This document shows positions 1 through 64,000 of a DNA stretch of 64,000 bases, piece by piece. The position numbers were made by a program, and so were the translations under genes. The stretch lies in contig NC_043008.1 in assembly GCF_006345805.1 (NCBI RefSeq), positions 67,332,001-67,396,000 on the forward strand. The letters are read 5' to 3'. The notes beneath the pieces were generated by a model. That model had not been told where the DNA came from. It saw only the letters and a program-made list of their open reading frames with translations, and searched no databases. The stretch comes from Octopus sinensis (Eukaryota). The stretch's first letter is position 1. Every line of letters starts with the position of its first letter.

Positions 1-106
1 ATATTTTTGGAATGACATTATAAAGTAGATGTGAGAGGTTACATATGACTGAACATAAAACAGGTACAATATTTAAGCTGGATATGGCCAGTTTAAATGC
101 AAAGGG
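1..106 (-). mobile_element. Partial piggyBac-type MITE running off the window start
   Basis: Reverse complement of the MITE left half, ending AAAGGG|TTAA at 101-110. Confidence 0.6.
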
Positions 107-2069
107 TTAAAAAATGAGGCCAACTTATCAACTTGGGTGGTTGACTTGTGGATTCAGTACTGTCTTGTGCTGTTTGTTCCAGCTCTTTATGTTCTTAGCT
201 CAAATCCTGCTGTTGCCTACCTAAGTGGTAGATGTAATTCATTTCCCAGTTTAACATCACTACCTGGTCCTTGGGTGTTTTAAGCAGATTCTGCTCTGTG
301 AGAAGCATTTAAACCAGGTCTTTGATTTGAGAAGAGGTTCCTCTCTCCCTTCTCAAGGCCTCTATAAAGGGTCCTGAGCACTGCCTTCCTTTCTGACTAT
401 AAGATTAAAAAAGTAAACTAACATTTCATTTTCCCCCATCTCCTTTCCCTCCCCTCCTTTCTCCTCCCCCTCATTCCCACCTCTCTTCTCTTCCTATCCC
501 CCATCTTTTCCCTCTCATTCCCCCTCTCTCTTTCCTCTTCACTGTCAGACAGAAAACTAGTTTGAAATATTAGATTCTATACTCTTCATGGCAATTGCAC
601 TTGCCAAACTCTCCTAACTACTACTGATAATGTCCATCACCTCTTCCCTCAGATTCCTGATTTTAGTTCACTTGGTTGTTTGGCAATAGGCACCAGACAT
701 TAAAAGAATGTATCCTGTATAGACTACTAGCACCTTCCAAAATTAAGTATGTCTGTCTCTGACCAGTTTAATGCTTTAAAATTTGATGCAAAGTCTTCAG
801 TCTTTGGAAACTTTAGACCCATTAAAATAAATGTTATTTTTCAGAACTAACAATAGAGCCTGTATGCAGGTGCTCATGCTTTACTCAGCCTGCTAGAAAT
901 AACAACCAAATCTCCCTTAAATCTTACTTTAACATCTTTAAAAATGGAGGGTCATATTGAGTAGTAGAGTCATAAATATATTATACTGCAGCTAGAGTAC
1001 CTTTGATCATAGGTCTACTTTATGATTTGAGCTGGGTGAAATCCCTTCCTGCAGTTATGGAGTTATAGATATTCAAGAACAACATCCACTACATTAATTT
1101 CATCAGTCTCAGTGGGCTAGCAACATCCATGAGCTAAGCACTGGCCTTCTCTCCAAACCAAATCATTAAACAAAAAATTTAATTCATCATTTTTGTGAAA
1201 TTTTTGAAAAAGTAATTTACTCTTTCACATTCCTTGAGAAAGTTATACCAAACTTTGTTATAAAACTCAAAAAATACTTGATAAAATGTTCTATTTAGAA
1301 TACCTTTTAGACCAGGGTTTGTATAGTTTATGTGTGTTTCAGATGAATGAATTTAATGTTCATTTGATTGGGATGGGAACTTTTATTGTGTAAGCATAAA
1401 TTGAGGCAACAAGAGCCATAAATTGGGGTCAAGTTGATAGTATACCAGAGCTACTGACAAAGAGCCTCTGGTTCAAACTTTGTTGTTGACACAGTGCTCT
1501 GACTGTGAATAAAAAAGACCCTGTTCTCTAGCAACACTCCCTACATATCTATAAATAGGTACATAGAGCAGTATAAATATGTTGCAGTAAGCAATGAAAT
1601 CATTATAAAAATTGATGCATTAACGAAGCACTAAACTTATTACAATATTTGATAGCATATATGATGCACATTTTACTCCAGAAAATGTCAACAAAAAAAA
1701 AAGTTATACAGGTCCTACATGCAAAGTTGTACCCTATAACACCTACTTTAATGCACAAGAAACTTTTTTACCTGAATATGTTCAAAAGAATGTGTTCTGC
1801 TGAAATTGGAGTGCATCTAATATGCCCATATGTCTTTTATGCCATCAGATATGGTATATAGAGTTTCGAGTTCAAATCCTGTCAGAGCTGACTTGTAATT
1901 TTCGTCCTTCAGGAGTTGATGAGCACCAGTGATGTTCTGGGGTTGAACCCATTCAGTATACCTCTTCCCCTACAAATCTGTGGCTTTTGTACTATTTGTC
2001 ACTTGTAAATTATTTAGTTTTTTTTTTTTTTATTTATAACATTTCCATGTGATTATTTGGTTTCAGTTT

Positions 2070-2100
<31 letters not shown>

Positions 2101-2368
2101 TTCTTATTGTTATTATTATTATTATTAAGAAGGTGGCGAGCTGGCAGAATTGTTATCATACTGGGTGAAATTCTTAGTGGTATTTTGTCTGCGGCTATGT
2201 TCTGAGTTCAAATTCCACCAAGGTTGACTTTGTCTTTCATCCTTTTGGGGTTGATAAATTAAGTACCAGTGAAATATTGGGGTCGATGTAATCGACTAGT
2301 CCCCCTCCCCCAAAATTTCAGGCCTTGTGCTTTTAGTAGAAAGGATTATTATTTTTATTATTTTTCAG

Positions 2369-2444
2369 AACCTCATGAAATCTTGTCCCTCACGCGTGCT
2401 GTGGTGATGATTAATCCAGAGTGTAGCACCGCCTGGAATGTTAG
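2369..2444 (+). CDS. PTAR1: PTAR1-like (protein prenyltransferase alpha subunit repeat protein) internal coding exon; upstream exons not found, probably outside the window
   Basis: tttttcAG acceptor and GTGAGT donor. Translates (E)PHEILSLTRAVVMINPECSTAWNV(R), matching the NP-x-x-TAWNVR motif of PTAR1. 76 nt, phase 1 in, phase 2 out. Confidence 0.9.
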
Positions 2445-3650
2445 GTGAGTTATGTACTTTATTGTTTATCTTCTATATGTTCTGAATGTCTTAAACTTTT
2501 TTAATACCAAACCCCCTGAGACTGTCTTTGGTTTTATGATACAAACTTCGTGTTTTAAAATGATCTAAATTAAAAAACCTTCCATAAAAAATTTTCAGGT
2601 TAATTTATGTTGCCAACATCAGAAAGAAGAGTAGCAGATGATGTTTGAGGTTAGAGTTGTTATTGTTTTTTGTAACCCACTCAGGTCAACCTTGATCCAG
2701 TAGACCTATGATCAAACATGCAGCTATCTCACCTTTATTTTTCAGTTTATCTACAACTACTTTATCCAGTGTTTCCTTTTTTTTTAACATAATTGAATTG
2801 TGATTTGAGGGACACTTGGCAGCTATTTTTAACAAACTGAGAGACTACATTGAAGCTCTATTTTTGGTTCATCATCATCATTTTAACGTCCACTTTCCAT
2901 GCTAGCATGGGTTGGATGATTTGACTGAGGTCTGGCGAACCAGATGGCTGCACTAGACTCCAATCTGATCTAGCAGACTTTCTACAGCTGGATGTCCTTC
3001 CTAATGCCAACTACTCCGAGAGTGTAATGGGTGCTTTTACATGCCACAAGGGACAGTCAGGCAGTACTGGCAACGGCCACGCACAAATGGTGCTTTTTAT
3101 GTGCCACCTGCACAGGAGCCAGTCCAGCGACACTGGCAACGACCTCGCTCGAATGTTTTTTTTTTCTTTCACGTACCACCAGTACAAGTGCTAGTAAGGT
3201 GACACAGGTAATGATCATGCTCACGGAAGTCAGCTTGTTGCTCTGGCAACGATCTCACTCGTATGGTACTCTTAGCGCTCCACTAGCAATGGATGCCAAC
3301 AAAAAAGAGAAAAGAGTTCAAAACTGTGGAATAATAGAAATGTTAGAAAACTGCACTATACCCTTTGCAGTAGTTAGCTTCATCCTTTTTGTCTCTGGAG
3401 TTTAAATAGTTCCCATATCAATAAAGCACATGATGTGTATTGAGATCAGTTCAATTAATTGTCCATTTCACACAAATTCTGTTGCTCTGATGTCAATGGA
3501 ATAAGTTGGTTTGTTTATTTTTAATTTTTACATTTTCTTATGTTACCTGGTTCATATAGTTTCTTCAGATTAAAGGGTAAAGAGATTAGCAGGATGAGAA
3601 TATATCAATAGAGTTACTTACATTTGTATTTGTTTTTTATGTTTTTGTAG

Positions 3651-3755
3651 GAAGGAGCTGATTTTGACTGGGGATCTAAAAGCTGGTGACTGCTTAAAGC
3701 TTGGCACGCTGATCCTTACAAAGCATCCTAAGAGTGCTGAAGTGTTTTCCCACAG
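3651..3755 (+). CDS. PTAR1: PTAR1-like coding exon
   Basis: gtttttgtAG acceptor and GTAACT donor. 105 nt. (R)KELILTGDLKAGDCLKLGTLILTKHPKSAEVFSH(R) resembles vertebrate PTAR1 RKELILSG...LTKFPKSPETWIHR. Phase compatible with both neighbours. Confidence 0.92.
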
Positions 3756-4381
3756 GTAACTTTTATTTCTTATATTCATCAAATTCAACACGACAGAGAA
3801 TAAAATGCAGGATTGTCACAGAGAGTGAAGAATTCTAATGTGTGTGAGAAGTGGCCTTGTCCAATATAAAAGACAAATAAAAATACTGTGTACACTGGTT
3901 CAGTACTAACACTGATAAAATATCTTGCTCAACTTTTAAAAAAACGCCCCCTGCCCAATGGACGGTGCTGAGTTGTCAAACATTTAAACCAAATTTTCTC
4001 AATAAACTTGTCCGACTGTCTCATAGGCCTCCCCTTTGAGAAACACTGATTTAACCTAAATTTGAGACACCAGCAAAAGAAGAAATAAAGATAGACTTTT
4101 TCTCGTGTACACGTAGTATTGATCACAACAGCTGATGTACTTGCACATACAAATGCACGTTCCCACGGCTTTATCGATCGCATTCTCACCTGGAATCGAT
4201 TTTTGTAATTTTTTCAAGACTTATACACGCTCTGATACCGTTGGTATCTACATATCAAATTTGAGTGCAATCAGATGGAGGATGCCCGAGATCCTAGAAG
4301 ACACACATACAGACAGATAGAACGGATTTTATATAATAGATGAGTTGTTGTTAATAAAATTACAATCTTTTTAGACTTTAA

Positions 4382-4588
4382 CCCTTTAGTATTTGAACTG
4401 GCCATATCTGGCCCAAATATTTTATTTGTTTCATGTTTGAACAAACCAGTTCTAATGTCTCACACCAACCATGCAATGCCATTCTAAAAATATACAAGTA
4501 CATCATTGAAATTTTGAAGCTGCAAGATGATACTGAATTAATTCAAAACAATGTGAATAAATAACAGAATAATCTTAATACTAAAGGG
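4382..4588 (+). mobile_element. piggyBac-type MITE (TTAA|CCCTTT...AAAGGG|TTAA), in a PTAR1 intron
   Basis: TTAA at 4378-4381 and 4589-4592. The internal sequence is homologous to copies at 6744, 15735 and 46182. Confidence 0.75.
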
Positions 4589-5163
4589 TTAAAGATAAAA
4601 AAAAATGACTTAGTTATTTCATCACTATACTACATTTTAATTAATTTCAATTCAGGAAAAAAGACAGCTGATGATGACCAAGACCAACCCAAATAAAACA
4701 TTGTTGCTGTCATCATTATCATTTATATCTGTTTTCCTATTCTGGCATGGGTTAGACAGGACTTTCTGAGGTATTGTTTTATGGCCAGATGTGTCAAAGT
4801 ATGGGGAACTGAGAACCCTAATCCAATGTTCTACAGCTCTCTTTACCACAAACAGCTGTGTCTGCATCACATACTTTTGACCATCTCAGCATATTTCCAC
4901 CCTGTTCGTCATCTCTTACAATACACAAGGATTTTGAGTACCTCTTTTAAAAACCAGAATATATACAGATAGTGAACAATTTAAACATTTTATTTGTATC
5001 TGAAAAGATAAAAGTTAATCTTGGAAATAATGATCCCAAGTACAAGCATTTAGTTTTTGATATTCTAGGGAACCTTTTTATTTCAAACAAAGAAGCTTGA
5101 TACTTTCCATTCTGAGAATATATAACTATATGTAACTGCTTTTTTTTTTTTTTTAATTCCCAG

Positions 5164-5485
5164 GAAATGGTTATTAAATCACCTAGTATCGCAATGTCCA
5201 GTTCTTCAAGCTTTGATGAGAGATCGGAGAGAGAACAGAGACATTAATTCACAAAACTGCTTCCGGTCCACAGACCAGCCATGGTCGCCAAATAACAGTA
5301 ATGGTCACAACAATCACATGTACCATATTCATCTTCCTACTGCTGAAGTCAATTCACCTGTCTACAATATACTCGTGGCTGAATTTGATACCTGTACATT
5401 AGCAGCTTCCAAATACTCTTGCAATTATTATGCTTGGAATCATCGCACCTGGGTGATGAAACTCATACTCTGTTATTCTTACACA
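5164..5485 (+). CDS. PTAR1: PTAR1-like coding exon
   Basis: Long T tract plus cAG acceptor, GTAAGT donor. 322 nt. (R)KWLLNHL...AASKYSCNYYAWNHRTWVM contains the PFTA repeat motif NYxAWxHRxW. Confidence 0.92.
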
Positions 5486-6367
5486 GTAAGTCCTCTTTCT
5501 CTATTCACAAGTAGTAGTAGTAGTAGTAATCACCGTCATCAGCAGCAGTGTATTAATATCTATTTTCTATACTCACCAGACAGCTCTTTGTCATCTTATT
5601 TCTAAGATTCATTATTTTTTAGATTTGTCCTTCACTGTATTTTGTTTACCCTTATTCCATTTCTTTACTTCACTATACGTTTTTACCTAGCAGTTATACA
5701 TCTTTGTACCCTAGTCACCAATATATTTGTCTTCCTTCCAGCTACTCTCATCCACACCTTTCATAATGTAAAGTAGCTACATATGTCTTCTATAGTGAAA
5801 TACCTGTCCCTGTTCTATCGCAATTTAGCCTCTCACCACTTGACAAATAACCACCTCCCCTCCTGCTACAGTCCCACCGTTGAGAGGGCTTCTTATTCTT
5901 TTGTCTTGCAAGTTACTTCACTCCTGCCAGTGTCACTGAAAAAACACCTAGTACACGCTATATAGTGGTTGGCAGTAGGAAGGTCATCCAGCCAAAGGAA
6001 TGATTCCAATGTAGACATTGGAGTCCGGTGATTCATCTGGCTCATTGTTCTGTCAAACAATCCATCATGGAAGACAGATATTAAATGATGATCATCATCA
6101 TGATCATATGCACACAATAGGCTTCTTTCAATTTCCACGTACCAAATTCACTCACAAGACTATGGTTGGCCCTCGGTTATAGTAGAGGACACTTTCTCCA
6201 GATACCTCACAGTGAGACTGAACCCCAATCCCATGGTTTGGAAGCAAACTTCTTAACCATATAGCTATGCCTATTTGCTCAAAAAGTTAGTTGATAAATC
6301 TAAAATATTATAACCCCATTGTAATTTTTAATTACTCCAAATTTCTTTTTCAATTCACTCTTTTTAG

Positions 6368-6657
6368 ATGTTTTTGTCGGAGCTATCCTGGTCTAAGTCA
6401 TGGATCCAACAACATATATCTGATCATAGCTGTTTCCAGTACCGCCAGTTTCTTTTAATGCAATTGTCTTCTTGCCAACAATACCAATGCTCACTGTCAG
6501 ACCACTGTGACAACACAGAAGGATCCAGACCTGTTAACAATACTCACAACAATGGCTGCAGTCAACTGCCAGTCGAAAACCCTTTCATCTCTGAGATGTC
6601 CTTAATAAGTTTCTTAATCCACTCATACCCAGGTCATGAAACTCTCTGGTATCACAG
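6368..6657 (+). CDS. PTAR1: PTAR1-like coding exon
   Basis: tttttAG acceptor and GTAACA donor. 290 nt. FLSELSWSKSWIQQHISDHSCFQYRQFLL...SYPGHETLWYH(R) matches PTAR1 HVSDHSGFHYRQFLL and SYPGHETLWCHR. Confidence 0.95.
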
Positions 6658-6743
6658 GTAACACAAACTTTATTTATTATTATTATTTTTTTATTTATTT
6701 CATAACTGAAGGTTGAAGTTCCTATCCCTCCCTGTACCCTTAA

Positions 6744-6956
6744 CCCTTTAGCATTTAATCCGGCCGTATCTGGCCCTAATATTTTAACTGTTTTATGTTA
6801 AAACTGACCAGATCCAACCTCTCAGACCTATCCTACAATGTCATTTTAAAAAATACAAACACACCATTGAAATCCTGAAGCTACAAGATAATGTGTGATT
6901 AATTCAAAACCATGTGGATTAATAAGTAAGTCACTTGACAAAGAAATTTGAAAGGG
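6744..6956 (+). mobile_element. piggyBac-type MITE, same family
   Basis: TTAA at 6740-6743 and 6957-6960, with CCCTTT/AAAGGG ends. Confidence 0.75.
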
Positions 6957-8731
6957 TTAATCATCATGTTATTGTTGTTGGCCTCTCTCTCATGATGTAA
7001 GGTATTGAGGTCTTCCTTCTATTACTTTGTCCCATCAAATGACAAGCTAGACTTCTTTTGTGGAGTTGGTCCATAAAGAATTTATTCTAGTTACATAGGT
7101 TTGTTTCTGTGTGCACATGCATTAAAAGAGGTATGTGTATAGAAGACATTGCATATGTGTCTGTGTTAGTATATCTTCTGGTTTTACATTCAGAGTTAAA
7201 ATTTGGCTGAGGTTACTTTTGCTTTTCATTTTTTACAAGGTTGATAAAATAAGAACCAGTTGGGCACTAACATCAATGTAATCAACTAGTCCCTTCCCCC
7301 CAGAATTTCATGCCCTGTACCTATAGTTATTATTAAGCGGCGAGCTGGCAGAATCATACTGGGCGAAATGCTTGGTGTTATTTCATCCATCTTCACATTC
7401 TGTGTTCAAATTCTGCCAAGATCGATTTTGCCTTTCATCCTTCTGGGGGTTGATGTAATCAACCAATCCCCACCCACCCCCAATTGCTGCCCTTGTGGCA
7501 AAATTTGAAGCCATTATTATTATAATTATTATTGAGTGAGAGAGCAGTGCATGCCATCAAAGTGACACTGGGGTACAAATATATGAAACCCAATATTTCC
7601 ATCATGACTACCTGTCTGATAAGGGTATTCCAGGCACATGCATCACAACAACATGTGCAACATGGTGATTTCATATCAAGATGAACATCCCATGACCTTG
7701 CAGGTGGGGCCCACTTAGAATTTTCGTCAGGTTAAGTAGCCCATTCCACTCAAAAGGTTCTTGAATAAGGTTTGTTTAAGGATGTCAAACAAAACATCCA
7801 TGTTTCCAGAGGCGAAGTGTTCAAATTCCAAAGAATTCCTCTTAGCACATGGCTATGATGCTCCCCCACTTCTTTTCCTCATGATCAGAGATGCGCATAT
7901 TGTCAGTCAGCAAGGGACATGCTCAACTGGTTAAGGTCAAACAACTGACAAGCAAATCTGTGGTATTGAGCAGAATATTTGCTGTAACCCATCTTTTATA
8001 CTGAGATAAAACAATGCACATGATAACACCCCTAATCAGTTAAGATCAGAAGCTATGAGAGCTAGTGTCTGGTATTACATCAGAACATTTATTATTATTG
8101 TCATTGCTTTTGCACAGCTTCTAACGCTGGAGATGTACTATGGTGTCAGCTGTTCACTACCAGTGAATTAAGGTAACACCTCTTATTTTTCAAGCACCTT
8201 CCAGAGTATTCAAGTGGTTCCAAGCAATGCTGCATTCTGTAAGTGGTCCACCCTTATTGCAGCCCTTATTTGTTCCATGTACTTCTCAAGATTTTTGCTC
8301 ACTGTTCCCAGGGCTCCGACAATTATTGGTACTACTGCTACGTTTTTCATCGACCACAACTGCTTAACTTCCCAAGCTAACCTCTCTTATCGCCCGACTT
8401 TTCTTTCTTCCTTATCGCATACCTTGTTGTCAGCTGGACATGCTTATTATTATTATTATTATTATTATTATAAAGTGGCAAGCTGGTAGAATTGTTAGTG
8501 AGCTGGGCGAAATGCTTAGTGGTATTTCATCTGCTGTTATGTTCTGTGTTCAACTTCTGCTGAAGTTGACTTTGCCTTTCATCCTTTCAGGATCGATAAA
8601 TTAAGTACCAGTTGAGTAGTGGGGTCGATGTTATCCATTATCCCCTCCCCCAAATTTCAGGCCTTGTGCCTATAGTAGAAATATTATTAATATTTTGTTG
8701 TTATTTTACACGTTTGTACCTTTTTTTCCAG

Positions 8732-8975
8732 GAGGTTTGTACTTCATTCATTAGCATGTGCCATCAAACAGAAGAAACAGATGAACTGTCAACAAGATTT
8801 TGTTAACCAGCCTGACTGCAAGCACCTATACAACACCAAGTGGGAAATGTCCATTAAGGAATTGAATGCTGAAGAAACTCAATTTGCTGAACAAGAACTG
8901 AAATCTCCTGATTTATTCCAAAGACATTTAGCCAAGCGATATTTGAATTGGCTGGAAAATTTCTTTGAAACCTGA
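8732..8975 (+). CDS. PTAR1: PTAR1-like terminal coding exon (stop TGA)
   Basis: ttttttccAG acceptor. 244 nt in the phase required by the previous exon. (R)RFVLHSL...ETQFAEQELKSPDLFQRHLAKRYLNWLENFFET* resembles the PTAR1 C-terminus. Confidence 0.85.
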
Positions 8976-9079
8976 AGCTTATGAATTAAAATGTGGTGTG
9001 TGATAATTTAACAATGAATTCAATGGCAGAATTTTAAGGCTAAAAAAAAGAGCAGTTGTTTAATATTTTTAATTATATA

Positions 9080-9304
9080 TTTGTGTGTGTGTATTTATTT
9101 CTGTGTGTGTGTGTGTGTATTTGTATTACTATGTACTTATACATGAATATATGCATTTGTATCTGCATATATACATTTAAGCATGAGTGCAAGTGCGTGT
9201 GAGTGTGTGTATCGATGTATAAGTGATTGTGTATTTATATTTTTCTTTCCCTACTAATAGAATTTATTTTGTGTGTATGTGTGAATATATGTGTGCTTTA
9301 TATG

Positions 9305-9346
<42 letters not shown>

Positions 9347-9596
9347 CACACACATACACATATACACTCACACACACGGACATACAGATGTTTTTTATGT
9401 ATGTGTACGTGCAGATACAATCTCATGCACTCTATGCAAGGTTATGAAATTACCAAGATGCTCATTGGTTGTTTCATGTCATGTAACAACCAATCAGAAC
9501 ATTTGTATTATAGTGTAATGTTGGTGGTCAGTATATGAGATATTAAACTTGTGTGTACACACACACATTGTATGTGTGTGATATATATATGTATAT

Positions 9597-9642
<46 letters not shown>

Positions 9643-9825
9643 GTGTGGATGTATGTGTGCATGTCTCATATATGTATGTATATATATGTATTTATATATG
9701 TATATGTCATCTGTGTGTGTCGTGTGTGTGTATACATTTATATGTAAATATATATACCTCGTGTATATGTATGTCATATATATATGTATATGTCTCACAC
9801 ACACATATATGTGTATATGTATGTG

Positions 9826-9862
<37 letters not shown>

Positions 9863-10321
9863 ATGTGTGTTTGATATGTATGTATATATGTATATATATA
9901 TGTGTATGTATATATATGTGTGTGTGTGTGTGTGGTGTGTGTGTATGTGTGTTTGATATGTATGTATATATATATATATATGTGTATGATATATATATGA
10001 ATGTATATATATGTGTGTGTGTGTATGTGTGTTTGATATGTATGTATATATATATATATGTGTATGATATATATATGAATTTATATATATCTGTGTATGT
10101 GTATATGTATGTATGTATGTATGTATATATATATATCGTGAAGTATAATTGTCACTTAAATGTGGCTAACCTTTCAGTGTGGATGCTGATGCAGCTTGTA
10201 GCTACAAGCTACAGTAGCATCCACCCTTAAGGGTCAGCACATTTAAGTGGCAAATATACTTAACAATGTTGTGCAGCTACCGTTTATACCTCGCTCAGAG
10301 ATTTATTATTGCTTATATATA

Positions 10322-10356
<35 letters not shown>

Positions 10357-10591
10357 TGTTTGTGTGTGTATGACATGTATATATATCCATGTATGTGTAT
10401 ATGTATGTATATATATCCGTGTATGCGTATTAAATGTACATATATCTATGTCTGGGTATGACATATATATATGTATATATATATGTGTGTGTATATATAT
10501 ATGTGTATATATATATATATGTATATAAATGTATATATGTATATGTCATGAATGTGTGTATAATATATATATAAATGTATACAAGTGTGTC

Positions 10592-10623
<32 letters not shown>

Positions 10624-10960
10624 TTATATAGATTTATGTGTATATATATATGTGTGTGTATACATATGTGTATATGTATGTATGTATATATATATGTGTA
10701 TATGTATATATGCATATGTATATATATGCATATGTATATATGCATATGTATATATATGCATATGTATATATGCATATGTATATATATATATATATATATA
10801 TGCAAATGTATATATATATATATGCAAATGTATATATATATATGCAAATGTATATATATTTATATGTATATATATATATTCAAATGTGTATATATATATA
10901 TGCATATATATATGTGTATATATTTATATGTGTATATATATGCATATATCTATGTACATA

Positions 10961-11002
<42 letters not shown>

Positions 11003-11019
11003 TATGTATATGTACATAT

Positions 11020-11061
<42 letters not shown>

Positions 11062-11110
11062 ATATGCATATATACATGCATATATATGTATAGATATATA
11101 TATAAATTAA
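9080..11110. repeat. Compound (TA)n/(TG)n/(TATG)n microsatellite field. Similar fields at about 11820-12900, 19400-20420, 36620-37030, 40945-41280, 48030-48550, 56180-56660
   Basis: Read directly from the sequence. Source of most YIYI and CVCV ORFs. Confidence 0.95.
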
Positions 11111-11780
11111 ATAAATGGAGTTAAACGCAGGTGTTTTTCAAATTCTTTTACTTCCGACACTTTTCGAAGACAACATTGGTATTATTCCAATGGAATAAAA
11201 TGATGTAAAACAATGCAATCTTCTCATCAGAGAATGAAAGAAAGAAACTAAACTCATTAATAAGACTGTTTAGCAGAATGTGATGGATGCGTAGAATGAT
11301 GAACGGAATGCTATTAATTTTTTTTTATCATAAACCGTTTGAGGATATAACGTCAAAACCTTGTTTACAAGGGTATTCTTAGAAAAAAGAATAGAAAATA
11401 GTTCAGTGTTATAGAGTTGGCAGAATTCTTTACCTTTATCATATGGGAATGAAATAGAGAGAATCAACCAATTTAAATTAAATTGTTCATTATGGTCTTT
11501 TAGATACCAAATTAATTTACTAAGCATTTTGCATTTATTACTATCCCTTAATGTAGAGTAATGATTAGAAATTCTTTTAGATAACTGAAAAGAACTACCT
11601 ACATAAAAAAAGACATTGTTACTTTAGGTCATTGATTTTCTTCTTACATTTCACTTCCCTAGATATATCTTTTTCCAAGCCTTTAAGTTTTTATTTGATT
11701 CACATATCGCTCTATATTTCTCATTTATTAGTTTCCTGCTTATTTGTTTCCTTTACCCCTCCTCTTTCTATTGGCTACCT
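11100..11780 (-). mobile_element. Penelope-like element 3' fragment (GIY-YIG endonuclease end plus terminal region)
   Basis: In-frame FYVGSS...KRISNHYSTLR...LSKLIWYLKDHNEQFNLNWLIL...PYDKGKEFCQLYNTE...KNTLVNK follows the Penelope GIY-YIG pattern YIG..R..NH..LSxxIWxLK..W.I..PY..CxLCxxE..LNK. Confidence 0.8.
11152..11235 (-). ncRNA. Type I hammerhead ribozyme motif downstream of the Penelope ORF
   Basis: Minus strand reads TTCT-CTGATGA-GAAGA..long stem II..TCTTC-GAAA-AGT-GTC-GGAA. Both core boxes are intact and stems I and II pair. Predicted cut after GUC at 11156. Position 15.2 (A) does not pair. Confidence 0.7.
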
Positions 11781-11886
11781 TTGATGTTATTTCCTCTACA
11801 AGTTTATAAAAAGAACTTAATAGCGTTCTGTATATGTGTATATATATATATGTATATATGTATAGCTATGTCTATATATGTATATC

Positions 11887-11938
<52 letters not shown>

Positions 11939-12006
11939 TATGTGTGTGTGTGTGTATGTATGTGTGTGTGTATATGTGTGTGTGTATATCTATGTGTGTG
12001 TGTGTG

Positions 12007-12039
<33 letters not shown>

Positions 12040-12118
12040 TTATATGTTTATGTGCTTGTGCATATGTGTATATGTATATACATATATAAGTATATATTTA
12101 TATGTATACATATATATA

Positions 12119-12149
<31 letters not shown>

Positions 12150-12251
12150 CTTTATTTAAAAGCAGCAGAAATTCAACAAAACCTGTTACTCTGAGTTTCA
12201 CGTTACTCAGAGTAACAGGTTTTGTTGAATTTCTGCTGCTTTTAAATAAAG
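12150..12251. repeat. Perfect hairpin with 47-bp arms and an 8-nt loop
   Basis: 12150-12196 pairs with 12205-12251. Confidence 0.95.
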
Positions 12252-12320
12252 CATATTACTCTACCCCTGGTATTTGTGTACTCTTTTTTCCACCTTGTTT
12301 CACATTTATGTGTTTACTCC

Positions 12321-12370
<50 letters not shown>

Positions 12371-12755
12371 AATATATACATATTTGTGTCTGTATATGTA
12401 TATATGTGTATATATATGTATAAGTGTTTATATATATATATGTGTGCATACATACATAAATGTATATATGCATACATATATATATATACTTTATTAAAAA
12501 GCAGCCAAAATATCACAAAACCATTACTCAGAGTTTCACGTTCCCGTTTGTCAGACATGTTTCTTTATATTTATATATATATTTATATATATATATATAT
12601 ATTCCATTGACATATGCCCTATGTAATGTTTTATGTATACATATATGTGTATATATATTCCATTTACATATGCCGTTTATAATGTTTTATATATACATAT
12701 ATATATATATTCCATTGACATATGCCATATATTGTTTTGTTCTGTGTAGTGTGTG

Positions 12756-12788
<33 letters not shown>

Positions 12789-13380
12789 TGCATCAACATA
12801 TGTCGTATATAATGTTATGTATGTATGTGTGTGTGTGTGTGTGTGTGTGATACATTGTTGTCTCCCGTGTAGTATGTGTATATATTTATAAACAACACAC
12901 ACACATATCTGATGCATTTAATTTATGCTTGTGCTGCTGTATGTATAGAAGATGGGGTATTTATACAAATTGTGTACAGACTACTATATAAAAGTCTTTT
13001 GCTATACAGTAATTAAAATGTGTCAGCAAATAATTGCGTAAGTATTTGTTAGTGTAAATTGATGTGTATGTCTGTGTGTGTGCATGTAATGTGTTTGCAG
13101 GTGTTTCCTGTGTGGTAAGCTGGTTTTGTTTCACGTGTGAGAATAAGAGGAGGAGAAAAAAAACATGCCGTGATGAGGGCAAATAGTTTAATATATGGTA
13201 TATATAAAGAGGTATGACAAGTGCTATAATGACAATTAAGTACTGGAATAAATAATATAGTCTGGATACACAGAAAGAGACATCTATAACAATTTGCTTT
13301 TCGTCGATGTTCAGCTGAGTTTGTTGAACTCATCTTGTCATATGTAATAATGTGTATGTTTATATGCATACATACACATA

Positions 13381-13761
13381 GGCGTAGGAGTGGCTGTGTG
13401 GTAAGTAGCCTTGCTTACCAACCACATGGTTCCGGGTTCAGTCCCACTGCGTGGCACCTTGGGCAAGTGTCTTCTACTATAGCTTCAGGCCAACCAAAGT
13501 TTTGTGAGTGGATTTGGTAGACGGAAACTGAAAGAAGCCCGTCGTATATATATATATATGTATGTGTATGTGTTTGTCCCCCCAACATTGCTTGACAACC
13601 GATGCTGGTGTGTTTACGTCCCCGTAACTTAGTGGTTTGGCAAAAAAGACCAATACAATAAGTACTAGGCTTACAAAGAATAAGTCCTGGGGTTGATTTG
13701 CTCGACTAAAAGGTGGTGCTCCAGCATGGCCACCCTCAAATGACTGAAACAAGTAAAAGAG
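13381..13761 (+). mobile_element. SINE family A, representative copy. Others at about 13855-14190(-), 16870-17280(-), 21990-22385(+), 29060-29220(-), 33010-33420(-), 34153-34594(+), 35488-35770(+), 36180-36620(mixed), 43825-44120(+), 47680-48030(+), 48921-49280(+), 56661-57030(-), 63110-63320(+)
   Basis: Recurrent head GGCGTAGGAGTGGCTGTGTGGTAAG...GGTTCAGTCCC (degenerate pol III boxes), internal (TA/TG)n, and 3' part ...CTGGGGTCGATTTG...GAAACAAGTAAAAGAG. Confidence 0.85.
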
Positions 13762-14795
13762 TATATATACCCATGCATATATGTATGCATATATTCATAC
13801 ACATGCATGCGTACATACATATATACAGGCATACTTATATGTGTATTTGTATATTTTTTATCTTGTTTCAGTCATTAGACTGCAGCCATGCTGGAGCATC
13901 TCCTTTTAGTCAAATGTATTTACCCCAGTACTTATCTCTTTAAAGCCTCATTTGCTGAACCCATAAATTAAAGGGACATGAACACACCAGCACCTAACGT
14001 TAGGCAGTGGTGGAGGCAAACACACACACACACACACACGATGTACTTCTTTCAGTTCCTGTTGACCAGATCCACTCGCGAGGCTTTGATCAACCCAAGG
14101 CTAAAGTAGAAAACACTTGCCCAAGGTGCCAAGCAGTGGGGCTGATCCATCTGGTTGGGAAGCAAGCTTCTTATCTCACAACCATGTATAATTTTCTTTT
14201 TATTAGGAACATCTTTACAACTAAAATTAAAGGATTGTACTTGTAAGTGTATGTTAAATAATAACCATATTTTAACGTTAGTGTGTGTGTGTGTGTAAAA
14301 CACATAAGGCCATTGTGTGTATTTGTGTGTGTGTGTGTGTTTTTTTTTTTTTTAATTTTAACATTTATGCTTCCCTGAAAATCACTGAGCTAGAAGCAGT
14401 GATGCTGATGCTATTTCTCTCATTAACGAATCATCTGTAGGCACTACTTTTGAAGACCTGTGGATTAAGAGATCCCTTTCCTGAAAAATGAATAAATAGT
14501 TAGCAACAGGAAGTATATCTGGCTGCAAGGCAATATGTCATTAATGTATCTGTAAAACCCATCTGCGCATGGAAACGATACAGTGGTTTTAAAAATGAAT
14601 GAATATCTGTACATAAACACACACACACATAGCTGTGTGGTTAAGAAGCTTGCTTTGCATCCATATGGTTTCAGGTTCAGTCCCACTGCATGGTGCCTTG
14701 GGCAAGTGTCTTGTGCTATTATCCCATGGTGCATGAATTTGGTTGACAGAAACTATATGGAAGCCCATTGTGTGTGTGTGTATATATATATATAG

Positions 14796-15128
14796 GCACA
14801 TGGCTCAGTGGTTAGAGCGTCAAGCTTATGATCGTGAGGTTCTGAGCTCAAATCCTGGACCGGGCTGCGTGTTGTGTTCTTGAGCAAGACAGTTTATTTC
14901 ATGTTGCTCCAGTTCACTCAGCTGTAGAAATGAGTTGCGACATCACAGGTGCCAAGCTGTATCGGCCCTTGCCTGTCCCTTGGATAACACTGGTAGCGTA
15001 GAGAGAGGAGGCTGGTATGCATGGGTGACTTCTGGTCTTCCGTAAACAACCTTGCCCGGACTTGTGCCTGGAAGGGTAACTTTCTAGGTGCAATCCCATG
15101 GTCAGTGTCGTGACCGAAGGGGGCCTCA
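14796..15128 (+). mobile_element. tRNA-derived SINE (further family)
   Basis: A box TGGCTCAGTGG and degenerate B box GAGCTCAAATCC, then the core-like GTGTTGTGTTCTTGAGCAAGAC..CTCAGCTGTAGAAATG. Confidence 0.7.
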
Positions 15129-15129
15129 G

Positions 15130-15163
<34 letters not shown>

Positions 15164-15734
15164 TTGTAACTTAGCAGTTCAGCAAAAGAAACTGACTTTA
15201 AAACAAGATATACTCCTCCACATACATATACATACAAGTATGTGTGTGTCCTTAACTTGGCATCATGTGATTGTTGTAAATAAGCATTACTGCAGTGCAG
15301 TCTTCCGAGAAAAACATGTCCAACCATCAAGAAATATTATACATCACTTGGAAATAGGAGAGTCAGTGATAGATAGGACATCAGGCCATAGAAAGGTTGG
15401 CCTCAACAATTTCTGTTTTACCAGTGCAAGCATAGAAAAGTGGATGCTGAAGTAATGCATATTATGATGATTATTTATGTGTGTCTGTAGCTGTAAATTC
15501 TTTCCATTAGCTAACCATTCTACAGACCACACCCTGTTATATACCAATGTATAGTGACTACAGCCTATTGTAATCATAAGCTATGTTGTCAGTGAATTAC
15601 TTTCTTCAGCCAACAATTATTGTGAGCACTTTATAGTAATTGCTGTTGTTAATACTTGTGTGTAACCTATTGGTCTTTCTTGATAGATTACATACGCTTT
15701 CTCTAATTTCGTCGCTTCTGACATCACACTTTAA

Positions 15735-16261
15735 CCCTTTAGTATTTAAACCAGCCATATTCCTGTGCCAGTGGTGCATAAAAAACACCCTTTGAACTTT
15801 GGGTCCCGTGGTGGCAGTGACAAGTATCTGAGACCTTTGGCGATATACTGTGCTTGAGAAGACCTGTCAAGCCAAGTGAGATTGTAGTAGTGGCCAGTAT
15901 TGATCTTTTGTAATTGGCACCTGTGCCAGTGGTACTTAAAAAGCACCCACTACACTCATGGAGTGATTGGTGTTAAGAAAGGCATCCAGCTGTAAAAACA
16001 ATGCCAAATCAGACTGGAACCAGGTGCAGCTCCCCAGTTTACCAGTTTTCACTCACTACCTAACCCATGCCAGCATGGAAAACGAACTTAAATGATGATG
16101 ATATCAGGCCCAAATATTCTACCTGTGTTATGCTCAGACTGGCCAAATTCAGCCACTCACACCTACCCTACACAATGACATTCTAAAAATAAGCAATCAC
16201 ATTATCAAAATCTTGAAATAATAAGCATTATATTTGACAGAGTAATTTGAATCCTGAAGGG
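15735..16261 (+). mobile_element. piggyBac-type MITE interrupted by a (GAT)n-tailed SINE (about 15762-16103)
   Basis: TTAACCCTTTAG start. The MITE sequence resumes at ATCAGGCCCAAATATT after the GATGATGAT tail. Right end GAAGGG-CTAA. Confidence 0.65.
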
Positions 16262-19200
16262 CTAAGACTCATAAACACTTGTTTAAACTAAACTGTGAAT
16301 ACATTTTTAAAAAATAAATTAGTTGGAGAAAGACAAAACTATAACAGTAATATTAAATTATTTTTTTTAGTGATAAAATGGACTTTTATTTAGCAATGTA
16401 TTTTTACGTAAGAAAAGAAAGAAAGAAAAATTAAAAGCATGAAAGATTAAACTACCAAGAGATTCCCCACCCTCACCCTGAATTACTTCAGCAAACAAAA
16501 AGAAAAAACAGAAGGGTTAAGCCACAAAAGATGGGTGGTGGTGGAGGCAGTTGCTAGCAACTTTCGAATAGGAGGGGAGATAATTTAAAGACATTAAGAA
16601 GTAATCTCAAAGTTCATTCACTTCTGAAAAAATTTGGTCTTTGTTTGCAGGAATGGAGACAGCTGGAGATATGTTTTGGTCTATTAATATTTGACACATG
16701 TATGTTATGACAGTATTGCATGCTAGATCTAGTTTATGTGTGCACACACACACACACGTGTGTGTGTGTAAATATATGTGTACATATGTATAATTATCAT
16801 CATCGTTTAATGTCTGCTTTGATGATGATACATGCATATACACACATGTATGTATACACATATACATACTCTTTACTCTTTTACTTGTTTCAGTCATTTG
16901 ACTGTGGCCATGCTGGAGCACCTCCTTTAGTTGAGCAAATCGACCCCAGGACTTATTCTTTGTAAGTCTTGTACTTATACAATCGGTCTCTTTTGCTGAA
17001 CCGCTAAGTTAGGGGGATGTAAGCACACCAGCATCGGTTGTTGTCAAGCAATGTTGGGAGGACAAACAGACACAAAAACTTATACACACACATACATATA
17101 TATACATATATACGATGGGCTTCTTTCAGTTTCCATCTACCAAATCCACTCACAAGGCTTTGGTTGACCTGAGGCCACTGTAGAAGACACTTGTCCAAAG
17201 TGCCACACAGTGGGACTGAACCCGGAACCATGTGGGTTTTAAGCAAGCTACTTACCACACAGCCACTCCTATGCCTATGTAATGTATATATATGTGTATG
17301 TATACATATATATATGTGTATATACGTACATATATGTAATGTATATATATGTATATAATGTGTGTGTGTGTGAATATATGTATGCATATGAATATGTATG
17401 GATAAGGCAATTAGTAGTGTTCTTTTGTCACTCTGCCTGCTACAAATAGCACTCAAAAGTCCATATGCATTACTTTTTTTTTTAAGGTAAATACAAGCTT
17501 AATAAATATATCATTAGACATACTATCAGAACCAGCCTTAATTCACAAATGCCTACAGCTTGATAACATGTACCATGCTTTTGTTGTTTTTTAGGATCCT
17601 GTGTAGTCATGCAAAGTTAGATTCCCTTCCATTTCTCCCACCATTTGACCAAGTGGCACACACAGGCCATAACAATTGGTGGAAGGTGGGGGACAGTGAG
17701 AGAATGCTGCAACAGCACTCAACTAGTACTCATTTTCACCTGCTTAAACTGGAGCAATGTGAAACAAAGTCCTTTGATCAAGGATTCAACACTTGGTTCA
17801 GGAGTTGAACCCACAACTCCCATGAGTGCAAATTGAACACCCTAACTAGGCCACATGCCTTTATATAACATAGTAAGGCTGGAAAAAAAAATGAAATGAT
17901 CACTGCTGAAATGCTTTTGACTCTTTGACCTGCTTAATTACAACTGGTCTGAAAGCTCTTTTGGCTTTTTCCTCTGCCATTTACACATCATAGCTATTGG
18001 CAGTATCTCTGTGAAGATTGTCAAAGAGCTTAAACCTTTCAGACCCTCCCCTTTCTAGCAGCTGTGATATAGGACTAATGTGCATGGCACTGTTGTAGAC
18101 ATTAATATGTAGCAAGATGTAAGATGCCCATCTGTGTGTATTGGACATCTATCTGTATGTATAGGACATCCTTGTGTGTGTGTATCTGTCCATCTGTGTG
18201 TGTGTATAGTGTGTTCATCTGTGGACATGTAAATGTGGTAGACCTAATCTGTCACCTTGTCTGACCCAACCATCTGGCCCTTTGGTTGTCTTTGGCAGAT
18301 TACTCTATTGTAGGTATACAGGCTGGGTACATAGTTTAAGGAAAACATCCTACCAGTATCAGGAGCCCTAAAACGGATCACAAGCACTGTCATTCCTCCT
18401 GAATAAATGGTAAAAAAAAATGCGATCTGTGTGTTGTGTGTGTGTTCATCTATGAGTGTAGTGTGTCCTTATCTGTATGTGTTTGTTAGTCTACCCATCT
18501 GTGTGTGAACGGTCTGTGTTTGTTGAGCACAGTAGAGGAGGAAGTAAGCTCCAGTTTAATAGGGCTTGTGTCAAAATTTTGTTGTTCTTTTTTTATATTC
18601 TTGAAAAATCTTCTGTTGTAGTTATTTCACAATACTTCACTCCAATTCACTTCACACAATTTGGCTAAGGCCACTCTTGGAAATGCAAGAACATAACTTC
18701 CATTTCTGAATTTTGCTGAAATCTATAGGGCTGATCATCTAATCATCAGGGGTTCCGATCAAGAAACTCCCACTAATTTATTATTCCTTGGGGTCTTTTT
18801 TTTTTCCTTTGTTTTGTTTTTCTATTTGTTCCACTGTGCAGTAGAAAAAAATAAACAATATTTTTTATTTAAAATATATGCACACCATGCAACATGTATA
18901 GTGTATATTTATATATGTGTACATGCACAACATATATATATATATATATATATACATACAGAGAGAGAGAGAGTAAAATAATAAAAAGAAAGTTCTTGTT
19001 ACAGTATTATATATTTGAGAAAATGAGAAGAGATGGCTTTTTTGTGGGAATAATTTTAATAATAATGTTTACAGTGAGTTACTCTCTTTATGAGTTTCAG
19101 TATGTTTTACTGGTTGCTTAAGTAGCAAAAAATTTAGATAGTAAAAATACAAAAGCATTTGTGTATAAGAAGAAGAAAGAAAGAAAAAGGAAAGGGGAAA

Positions 19201-19532
19201 ATGAAATAAAGCTGAAAGTAAAAGTAAATATGAAAATAGTAATTAAGAACATAGGGGGAGGAAGAGTTAAGTATAGAGAGAATAAAGAAATGGAATACTT
19301 TGGAGTGGTCAGTATTACTGACCTGTCAGAAGATGACCAGTGGGATGTCTGCTGATTTCAGGTAACCTTTTCATTCAGTTTTCATAGTTGGTATGATGTA
19401 CACACATACATATACACATTTTCATGCATATACACACATATATGTATATTTATATACATACACACACACACATACTCATACATACACATATATACACACA
19501 TACATATACACACATCCATATGCACACCCACA

Positions 19533-19576
<44 letters not shown>

Positions 19577-19892
19577 CACACACATATACATGTGTGGAGG
19601 CGCAATGGCCCAGTAGTTAGGGCAGTGGACTCGCGGTTTCGATTCCCAGACTGGGCTTTGTGAGTGTTTATTGAGTGAACACACCTAAAACTCCACGAGG
19701 CTCCGGCAGGGGGTGGTGGTGATCCCTGCTGTACTCTTTTGCCACAACTTTCATTCTTTCTTCTGTTAGCCTGCTCGCTTAGCATGCGGGATGGCATCAT
19801 TTGAAGGTTAAAGCAATGCAAAGCGCATTGTGACCAGCAATGTGTAGCAACATCTGATAGCCTGGTTGGTCATGGTGATATATATATATACA

Positions 19893-19935
<43 letters not shown>

Positions 19936-20594
19936 GTTGAAATTTACAGAGAAACAAAAAACGAAGACAGGTGTATAAACAACAAGCAGGTATATTAGTT
20001 TGATGCTCGGGAAGGTTAGAAAGTCTTTTACATTTTGAGCATATGCTCTTCAACAGAAAGGAATATGAGGAAATAAACAGAGAGAATAAAAAAACTTGTG
20101 GGTGTATGTATATGTGTGCATGTATATATATATATATATATACACATACACACAAAAATACAACAAATATATGTATATACATACATATATACACACATAT
20201 ACACTCCCACACACATACATTCATACAAGCATATATGCATTTATATATATACACACACACATATATACACTCATATATATACATGCATATATATATAATA
20301 CGCATACAAATGCATGCATGCATATACACACATATCTACACGTCTACACCACATATAGCCACACACACCTACATACACACATACATGTGTATATGTATAT
20401 ATACATACACACATCTTCTTCACATGCTTTTTGTATTTTCATAATATATTTTACTATTTTAAGGGCTATTTGAAGCTTGAAACTCATAAACAGAATAACT
20501 TGCTGTAAACATTATTATTAAAATAAAAATTATCTCCACAAAAATGCCATCTCTACTCATTTTTTCAAATATATACACATCCACACTTATATAT

Positions 20595-21960
20595 TCATGT
20601 TTCCCTGAAAATAAGACGGCTTATATTAATTTTCACTCCAAAAGACGCACTAGTGGTTATTTTCAATGGAGCTCATATTTTTTCATGTACAGTAAAACAA
20701 CATTGCAAAAGGAAAAATTACAAATTGACGAAAAAGGATTTATTACAACAGAAATTTATTTAACTGAAATTATGAAAAACGATCTATATTTACTTAATGA
20801 TTTACATGTTCTTCTACTCTGAAACTCATTAACAACAATTTATTCAAAAACAGTCATGTCATCATCTTCTGGAATGTTGTTCTGCAAATCATCAGATTCC
20901 AAAATTCCTGTGGAGTTTTTGTGTGACTCTATTTTCTGCAGAACTTTCATCCCCAATCTCTCGAGCAATTGCAGTCTCATTGAATGAGAAGTTCTTGTCC
21001 AGGCAGCCTGCTTGTAGTGCATTGGCGACACAGCTGTCTGTGATTTTATTCTATGAATTTGTCACCCAAGTCATAATCTCTTGCAGGCTGGGTTTCACAG
21101 AATTCCCACACTGATTACTCACCATTCTGTTTTCAATGTAGTCATTGATTTCCATGCATAAATGGTCTTTGAATGGTTTATTTAATGCAATGTCAAGAGT
21201 CAGTCATGTGGGAATCATGATTTGATCTATTCTTTCTGAAAGGAAGATCTTCATGTCTTTTGCTCAGTGCATGCTGGCTGAATTCCAGACTATCAGACTG
21301 CACTGGCCTTCTTGCAAAATAAATGGGAGCGTGAAATTGATCCACTTTCTTAAAACTGCTTGTGTGCACCATGCCTTTTCAGTTTCCAGAACCTGAAACG
21401 CACTCAATTTTATCCTTCCTGACTTTAGTGCTGATTAGAGGTGGGGCTTTACTTCCATCAAGACGAATTGCCAAAATACATGTAACTTGTGCACTTTCAT
21501 AACTAATGGTGGGAATGTAAATTGACAACACACCCCTTTGATCAATTGTCGATTGAAATCCTTGGTCCATGAACACTGCAGTTTCATCCATAGCAATCAT
21601 GTTGGAGAGACACTATTTAGAAAAGTCTATCCCATCAACAAAGGACTTAAATGCAAGTGCACGTTTAATAATCTCTGTATCTTCCAGTTTGAACAGTTGT
21701 CAGCCTTCTCAGAGAAAGTTCATGTCGCTGAAGGAAACCGTCCCGCCAGTGTTGTGATGCTTTGAAATATACCAAACTGTGGTTTGGATATATACCAAAC
21801 TGTGGTGCATTTGCAAGAGCAAATGCTTGTATATCAGCCCCAAAACTGCTGGTCTTGTGCCAAAATTTGAAACCAATAAATGTTTTTGTTTCATTTTTCA
21901 AATTAGTCTCAGAGGAACTACCTTTGGAACAAGATTCTTTCATTGGAATTTAAACATCAG
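20595..21960 (-). mobile_element. Decayed pogo/Tigger-type DNA transposon (CENP-B HTH plus DDE_1 transposase fragments)
   Basis: ORF fragments FKASQHWRDGFLQRHELSLRRLTT (21665-21943) and IAMDETAVFMD...VTCILAIRLDGSKAPPLI (21379-21600). TIR-like CATGTTTCCCTGAAAATAAGAC at about 20596. Confidence 0.85.
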
Positions 21961-23528
21961 CTTGGTGGTCATGTATATATTTTGTATGTATGGTGTGGCT
22001 GAGTGGTAAAAAGCTTGCTTCCCAACTACAAGGTTCTGAGTTCAGTCCCACTGTGTGGCACCTTGAGCAAGTGTCTTCTATAAACTCAGGTCAACCAAAG
22101 CCTTGTGAGTGGATTTGGTAGACAGAAACAGAAAGAAGCCTTTCGTGTATATATATATATATATATCTGTGTGTCTGTGTTTGTCCCCCATCACTGCTCA
22201 ACAACCAGTTCTGGTGTGTTTACATCCCTGTAACTTAGCAGTTCAGCAAAAGAGACTAATAGAATAAGTACTAGGCTTAAGAAATAAGTCCTGGTGTCGG
22301 TTTGTTCAATTAAAAACCCTTGAAGCCAGTATTTCAGCATAGCTGCAGTCAAATGATTGAAACAAGTAAAAGAATAAAAGAATATATACACATGTCTGTG
22401 TGTGTATAAAATTTTGTATGTATCTGACCACTCTAAAACACTTCAGCATCAATTCATCAATTCAGAGCCAAAGGAGAGTCTTACTATTGAGAGATCCACT
22501 GATGAAACCTTATAAGTAAAGGTACCATTGTGTTTGAGTAGACTCACCAAATGTGCTGGGCAAAAGTGGGAGCTAAGACAGTCCAGAGTTGCCAACACCT
22601 GGGTGGTGGGGAGACAAACAGACTTGTCCACTCCTTGAAATGTTCATGAGCAATGTCATGAACGAATGTGGACGAACAAGTTGTTTAAATATGTGTATCA
22701 ATTCAGTCAGCAAAAGTCTAAAGCTCATAGTAAACTTTGGAAGCAATTTTCTTTTTGAGGAGAGGACAAGTTGCTGCTTTATTTTTATTCAAGTTTAGAT
22801 ATTGAGTACCAAATTATTGAAATTATCATTCCACTGAGGTCGACTTTGCCTTTCATCCTTTTGAAGTTGATAAAATAAGTACCAGTTGAACACTGGGGTC
22901 GATGTAATTAACTCATCTCCTCCCCCAAAACTGTTGCCCTTGTGGCAAAATTTGAAACCATTATTATTATTACTGCTAAGGTGGAGGTATTGTTTGCATT
23001 TGTGTTTTGTTTGTTTGTCCATGGACAAGCTATCTCAAGAACCACAGAATGGATTCAGATGAAATTTCAGGGATGTTTGGCCTCGTGACTGGCACGAACT
23101 GATTAGATTTTGGGATCGATCTGGTCCCAGACAAGGATTCTGGATTATTTTTCCTGTTTTTTTTTTTACTTAATTTTTGAGAGCAGTCTGGTTCATTTTT
23201 AGTATTCACGTTTGTGAGAGCAGTCAAGTCTATTTCAGATATTCTCATTTAAAAAAAAATCATCTCTGGCTAATCATTGAGGACGTTGATGTTGCTTTGG
23301 CAGAGGTTTGCACTCTCAGAGTGCTCTTGTTATTAATATTATTAAGGCAGCGAACTGGCAGAATACTTCGCATGCTGGAGTAAATGCTTACTTCAGATTC
23401 TGCCAAGGTTGACTTTGTCTTTCATTTTTTCGGAGTTGATAAAATAAATACCAGTTAAGTATTGAGGTCAATGCAATCAACTATCCCCCTCCCACAAAAT
23501 TTCAGGCCTTGTGCCTATAGTAGAAAGG

Positions 23529-23572
<44 letters not shown>

Positions 23573-24105
23573 TTGTTTAACATCTGCTTTCCATGCTAGC
23601 ATGGGATGGACAATTTGACTGAGGATTGGTGAACCAGATGGCTGCACCAGGCTCAATCTGATCTGGCAGTTTCTACAGCTGGATGCCCTTCCTAACGTCA
23701 ACCACTCCAAGAGTGTAGTGGGTGCTTTCACGTGCCACCAGCACAAGGGCCAGTCAGGTGTCACTGGCAGTTGTCACAATCAAATGGTGTTTTTTACATG
23801 CCATCTGCACAGGAGCCAATCCAGCGGCACTGGCAACAATCTTGCTTGAATGCCTTTTCACATGCCACCGGCACAGTGGCTAGCTGGCAAAACTGTTAGA
23901 ATGTCAGGCAAAATGCTTAGCAGCATTTCGTTCGTTTTTACATTCTGGAGTCATATTCCACCTAGGTCAACTTTACCTGTCATCTTTTCAGGGATAATAA
24001 AATAAGTACCAATTGACTACTACTGGGGTCAATATATAATCGACTTACCCACAAACTTTATGGCCTTGTGCCATAATTTGAAACCATAATACCATTATTA
24101 TCATT

Positions 24106-24488
24106 ACTAGCAGTATCACCCGGCATTGCTCGGGTTTGTTTCGACCCTTTGGAATTGGAATTTTTGAGAAGTAAAAATTTTGCATTATGTAGCTTGTTAT
24201 TCTCTTTAAACATTTTTCTGGTTGAAATACACTGAAAAATGTAGTAAAAAAATCATAAAAAATAGGGATTTTCATAGAAAAAAAAGCACCTTTTTGATGT
24301 AAATAATTTTTGGTCTTAACATGGTCCGATTTGAATTTTATCTTCTACGGAATGAAGAGCAAGCCTTCTTCTATCATACTTTCAATTTTGGTCAACTTGT
24401 GCCACAGGATCTCGGAGGAGATAGTGTTAGTTGAAGGCTACCAAACCTGCCACACACAGACAACTTCAGCTTTATATATATGGATAGA
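24106..24488 (+). mobile_element. Non-autonomous Helentron/DINE-1-like element. Similar elements at about 3900-4340 and 22965-23330
   Basis: Starts ACTAG with the small hairpin CCCGGCATTGCTCGGG. Ends ACAGACAACTTCAGCTTTATATATAT-GAT. No TSD seen. The class assignment rests on remembered terminal patterns. Confidence 0.5.
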
Positions 24489-24898
24489 TGGAAGCACTCC
24501 ATCGGTTACGACGATGAGGGTTCCAGTTGATCTGAATCAACGGAACAGCCTGCTCGTGAAATTAACGTGTAAGTGGCTGAGCACTCCACAGACACGTGTA
24601 CCCTTAACGTAGTTCTCGGGGATATTCAGCGTGACACAGAGAGTGACAAGGCCGGCCCTTTGAAATACAGGTACAACAGAAACAGGAAGTAAGAGTGAGA
24701 GAAAGTTGTGGTGAAAGAGTACAGCAGGGATCACCACCATCCCCTGCCGGAGCCTCGTGGAGCTTTTAGGTGTTTTCGCTCAATAAACACTCACAACGCC
24801 CGGTCTGGGAATCAAAACCGCGATCCTATGGCTGCGAGTCCGCTGCCCTAACCACTGGGCCATTGCGCCTCCACTTTATATATATAGATTAGTGTTAT

Positions 24899-25995
24899 TA
24901 AGGTGGCAAGCTGCCAGAATCATTAGCAAATGGGACAAAATGCTTGGCAGCATTTCTTGTGTTTCTTTACATTCTGAGTTTAAATCCTGCCATGGAAAAC
25001 TTTGTCTTTCATCATTTCAGGGTCGATAAAATAAATTCCAGTTGATGTAATCAGTTAGTCCCTTCAACCAAAATTTCAGGGCTTGGGCCTTTAGTAGAAA
25101 AAATTATTATTAAAGACGAGCTGACAAATTCCTTAGAGCATCAGACAAAATCTTAGCAGCATTTCTTGTAGTTCAAATCCAGTTGAAGCCAACTTTTCCT
25201 TTCATCCTTTTGGGGGTCAATAAAATAAAGTACCAGTTAAGTACTGGGACCAATGTAATCAACATACCCACTCCTCTCAAAATTACTAGCCTTATATTAA
25301 AATTTGAAACACTTATTATTATTATTATTATTATTAAAATTTTGGCGAGCTAGCAGAATTGTTAGCATGTTGGATGAAATGTTTTGTGGTATTTCGCCAT
25401 TGCTACATTCTGAGTTCAAATTCTGCCAAAGTCAACTTTGCCCTTCATTCTTTTAGGGTTGATAGATTACCAGTAAAACACCGGGGTCGATGAAATTGAC
25501 TAGTCCCCACCCCCAAATTTCAAGCCTTGTGCCTATAGCAGAAAGCATTATTATTAAAAAGGCAGTGAGCTGGCAGAATTGTTAGCATGCTGGATGAAAT
25601 TCTTAGCGGTATTTTGCTCATCGCTACATTCTGAGTTCAAATTTTGCTGAGGTTGACTTTGTCTTTTATCCTTTCAGGGTCGATAAATTAAGTACCAATG
25701 AAACACTAGAGTCGGTGTAATTGACCAATCTCCTCCCAACAAACTTCAGGACTTGTGTCTTTAGTAGAAAGGATTATTATTATTATCAATAAGGAGGTGA
25801 GCTGGCAAAGTAGATGGAAAAAGTGCTTTGCAGTGTTTCTTCTAAACCATTATATTCTGAGTGCAAATTCTGTCAAGTCTACTTTTGGGGTCAATGAAAT
25901 AAGTTCCTGTCAAGAACTGGAATTGATGTATTTGATTTACCCCTTGCTTCCAAAATTGCTGGCCTTGTACCAAAATTTGAAACCTCTATTATTAT
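24899..25995 (+). mobile_element. Five head-to-tail SINE family C units. Other copies at about 2128-2350, 7335-7510, 8470-8690, 23340-23530, 39390-39620(-), 50600-51280(-, three units), 62047-62150
   Basis: Repeated head AAGG(C/T)GGCGAGCTGGCAGAAT..GAGTTCAAAT, core AGTACCAGT..CTGGGGTCGATG, and tail ..AAAGG(ATT)n. Unit starts at about 24899, 25111, 25335, 25556 and 25790. Confidence 0.8.
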
Positions 25996-28109
25996 TTGTT
26001 CCAGTAATGCAATACAATACCTAATGAAGTTGAAAATTGCTTTAATTTTTAGCCAAATAAATTGACTAACAAGCTGCTGTCATTGGTAACCCAGTTAATT
26101 TTTGTTGATTATTATTGTTCCAATTACTTCATTAAAGAAACATTTTCATTGACAACCTTGTGGGCCATTGAGATAGCTCCTACACGGTTATTCTACTTGC
26201 TAGAAACAGTAGCAAAGCTTCCCTCAAATACCACACTTCCTGTCTTAAAAATAGAACATGTTGGATCATTTACCCCTGGCTTTGTTCTCTGCTCAGAGGA
26301 AAAAGACAGGATGGTCGTGACTGGAATGTCTTTGATCATAGGTGTGTTTTGTTTGAAATTGACATTGAGCTTAACTACAACCACCACTTCAGCACCAATC
26401 ATTTTCATTTGTGAATTGAAACTATCAAAGTTCAAAAGAAACAAATACATCATTCTATGTCCAGTCTTATCATTACTGTATTTCTGTTGAAATTCCTTGA
26501 CCTCTGTTTCAATTAAATATGAAGATAATGAAGAATTTAGCAAAATGACTTTATCATTATTAAGCTGGAACATAAACTAATATGAAATAGTTTCAATAGG
26601 TTTTGATTTACCTCACTTTAAAGTAGGAAAATTGTTTTATAGAAATTGACTAGTCCCCACGCCCAAATTTCAAGCCTTGTGCCTATAGCAGAAAGCATTA
26701 TTATTAAAAAGGCAGTGAGCTGGCAGAATTGTTAGCATGCTGGATGAAATTCTTAGCGGTATTTTGCTCATCGCTAACTCTTCTATAACCTCAATTCTTT
26801 GTTCCACAATTTTTCTGCTTTTTCTCTTTTTTGTAATTTTTTTCCAAATCATTAAAATATAACAAGGTACAAAGTAGAATAAATGCATCTTAGGCCTCCC
26901 CAGAGGGCATTCTAGGGTCGGTATTATAAATTCTAATTTCAGTGCATTCACTGAACAAATGAGAGAGAAATATTTTTATCTGGCTGGGATTACATACTAT
27001 TGCAGGTAACATTCTTAAATCAATTGATGTCTATTTGGTAATGTAACAATGTATTCTACCAAGAAATGCACCAAAATGCCTATAACAACTCTTGAGCTAT
27101 GGCTATGATATCTCCACTACTGAGCCATCTTTGAACCAAAGCCTTGTGAGTGGATCTGACAGACAGAAACTGAAACAAGCCAATCATATGTGTCTGTCTA
27201 TCTATCTGTGTGTGTGTGTGTGTATTTGCTCTCCTCCAAAAATTGCAAGCTACAAGTGATGATGTTGCTATTTTTCTTATCAACAAACTGTCCGCTAGGT
27301 ATGAAGTAAAATATCTCTTACTTGAAAAACAGTTTGGAGTTAGTGACAGGGAGAGCATCCTGCTATAAAATAAGGCCCTCAATAATACATTCATCTAACC
27401 CATACCATCATGGAAAACAGGCTTAAAAATGAATGAACGGAAGAATAAGTTAAAAAGAACCCCTGTTACCTGGATTAATGCCATCATCATGTTCTTGAGT
27501 GCATTTAGTGGAGTTCAGTCTGTTGCAGGTATTTGGGTCCAGGTCTCCCACCAATCTCAGGAGTTATGATAAAGCCTAGGAGGATTGCCTTCCTCTTCTG
27601 AGCCATTAACATGAAAGATAAGAAAAAAACAACAAAAAAAACTGGATTCATTTAGGTTAATTAAAAATAGCAATGTTTCGATTATTGTCTTGCATAATTG
27701 TGGATTATTTTCCTCATTTTGTATAGATTTTTAAAAACAAAAAATAGACACATTGGATAATGTAATCCGTGGTTCACTATTCCAGTTAAAAAATAGATAG
27801 GATGGTTGTGGTTAAAATGCCTTTCATTATCAGAACTGATCTGTGGCGAAACAAGCAACTCACTAGGAGGCAACAAGGGAGCCTGTGTATTGTCACTTGA
27901 CATGCTAAAAATAGTTGCCAAATCTCTATGATATTACATATTTTAAATAACAGAAGTGTAGTTGTCATAAGCTCATCCCTGATATACAGTCAGTTGGGAT
28001 GTCATAGTAATGAAGCTAAGACATGCAGAGTGAAGCTGCTTGGCACAGATTGACCTTGAATTCTGTTGTACATGTGCACTAAGTTTTAACATTCTAGCTC
28101 ACTTCTCCT

Positions 28110-28480
28110 GTTTATTGCAGTGCTTGTTTTCAAAAGGTTTCCATCATTTTCAACAAAAGCAAGATCTTGTGCAACTGAAATCCAAGTGTCTTTTTGGACA
28201 GCTGAAAGTAGTTTTGGCACAAACTTGGCAGACACATGTCTCATATCCAAGTCTTCAGTGATAATAGACTGAACTGAACCATAACTGATCTGCACATCTT
28301 CTGATAACTCACAGATGGTGATTCGATGATTTCTCCTTACAGCTGCATGCACATCTACACTATTTTTTTTTTCCAGTTCTGCTGGTTGTGGGTCTCCCAG
28401 AATGTTTGTCACTATCAACATTTTTTTGACCATCTTGAAAACGTCTGAACCACTTGTACATTTATGTGCAGCCCATACAC
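28110..28480 (-). mobile_element. mariner transposase fragment
   Basis: RRNHRITICELSEDVQISYGSVQSIITEDLDMRHVSAKFVPKLLS matches the mariner second HTH and the KFVPxxL (WVPHEL-equivalent) motif. Confidence 0.85.
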
Positions 28481-28788
28481 TCAGACGGTTTGACTGGGTC
28501 ACAGCAAATTTGGAAGAATGAAAGACAAAGTTGACATTGGTGGAATTTGAACCCAGAACATGAAATACCAGAGCAAATGCTTGCATGGCATTTTTTTTCC
28601 TAACACATGCTACACATGTTCCTTCCAAGCACTGCTGTAAACAGCAGATGTGAGCTAGAATGTTAAAACTTTGTGTGCATCCACAGCAGAATCCAAGGTC
28701 AGTGAATATACTTCACTGAAAATATATCTATATATATATATGTTTACAAAGTCTAGACAAGTATCTTCAGCTGCAGGCCTTGCTGTTC

Positions 28789-28826
28789 CAGACTGATGAC
28801 AAGCAAGACTCAGAAATATATCTCTG
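28789..28826 (+). ncRNA. Degenerate minimal hammerhead ribozyme motif
   Basis: CAGA-CTGATGA-c-AAG-caaga-CTC-a-GAAA-TATA-TC-TCTG. Stem I pairs (CAGA/TCTG) and stem III is palindromic. Stem II has a mismatch and there is an extra A. Confidence 0.45.
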
Positions 28827-28988
28827 AATGCAGGCTTAGCTGTTAGGGGTGCTTGTCTCCCCTTTGTAAACATAAGGACACAGGAAATGTGTCAAGGCCG
28901 ACAGGAAGCGTTGATGCTTCCTAGGGCTAAATAGTGGTGGTGTGATTCCCTTTATGGGACTGTCATGTTAAGTTGACAGTATACAACT

Positions 28989-29069
<81 letters not shown>

Positions 29070-29431
29070 GGGCTTCTTAAAGTTTCAATTTACCAAATCC
29101 ACTCACAAGGCTTTGGTTGGCCCGAGGCTATAGTAGAAGATTCTTGCCGAAAGTGCCATGCAGTGGGACTGAACCTGGAACCATGTAGTTGGAAAGCAAG
29201 CTTCTTACCACACAGCTATACTTTTATACATATACATTTTATAAATACACACACAAAACTGGCATTTCACTCCATTGCTACCTGGTGTTTCCTACTCTAC
29301 ATGCTTGTTCAAGCATAAAGAATTTTTGTACACCAGCTGTGTACCAATGAATAATTATACCTACTAGTACATATTGATTACTTTTACTTTTAGTTGTGAA
29401 ATGTAGGTGTTGCCCTGCACTAGCCGTCACA

Positions 29432-29590
29432 ATGTATGTATGTATGTATGTATGTATGTATGTATGTATGTATGTATGTATGTATGTATGTATGTATGTA
29501 TGTATGTATGTATGTATGTATGTATGTATGTATGTATGTATGTATGTATGTATGTATGTATGTATGTATGTATGTATGTATGTATGTATG

Positions 29591-29620
<30 letters not shown>
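29432..29620. repeat. Perfect (ATGT)n microsatellite, about 47 units
   Basis: Read directly from the sequence. It explains the MYVC ORFs. Confidence 0.98.
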
Positions 29621-29621
<1 letters not shown>

Positions 29622-29748
29622 TAATTATGCTGTTGTTGGAGTTTTAAATATAATTATGCATATAGTAAATCTGAAATTTCTCTACAAATAAATATTGAGT
29701 ACTTTAATGTTTTCACACATTAGTAATATGTAAGATTGGGCTATGCTC

Positions 29749-29781
<33 letters not shown>

Positions 29782-30616
29782 CCTCTTTCTCTCTCTCTCT
29801 CTCTCTCTCTGTGAGAATGTTGAAGTTTGCTGAGTTAATAAGTGTTGGTCTACCATCTGAATAGCTAACAGTTTGTATTATACTAAAAGCACTATGCTGA
29901 GTCAGTAACTACAATACACAAGCATACAATTCATTCCATTGTTTCGAGTTCTATTCAGTTGTAAATAAACAAGTATTGAAAGTTCATACACTAATTACAA
30001 AGCTACATGACCATAGTAGCAGCAAGCAAAAAGAAAGTAGGGGAAAAGGCTGTCAATGCAGCATTATACAACTAAATTAAGATCTTCCAGTTACGTCCAA
30101 TGTAGAAAAGGTATGGCTTCACCCAGCTGATTTGTTCTATTTACAATATTTGACAAAAGTCTCAATTTATCTCTCTTTGTCCTTGTACATTATCAGACTT
30201 GAGGGGACAGTTTTTATTGTGACACGAGACTAGCCGATACACGTCGCTGACAAGGACCAAGGAAGCTGAAATGGAAATGAATCTGATATTGTTATGGGTC
30301 ATTTCTGGAACTACGTTAATCTCACTCTTATATGTATTGTTTTTTAACACAGCATGTCTATGAAGAGATTTTCTCAGACAAAAACAAAGGCAGCAGCATG
30401 CCTTTCAACGGTGTGTGTGTACATATATATATACATGCTTGACAAATGTCAGATGTAATCAACAAATATCTGAAACCATTATTTCCCAAATGTTCTTAAT
30501 GGTTATTTGAGGAAAAAACACATTTTTACTGTGAGCAACTAATGATACATATAAACTTTCAACTAAAGATTTGAATGTATGGCTTATACCCTAAATACTC
30601 TAGCAGCATGTTTCCT

Positions 30617-30650
<34 letters not shown>

Positions 30651-31549
30651 TGTGTGTTTGTGTATGAGAGAGAGAGAGAGAGAGGAAGCATATATGTGTC
30701 CTTTATAAAATATATCTATGTGTGTGTTATTTAAAAGGACATCCAACCTTAGAAACCTTGCCAAAAATGAAACATGAGTGAAACTAGATTCCCTAAACCA
30801 TCTAGGTGAGCAGTACTCCCAAATATCTGCTGATTTCAGTCATGATGACCTGTCTAACCTATGCCATCACAAAAGGTGAACAGAAAATGATGATGGTCTA
30901 TATTCAAATAACGTGTCCTCTTTTGTATTTTGATTCTTTCTGTTTTTACCTAATTATTTTGATATTTCAAAATTAATTCTTCGCAGTTTAGAACAGAGTC
31001 AAATAATCTCTTCTAAACTGTTAATCGTATCTTTTGTTGTTATTGTTTGGATATTTTTGGTACTGACCACAGTGAAGGAGTAATGTCTACTGACATCCAA
31101 TGCCTTTTAGGAATGGGTTTCTGAGGTGTATATGATGAAATTCTAACCATTTATCAGTAGTGAATCAGTCACAGGCATAGCTATGTGATTATGAATAGAT
31201 GTAGGCATGACCGTGTGGTTAAGAAGTTTGTTTTGAAATTACATAGCTTGGGGTCTATCCCATAGGCCAGCTCTTTGGGTATCTTTTTATCATAGCCACT
31301 GATGTAGCAGTTTGTTGGAAGGAAAATACCAGTTCTTTAGTTATAGGCCCTATCTACTACTCAGTTTAACACCACCACCTGTATCTTCAGTAGCTGTAGA
31401 ATATTTGCTTATTTTTTGTTCTAAACATGATGGACATCTGTTGAGGTTTCCAGTCTCTTTTCCTTACCATTCTTGGAAATCCTGAAAAGGTCTTGGATAT
31501 TGTCCTTTCTCCTCTGATATGATAGAAGTAGTAGAAAATATAACTTCTC

Positions 31550-32000
31550 AGTTGTTGGTTTGTTAATGGTCATCATGTATGTACATGATATATGATATTA
31601 AAAGATAAAGGTTAGAAAGGTTTCTGTTGAAATTATAAACAAGATAGTTTCATCATATTTCTATCTGTATTAAGTGACGGTGGACCAGCATTTTCACTGT
31701 AATATTCAGTATAATTTGTGTTAACAGAATAGCTTTTAGTTGTTAGAGGTACCTCTGTGTTATGTCAGACCAGTTATCTTAGAGGGGTGGACTTTGTATT
31801 TGTATAATGAGCCAGCTTTAGGTTATAAGGAAGATGTCCATGTGGTGGCAGGCAAGTTATAGTTCTACTGGGATCAGTGATAGTGTTTGAGTGAATTAAA
31901 CTGCTATATGTTGTTATGGTTCCCTGTTTATGTATGTGATGACATTGTCACCTTTTGGCTTGTAGAGGTTTCTTTGTACATCCTGTTGGTTTTTAGTGGT
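31550..32000 (-). mobile_element. Possible highly decayed Penelope-like relic
   Basis: Minus-strand LYKPKGDNVITYINRE resembles the PLE RT-thumb motif Y(K/R)PYxKPNxxxxYIxxxSNHP. The rest is too degenerate to confirm. Confidence 0.3.
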
Positions 32001-34317
32001 TGCTGTTACTGTGAAAATGAAAGCTGAAACATGTTAATACAAACCACATTGACAAGTGCTGCAAGTTCTCCCAACAAACTGAAACTGCAATAAGATGGTT
32101 TTAATTTCCAGTTGTAGCCATTTCATTTCACTATATTCATCATATTCTTTACACCCTTAAACAAAAGAAGGGGTTTGCTGAGTTGGACAGACAAAAGAGG
32201 CTATCAGCTAAATGATTGATCTGTATCCTGTTACCTTTGCTGCTCTGTGTTTATCTTTAAGGCTCTTAGCTGTTATGAACCCTGTTGATCTAGCTGTAAG
32301 ATGTTAAAATAGAATGCACAGTGGTGCATTGCAAAATTTACCAGTTTTTTTTCTTTTAGGGGATTTTTTGCTTCCTTTTATCCCATTGGTTCATATTGTG
32401 AATTCAACCTCTGTGGTTTTGGGCCATAATGATTTTGTTAACAACACCAAAGCCCTACTTCATTTATATCTTTTCTACTCTATAGTAAACTCAAAAAAAA
32501 AAAATAATAACTGTGGAATGAATCTCCTAAGACTGGCATAAACCACAAACCCTATAATTTCTGTTCCTCTTAAAAAAACTCTGTAATGAATCCAAGTACA
32601 AGCCATATTGCTTCTTGAATAAAATCTCTCAAACAATTCCTATAACATTCTGGCGATGATGAAAACTCTTGTGATATATTGAAGAGCAAATACTCAAGCA
32701 TGATAACAATCTTCATAAACCTGGAACTGACAATCTGCGTGTGATGGCAAAATTATTTACCAAAATTTAACACACTCTCTCACCCAAATACTTGAATAAA
32801 TTTTGAGTTTTTTTTTAAAGGATTGTTCTGAATGTGAGTTGAACTTATTCTGTTCAAAATTTTGTTCTTGTACTTTTAACTATACATGAATTATAATAAA
32901 ACATTATTCTACACTTTGTTTTGTTCCTTTTGACAGAGACTTGTTTATTTTTATCTATTTCTTGTTACACAGACAAAATACCATATTTTCCTTAGTTTTT
33001 ACTTTTGCATATCTTCTATCTTTTACTTGTTTCAGTCATTCGACTGCAATCATACTGGAGCACTGTCTTTGCAGGGTTTTAGTTGAATGAACAAATCCAT
33101 CCTGTGCACATCTTTTTTTTTTTTTAAATCTGGTACTTATTCTGTTGGTTTTTTTATGCTGAGCCACTAAGATACAGAGATGTCAACAAACCAACACTAA
33201 TCATCAAATGGTGGACAAACACACACACACACACCACACACACACACACAGACACACATTCGACAGACTTTCAGTTTCCATCTGCCAAATCCACTCACAA
33301 AACTTTGGTTGGCCCAGGGCTATAGTAAAAGACACTTGTCCAAGGTGCTACATGGTGAGACTGAACCCAGAACCATGTGGTTGGGAAGTAAACTTCTTAC
33401 CACACAACCATGCCTGTGTCTGTGTTTGAATATTTGCTTATTTTTTTCACCATGTTTTGACAGCTGAACATTCCTTCCTCCAACCTATGACTCAAACTTT
33501 TAATAGAAGTAAAAGCTGTTTTGCACCATATTTTTTGCTTCTGTCTCTCATTAATGACCATGAGTGACAGTCTTGGTTGTGTTACCCACTCGTATTGTGC
33601 TCCACAATAGTGTTATCTCTTCCATTTAGGGTATTTAATAGGATTCAAGCTTGGGCAATATGGTTTGGAGGACAGGTCATTGCTCATACAGCATGTCCCC
33701 TCTCTCGACATCACTGATGGATCCAAAGGAACAGTACAGCCATTACAATTTGGTACTGGCATCACCACAGGAATTGCTAGAACAAGGTTGTAAACAATGT
33801 CCAACTGCTTTGGAGGATCAATTTTTCTCCGGCATGATCTGTTCTGAGGAACACAACACAACACAGCAGCTGTACATTAAACCTTTGGCTCCATAATTAA
33901 ATTTCATGATTATTCCTATCAGGCTTGTCACCAGACTTTGGTGTCGAGGGGTGCTTCAGAATATTTTGGGTGGCTACTAATTTGTAATAATGCTAAATTG
34001 AAGTTTCGAAGTAAGTGTATCATTGTAAATCTGAGGGTACAATATTGAATAGTGAAAGGGCAGTGCAGACCCTTAGCGGCAGGTATGATTCCTATAATGA
34101 TATTAATTATCCACCAAAAAACAGAATTTATATTTTCTGCAATATGTTTTCAGGTGTAGGAGTGGCTGTGTGGTAAGTAGCTTGCTTACGAACCACATGG
34201 TTCCGGGTTCAATCCCACTGTGTGACACCTTGGGCAAGTGTCTTCTACTATAGCCTCAGACCGACCAAAGCCTTGTGAGTGGATTTGGTAGACAGAAACT
34301 GAAAGAAGCCTATCGTA

Positions 34318-34372
<55 letters not shown>

Positions 34373-36656
34373 GTATGTGTGTGTGTATATGTTTGTGTGT
34401 CTGTATTTGTCTCCCCAAAATCGCTTGACAACCGATGCTGGTGTGTTTATGCCCCCATAACTTAGCGGTTCGGCAAAAAAGACCAATAGAATAAGTACTA
34501 GGCTCACAAAGAATAAGTCCTGGGGTCGATTTGCTTGACTAAAGGTGGTGCTCCAGCATGGCTACAGTCAAATGACTGAAACAAGTAAAAGAGTATTTCC
34601 TGCAGATACATTTTTTATATATACCACTAAAAGTATTTGATTCTTGCTCTGTGAAAAGACATTTGATGAAAAATTTGTGAAAAAATTTAGAAAATCTAAA
34701 AAATTGTTTTATGTAAAAAGTGTCATTGGTATTGTCTCCACTTCTCACAGCATAAGCCATGGGGTAAAACTGCTTTCCACAATTAATGGTAATAAAATTT
34801 TGGACAAATATATCCACTTTATGTCTTCAAAAGGTTTATAACTTTCCTTCCTGTGAGGAATCAATCTAAACCAGTTGAAGAATTCTAAAAATGATGAACC
34901 AAGTCCACAATTGTCTCCTACACCTGCCAATGAAAATATAGCATTATTTACTGACAGTGCAACAGAAAATCCTTCCCATATTTTACAAGGCTATTGATGT
35001 GGTGCTAGTAAAGTTAGCAGATGGTAACAGTGTCTTCATATAGCTAATGTTTTACAATTTTTTTAAAGTTATAATCTTGGTTTGGACTGGTGTATAACAT
35101 ACATTTGTTGTTGAAATGTTTATCAAGAATTGTGAATCTGGCAGTTTTTTTTGGTTTTTTTTTTTGCTGCATCTTGTATTTTATCATTGCTTTTATTTTT
35201 TTTTAATATTTCAAACTTTAAATATCATTTCACCAATTAATTTGTTTTATCATGAGACTGGTGAATCAGAATTATTTCAGTTTTTAAGAAAATTCTATTT
35301 TAAGCAATTCTCATTGTCTACACAGACTAATGCACAATACTGTATTGCAGTTACTTGGTAATTCTTAATATTGAGGAATCCCAGAAATGTGCAACATATT
35401 TGAAATTATTATCCATACTTCAAGAAAAAAATAAGAAAAAAGAATTGCCCTGTTATTATTACACTGTGTAACAGTGTGATAATAATAGGTGTAGGGGTGA
35501 CTGTGTGGTAAGTAGCTTGCTTACCAACCACATGGTTCTGGGTTCAGTGGCACCTTGGGCAACTGTCTTCTACTATAGCCTCGGGCCGACCAAAGCCTTG
35601 TGAGTGGATTTGGTAGACGGAAACTGAAAGAAGGCCGTCATATATATGTATATGTATGTATATATATGTATGTGTGTGTATATGTTTGTGTGTCTGTGTG
35701 TCTGTGTTTGTCCCCCCAACATCACTTGACAACCAATGCTGGTGAGTTTACGTCCCTGTCAAAAGAGACCGATACAACATGCTTCACCAGAGTGAAGGAA
35801 AATGCATTTTTCTTCACTCTGATGAAACTCCATGTTCCAGATCAGATGTGTTACAAAATATAACGAATATTATTTTCAGAATATTCAATGGCAACACTGT
35901 AGGACATTGAAAGCAGAAACGGCTGTTAGATGGGATAAAGTTTTGTATTAAAAAATAATAATCGATGTTAGCCAATAGTTGTTGATCAAGATTTCTCCAT
36001 TTTCTGTTTAATTTAAATTTGAATCCTGTTAAACTCATGTTTATCTTTGTCATTGCCTGTATCCTATGAGCATAATATGCTTGCATATGTATGCCCAGGG
36101 TTAAGATAGGTAATTATACCAGTAGTAAAACAGATAATTTTAGCCCTTAGACAGTTATTCCAACCTTTACTTGAATGAATCCACCCTGGTACTTATGTCT
36201 TTACTAAGCCTGGTACTTATTCTATCAGTCTCTTTTGTCAAACCTTTGAATTACAGAGACATAAACGCACCAACACTGGTTGTCAAACGATACTGGAAAG
36301 CAAACACACACTCACACACACACTCACACTCACACACACACATACATGATGAGTTTCTTTCAGTTTCCATCTGCCAAATCCACTCCCAATGCTTGGGTCA
36401 GCCCAAGACTATAGTAGAAGACACCTGCCCAAGGTACCGTGCAGCGAGACTGAAGCTGGAACCATGTGATTGGGTCCTCGTAACTTAGCAGTTCAGCAAA
36501 AGAGACCGATAGAATAAGTACTAGGCTTACGAAGAATAAGTCCTGGGGTCGATTTGATTCGACTAAAAGCAGTGCTCCAGCATGGCCGCAGTGCAGTGAC
36601 TGAAACAAGTAAATGATAAAAGATATATATATATATATATACATATGTACATCCCC

Positions 36657-36702
<46 letters not shown>

Positions 36703-36752
36703 TATATATGTATATATATAATATATATATATATATTATATATATATATATA

Positions 36753-36793
<41 letters not shown>

Positions 36794-36843
36794 ATAATAT
36801 ATATATGTATAATATGTATATAATATATATATTATATATATTA

Positions 36844-36878
<35 letters not shown>

Positions 36879-36986
36879 ATATATTATTAGTAAAAATCAC
36901 AGCAGAAGACAGCACGGTTGGAGGTACCAAGGTATCGGTTAAACTTTTGATTAATCTGCAACAAGATTATTCATCTTTCTATTTCA

Positions 36987-37042
<56 letters not shown>

Positions 37043-37189
37043 CATTGGTGGTGCTGCAGCAGAGCCACAATGCAATGACTGAAACAAGTAAAAGATAAAA
37101 GAAAATACAAAACAAACTAGAAATTTTTTATTTGTTTTCCAGGAAACCAAAAAACATGGAGATCTACCTGCCTAGCAGTTGGTCACCTC

Positions 37190-37390
37190 CTCCTCCTCCT
37201 CCTCATCATCATCATCAGAGCTGTCACCACTACAACTACCACCATCACAACCATCACCACTACTACATACTACTACAACCATCACCACCACTTCTACCAC
37301 ACCCATCACCACTACAACCATCGCTGCTACCACTGCTGTCATCACATCCACCATTATCACCTGAACGTCACTCCCACCATATCCCACAAT
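37190..37390. repeat. Compound trinucleotide tract (CCT/CAT/CAC/ACT)
   Basis: Read directly from the sequence. No credible flanking splice context. Confidence 0.8.
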
Positions 37391-40089
37391 AACTCGACAC
37401 AGATTTACAAACATTTGATTGTGATTATCATTGTATAAACCAGTGTAAATCTGACAGGTGAATCGTCATCTCTATTCAGTTGAATTATATAAGATACAAT
37501 ACACAGAGCAACAACAATACAACTATAAACAGATGCAAGGAGAATATCAATAACAGCAATAACTACAGAAATAGCAGTTTAACAAAGTTTCAATATCATT
37601 AGTCAGATATATATATATACACACACATACTTATAAACATATATATCTATAAATATATACATGTATGTATGCATGTATGGATGTGACAATAAACACATGT
37701 CATTTCCTTATTTTCAAAATATCTTTTTTAATCACCATTGTTGTATTATCTTTTTTCTTGGTTGACTGAGATATTTTACAGCTGTTTCTAGTAGGTCCTT
37801 TGACCACATAGAAGCTCCTTTGTTAATTGAGGCTGGTCAGTGTGGTTAGTGATGGTAATGGAATATGAATTATTTTCTGGCCTTGTTTCAATATTCTTCA
37901 TATTCATCTACCTGTAAATCTTATGAATTAAATAAGAATTAAAAGTAAAGCTACTAAATGACCTATCTTGCTACTGCTAAGTGATTGACTGACAAATTAC
38001 TTCACAGAGATAAAAGAACAATTAAAATAGGAAAAAGCACTTTATAGTACCTTGATTGAATGACAGACTTTTTGAAATTGAATTGCCAACATGTTTACCT
38101 GGCAAACAATAGATACATTTTTCAAATCTTGCTAGTGGATGTGTTGTACTTTCTCTGTCTTTTTATCTTTGTAGAAAAAGGAAGGGCAGCTCCTACAATT
38201 ATTTTCCAGGATTCCATGAGAGATAAAAGAAGGAAAGAGTTAATCTCAAACAAATGCTTGCTATTAAGTGGAATCAACTAAAAGAATGCAGGAGGAAAGA
38301 TAGTAATCACAAACCTTTTCAAATGTGTGTATATATATATATATATATGTGTGAGTGCATGTGTGTGTGTGTTTTGAGCTTCAAACCAGAGAACATAGAT
38401 ACAGAAAAAAAATTACAATTATCCAGTAGAATGATGGTAACCCACCTCAAACATTTCATTTCATCTCAGCTTCTTTGCCCACTTATCGAGGGGCAGAGTC
38501 CTGATGCTGAACATAATTATTTTAATCTAGTGATATTTATATACATATATATATATATTTAAAAATGAGTTTTTTTTTTTTGTGGGGATAATTTTTATTT
38601 TAATAATGTTTACAGTGAGTTACTCTGCTTATGAGTTTCAAGCTTTAGGTAGCTCTTTTCAAACTGAAAAATGTATGTTTTACTGGTTGCTTAAATAGCA
38701 AAAAATATATATATGAAAAATACAAAAGCACATGTGTATAAGAAGAAGAAGAAAGAAATAGAAAGGAGTAGAAGAAAGAAAAAAGCAACAGAAGAAAAAG
38801 AAGGGAGAAAATGAAATAAAACTGAAAGTAAAAGTAAATATGAAAATAGTAATTGAGAACATAGGGGGAGGGAGAGTTAAGTATAGAGAGAATAAAGAAA
38901 TGGAATACTTTGGAGTGGTCAGTATTACTGACTTGTAAGATGACCAGTGGGATGTCTGCTGATTTCAGGTCACCTATTACACACACACATGCCCCCCCCA
39001 CACACACATATGCATGCACACAAACATATATGCATGCACTCACATATCATCATCATTGTTTAACGTCTGCTTTCCATGCTAGCATGGGTTGGACGGTTTG
39101 ACTGTGGACTAGCAAACCAGGAGGCTGCACCAGGCTCCAATCTGATCTGGCAAGGAGGTTTCTATGGCTGGGTGCCCTTCCTAATACTAATCACTCCAAG
39201 AATCTAGGGGTGCTTTTTACGTGCCAGTCAGGCGGCAGTGGCAACGACCATGCTTAAATGGTGCTCTTTACATGGCACCGGCATGAAAGCCAGTCACATG
39301 GCACAAGCATCAACCACTTTCGAATGGTGCTTTTTACGTGCCACTGACTCTGGCATCAGCCACTCTCGAATGATGCTTTTTATGTACCTATTTCTTTACT
39401 ACCCTTAAGGGGCTAAACACAGAAGGGACAAACAAGGACAGACAAACGGATTAAGTCGATTATATCGACCCCAGTGCGTAACTGGTACTTATTTAATCGA
39501 CCCCGAAACGACGAAAGGCAAAGTCAACCATGGCAGAATTTGAACTCAGAAGGTAGCAGCAGACGAAATACTGTTAGGAATTTCGCCCGGCGTGCTAACG
39601 TTTTCTGCCAGCTCACCACCCTATATGTTTTTTATGTACCACCAGCTTGGGTGCTAGTCAGGCAGCACTGGCATCAGCCATGATGATGATTTCACTTGAC
39701 ACAACAGGTTTTCTCAAGCACAGCATATTGCCTGACAATTGAAGTGTACTTTTAAACGGGACAGTTATATGACAATGACATCGCTATGGCTACGATCTCA
39801 CTTGGCTAGCAGGGTCTTACACACACACACACACACACATGCATACACACACAACCATACATACACACACATACATGCACACACATACACATACTCACAC
39901 ATATACATACATATATATATATATAGCCAGATAACCGAAGAGATGGTGTTGTGGATTTCCACTTCGGCATCTGAAACTCAGAGTTTTATCTTGACTATTG
40001 AGTAATGTAACATATTATTGTATAGATAAATTTCCTCTATTTACATAATATTGAGGTCTCTTTCTTTCTTTTGTTATCTTACCGTTTTA

Positions 40090-40139
<50 letters not shown>

Positions 40140-40144
<5 letters not shown>

Positions 40145-40945
40145 TGTGATGGGTAACTTGTCGCCATTTTATATTTTTAATTTCGTGCATGCACATTGTT
40201 CTTAATTTTGTTGACTATACTGTATAGTAGGGTTATTTGGGCACCATCTGTAAGAAAAACAGCACCATGACACAATTCACTCTGTCAGAAATTTGGAAAT
40301 GACATACTGTACTGTTTGTCATTCATACCGGAAGCTCCAATTCAAAAATGTACCAATATGAACAGGTATCGAGAGTGATAAAAATCAAACATCCAGTCAA
40401 CATCAATGTTATGCCTCCATTCATCTTCCCATACAGCCTCACACATAACATGGAGGCCTGTATCAAGTGCCTGGAGGATATAGCCTTGGGTCAAGAGGGT
40501 GGCTGCTGGAAAACCCTATGTCTGACAACAAGACTCTGCACCATGCTACACATATAGGAAAACCCAGTCATAGCTACCATATAATTTCTGCAAACACATC
40601 ACCACTCAACTCCCCAGACTGCAACCCCCTTGATTGTAATGTATGGGGCACAATCGAGAGAGATAGAGCAACAAAGCTCCTTATAACACCAAACATGAAC
40701 TGAAGGCAAGGATTATGGCAGCATTTACTAACTTAAACAAGGAGACTGTCCAGAAGAGTTGCAGGAGATTTTGAAGTTGTCTGGAATCCGTGGTTGAAGC
40801 CAAAGGTGATTTTATTGAATAAATTTACTCATTAGTATTTCAAGATATCTTTCTGTAATTTTCGTAAATATATCTGTTAAATGAAATGTCAGTGTTATTT
40901 TCCTTTTTTGTTTAATTTAGATAACGATTTATTCACCACACCCTG
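40140..40945 (+). mobile_element. Tc1/mariner-superfamily deleted element with imperfect TIRs
   Basis: The end CAATGTGTGATGGGTAACTTGTC is related to the reverse complement of the other end, CAGGGTGTGGTGAATAAATCGTT. Internal PLNSPDCNPLDCNVWG corresponds to the WPPNSPDLNPLDYxVW transposase motif. Confidence 0.75.
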
Positions 40946-41557
40946 TGTATGTATGTGTGTGTGTGTGTATATATATATATGTGTGTGTGTATATATATAT
41001 ATACATATATATATACATACATAAATATACATATATACATACATAGAAATATATGCATATACATACACACACACATATATATATACACACACACATTTCC
41101 ACCACATATAGACTCCCACACACATATATACATATATACATACACACATACACATATATACACACACATATATGCATACACAGACATACATATACACATA
41201 CATATGCACACACATACACATGCATATACATACATATGTACATATACACATATATACATATATATATACACACACATGGTGCGTAAACTTAGTTTGCACA
41301 AGGCTCAATATCCATTTTCAGTGTCTGTTGTATATTTAAAATACATTCCCAAATATCATTCCATTTCTTTGCTGTTGTTCATGAATCAACAACTCACTCG
41401 CTCTTTCTTGAATCAACAGCTATGTTATTGTTAATATTTTTCAAATGTGACAATTTCGGCCCGACTTCCCGTCTCATTGCAAAATGCTTATAAGATAAAT
41501 TTAACAATTAAAATCTACATATATATTGATTTAGTATTAATATTGTAATGATAATAA

Positions 41558-41942
41558 TAATCATCATCATCATCAATGTTTAGCGTCCGCTTTCCATGCT
41601 AGCAACGGGTTGGACGGTTCAACTGGGGTCTGGGAAGCCAGAAGGCTGCACCAGGCCCAGTCTGATCTGGCAATGTTTCTACGGCTGGATGCCCTTCCTA
41701 ACGCCAACCACTCCGTGAGTGTAGTGGGTGCTTTTTACGTGCCACTGGCACAGGTGCCAGACGAGTCCAGCAAACGGCTACGATTGGATGGTGCTTTTTA
41801 CATGCCACCGGCAAGGGGGCCAGGTGAGGCTGGCAACGGACACGAACGGATGGTGCTTTTTATGTGCCACCGGCACAAGGCCAGTCGGGGTGGCGCTGGC
41901 AACGGCCACGTTCCGATGGTTCTCTTACATGCCACCGGCACT
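41558..41942 (-). mobile_element. SINE family D with a (GAT)n tail and internal repeats of about 60 bp. Others at about 2870-3290(-), 15762-16103(+), 23569-23880(-), 39048-39385(-)
   Basis: (CAT)n-GTTTAACGTC..TTTCCATGCTAGC..CTGGATGCCCTTCCTAACGCCAACC, followed by repeated GGTGCTTTTTACGTGCCAC units. Confidence 0.75.
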
Positions 41943-42786
41943 TAAATACTACAGCTTTTCTTCTGAGCCTGTCTAGCTATGAGGTACATAAACTTAGACA
42001 TCTCACATAATCTAGTCTCCAAATACATTATGTATGTCCAGATTTACTAGACCTTGTTAAATTTCTTCCAATTACTTGAAGTAGCTCAAATTTATACCAG
42101 ATTATTTTTTCAAAATGTAGTTTTGATGTACTTTTTCAAGCTGATGAAAATCGCATTCATTTTTTTCAAGAAATTAATAATAAAGAAGTTACAGGGATTT
42201 AAAGATATATAATCTTAACCAATGCAAAGCCTCCATTGCCAACATATCAGAAGTCACAAATGTCTGTTGTTATGGTAGCATATATTGACATTGTAGCAAA
42301 AGAAAACACCGAGGATCTGTGTTTGTGAGAAAAGGCACATTACTGGAAGGGGGAACCCATTCTCTTAGGAGTTCATGCAAGTTCATAGAGCACTGCATGT
42401 TTGATAAGTGTGACATATTTGAAAAACTATTTGAATGTATAGCACTATTTTGCTAATGTTTGAAAAACCTTTTAAATGCATAGCACAATTTCAAGAACAA
42501 AAATAATTTTTCAAAAAAGCATTTAAGGTTCCATAATATTTTAATTTTCTTATTGACACATAAGCAAACAACAATAAAATATGATTGCCATGACTTCAGG
42601 CAGCCGCAGCTTCTGATACACTGGCAATGGAGGTTTCCTATTGGTTAAACTTATATAACTTTAAATGCTTGTAACCTCTTTAAGATTAATTTCTAGAAAA
42701 AAAATGATGAGATTTTTGTCATCAGCATGAAAAACTTCATCGGTGAAAAAAATTCAAAAACAAAAATCAGGTGAAATTTTGAACTA

Positions 42787-43021
42787 CAGGGTGCAGCAGA
42801 AAGGCTGCCCTGATTTCAAAGGTTAATAAAAAACAAACACGTGAAGATACAAGAAAAATCAATGCTCTCCACTCCAGGCCATGGTGGATACTACTTGAAA
42901 TAGAAATAAATGGCATTTAATGAACTTCATAGAAATACAAAGTCTTTTCATACATCTTAATGTGTTTGTTTGTTTTTTTTATTAACCTTTGAAATTGGGG
43001 CAACCTTTTTGTTGTACTCTG
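42787..43021. mobile_element. Tc1/mariner-type MITE with TA target duplication
   Basis: CAGGGTGCAGCAGAAAGGCTGCCCTGATTTCAAAGGTTAATAAAAAA versus the right-end reverse complement CAGAGTACAACAAAAAGGTTGCCCCAATTTCAAAGGTTAATAAAAAA. TA on both sides. Confidence 0.75.
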
Positions 43022-45556
43022 TACTTGAAGTGATTGAAAGAAATTTAACAAAATCTGATTTATCTACATGGTTTGGCAGGCTGATGCATAGGGTCTTAAA
43101 ATCTAAGGGACCTCCAACCAATGTGTGTATATAATTCTAATCATGAGAGTTGGGGAACGAGAGAGGTTTTTGTGCATGGAATAGCCTTGGTCCTGTCTTC
43201 ATCTAAATCTGACACTGCGCATAGGTGAAAATGAAAAGCAAAGACAGGCTGTTCAATACTTTTGAATATCTGTTACATCAAGGCGACTGATCTTAGGCTA
43301 AACAACAGCAACAACAACTGTACTTCGCTTGTAAGACACGGAGAAAAATAGTGTGTTGGGAACGTATAAAGCGATGGTAATGAATAGAAGAGAAGATATA
43401 TTCAATATCTCATTCATAAAAGACTCTAGTCACAAACAAACATCATAAAGGTATGAATTGAACAAGAGACAATAAACGACACAAAGGAAATACAATGTAT
43501 AGAAAATCAATGAATGACACACCACTCCCAACTGTTGTTTGATACTTGTTTGAAGCATAAATAACATGGCCTCCTTAAATCTCAAACTTCATATATTTCT
43601 GATAGTAGTCTTGATTTATTAAGTGAACTAAAATAAAATCACAAAGAAAAAATACTGTAAATTTTAATACTATATAATCACAGGAAAAAAAATAATTAAT
43701 AGTAATTAAAAATATCTTAATTTGTTTATTAACTGATAAGAACATGACTTAAATGCAATAACAATGTCAATGCATATATGAAGAAAATAAAGTGCATAAT
43801 ATTTAAAATACTTCACAAAATGCAAGTATGGCTAAGTGATAAGAAGCTTGCTTCCTAGCCACATGGTTTTGGGTTCAGTTCCACTGCATGGTGCCTTGGG
43901 CAAGTGTCTTCTACTATGGCCTCAGGCCAACCAAAGCCTTGTTAGTGGATTTAGTAGATGAAAACTGAAAGAAGCCCATTGTATATGTATGTGAGTGTGT
44001 GTGTGTCTTTTTGTCTGTGTTTGTCCTCCACCTCTGCTCGATTACTGATACTGATGTGTTACATACATCTCCATAGCTTAGTGGTTCATGGTTCATTAAA
44101 ACAGATGGATAGAAGAAGTACCAGGTTTAAAGTGCCATTATGACAGCGAAAGAATCTATAATGAGAAGTTAGACAAATATCCATAGACACAAGAATGAGA
44201 AATACCAGTTTCATAGCCAATCGTACATGGTGATTGAAATACTGTACCAAGAAGTTGTGGCGATGATGCGCAGCTGGTTGCCATACATCTCATACATGAA
44301 GTTGTTGCTGTAATGCTGCTACCTGAGTCATTTGTACAGAAGTTCTTGCAGGTTGTATGTTTGCTGTTAACTACGATGAAGTAATTCACAAACAGTGCTA
44401 TGTTGGCTGAGCTGTGTACGTAGAGAGATGATGTCGATGACATTAAGAAGAAGATGTATATATATATATATATATATATACATACATATACATATGTATA
44501 TCAAAATAAGCAATGAAGATATCCAGAGGTAATGCAGTACGATCGTTTCATGCAACTCCATTTAATTGAACAATGCAATAATTTCATTACATCAATTTAA
44601 AATGTAGAGCAATCTTCAGCTGCACAAAGACATAGAATTTAATTAAATTAGAAGGAAACATTAGTATAATTTTACCTAAAATCTCCAAGAAGATAAGGAG
44701 ATAGACAACGAATATGTTTTACCAACAACATCATAGTTGTAACTGTTATTCTTTTCAAGAAGACACTGCCTGTCACTGTTATTTAGTTTTATTATGGGGG
44801 GAGGGGGGCAGTTTTAATTTATAGACTAGTTTATCAAATCCTTTGTATATTTAAGGCTGAGAGAAGACAGAGGGTAGTATCTGTTTGGGGTAGAGTTGGT
44901 GGAGTAGACAGACATTCTAAATTGCATAGTCATAAAATCAAGAATTATTTGAAGCAATGTCAAGAGGTTTAGTAAGAGAATACTTAAAACAAGATGTTAG
45001 TTGATAATTATGAGATCACCCACTAGCAGACCATTGATAATGGGACAGGGTAAGTCTTATCATGTAGTGCTACAGTTAACTATTATAAAACAATGCTGCT
45101 ATATTGTATACAGATAAAGTTTAGGGTTATTCAAAAGATTATTAAGAAGAATATTTATGAATACTTTTTAGTATATATCAAACTTTTACCAAAATAGAGG
45201 GAGGAAAAGAAAATATAGAAATAGTTTAATATTTATACACTTAAATACTAACTCATCAGATGATATCTTTGAATATTGATTAAATGATATTTACTGGTAT
45301 TAATAAAGGAGTATTGAGGTAAAAGAACATGCTAATTATATATTAACAATTTTAGTCTAAGCAGATTTTTTTTTATTGTAAGTAGTGAATATTTCAGCAT
45401 AGCTTTATACAAGCAGAGTATGGAATTTATAGAGACAAAAGACTTAGAATAATTTTATAAATAAATAAATAAATAAAGGCTAATTTTAAAAATAAAATAA
45501 AATAAAATAATCATGGGTAGAACATCATAGAAAAGGGGTAAAATGGTTTAATTACT

Positions 45557-45944
45557 TTTTTTGGAAGCACTCCGTTGGTTGTGACGATGAGGGTTCCGGT
45601 TGATCCGAATCAACGGAACAGCCTGCTCGTGAAATTAACATGTAAGTGGCTGAGCACTCCACAGACACGTGCACCCTTAACGTAGTTCTCGGGGATATTC
45701 AACGTGACACAGAGAGTGACAAGGCCGGCCCCTTGAAATACAGGTACAACAGAAACAGGAAGTAAGAGTGAGAGAAAGTTGTGGTGAAAGAGTACAGCAG
45801 GGATCACCACCATCCCCTGCCAGAGCCTCGTGGAGCTTTTAGGTGTTTTTGCTCAATAAACGCTCACAACGCCCGGTCTGGGAATCGAAACCGCGATCCT
45901 ATGACCGCGAGTCCGCTGCCCTAACCACTGGGCCATTGCGCCTC
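45557..45944 (-). mobile_element. SINE family B with a 12-bp target site duplication. Others at 24490-24874(-), about 19594-19760(+), about 62370-62545(+)
   Basis: tRNA-like head GAGGCGCAATGGCCCAGTGGTTAGGG...GTTTCGATTCCC. TSD GGTTTAATTACT at 45545-45556 and 45945-45956. Short A tail. Nearly identical to the 24490 copy. Confidence 0.85.
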
Positions 45945-46181
45945 GGTTTAATTACTAATACTATGGTAAAGTATATTTAGGTTGTTAACACCAATAGAGC
46001 AGATTTTTAGAAAAAAGTTTAATAATTCAAAATATATTAGACTAAAAATTATATTTACTTGTTAAGATAATATCTATAAAAGGCTGATATTTGGTATCGG
46101 CTAAAGGAATAATTAAGTTATGGAACAATTCTACTTTTAACTAATCTTTTTGTAAAATTAAGGGTTATATCATAGGTTTAA

Positions 46182-46401
46182 CCTTTTAGTGTTTAAACCG
46201 GCTATATCCGGCCCAAATATTCTACTCATTTTATGCTCAAACTGGCCAGAACCAGTATCTCATACCTACCCTGCAATGTCATTCTAAAAATAAACAATTA
46301 CATCTTTCAAATCTTGAAGCTACAAGATAATACCAGATTAATATTTTAAAATGTAAATGAATAAAGATTACTTTTGACATATTAATTTGAATGCTAAAGG
46401 G
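46182..46401 (+). mobile_element. piggyBac-type MITE, same family
   Basis: TTAA at 46178-46181 and 46402-46405. Confidence 0.75.
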
Positions 46402-48567
46402 TTAAGAAGTTAATTATTATTACACCCTACATGATATTCATATTTCTAATTGATACTTATTTAGAAAAGTTATTTATATAAAGGTCTTTATAAATCAGGA
46501 GGGTGGAGCTATTTGAGAAAAAGAAAAATTAAGTAATTTTTAAAAAGATCATTTCAAACAATGTTATCATACTGTATAAGGTTAAAAATTTTTTTAGGGT
46601 AATCAACAAGATTATTAAGAATGAGAATTTTAACAAATAGGATACCACTTTTGAGTATATACCAAATTCTTTTAACCATAATAGAGGGAGGTAAAAGAAA
46701 ATCGCAAAGAAATAGATTAATATTTATATACTTATCTCTTTTCTAAAATATTCACTTATTATTAGGTTTCTATGGAGATTGATCAATTGGATTTAACTAA
46801 TATTTAATAAGGGCAACTGAGGTTAAAGAACATGTCAACTATATACTGATTTAATTAAAGTTGAACTAATTTTAAGTTGTGGAGATACCAGTATTAACTT
46901 ATATAAGCTGAGCATGAATTAATAGGGGTACAAGGATTAGATTTATTTAAGGCTGCCATAAAAATAACAATAACAACAATAATAAAAGGATCAGTTAGGG
47001 TAGAGCATCATGGAAAAGGAATAAAATAGACTAATCACTAAAAACTATAATAAAAAATTAAAACATTTATACCTTATTAACTCAAATAACAAGTTTATAT
47101 AGAAAATGTATAATAATTTATGAGCTAGAAAATTAGCTTATTAAGTTTACTATAATCAGGGCTGAACCTTGGTATTTGTTGAAAAGATAATTTTTGTAAA
47201 GAGGACAAGTCAACCATATACTAATATCAAATTAAGAGGTATGATATAGATTACAAAAGTTGTGTGTATCTATAAATAATATTAGTTTCTTAGGGGTACT
47301 TAATTGGAAGGGCTATTTAAAATCAATATAAATATCAAAATTAAGGGGATGGAACATTTTAAGAAAGGGATAAAAAACTTAATTCCAAAAACTATTTTGA
47401 ACATTGTCATTTTTTTGTAAAAGGTTAATATATAAGGCAAAGGTTAATATATAAGGCTATCATGGAGATTTAACATTTAGGTGAGGGAACAAATATATTA
47501 CAAATTAGTTAAATCTTAATTTAGGCAGTTTAATTTTGGCATTTTAATTTTAAAATTTTGAAGATACTTATATTGTTTTTTTATAAGCTAAGTATGGCTT
47601 TATAGGGGTACAACAATTTAGGTTTTTATAAAGGTAATTATAGAGTATTGAAATGATTAAGTAGAGTAGAAACATCATAGGGTGGCTGTGTGGTAAGTAG
47701 CTTGCTTACCAACCACATGGTTGCGGATTCAGTCCCACTGAGTGGCACCTTCGGCAAGTGTCTTCTACTATAGCCTCAGGCCTTGTGAGTGGATTTGGTA
47801 GACAGAAACTGAAAGAAGCCTGTTGTATATATATATGTGTGTGTGTGTGTGTATGTTTGTCCCCCCAACATCGATGCTGGTGTGTACATCTCCGTAACTT
47901 AGCAGTTTGTCAAAAGAGACCAATAGAATAAGTACTAGGCTTACAAAGAATAAGTCCTGGGGTCGATTTGCTCAACTAAAGGCAGTGCTTCAGCATGGCC
48001 ACAGTCAAATGACTGAAACAAGTAATAGAGTATATATACATACACATATATATATACACATACATATATATACATATGCATATATATAACACAACCCCAC
48101 CATTTACTGACTAATACATACGCATATATATATAAACATAGTCACATATATAGATATACATATACACACACATATATATATATTTATACCTACATGTGTA
48201 TATACACACATACATGCATATATATATATAAATATATACACATATATGTATATACGTACATTTATGTATATATTTACATGTCTATACATACACTCAAATA
48301 TATATATGTAGATATATGCATGTGTATATCCACATGTATGTATGTGTATATATATATATACACACACATATATACAGGAATGGCCTTAAGTCACTTTACT
48401 CATTTCTAGTAATAATAAAATGGGTGAAAGTACTCATGGCCATCTCCATATATATATATATATATATATAAAAATGTTATACCTAGATATGTTCATATTT
48501 TAACTATTGGACACACACTATACATGTTTGTGTGTATATATATATATATATATAAGTTTAATTCATA

Positions 48568-48880
48568 TGAGGTGGTATCAAATATTTTCCAGACTGAAAC
48601 TTATTTACGTAAATTTCAATACCATCTACAAAATAATCACATTACATAGACCAACAACATCAGCCAATTTCATCATCTTCCAACGATCCTCATGTACAAG
48701 GTGATGAATTTTCTCCACATTTCTGTTGGTGACACTCCTGGCAGGTCTTCAGGGATATTCTTCCACTTTGGAAGTGGCCATGCCTCTCAAAACATTGCGT
48801 AGAACCCATTGCCTTGTTACTGAAGCATGCCTAATATGTCTGTAATGTAAGATTTCCCATTCGTTCTACATACAGCACAC
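48568..48880 (-). mobile_element. mariner-like internally deleted remnant
   Basis: TIR-like TATGAGGTGGTATCAAATATT at about 48567. The minus strand encodes NVEKIHHLVHEDR, typical of the mariner N-terminal region. Confidence 0.55.
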
Positions 48881-51800
48881 ACATGATCACAAAAACACAA
48901 ATTTCATAACTTGTGAAGTAGAGCGGCTGTGTGGTAAGTAGTTTGCTTACCAACCTCATGGTTCCGGGCTCAGTCCCACTGCGTGGCACCTTGGGCAAGT
49001 GTCTTCTACTATAGCCTTGTGAGTAGATTTAGCAGACGGAAACTGAAAGAAGGCCATCGTATATATATATATATGTGTGTGTGTGTGTCTGTCCTCCCAA
49101 CATTGCTTGACAACTGACGCTGGTGTGTTTACGGTCCTGTAAACTTAGCGGTTCGGCAAAAGAGACTGATAGAATAAGTACTAGGCTTACAAAGAATAAG
49201 TCCTGGGGTCGATTTGCTTGACTAAAGGCGGTGCTCCAGCATGGCTACAGTCACATGACTGAAACAAGTAAAAGAGTAAAGAGAGTAATCACTGCAATGT
49301 CACTCGGCCTGCCACCTCATGAAGGTCACTGCACACGCGACCAAGTGCTGCCGTCTGTTGGTGCACTACAGATCTGGTCTGGGATACCACCTTGTATGAA
49401 ACATACTCCTTACTTTTAAATAAATTGGAAAAGGCTAAAAATTTTAAGCTTCAGTTTATCAATAGCAGAAGAATTAAAAACAAAAACAATCATGCAAAAT
49501 GAAATTAAAGTGATTTTATTACAATGATTAAATCAACTGAATAATGAAAATAAAAGTAATATTTCATAAGAGGTGTAAATCATTGATAATATTGGCAGTT
49601 ATTGAACTTAACAAAAACACATGAGAAAATATAAGGAATCTTTCATTTAAAAATTAAAACATTTCGTCTTTTTCTTTTCATCATACATTGGTTAACAGTA
49701 ATTTCTAACATTTTCACAAGGCCATAGGATTTGGGGTGTGGATAGTTCATTTAATCGACTCTCTGTCCCTTCCAGATAGATGAAAAATAACGCTAACTTT
49801 GGTGGGACTTGACTTCAGAAAACAAGGGATTGTAATAAAATAGTTTGAGACATTTTTTCCAACACTCCAATTATACCATTCCACCTTTATATATCTGCTA
49901 ATGGTAATTGCTAACAGTAGCATAAAACTTTAGAGTGAGGAGGCAATAGGCCTGGATTTAATACCACTCACTCAACTAGCACTTTCGTTTACCAGCCCAA
50001 GAATGGTAAATGGTAAAAGCAACTTTAATGAGAATTGAATTCAGAACACAGAAACAAAACCATCACAAGGTATTAAGTTTGGTACTCTGTCAATTCAGCT
50101 ATCTATCATCTTTACCTTGCTAAAATGCTGGAAGTTTGTAATGAAATTGTATGGTCAGTTGAATCTGACCAGTATATTACAGGTACCTGCTTTATCAAGC
50201 CTGTAGAGATAAAAAGCAAGTTGTCCAATGATATGATTTCAAATCAGAATGCAGAGGGGATAACTAAATACTCTCAGACATTTAGTTAAAACACTGCATC
50301 ATTCCACAGACCAGCACAACACTGACAAGGCAACTCAGCACTGTAGCATTCCACACATGACAACCCAGGACTGTACCATTCTACAACACTGACAGTCTAG
50401 TCCTGTATCTTTCCATGGCTTCAACTCCAAAAGTGTAAAAGGCAAAGTTTTGAAATGAGAACATAAAGGTATCATACTAAATATAGCAAGCAATTTGGTC
50501 TAATACTCAACCATACATTGCGCTTAGGAGATCTGTCAATAATAAAAATAATTTAATGGTTCTTCATATTTGCACAAACCCATAATTTTGTTTAGACATG
50601 GTTGACCATAACAACAATTGTTTCAAATTTTGGCACAAAGCCAGTTATTTTTAAGGGGGAAGGGATAAGTCGATTACATTGACCCCAGTACTCAACAGGT
50701 ACTTTATTTCATTGACCCTGAAAGGATGACAGGGGAAAATTGACCTTGGCAAGAACATAGAGAGCAAGAAGAAATATTGCTGAGGATTTTTTTTCGTTTT
50801 TGACACATATATAATTCTACCAGCTTGCCGACTCAAAAAATAACAGTTTCAAATTTTAGCACAGGGCCAACAATTTTAAGGGAGAGGTAAGTTGATTACA
50901 TCAGCTCCAATGCTCAACTGGTACTTATTTCATTGACCCCAAAAGCATAAAAGGCAAAGTTTACCTCAGTGTGATTTGAACTCAAGAACATGAAGAGCAG
51001 AAAGAAATACTGCTAAGCATTTTTATCTGATGCACTAACAATTCTGCCAGTTCAATGCCTCAATAACAATAATTCTTTCTACTATAGGCACAAGGCCTGA
51101 AATTTTCAGAAAGGGACAGTCGATTGCATTGCTCCCAGTACTCAACTGGCAATTATTTTATTGACCCCAAAAGGAGGAAAGGCAAAGTTGACTGTAGCAG
51201 AATCTGAACATCGAATGTAAAGAGTGAGAAGAAATTCTATGCATTTTCACCCATGAGCTATTCTGTCAGCGTGTTGTCTTATATTAATTTCTCACATTCG
51301 TACACGGTCACAAATACTAGGAAAATTAATTCAATACTTCCTGGTATTTGACTTCCACTTATATATCAAGCTAAGGAAAATAAAGGGTAACATCAACTCA
51401 AGTTGAATTTGAACTCGGAATGCAAGCAAGCATGTCTTGCAAGGTATTTTCTCTTTCTGTCATTTCTGTTATCCACAGTCATTAACAATTAGAATTTTTG
51501 ACATTCTAATTAGCCATTTCCTTACAAGAATGACAATAATAAAAGTAACCAGAACAATATTTATAACAGGAAAAAAAAAATACACAATATTTCATAAAAA
51601 AAAATTTAGAAAAATCATTCATAAAAATGAAATATCAAATTTTAAAGAACTGAGAAAATGTTTTGTTCAAGTAGTCTTTTTTTCCCTCTCTGTTTTCATA
51701 CTGGTTTCCCCACCCAACCCAACAATGCTGTGTTTCTGCAATACTATCCTAAAAGTTAGATATGAACAATACTTGGACCATGAAGTATGGTACATGAAGT

Positions 51801-51893
51801 TATCTGCAACCTGATTCAGTAATTCACCTAATAATCTATAAGGGTTTTATTAGTTAATTACTACTCTTATTTATTTATTTATGTATATATATG

Positions 51894-51927
<34 letters not shown>

Positions 51928-53194
51928 ATATAGATAGATAGATATAGCTATGTGTATGAACAAATAGTTACTTTAGCGGATGGAATCTGAGTGGAGTAAA
52001 AGTTACCAAGTGCAATGGCTAAAACTATTATATGTTCACAGATCACAACATGCAGCCAGACTTTGTGGCTTTTAGACCACCCTGTATGTGTATCACTACA
52101 TACATATATATATACACACACACATATAAACATATACGCACATAAATATATACACAAATACACACGCATATATATATACACACACATATATATATATATA
52201 TATAAGCTTTTGGGTGGGATGGTTTATTTCTTGGATAAAAATAAAATTCATAATTTGATATCCTTTGTACTGCTAACCACTCATTTATAGTGTAGTTAAA
52301 TATGGGACCTGCATTTTGTTTAACCTGACAAACTAGAAAAACTAGAGTTAGGTGCCTTGCTCAGAAACAATACAATGACAGTAATAGCTTATGATCAAAA
52401 GTGGTCAAAAGCCCAACATCTTCAGTTCACAACCATTGTACTGAGAGTATGAATTTATGCATGTGTATATATATACATATATATACACACATGTCGAAAT
52501 ATATAGATACATACATAAAGCACCAATGTTATTTAATTACATTCATATATAGTTAATATGTCACCTGTATAAACCATCGGAAACAGGTTGTCATAATTTA
52601 ATTTAAATAATTATTTATGCTCGCCCATGTCAAAGAAACACTAAATATACACTCTCACACCCACTCCTCAAAATCACTCAACATTTTCATTCAAATCAAT
52701 TCTTCAATGCTAGAATGGATAGTAGTAGCAATTGTTATCATTTGTGCCAGTTTTGGAAGGGAATAACCTCATAATAAAATGGTCAGGCCAGTGTGGTACT
52801 TGCCTGAAAGAAAAAAAGAAATGTTCAATACTGAATAAATCTACTAGACTTTGTTAACTTGTATAATAAATTCAAATTGCTAAGTAGGATTCTAGGTGTT
52901 AAGAAGTTGGGTCACTTAAGATCTCTAAATTCTTAAAATAGATTTGCTAAGAAAAGAAAAAAAAATTAAAACATGCATTACACATTCTAAAGCAATGATA
53001 TACATTTTGAAATATTTTGATTATTTCTTTTGCAGGTTTTTTTTTTTTTAATTTTTCAGTTATAATTACTTCCTCCCCACTCAAATCCACTTTGAAATTG
53101 TAAAACTTTGTCCATGAGCGAGTTCAATGATGAAGGATTTAAAACATATCACCTTTCTTAGCATATACAAATTTATATAAAATACTGTTTGTTG

Positions 53195-54076
53195 TTAATG
53201 TTCACGAGATCGAGCAAATTGTGTGCTGCCAACTGTCTTGCTCCTCCGACGTTCATAATATTCAGGTGGTGGTCGGAAAAAGGGGTTCATATCACGGTTA
53301 TTGCTGTTACGACCAGGGCGAGAAGACAATAGTGAATGTGAGGATGACAATGATGGGAGTCGGCGCTTACTGTCAGACATCGATGATAATGAAGATGATG
53401 CAGACCGTCTCTCACTGGCTCTAGGATATGGTTGGTGTCGGAAACGACTTGCAGCCATAGATGGTGGTGGGTAGTTGTTGGAATAAGGACTCTGTTTCTT
53501 ACTGTTGTAGTTATCGTTGTTGCTGTGGTTCTGGCGCCGGTTTTGGTCACCATCAGCATTCTTTCCAAGCCAATCCTGAGCGGGATTTGTTTGAGAGTAG
53601 TTATTCCCAAGAGATTCCTTGTAACTGTTCTCTCGATATCTACTTAGAAATGAGTAAAGACCATCAATACTTCCATTCATAGCATTAATTTCTTTAGAAA
53701 TATTACTTAAAGTGGTGCACGTTTTTTCATGTAAATCTCCACTTCTGAAATCTCGAGCACGAACTGAAGGGCAATCCCTACATAAGTGCCCAGTTTTACC
53801 ACATCGAATGCATTCACCACGGTTGCCCATTCCAGGTTTGGCGTGTACTTTACTGTGGGACGGTTGTACCTTGAGGATTGAGCCATTCCAGTCTTTATTG
53901 TTTAGATTTTCAACAGCTTTCATAGCATCTGTGCTTTCAGTAAAGTGGACGAATCCAAAGTCTTTGATAATGTCACATTCAACGACTTCACCATAATTGG
54001 CGAAGAGGTCCCATACTGATTTCTCACTGCTGCCCTTGGGCAAGTTGCCAACATATAATTTTGTGGTGCGTGGCAT
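53195..54076 (-). CDS. Lark/RBM4-like RNA-binding protein with one RRM, a CCHC zinc knuckle and a S/N/R-rich tail; intronless, 293 aa
   Basis: RNP2 KLYVGNL and RNP1 KDFGFVHF, followed by KPGMG and C-x2-C-x4-H-x4-C (CIRCGKTGHLCRDC). This is collinear with the RRM2-plus-knuckle half of Lark/RBM4. RFRHQPY resembles a PY-NLS. The ORF is uninterrupted. Confidence 0.9.
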   Translation of the reverse strand: MPRTTKLYVGNLPKGSSEKSVWDLFANYGEVVECDIIKDFGFVHFTESTDAMKAVENLNNKDWNGSILKVQPSHSKVHAKPGMGNRGECIRCGKTGHLCRDCPSVRARDFRSGDLHEKTCTTLSNISKEINAMNGSIDGLYSFLSRYRENSYKESLGNNYSQTNPAQDWLGKNADGDQNRRQNHSNNDNYNSKKQSPYSNNYPPPSMAASRFRHQPYPRASERRSASSSLSSMSDSKRRLPSLSSSHSLLSSRPGRNSNNRDMNPFFRPPPEYYERRRSKTVGSTQFARSREH

Positions 54077-54199
54077 AATTCACGAATTACATACATATAG
54101 TTTTTAACACATAACACGAGTTGTGGTCTCTACAATATATTATGCAGTTTTAAAAACAGAACCACACAAATATGTGTGTGTGTGTGTGGTGTAACAAAA

Positions 54200-55382
54200 T
54201 TACCTTGACAGAAGCGAGATACGAACTCACGTTTTCAGAGACGTTTTGGTTACCAATAAGTAGATGAATCGGTTATATAAATTAGGTAGGTATATACACA
54301 CTTTATACGTATCATACACACAATGTCAATTTAAAAGAAAATACTATCAACTTATAGACATTATAAATAACAACATACACGTGTTTGAGCGAATACAATT
54401 GATGTTCTTCACGTTTGTTAGTACAAGCAAGGTTTCCAAAACGTTTGATACGAGGTTTCGTGGAACTTTATCCAACAATTTACTTCCGGATTTCTGGAAA
54501 TTGGTGCAGATTTCAAATTTCGAAAATACAGACAGACATCAACAGCTACGATCCTGGTGGTAATTCTGAAATTGCTTCAAGTCATTTGTGTTGTCTAATA
54601 CAATCAATTAATAATTTTAATCAGTAGAAATACGTGTGTTTCGAAGTTTCGCTTATTACGTATTATTTCGGTATAATTATATATATGTATATATATACAC
54701 ACACATAGAAGTTACAGTTGTATAACTGTAAGTTCGACTTTAAGAGTTTGTTATAAAGAAAGATCAAATAATCACAAACTTTTTTGTTACTGTATTACAC
54801 GAATTTGTGCAAAGAGGGCCATCTATTTCCAAAACGATTGTAAATGTTCAGTATGAGCTCAACCGGCATTAACTCCACGACATCAAAGACGTGTGTTACA
54901 CGGCATAAAACGTTTATAATTCTTTTCTTTCTTCTTTAAAGAAATACTTTGCAATGTTATTTCATTCACCAAGGGCATTCCTGATATGTGTTCTACTTAT
55001 CGTCTCCAATAAACGAAAAGGAAATTAAATATAAGGTAATGAGATGGATATTCAAATCAAAGCGGTGTCATTTAGAAATGTAAAAATTAGAAAATAGGTT
55101 CGTGTGTAATAACGACCTGTTGTTATTGCTTCTCATTTTTTTTTTTTTCCGAATCTGATTATTTCATAGATGAATTGTAACGGTGAAACAGATATTTTAA
55201 GTAACAACAATGATAATAAAAATAAGAATATTAAGAAGAATACGAATACCGCGAGATTTCAAACTGAATAGTGATGACAAAATTGATCAGTCGCCCTTAC
55301 ATATGCATATATATGTATATATATATATATATATATCATATACGTATTTGGTTTTAGACGTAATGCATTATATATATGTATG

Positions 55383-55418
<36 letters not shown>

Positions 55419-56110
55419 TAAATGTGTGTGTGTAAGTTTATAATTTGTGCGTAACTTGTATGTGTTTGTACTTGTTCTGCTTCCTGCTTTTTCTCCTGAA
55501 AACGAAAAGACAAGCAGTCATCCCTTAAAAAGAAAAGACAGCAGTTCCACAGCAGTTAATCGCACACACATGCAACTACTTGTTGTATTATATAATATTT
55601 ATGGTTACGTTATACTTTGTGCAAAGCCAAACAACAGAATATAGAAGCAAACCGTTAGCGAGACGGCGAAAAAAATTCAAGCGAGTAATTGTCGCTCCCT
55701 TCTACCACAGTTTCCTTATACGAAATGGTCCCGCTTCCGCTTTGGAACACAAATAATGGTGACGTAGAACGCATCTTCAACATTATAATCTTTCCGATTC
55801 CTTAATTGCTATTTGTTTACTATGTCGTTGTTATTGTTGCTATTTCTCACTAAGTCATCCCTGACTCAGGGACACCTATAACCGAAGGCATTGTATTTCT
55901 TTTTACTTTTGGGGGCTGTGGGATCCGCCACTTAATTGTGTTCTTTGTGAGCTGAGCTTTTGTGCGCGCGCACGTTTTAGAGCTGAGAAGGAAGATACGA
56001 TGTGGGCACACACGGGTTTCAAAATGAAATTGAATTTTTTTTATTCGTGAAATTTGAGTACAAATGTATACATTCTTTGCAAAGAACGTCAAATCTCTGC
56101 ACATTCACGC
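54200..56110. promoter_or_regulatory. CpG-rich, SINE-free promoter-like region upstream of the Lark/RBM4-like ORF
   Basis: CpG density is visibly higher than in flanking DNA. Contains ETS-like CTTCCG and CRE-like TGACGT at about 55730-55770, AP-1 TGACTCA at 55862-55868, and a possible minus-strand 5'UTR donor AAG|GTAATT at 54203. Confidence 0.5.
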
Positions 56111-56313
56111 TACAAAAAATTAGAAAGAACATTGATCTTGCCCCTTTTTTAAAAACAAGTTGGACGTACTGAATAATATATATATGTATATATGTAGGCG
56201 ATCTAGAGACGAAAGATTGCCTATATGTATATTATGTATATGTATGTATATATATATGTATGTATGTATGTCTGTATGTATATGTATCGTTATATGTATG
56301 TGTGTATACATAC

Positions 56314-56419
<106 letters not shown>

Positions 56420-56820
56420 GTATATGTATACATATATATGTATATGTATACATATATATGTATATATGTATATGTATACATATATATGTATATACATATA
56501 TATGTATATATATATATATGTATATGTATACATATATATGTATATATATATATATGTATATGTATACATATATATGTATATTTATATATATGTATATGTA
56601 TATATATGTATATATATATATGTATATGTATATATGTATATGTATATATATATGTATATATACTCTTTTACTCTTTTACATGTTTCAGTCATTTGACTGC
56701 GACCCCAGGACTTATTCTTTGTAAGCCGAACTGCTAAGTGACGGGGACGTAAACACACCAGCATTGGTTGTCAAGCAATGCTAGGGGGACAAACACAGAT
56801 ACACAAACACATACACACAC

Positions 56821-56857
<37 letters not shown>

Positions 56858-57033
56858 ATATACATATATACGACAGGCTTCTTTCAGTTTCCGTCTACCA
56901 AATCCACTCACAAGGCATTGGTCGGCCCAGGGCTATAGCAGAAGACACTTGCCCAAGATGCCACGCAGTGGAACTGAATTCAGAACTATGTGGTTGGTAA
57001 GCAAGCTACTTACCACACAGCCACTCCTGCACC

Positions 57034-57075
<42 letters not shown>

Positions 57076-57080
57076 TATAT

Positions 57081-59524
57081 CGGATTTCTACTTTCATCAA
57101 AAGCCAGTGATACTCTCTTGAGTATAGAGTCAATCTCACCTGGAATTGTGGTGCTTGAGATAGATGGAAACCTGAAAACAACATTGGTATGTGTGTATAG
57201 CCCACATAATTCGTCTGTGGCAGACGAGATTGAGAATTTTTATACAACCCTTCGTTCAACCATTGAGCAAGTACCTCTCCATAATTTTCTAGTCATAGCT
57301 GGTGATCTGAATGCTAGACTAGGACCCGATGAGACCAAGTTTACTTTCAACTCTAAAACTAATTGGAACGGAGAAATGCTCAAAGACTTCTTGGAGGAAT
57401 TTAATCTCTACACCTCCAACAATTCTTTTATGAAACCAAAAGGTCAACTTTGGACATTTGAGTCCCCACTTGGTGATAGGGCACAAATTGACTACCTCAT
57501 CTTTCGAAAGAAGTGGCGCAATAGTGTTAAAAACTCGAGATCCTACTCTTCCTTTAGTTCTGTCGGCTCTGACCACAGAATTGTATCAGCTACCGTTAAG
57601 CTTAGTCTTCGCTCATCCAAAAAAGCTAAGCCTCACCCGATGAAAACAATCGACTGGGAGGAAGTCTTATCTAACCCCGATATGTCCAAACAATTTACTA
57701 TTGAGGTCTATAACACATTTCAATCTTTGTCTACTTCTGAAATAGATGCTGAGAACATTGAAGAAGTATACAGCAGCCTCATCAAATCAACAGTGGAAGT
57801 TGTACTGGCTACTCTTCCCAAAAAGAAGAGTAGGGGCCAGAGCACACCTTCTAATTCCCCAAATGTCATCGAAGCTAGAAACCATCTAAAGTCTATATCA
57901 CTAGCTTACCACCGTTCTCCATCCCAGTCACTGAAGATCCAACTCATAGCTGCCAAGAAGAATCTTGATGAGGCTTACTTGAACGCCGAGGTCGACTTTA
58001 TCAATGGCAAAATTAGTAAACTATCCAAAAAGCACATTAGTAAAAAACACCATCTCACCTGGAAATCCATCAAAGACCTATCAGGCAAAAATTCTGGGTC
58101 ATCAATTAGAATTAAAGGGGGATCAGCTAAGAAGCGTTTAGAAAATTGGTCAACCCATTTTAAAAACCTCCTTGGGAAGAATGCCAAAATCCCTGATAAC
58201 TCCACTCTTCCAAGTGTGCCTATATCAGACACGCTGGACATCAACACCTCCCCTTTTACCATATTTGAACTAACAGCAGCCACCAAGCAACTAAAAGTCT
58301 CGAAAGCATTTGGTCCTGACAACATCCCAGCTATAATTTAGAAGGATGATAGATTTCACACACTTTTGCTCAACCTCTGGAATCACACACTTTCCACCTT
58401 TGTCGCTCCAAAGATTTGGCACCAATCTCAAATCATCCCAATACCCAAAAAAGGCGATTAATCCCTCGTCACCAACTACAGGGGTATATCTCTAATGTCA
58501 ATTGCTGCAAAACTGTACAACAAACTGATCCTAAATCGTCTTGTCCTTTTTGTTGAACCTTTGCTCCGAAAGAATCAAAATGGATTCAGACATGGGCGCT
58601 CAACGCTGAGCCAGATACTATGCCTACGCAGACTTATTGAAGAATCAAAAGCATTTAATCGCGATCTTGCAATGGTATTTGTAGACTTTTCTAAAGCGTT
58701 CGTTTCTGTAGATAGGTACAAGATGTTTGAAATCCTTAAGCTCTATGGGATACCAGACAAAATCATTTCTGCCATCAAGGTCTTCTACACAGATACGTCT
58801 TCAACCATCTTAACCATTGACGGAGAAACATCATCTTTCTCAATCAAAGCCGGAATACTGCAGGGAGACACACTCGCCCCATTTCTTTTCATCATTGTTG
58901 TTGATTATGTGCTACGTATGTCAGTTGATACCATCTCTGGCAAGGGCTTTGAAATAAAACCAAGAAGAAGTTCCAGACACCCAGCTGAGTACTTGACAGA
59001 CACTGACTTTGCTGACGACATCGCTCTTATCAGTGATTCTCTCTCCAATGCCCAGTCTATTTTACAATCTCTTGAACAAGCTTCAAATTGTGTAGGTCTT
59101 TACCTCAATGAGGCCAAGACTGAATACATAAACAAGTGCCTGTCCAACAGTGATTGCATCATCCACACTCTCAACAGTGCACCTTTAAATATGGTTTCTG
59201 ATTATAAATATCTTGGGTCATACATATTATCATCTGGAAAAGACTTTCTAACTAGAAAGGGTATGGTCTGGTCAGCCTGTAATGACATGCATAAGATCTG
59301 GTCATCAAATCTAAGTAGAGACTTCAAACTTGAAATCTTCAAAGCCACAGTCGAACCAATTCTACTATATGGCTCAGAAACCTGGACGTTATCAAAGAAG
59401 CTTGAGAGGCGGTTGGATGGAACCTACACTCGCCTCCTTATGGGAGCTCAAAATCTCTCGTGGAAGTGCCATCCAACCAAAATGTAAATATATGGGAAAC
59501 TACCACCTGTGTCATCTCTTGTGA
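57081..59524 (+). mobile_element. RTE-type LINE fragment (APE endonuclease plus reverse transcriptase) with three in-frame stops and no frameshift
   Basis: APE motifs VCVYSP, AGDLNARLG, IDYL and SDHR. RT motifs NYRGISL, QNGFR, FVDFSKAF, GILQGD, FADD, YKYLG and LLYGSETW. ORFs 57037-58341 and 58495-59487 share one frame. Stops at 58339, 58459 and 59485. Confidence 0.93.
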
Positions 59525-59733
59525 GTGGATTTGGTAGACGGAGGCTGAAAGAAGCCCGTTGTATATATATATATATATATAGGAAAAAAGCAACAAGAAT
59601 GGATTAAAATATCGGTACAATTGTTTCGTACAAGGACATCTTTAATAAGCTACAAAAAATGCAGTAAATATAGATTCCCAAACATCAAAAGGGGTAGATA
59701 CAAATGAGAGTGTAAGTTTAACTGCATTGAAGA

Positions 59734-60260
59734 AAGTTCGATTCCTGGAGATCCGACGAAAGGTCTTGAACTTACAGAATTTGTGCATGTCCATATATAG
59801 CTCATAGTGAATTGTTAAGTTATGTGAAGAAATTTTGGATACAGCCATGCAAAATTTCTGAGAATCCGAGTAAGAAGCAAAGTGACTGTCATATCGTGTA
59901 GAGGAACAGATTGTTATTGAAATTTACAAGAATCACAGATAAGTTCGATTCCTGGAGATCTGATGAAAGGTCTTGAACTTACAGAATATGTGCATGTCCA
60001 TACAGTTCATAGTGAATTATTAATCAAGTTATGTGAAGAAATTTTGGGTACGATCGTGCGAAAATTTCCCTGAAATTTTTGCATGATCGTACCCAAAATT
60101 TCTTACATATTCTGTAAGTTCAAGACCTTTCATCGGATCTCCAGGAATCGAACTTATCTGTGATTCTTGTAAATTTCAATAACAATCTGTTCCTCTACAC
60201 GATATGACAGTCACTTTGCTTCTTACTCGGATTCTCAGAAATTTCGCATGACTGTATCCA
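59734..60260. repeat. Direct repeat (about 207 bp) plus fold-back inverted repeat
   Basis: 59734-59836 recurs at 59941-60047. 60073-60260 is the reverse complement of 60037-60067 plus 59836-59991. Confidence 0.9.
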
Positions 60261-61230
60261 AGGAGTGTCAGTTATGTAGTGATAGAGTCTAAGGGATATA
60301 AACAAATGTGCATTTTGCACAAAAAGCCAATATGAGAGTAAAGTTTGCTCTAACAGAATATCCACATTTAAGTGGGAATAAATATTACCTGTAGATGTAG
60401 CTGTTAGGAATATCTGGAGCTTTAAATATTAAACTACTATCTTGTAGGCACCATCAACGATTAAGTTCTGAGCTAATGGTTTCCACGCCAAACCTTTTCC
60501 TGGTCATCCATTCATTATCACAGTTTTCTTCTTGGAAAATGTTACAAATTTTTTCATTATATTTCATTCTGGTTCTTTTTACCAACATCGAGTTATCCAG
60601 GGTCTATATTTACCTATAGTACAAAAGAAGCTATACGCTTCCGGCCAGCAATGTCTGAGAGATCGGTTGCATAAAACGCTGGACAAATTTTTGATACTTT
60701 TAAAATTAGAAAAAGCTGCAAACCTAGGTGTCGTCGCCCGTAACGCAGAGAAAAGCGAAAAATCAATAATTATAGGGGTTCGGTCGGCTGCTATGACTTT
60801 GTGCCGGTCACAGTCGAGACATCAGTTGTTCTCGGACCCCTTACTCTTGATTTCCCCCGCAAAATAGGGCTAACGGTGGCCCGTCGGAGAAATGAGCTCC
60901 ACGGGGTGGAATGGCTGCTGTAACGGGTGTCGTTGGTCATTCGCCACGGCAACGCCATCGCCGTCAAGACCATGGTTGAGCACCTCGCTTGTTCTGGGAT
61001 ATATGGTCAATCGCTCTACCTCCATTTCTGTTGCTTTACCACCCCTTTTTTTTTTGCTGTTTCTTTGTAAAAAACGCCGTATTTCAATAATAGGCATTCA
61101 TTCCTTTCTTTTAGTGATTCCTCTCTTTCTCCCATCCTTCCTTTCCTTCTCTCTCTCTCTACTCTTATTTTTCTTGCTTTTTATCTTAATCTTTTTCTTT
61201 CTTTCTTTCACGTATGTTCTCATATATATA

Positions 61231-61396
61231 TATATAATATAATTCGAGACAAAACCACTATTTTAAAACCAAACAAGGAAAGACTTAATCAATACATAAA
61301 ATTTTAATATAAATTTATATTAAAATTTTATGTATTGATTAAGTCTTTCCTTGTTTGGTTTTAAAATAGTGGTTTTGTCTCGAATTATATTATATA
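61231..61396. repeat. Perfect 166-bp palindrome with no spacer
   Basis: 83-bp arms, spot-checked as complementary at the centre (61313/61314) and both ends. Confidence 0.95.
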
Positions 61397-61473
61397 ATAT
61401 TTTACTATAAAATTGGATTTAACCCTAAATCTGATTTTTCCCTGTAATTTTGGATTCATTCCCTAATATTTAT

Positions 61474-61532
<59 letters not shown>

Positions 61533-61564
61533 TATATATAAATATGTGTGTGTGTGTGTATGTG

Positions 61565-61604
<40 letters not shown>

Positions 61605-63079
61605 AAACACAATCATTTAGTCTTGGTTAAGGAAAATGTCTTATTAGTGAAAGGAGATAACTCAGGTATCAAGTCTATAGAGTTACTTCCCCTGATGGAA
61701 AAAAAAAAAGATATCAACAGATTGCATTACGGAGGAAGTGAGGTAAGGGTGGAATCCGAATCAAGTGCGTTCTCTACCCAGAGAAGCCAGAAAAGGAGAA
61801 GGCTCAGAAGAACAAGAAGTAGTTGGGGAGAAGGAGAAGAATGATAAGGGAGAGAATGAGATGAAAAAGCGTAAAGAAAAGAAGAACGAGAAGTAATACA
61901 AGAAGAAATAGATAATTAGAAGAATGAAGCTGAGAGGGCTAAGATACTAACTAGACTTCCACCGTCATTCACACTTTTGTACATATGTATGCATACATAC
62001 TTATATACACAGACAAATAAACAGAGAACTATACATACATGAACATTAAGGCGGCGAGCTGGCAGAAACGTTAGCACGCTGGGGGAAATGCGTAGCCGTA
62101 TTTTGTCTGCCGTTACCTTCTGGGTTCAAATTCCGCCGAGGTCGACTTTGTTCTGGATATATGGTCAATCGCTCTATCTATAATATGTACATACATGAAC
62201 ATGAGTTGCTTATACTGTTAAGTGCTTTGTAGCTGCGAAACGCATGGTCACTGTATGACCGTCCATAACTTTTGCCTTCCTAAAAAATACATTACTGCTC
62301 TAATGATTTAGAGTGTGTTTCCCGGCGAGGCACCGTGTCCTCGTTGCTCCAGTCCTAGCTGGCAAAAACAAGTAGTACCTGTATTTCAAAGGGCCAGCCT
62401 TGTCACACTCTATTTTTTGACTCTGTGTCATGCTGAAGATCCCTACGTTAAGAGTACAGATATCCGTGGAGTGCTCAGCCACGTGCACGTTAATTTCACG
62501 AGCAGGCTGTTTTGTTGATCGGATCAACTGGCACCCTCATCATCGTAAAAGAATGATGGAGAGGATGAGACAAAAGGGAAGGAGAGGCATTAAATATTTA
62601 AAAATAAATCGTCAGGGAAATAGTATCAATAAGACTGATTCATAAATATAGGGCTGGTTAAAGAGTGACCTCCAATTAGAACCCCACTGCAGTAACGATG
62701 TGCACTTCTTGCCGTACCCCATCAGAGCTAAAACATCGCAGCGTATTAATTAATATTTATTAGCATTGTTATTAAAATAAATATGAGTCTATAGGGTGAG
62801 GCTTATATTTGAAGCAAATGTAGGAAGTTTATTTCCTACTGAAAATTTACTAAATTAATATCGAAACCAGTTTAACTGTGATAACCAACACTAGTATTTA
62901 TCAAAAATGTGTAAAAATAATAGTACAGTTTTATTTAGAACAGGAGTCAAAATACCAATTACAGAAGGTAAGAAGAAATTCACACGTTAACCCTAAAACT
63001 ATAAACTTAAGAGAACAAGCAAAATGCATCGAAGTAAAAATTGTTTTTATAAAAGAAATGCTTTGTTTTGTGAAAGTAA

Positions 63080-63111
<32 letters not shown>

Positions 63112-63334
63112 TGTATGAGTGTGTGTGTTTGCCCCCCCCCATCGCTTGACAACCGATCCCGTGTGTTTACGTCCCGCGTAACTTAGCGGTTCGGCAAAAA
63201 CCCCACCTCAGATAGAATACGTAGTAGGCTTACAGAGAATAAGTACTGGGGTCGATTTGTTCGACTAAAGGCGGTGCCCCAGCATGGCCGCAGTAAAATG
63301 ACTGAAAGAAGTAAAAGAGTATATATATATATAT

Positions 63335-63464
63335 ATTTACATATGTCCTCATCTTGTTTGTTGTTAACACAACGTTTTGGCTGATATACTCTCCAGCTTT
63401 CATCAGCTGTGTGGGGGGAAATTTCGAACCTGGATTCCCATTGCTAAGGTATTTTTCGATGTTG

Positions 63465-63524
<60 letters not shown>

Positions 63525-63790
63525 CCACTGCCTGGAATCGAACACGGAATCTTGGGGTTAGTAGTCCGCGCTCTTAATCACTACGTCATATGCCCGTGAT
63601 CTGAATAATAATAACAATAACAATAATAATAACATCGAAAAATACCTTAGGAATGAGAACCCAGGTTCGAAATTTCCCCAAAGCACCTGATGAAGGCTGG
63701 AGGGCATATCAGCCGAAACGTTGTGATAATAACAAACAAGACGAGGACAAATATCCGTCAAATGTAAATAATGTACATAATTCCTCTCTC
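63335..63790. mobile_element. tRNA-headed, hammerhead-containing SINE-like element: a minus copy (63595 to about 63335) fused head-to-head with a 5'-truncated plus copy (63596 to about 63790)
   Basis: The minus strand begins GGGCATATGACGTAGTGATTAAGAGCGCGG...GTTCGATTCC (A and B boxes), then (AAT)n, then a tail with a degenerate hammerhead at 63368-63410. The plus copy repeats the (AAT)n and tail. Confidence 0.7.
63684..63725 (+). ncRNA. Minimal type I hammerhead ribozyme motif (Penelope type)
   Basis: CAC-CTGATGA-A-GGCTG-gagggcatat-CAGCC-GAAA-CG-TT-GTG. Stem I CAC/GTG, stem II GGCTG/CAGCC, palindromic stem III (AACGTT). Predicted cut after GUU at 63722. Confidence 0.8.
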
Positions 63791-63828
63791 TTAAATACAG
63801 AACTGAAAATTTGAATTGTTTCCAAAGG

Positions 63829-63878
<50 letters not shown>

Positions 63879-64000
63879 CGCGTATATATTAATGATGCAC
63901 ATGAATACATGGCAGGTATACATAATACTGAAGTACGCATAAAGTAAACACATGCAGCGAATATATTAATATAAGAAATTAAAAAAAAAATGATAAAAGC

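What the first reader, a model, noticed from the sequence alone, without database searches (positions are those of the whole stretch)
53195..54076. Intact single-RRM Lark/RBM4 paralogue
Seen: the ORF begins MPRTTKLYVGNL, has one RRM followed by KPGMG and a CCHC knuckle, and has an in-frame TGA two codons before the ATG with no AG in between, so RRM1 cannot be spliced on in frame. Known: Lark/RBM4 proteins have RRM1-RRM2-knuckle. Inference: a lineage-specific truncated paralogue that stays open for 293 codons in heavily decayed surroundings, so it is probably under selection and may have altered RNA specificity.
Basis: partly seen in the sequence, partly recalled or inferred. Interest (0 to 1): 0.72.

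Follow-up and report, generated by a model that had tools for sequence, protein, structure and literature searches.

The report
Octopus lark-like RNA-binding protein gene
This is the intact, already annotated octopus gene for a Lark/RBM4-type RNA-binding protein; its one-RRM layout is the normal one in molluscs rather than a truncation, so it is an ordinary gene whose only unusual trait is that cephalopods have lost all of its introns.

Summary
The sequence observation holds in every detail. There is a 293-codon ORF on the minus strand (53195-54076). It encodes one RRM, KPGMG and a CCHC knuckle, and a TGA lies two codons before the ATG.

The gene is functional. Intact orthologues exist in O. 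vulgaris, O. bimaculoides, a third octopod and Argonauta. dN/dS is 0.24 over the RRM and knuckle. There are no frameshifting indels where about 13 are expected from the flanks.

It is not a lineage-specific truncation of a two-RRM Lark. One RRM plus a knuckle is the usual layout of "lark-like" proteins in bivalves, gastropods, a cuttlefish, a brachiopod, a nemertean and chelicerates. No other lark-family protein of Octopus turned up in three database searches. The one octopod two-RRM relative, in Argonauta, has a first RRM that looks like a secondary copy of the cephalopod RRM.

The protein is already in NCBI as "RNA-binding protein lark(-like)".

Side results:
- The coding sequence is intronless in octopods and cuttlefish. 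A brachiopod, a scallop, an abalone and a limpet share at least six introns, so a retrogene-like origin is likely.
- An otherwise invariant Trp in the knuckle is Leu in this clade.

Interest is low.

The parts
53195..54076 (-). Complete single-exon coding sequence (293 codons plus TAA) of the octopus lark-like RNA-binding protein
   Evidence: ORF list and sequence. An identical protein is on record in NCBI/UniRef (P0121). O. vulgaris CAI9731207.1 differs by one residue, and O. bimaculoides XP_014775244.1 by 20 of 293.
53849..54070 (-). RRM domain (residues 3-76), with RNP2 LYVGNL and RNP1 KDFGFVHF intact
   Evidence: Pfam RRM_1 E 1.1e-15. Best PDB matches are RBM4B RRM1 2dnq (62 bits) and RBM30 RRM2 2dgt (55 bits). 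AlphaFold2 gives a beta-alpha-beta-beta-alpha-beta fold with pLDDT about 90.
53825..53836 (-). PGMG linker motif (residues 81-84) between the RRM and the knuckle
   Evidence: Invariant in alignment A1. Present in 50 of 53 one-RRM and 87 of 87 two-RRM relatives.
53771..53812 (-). CCHC zinc knuckle CIRCGKTGHLCRDC (residues 89-102), with Leu98 where relatives have Trp
   Evidence: Weak zf-CCHC match; all four ligands are invariant. Leu occurs only in the octopod one-RRM clade and P0092; 134 of 140 relatives have Trp.
53612..53764 (-). Octopod-specific segment after the knuckle (residues 105-155, ...GDLHEKTCTTLSNISKEINAMNGSIDGLYSF...), predicted as two helices at low confidence
   Evidence: Shared by both Argonauta paralogues and all Octopus sequences, and absent from bivalve, gastropod and cuttlefish proteins. 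Helices 115-132 and 137-155 have pLDDT about 50.
53405..53446 (-). Conserved tail motif RFRHQPYPRASERR (residues 211-224; R-x-R-..-P-Y ... R-R)
   Evidence: R213, P216, Y217, R223 and R224 are invariant across nine mollusc sequences.
53243..53275 (-). Conserved tail motif RPPPEYYERRR (residues 268-278), which contains a PPxY-type sequence
   Evidence: RPPPEYY..R is invariant in alignment A1. The PP[PE][ED]Y pattern occurs in 33 of 53 one-RRM relatives and 2 of 87 two-RRM relatives.
54080..54082 (-). In-frame TGA two codons upstream of the start codon
   Evidence: Sequence. Conserved in O. vulgaris, the L003 species and Argonauta L001.
52977..53194 (-). Probable 3' UTR. It is better conserved between octopods than the coding sequence and contains an A13 run (T-run at 53037-53049 on the + strand).
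   Evidence: 92.5% identity with few gaps against L003, compared with 83% in the 5' flank. No direct transcript evidence.

Best explanation
The ORF is the functional octopus member, and apparently the only annotated one, of a widespread 'lark-like' branch of the Lark/RBM4 family. In that branch the normal architecture is one RRM, a PGMG linker, one CCHC zinc knuckle and a disordered tail carrying two short conserved motifs. It most likely acts as Lark/RBM4 proteins do. The RRM and knuckle would bind RNA. The low-complexity tail would mediate localisation and partner binding, so the protein would regulate splicing or translation of target mRNAs. This function is inferred from homology and is not shown here. 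Shown here: the gene is intact and selectively constrained across octopods. The one-RRM layout is ancestral for the group and not a truncation. The coding sequence is a single exon in coleoid cephalopods, whereas a brachiopod and three other molluscs share at least six coding introns. Inferred: the intronless state arose once, by retroposition of a spliced mRNA in an ancestor of cuttlefish and octopods. The copy then duplicated, giving the window/P0004 lineage and the Argonauta P0003 lineage, and P0003 later gained a second RRM by internal duplication.
For: Identity: the identical protein is in NCBI. O. vulgaris and O. bimaculoides entries are named RNA-binding protein lark(-like).

Orthology: Argonauta P0004 begins MPRTTKLYVGNLP, ends in the same tail, and lies next to the same PPTA-repeat gene.

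Constraint:
- Window versus L003: dS 0.165. Omega is 0.24 for codons 1-105 (Fisher p 0.001), 0.88 for the tail and 0.59 overall.
- One 3-nt indel in the CDS against 42 indels (33 frameshifting) in 2150 nt of flank. Expected in the CDS 13.5, P about 1e-6.
- Window versus O. vulgaris: 7 differences in the CDS, 6 of them synonymous, while the flanks differ by about 3%.
- Window versus Argonauta: dS is saturated, yet dN is 0.10 over the RRM and knuckle.

Layout: 53 of 144 collected relatives have one RRM plus a knuckle, including all named bivalves, most gastropods, Lingula, Tubulanus and chelicerates.

Fold: the RRM is predicted at pLDDT about 90. RNP1, RNP2 and the zinc ligands are intact.

Introns: exon maps of Lingula L015, scallop L007, abalone L008 and Patella L009 share positions, including an 8-codon microexon inside the knuckle. 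The window, O. vulgaris L006, L003, Argonauta L001 and L002, and cuttlefish L016 are each one uninterrupted ORF.

Domain tree: the octopod one-RRM clade has 76% bootstrap support. With Argonauta P0003 RRM2 added the support is 90%.
Against: There are no expression data, so transcription is inferred only from database annotation and from a conserved 3' flank. The tail evolves almost neutrally at the substitution level (omega 0.88), although its reading frame is kept. I could not search an octopus genome directly, so an unannotated canonical two-RRM lark gene or a P0003 orthologue is not excluded. Retroposition is inferred from complete intron loss only. The A13 run 145 nt after the stop is not a convincing poly(A) remnant, target-site duplications are not recoverable at this age, and I did not test whether the locus differs from the ancestral one. 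Deep nodes of the 73-column RRM tree are weakly supported. Inclusion of P0003 RRM1 in the octopod clade has only 34% support, so whether one or two RRMs is ancestral for the whole family stays open.
Confidence: 0.85

Rival explanations
1. One reading: a lineage-specific paralogue of a two-RRM Lark/RBM4 gene that lost RRM1, for example as a 5'-truncated copy, and is kept under selection with new RNA specificity.
For: Canonical Lark/RBM4 of insects and vertebrates has two RRMs: 87 of 144 relatives here. PMC3602429 states that all RBM4 homologues except those of nematodes have two RRMs and a knuckle. Argonauta has a two-RRM paralogue, P0003, on the same chromosome. The octopod RRM scores slightly better against an RRM2 profile than an RRM1 profile (89 versus 79 bits). 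The knuckle Trp-to-Leu change is clade-specific.
Against: One-RRM relatives are the rule in molluscs, and they also occur in the cuttlefish, a brachiopod, a nemertean and chelicerates. Three searches found no two-RRM protein from Octopus. P0003 RRM1 is 55% identical to octopod RRMs, against 34-37% to canonical RRM1, and it shares the octopod-only ...NWNG..LKVQPS ending. The paper sampled only vertebrates, insects and nematodes.
Confidence: 0.07
2. A processed pseudogene or chance ORF that is still open but no longer functional.
For: The ORF is intronless. The surroundings are rich in repeats: SINE copies, microsatellites and a broken LINE 3 kb away. Tail omega is 0.88.
Against: The frame is kept open in five octopod genomes despite saturated dS to Argonauta. 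There are no frameshifting indels where 13.5 are expected. Omega is 0.24 over the RRM and knuckle. Against O. vulgaris, 6 of 7 differences are synonymous. The chance of such an ORF in the window is about 5e-5.
Confidence: 0.02
3. The ORF is the last coding exon of a larger gene, and an upstream exon supplies RRM1 through an acceptor site inside the ORF.
For: The canonical family has RRM1 upstream. NCBI calls the product 'isoform X1', so more than one transcript model exists.
Against: An in-frame TGA two codons upstream is conserved in four octopods. The first AG after the ATG lies beyond the RNP2 strand, so such splicing would break the RRM. There is no RRM-like sequence in the 10 kb upstream, nor in the 20 kb upstream of the cuttlefish gene. 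Independent annotations of three Octopus species and of Argonauta all start at the same Met.
Confidence: 0.03

Closest known systems
One-RRM 'RNA-binding protein lark-like' proteins of other lophotrochozoans and chelicerates (e.g. Mizuhopecten yessoensis P0007, Haliotis rufescens P0009, Lingula anatina P0095, Parasteatoda P0108, Acanthosepion pharaonis P0006)
   Same: The architecture is the same: one RRM, K/RPGMG, a CCHC knuckle, and a disordered tail with R-Y-R-P-Y...RR and RPPPEYY motifs. Identity over the RRM and knuckle is 48-56%.
   Different: The octopod protein has a roughly 50-residue insert after the knuckle, Leu instead of the invariant Trp in the knuckle, and an S/N-rich rather than P/Y/R/D-rich tail. 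Its gene has no coding introns, whereas non-cephalopod genes have at least six.
Drosophila Lark and vertebrate RBM4/RBM4B/RBM4.1 (the canonical family)
   Same: These give the best solved-structure matches (RBM4B RRM1 2dnq, RBM30 RRM2 2dgt). They share the PGMG + CCHC module directly after an RRM and a low-complexity C-terminal half.
   Different: The canonical proteins have two RRMs and this one has one. Its RRM is only 37-43% identical to either canonical RRM. The tails are unrelated: Ala-rich in mammals and RS-containing in insects, according to PMC3602429.
Argonauta hians GAB1606131.1 (P0003), the two-RRM octopod paralogue
   Same: It is also intronless. It has the same octopod-specific insert and the same C-terminal RPPPEYYERRR. 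Its RRM2 groups with the octopod one-RRM clade at 90% bootstrap.
   Different: It has an extra N-terminal RRM that looks like a secondary copy: 60.6% nucleotide identity in register with its own RRM2 and 55% amino-acid identity to octopod RRMs. It keeps Trp in the knuckle. Its neighbouring genes differ. No Octopus orthologue was found.
Retrogene replacement, as described for amphioxus SYCP1 (PMC5803294, abstract seen)
   Same: A single-exon copy is the only family member detected in a lineage whose relatives carry a multi-exon gene with conserved intron positions.
   Different: Here neither loss of the parent nor the change of locus has been demonstrated, and the event would be much older than any recognisable poly(A) tail or target-site duplication.
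Other RRM + CCHC-knuckle proteins (SRSF7/9G8, ZCRB1); recalled from general knowledge, not fetched
   Same: They have one RRM followed by one CCHC knuckle.
   Different: Neither name appears among the 60 listed matches of the solved-structure search, which RBM4B, RBM30 and RBM14 lead at the single-domain level. They lack the PGMG linker and the ECDI(I/V)K-x-(F/Y)GFVH signature seen here. The resemblance is in layout only.

Membership tests
Canonical Lark/RBM4 (as defined in PMC3602429) | Two N-terminal RRMs | tested here: not met
   One RRM only. There is no second RRM in the ORF or elsewhere in the 64-kb window.
Canonical Lark/RBM4 (as defined in PMC3602429) | CCHC zinc knuckle directly after the last RRM, joined by the PGMG linker | tested here: met
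   KPGMG lies at residues 80-84 and C-x2-C-x4-H-x4-C at 89-102. The Pfam zf-CCHC score is below the cut-off.
Canonical Lark/RBM4 (as defined in PMC3602429) | RRM sequence closest to RBM4-type RRMs among characterised proteins | tested here: met
   The best single-domain PDB matches are RBM4B, RBM30 and RBM14.
Canonical Lark/RBM4 (as defined in PMC3602429) | Function in splicing or translation control, and circadian output | not testable with these tools
   No expression, binding or genetic data are available here.
One-RRM lark-like subfamily (molluscs, brachiopod, nemertean, chelicerates) | Single RRM + PGMG + one CCHC knuckle, with the protein starting just before the RRM | tested here: met
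   The layout is identical to 52 other collected proteins.
One-RRM lark-like subfamily (molluscs, brachiopod, nemertean, chelicerates) | Tail motifs R-x-R-(x)-P-Y...(E/D)RR and RPPPEYY-x-RR | tested here: met
   Both are invariant in alignment A1. The PPxEY pattern occurs in 33 of 53 one-RRM and 2 of 87 two-RRM relatives.
One-RRM lark-like subfamily (molluscs, brachiopod, nemertean, chelicerates) | Trp immediately after the knuckle histidine | tested here: not met
   This clade has Leu98, whereas 47 of 53 one-RRM and 87 of 87 two-RRM relatives have Trp.
Functional retrogene | Uninterrupted coding sequence where homologues have introns at conserved positions | tested here: met
   The window, L006, L003, L001, L002 and L016 are single ORFs. 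Lingula, scallop, abalone and Patella share at least six introns.
Functional retrogene | Poly(A) remnant and target-site duplications | tested here: inconclusive
   An A13 run lies 145 nt after the stop and is partly conserved in L003. It sits inside a conserved 3' flank and has no clear upstream signal. Duplications were not sought, given saturated divergence.
Functional retrogene | Locus differs from that of the multi-exon parent, or the parent is still present elsewhere | not tested
   No cephalopod genome could be searched, and the flanks of non-cephalopod loci were too short for synteny.
Processed pseudogene | Frameshifts, stops or neutral substitution pattern | tested here: not met
   No disruptions in five octopod genomes. 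Omega is 0.24 in the domains. Indel test P about 1e-6.

The most novel reading that the evidence does not exclude
Coleoid cephalopods replaced the ancestral multi-exon lark-like gene with an intronless retrocopy before cuttlefish and octopods split. That copy then duplicated. In the Argonauta lineage one duplicate re-created a two-RRM + knuckle layout by internal RRM duplication, convergently with canonical Lark/RBM4. The other duplicate, the window gene, fixed a Trp-to-Leu change at the one knuckle position that is otherwise invariant across the family. More broadly, a one-RRM lark-like form is the standard in Lophotrochozoa and Chelicerata, contrary to the published statement that all non-nematode RBM4 homologues have two RRMs.
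Probability: 0.5. Interest if true: 0.35.

Novelty: already known. Interest (0 to 1): 0.15.

Why it matters
As posed, it matters little. The ORF is an annotated housekeeping-type RNA-binding protein gene with the domain layout normal for its phylum.

The useful outcome is corrective. A missing RRM1 in a mollusc lark gene should not be read as truncation, and the literature rule "two RRMs except in nematodes" rests on narrow sampling.

Three side results could interest people who work on RNA-binding-protein evolution or cephalopod genomics:
- complete intron loss across coleoids;
- a secondary two-RRM paralogue in Argonauta;
- a clade-specific loss of the knuckle's aromatic residue.

None of these opens a long-standing question.

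Tried and rejected
1. I looked for an RRM1 exon or any other lark-like piece in the window with tblastn, using nine relatives. Nothing was found outside 53195-54076.

2. I tried to classify the single RRM as RRM1 or RRM2 with profiles trained on 76 two-RRM proteins. The differences were small (89 versus 79 bits for the window, and near zero for spiders), so this classification is not informative.

3. The neighbour-joining tree of RRM domains resolves the octopod clade but not the deep branches. I do not use it to decide whether one or two RRMs is ancestral for the whole family.

4. I looked for retrocopy hallmarks after the stop codon. There is only an A13 run inside a conserved flank, which is inconclusive.

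5. tblastn appeared to show an intronless second copy inside the scallop and Patella loci. These were extensions of exact exon hits through low-complexity sequence, and the stricter exon map removed them.

6. The literature searches found no paper on octopus lark or on cephalopod lark retrogenes.

7. A look-up of the spider gene structure (P0108) returned nothing.

8. I considered SRSF7 and ZCRB1 as alternative RRM + knuckle families and rejected them on the PDB ranking and the linker motif.

9. The 180-aa ORF at 28086-28628 has no Pfam match.

Full report
OBSERVATION. The window carries an ATG-to-TAA ORF of 293 codons at 53195..54076 on the minus strand. It begins MPRTTKLYVGNLPKGS. Pfam RRM_1 matches residues 7-66 (E 1.1e-15), and zf-CCHC matches residues 88-104 weakly. 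KPGMG lies at residues 80-84, and CIRCGKTGHLCRDC lies at residues 89-102 with all four zinc ligands. At 35% GC, the chance of a 293-codon open frame anywhere in the window is about 5e-5. The other long ORFs are microsatellite artefacts or LINE fragments. tblastn with nine relatives finds no other RRM-like sequence in the 64 kb.

WHAT IT IS. A protein identical to the ORF product is already in NCBI/UniRef, on a 79.8-Mb contig.
- The O. vulgaris entry CAI9731207.1, named 'RNA-binding protein lark-like isoform X1', differs by one residue.
- O. bimaculoides XP_014775244.1, named 'RNA-binding protein lark', is 293 aa with 20 differences.
- The window DNA is about 97% identical to O. vulgaris OX597825.1 around 58.2 Mb. 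It therefore comes from a very close relative or another individual. O. sinensis is my guess and was not tested.
- A further octopod, known only from Logan contigs L003-L005, has a 292-aa orthologue at 80% identity. Its DNA is collinear with window 52345-55376.
- Argonauta hians P0004 (356 aa) starts with the same MPRTTKLYVGNLP and ends with the same FFRPPPEYYE.RR tail. It sits next to a PPTA-repeat gene whose exons are also in the window at 5213-8968, so it is the orthologue.

IS IT UNDER SELECTION? Yes.
- Against the L003 species, dS is 0.165. dN/dS is 0.24 for the RRM and knuckle (codons 1-105; 12 synonymous and 12 non-synonymous changes; Fisher p 0.001), 0.88 for the tail and 0.59 overall.
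- The coding sequence has one indel, of 3 nt. The 2150 aligned flank bases have 42 indels, 33 of them frameshifting. That predicts 13.5 frameshifts in 882 nt, so P(0) is about 1e-6. By the same rate the tail alone should have about 9.
- Against O. vulgaris the CDS has 7 differences, 6 of them synonymous, while the flanks differ by about 3%.
- Against Argonauta, synonymous sites are saturated, but dN is only 0.10 over the RRM and knuckle.
- The first 220 nt or so after the stop are 92.5% conserved, more than the CDS itself, which suggests a functional 3' UTR.
- AlphaFold2 predicts a canonical beta-alpha-beta-beta-alpha-beta RRM at pLDDT about 90. Residues 115-155 form two low-confidence helices and the rest is disordered.

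IS IT A TRUNCATED, LINEAGE-SPECIFIC PARALOGUE? No. Three database searches collected 144 relatives. A domain census gives 53 proteins with one RRM plus a knuckle and 87 with two RRMs plus a knuckle.
- The two-RRM set consists of fishes, amphibians and insects, plus Patella P0005 and Argonauta P0003.
- The named one-RRM proteins come from:
  - bivalves: Mizuhopecten, Solemya, Mya, Mactra, Dreissena and Ruditapes;
  - gastropods: Haliotis, Pomacea and Candidula;
  - the cuttlefish Acanthosepion pharaonis: P0006 maps at 100% identity to L016 30778-31791;
  - other groups: Lingula, the nemertean Tubulanus, spiders, a scorpion and mites.
- These one-RRM proteins share with the octopus ORF the PGMG linker and two tail motifs, R-x-R-..-P-Y...RR and RPPPEYY.RR.

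No search returned any other lark-family protein from the three annotated Octopus species, even with the cuttlefish protein as query. The window gene thus looks like the Octopus representative of the family and not an extra copy.

The published statement that all RBM4 homologues except those of nematodes have two RRMs rests on vertebrates, insects and nematodes only (PMC3602429).

THE ARGONAUTA TWO-RRM RELATIVE. P0003 (342 aa) lies 1.3 Mb from P0004 on the same chromosome. It shares the octopod-specific segment after the knuckle.
- Its RRM2 joins the octopod one-RRM clade with 90% bootstrap support.
- Its RRM1 is 55% identical to octopod RRMs and 50% identical to its own RRM2. It is only 34-37% identical to canonical RRM1. 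It also carries the octopod-only ending NWNG..LKVQPS.
- The two RRM units are 60.6% identical at the nucleotide level, in register.

The simplest reading is that the second RRM of P0003 is an old internal duplication, not an ancestral RRM1 that the window gene lost. Support for this is moderate. Placement of RRM1 inside the octopod clade has 34% bootstrap support.

GENE STRUCTURE. The coding sequence is a single exon in the window, O. vulgaris (L006), the L003 species, both Argonauta paralogues (L001, L002) and the cuttlefish (L016). In the cuttlefish a 1.4-kb Logan contig is collinear with the genome at 99.9% identity. P0092, from an ENA metagenome contig, is another intronless one-RRM cephalopod-like copy. 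It has the Leu-type knuckle, and its model is over-extended because TGA was read as Trp.

By contrast the genes of Lingula, scallop, abalone and Patella span 6.4-15 kb. They share intron positions, including one after the RNP1 strand and an 8-codon microexon that encodes the end of the knuckle. Loss of at least six conserved introns at once is the classic signature of an mRNA-derived copy. I infer one retroposition before the cuttlefish-octopod split, followed by DNA-level duplication.

No poly(A) tail or target-site duplication can be recognised. The parent, or its loss, was not demonstrated.

MECHANISM. By homology, the protein should bind RNA through the RRM and the knuckle. RNP2 (LYVGNL) and RNP1 (KDFGFVHF) are intact. 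It should act in post-transcriptional regulation as Lark/RBM4 does. This is inference and nothing here tests it.

One concrete lineage-specific change bears on specificity. The residue after the knuckle histidine is Trp in 134 of 140 relatives. It is Leu only in the octopod one-RRM clade and P0092. In retroviral-type CCHC knuckles the aromatic residue at this position stacks on a base (general knowledge), so the knuckle's contribution to binding may be weakened or changed.

The tail motif PPPEY fits a PPxY WW-domain ligand, and RFRHQPY fits the R-x(2-5)-P-Y part of a PY-type nuclear localisation signal. Both assignments are pattern matches from general knowledge and are untested.

VERDICT. The sequence observation is correct and the gene is real and constrained. 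It is also an already annotated gene with the domain layout normal for its phylum, so the proposed novelty (a truncated, lineage-specific paralogue) is not supported. Interest is low (0.15). The residual novelty lies in three side results:
- the coleoid-wide intronless state;
- the secondary two-RRM paralogue in Argonauta;
- the Trp-to-Leu knuckle change.

Noticed in passing
window 57037-59487 (+): Remnant of a non-LTR retrotransposon. A 434-aa ORF has an endonuclease domain (Exo_endo_phos_2) and a separate 330-aa ORF has a reverse transcriptase (RVT_1). They are split by about 150 nt, so the element is broken. It lies 3 kb upstream of the lark-like gene.
   Followed up: partly
window 13432-13544, 17113-17225, 22052-22140, 29066-29162, 33268-33353, 34203-34313, 35547-35639, 36349-36446, 43871-43980, 47739-47823, 48980-49059, 56871-56978, 59518-59560: A SINE-like repeat of about 90-110 nt is present in at least 13 copies. 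Copies in the Argonauta loci (L001 3664-3757; L002 5851-5963 and 8766-8878) are 80-92% identical, so the family is old and shared across octopods.
   Followed up: no
window 5213-5605, 6355-6660, 8868-8968 (+): Exons of a protein-prenyltransferase-alpha-repeat (PPTA) gene. The same gene neighbours the Argonauta orthologue (L001 1-1852). There the two genes are 8 kb apart on the same strand. Here they are 44 kb apart and convergent, which implies a local inversion or rearrangement.
   Followed up: partly
window 9784-12891, 40895-41434 and 56120-56737: Long TA/CA-type microsatellite blocks generate spurious ORFs of 130-260 aa rich in Y, I, C and V on both strands.
   Followed up: no
L007, L008, L009, L015 (scallop, abalone, Patella, Lingula): A conserved 24-nt microexon encodes the last Cys of the CCHC knuckle (for example SKDCPRGP in Haliotis). 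The octopod Trp-to-Leu change sits exactly at the position of the intron that precedes it.
   Followed up: partly
L009 9111-9284 (-), Patella vulgata: An inverted extra copy (83% aa identity) of the first half-exon of RRM2 lies inside the Patella lark gene. This hints that RRM exon duplication is ongoing in that lineage and may explain its two-RRM isoform.
   Followed up: no
L016 10001-31794 (Acanthosepion pharaonis) and L014 5001-6431 (ENA contig): Two public gene models are wrong. P0126 is a chimeric 21.8-kb model in which only the last 95 residues or so are lark-like, although an intact 338-aa single-exon ORF lies at 30778-31791. P0092 runs past its real stop (about residue 418) because TGA was translated as Trp.
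   Followed up: yes
window 28086-28628 (-): A 180-aa ORF with no Pfam match. From memory, part of it (…RHVSAKFVPKLL…QK…) resembles mariner-type transposase remnants, but this was not confirmed.
   Followed up: partly
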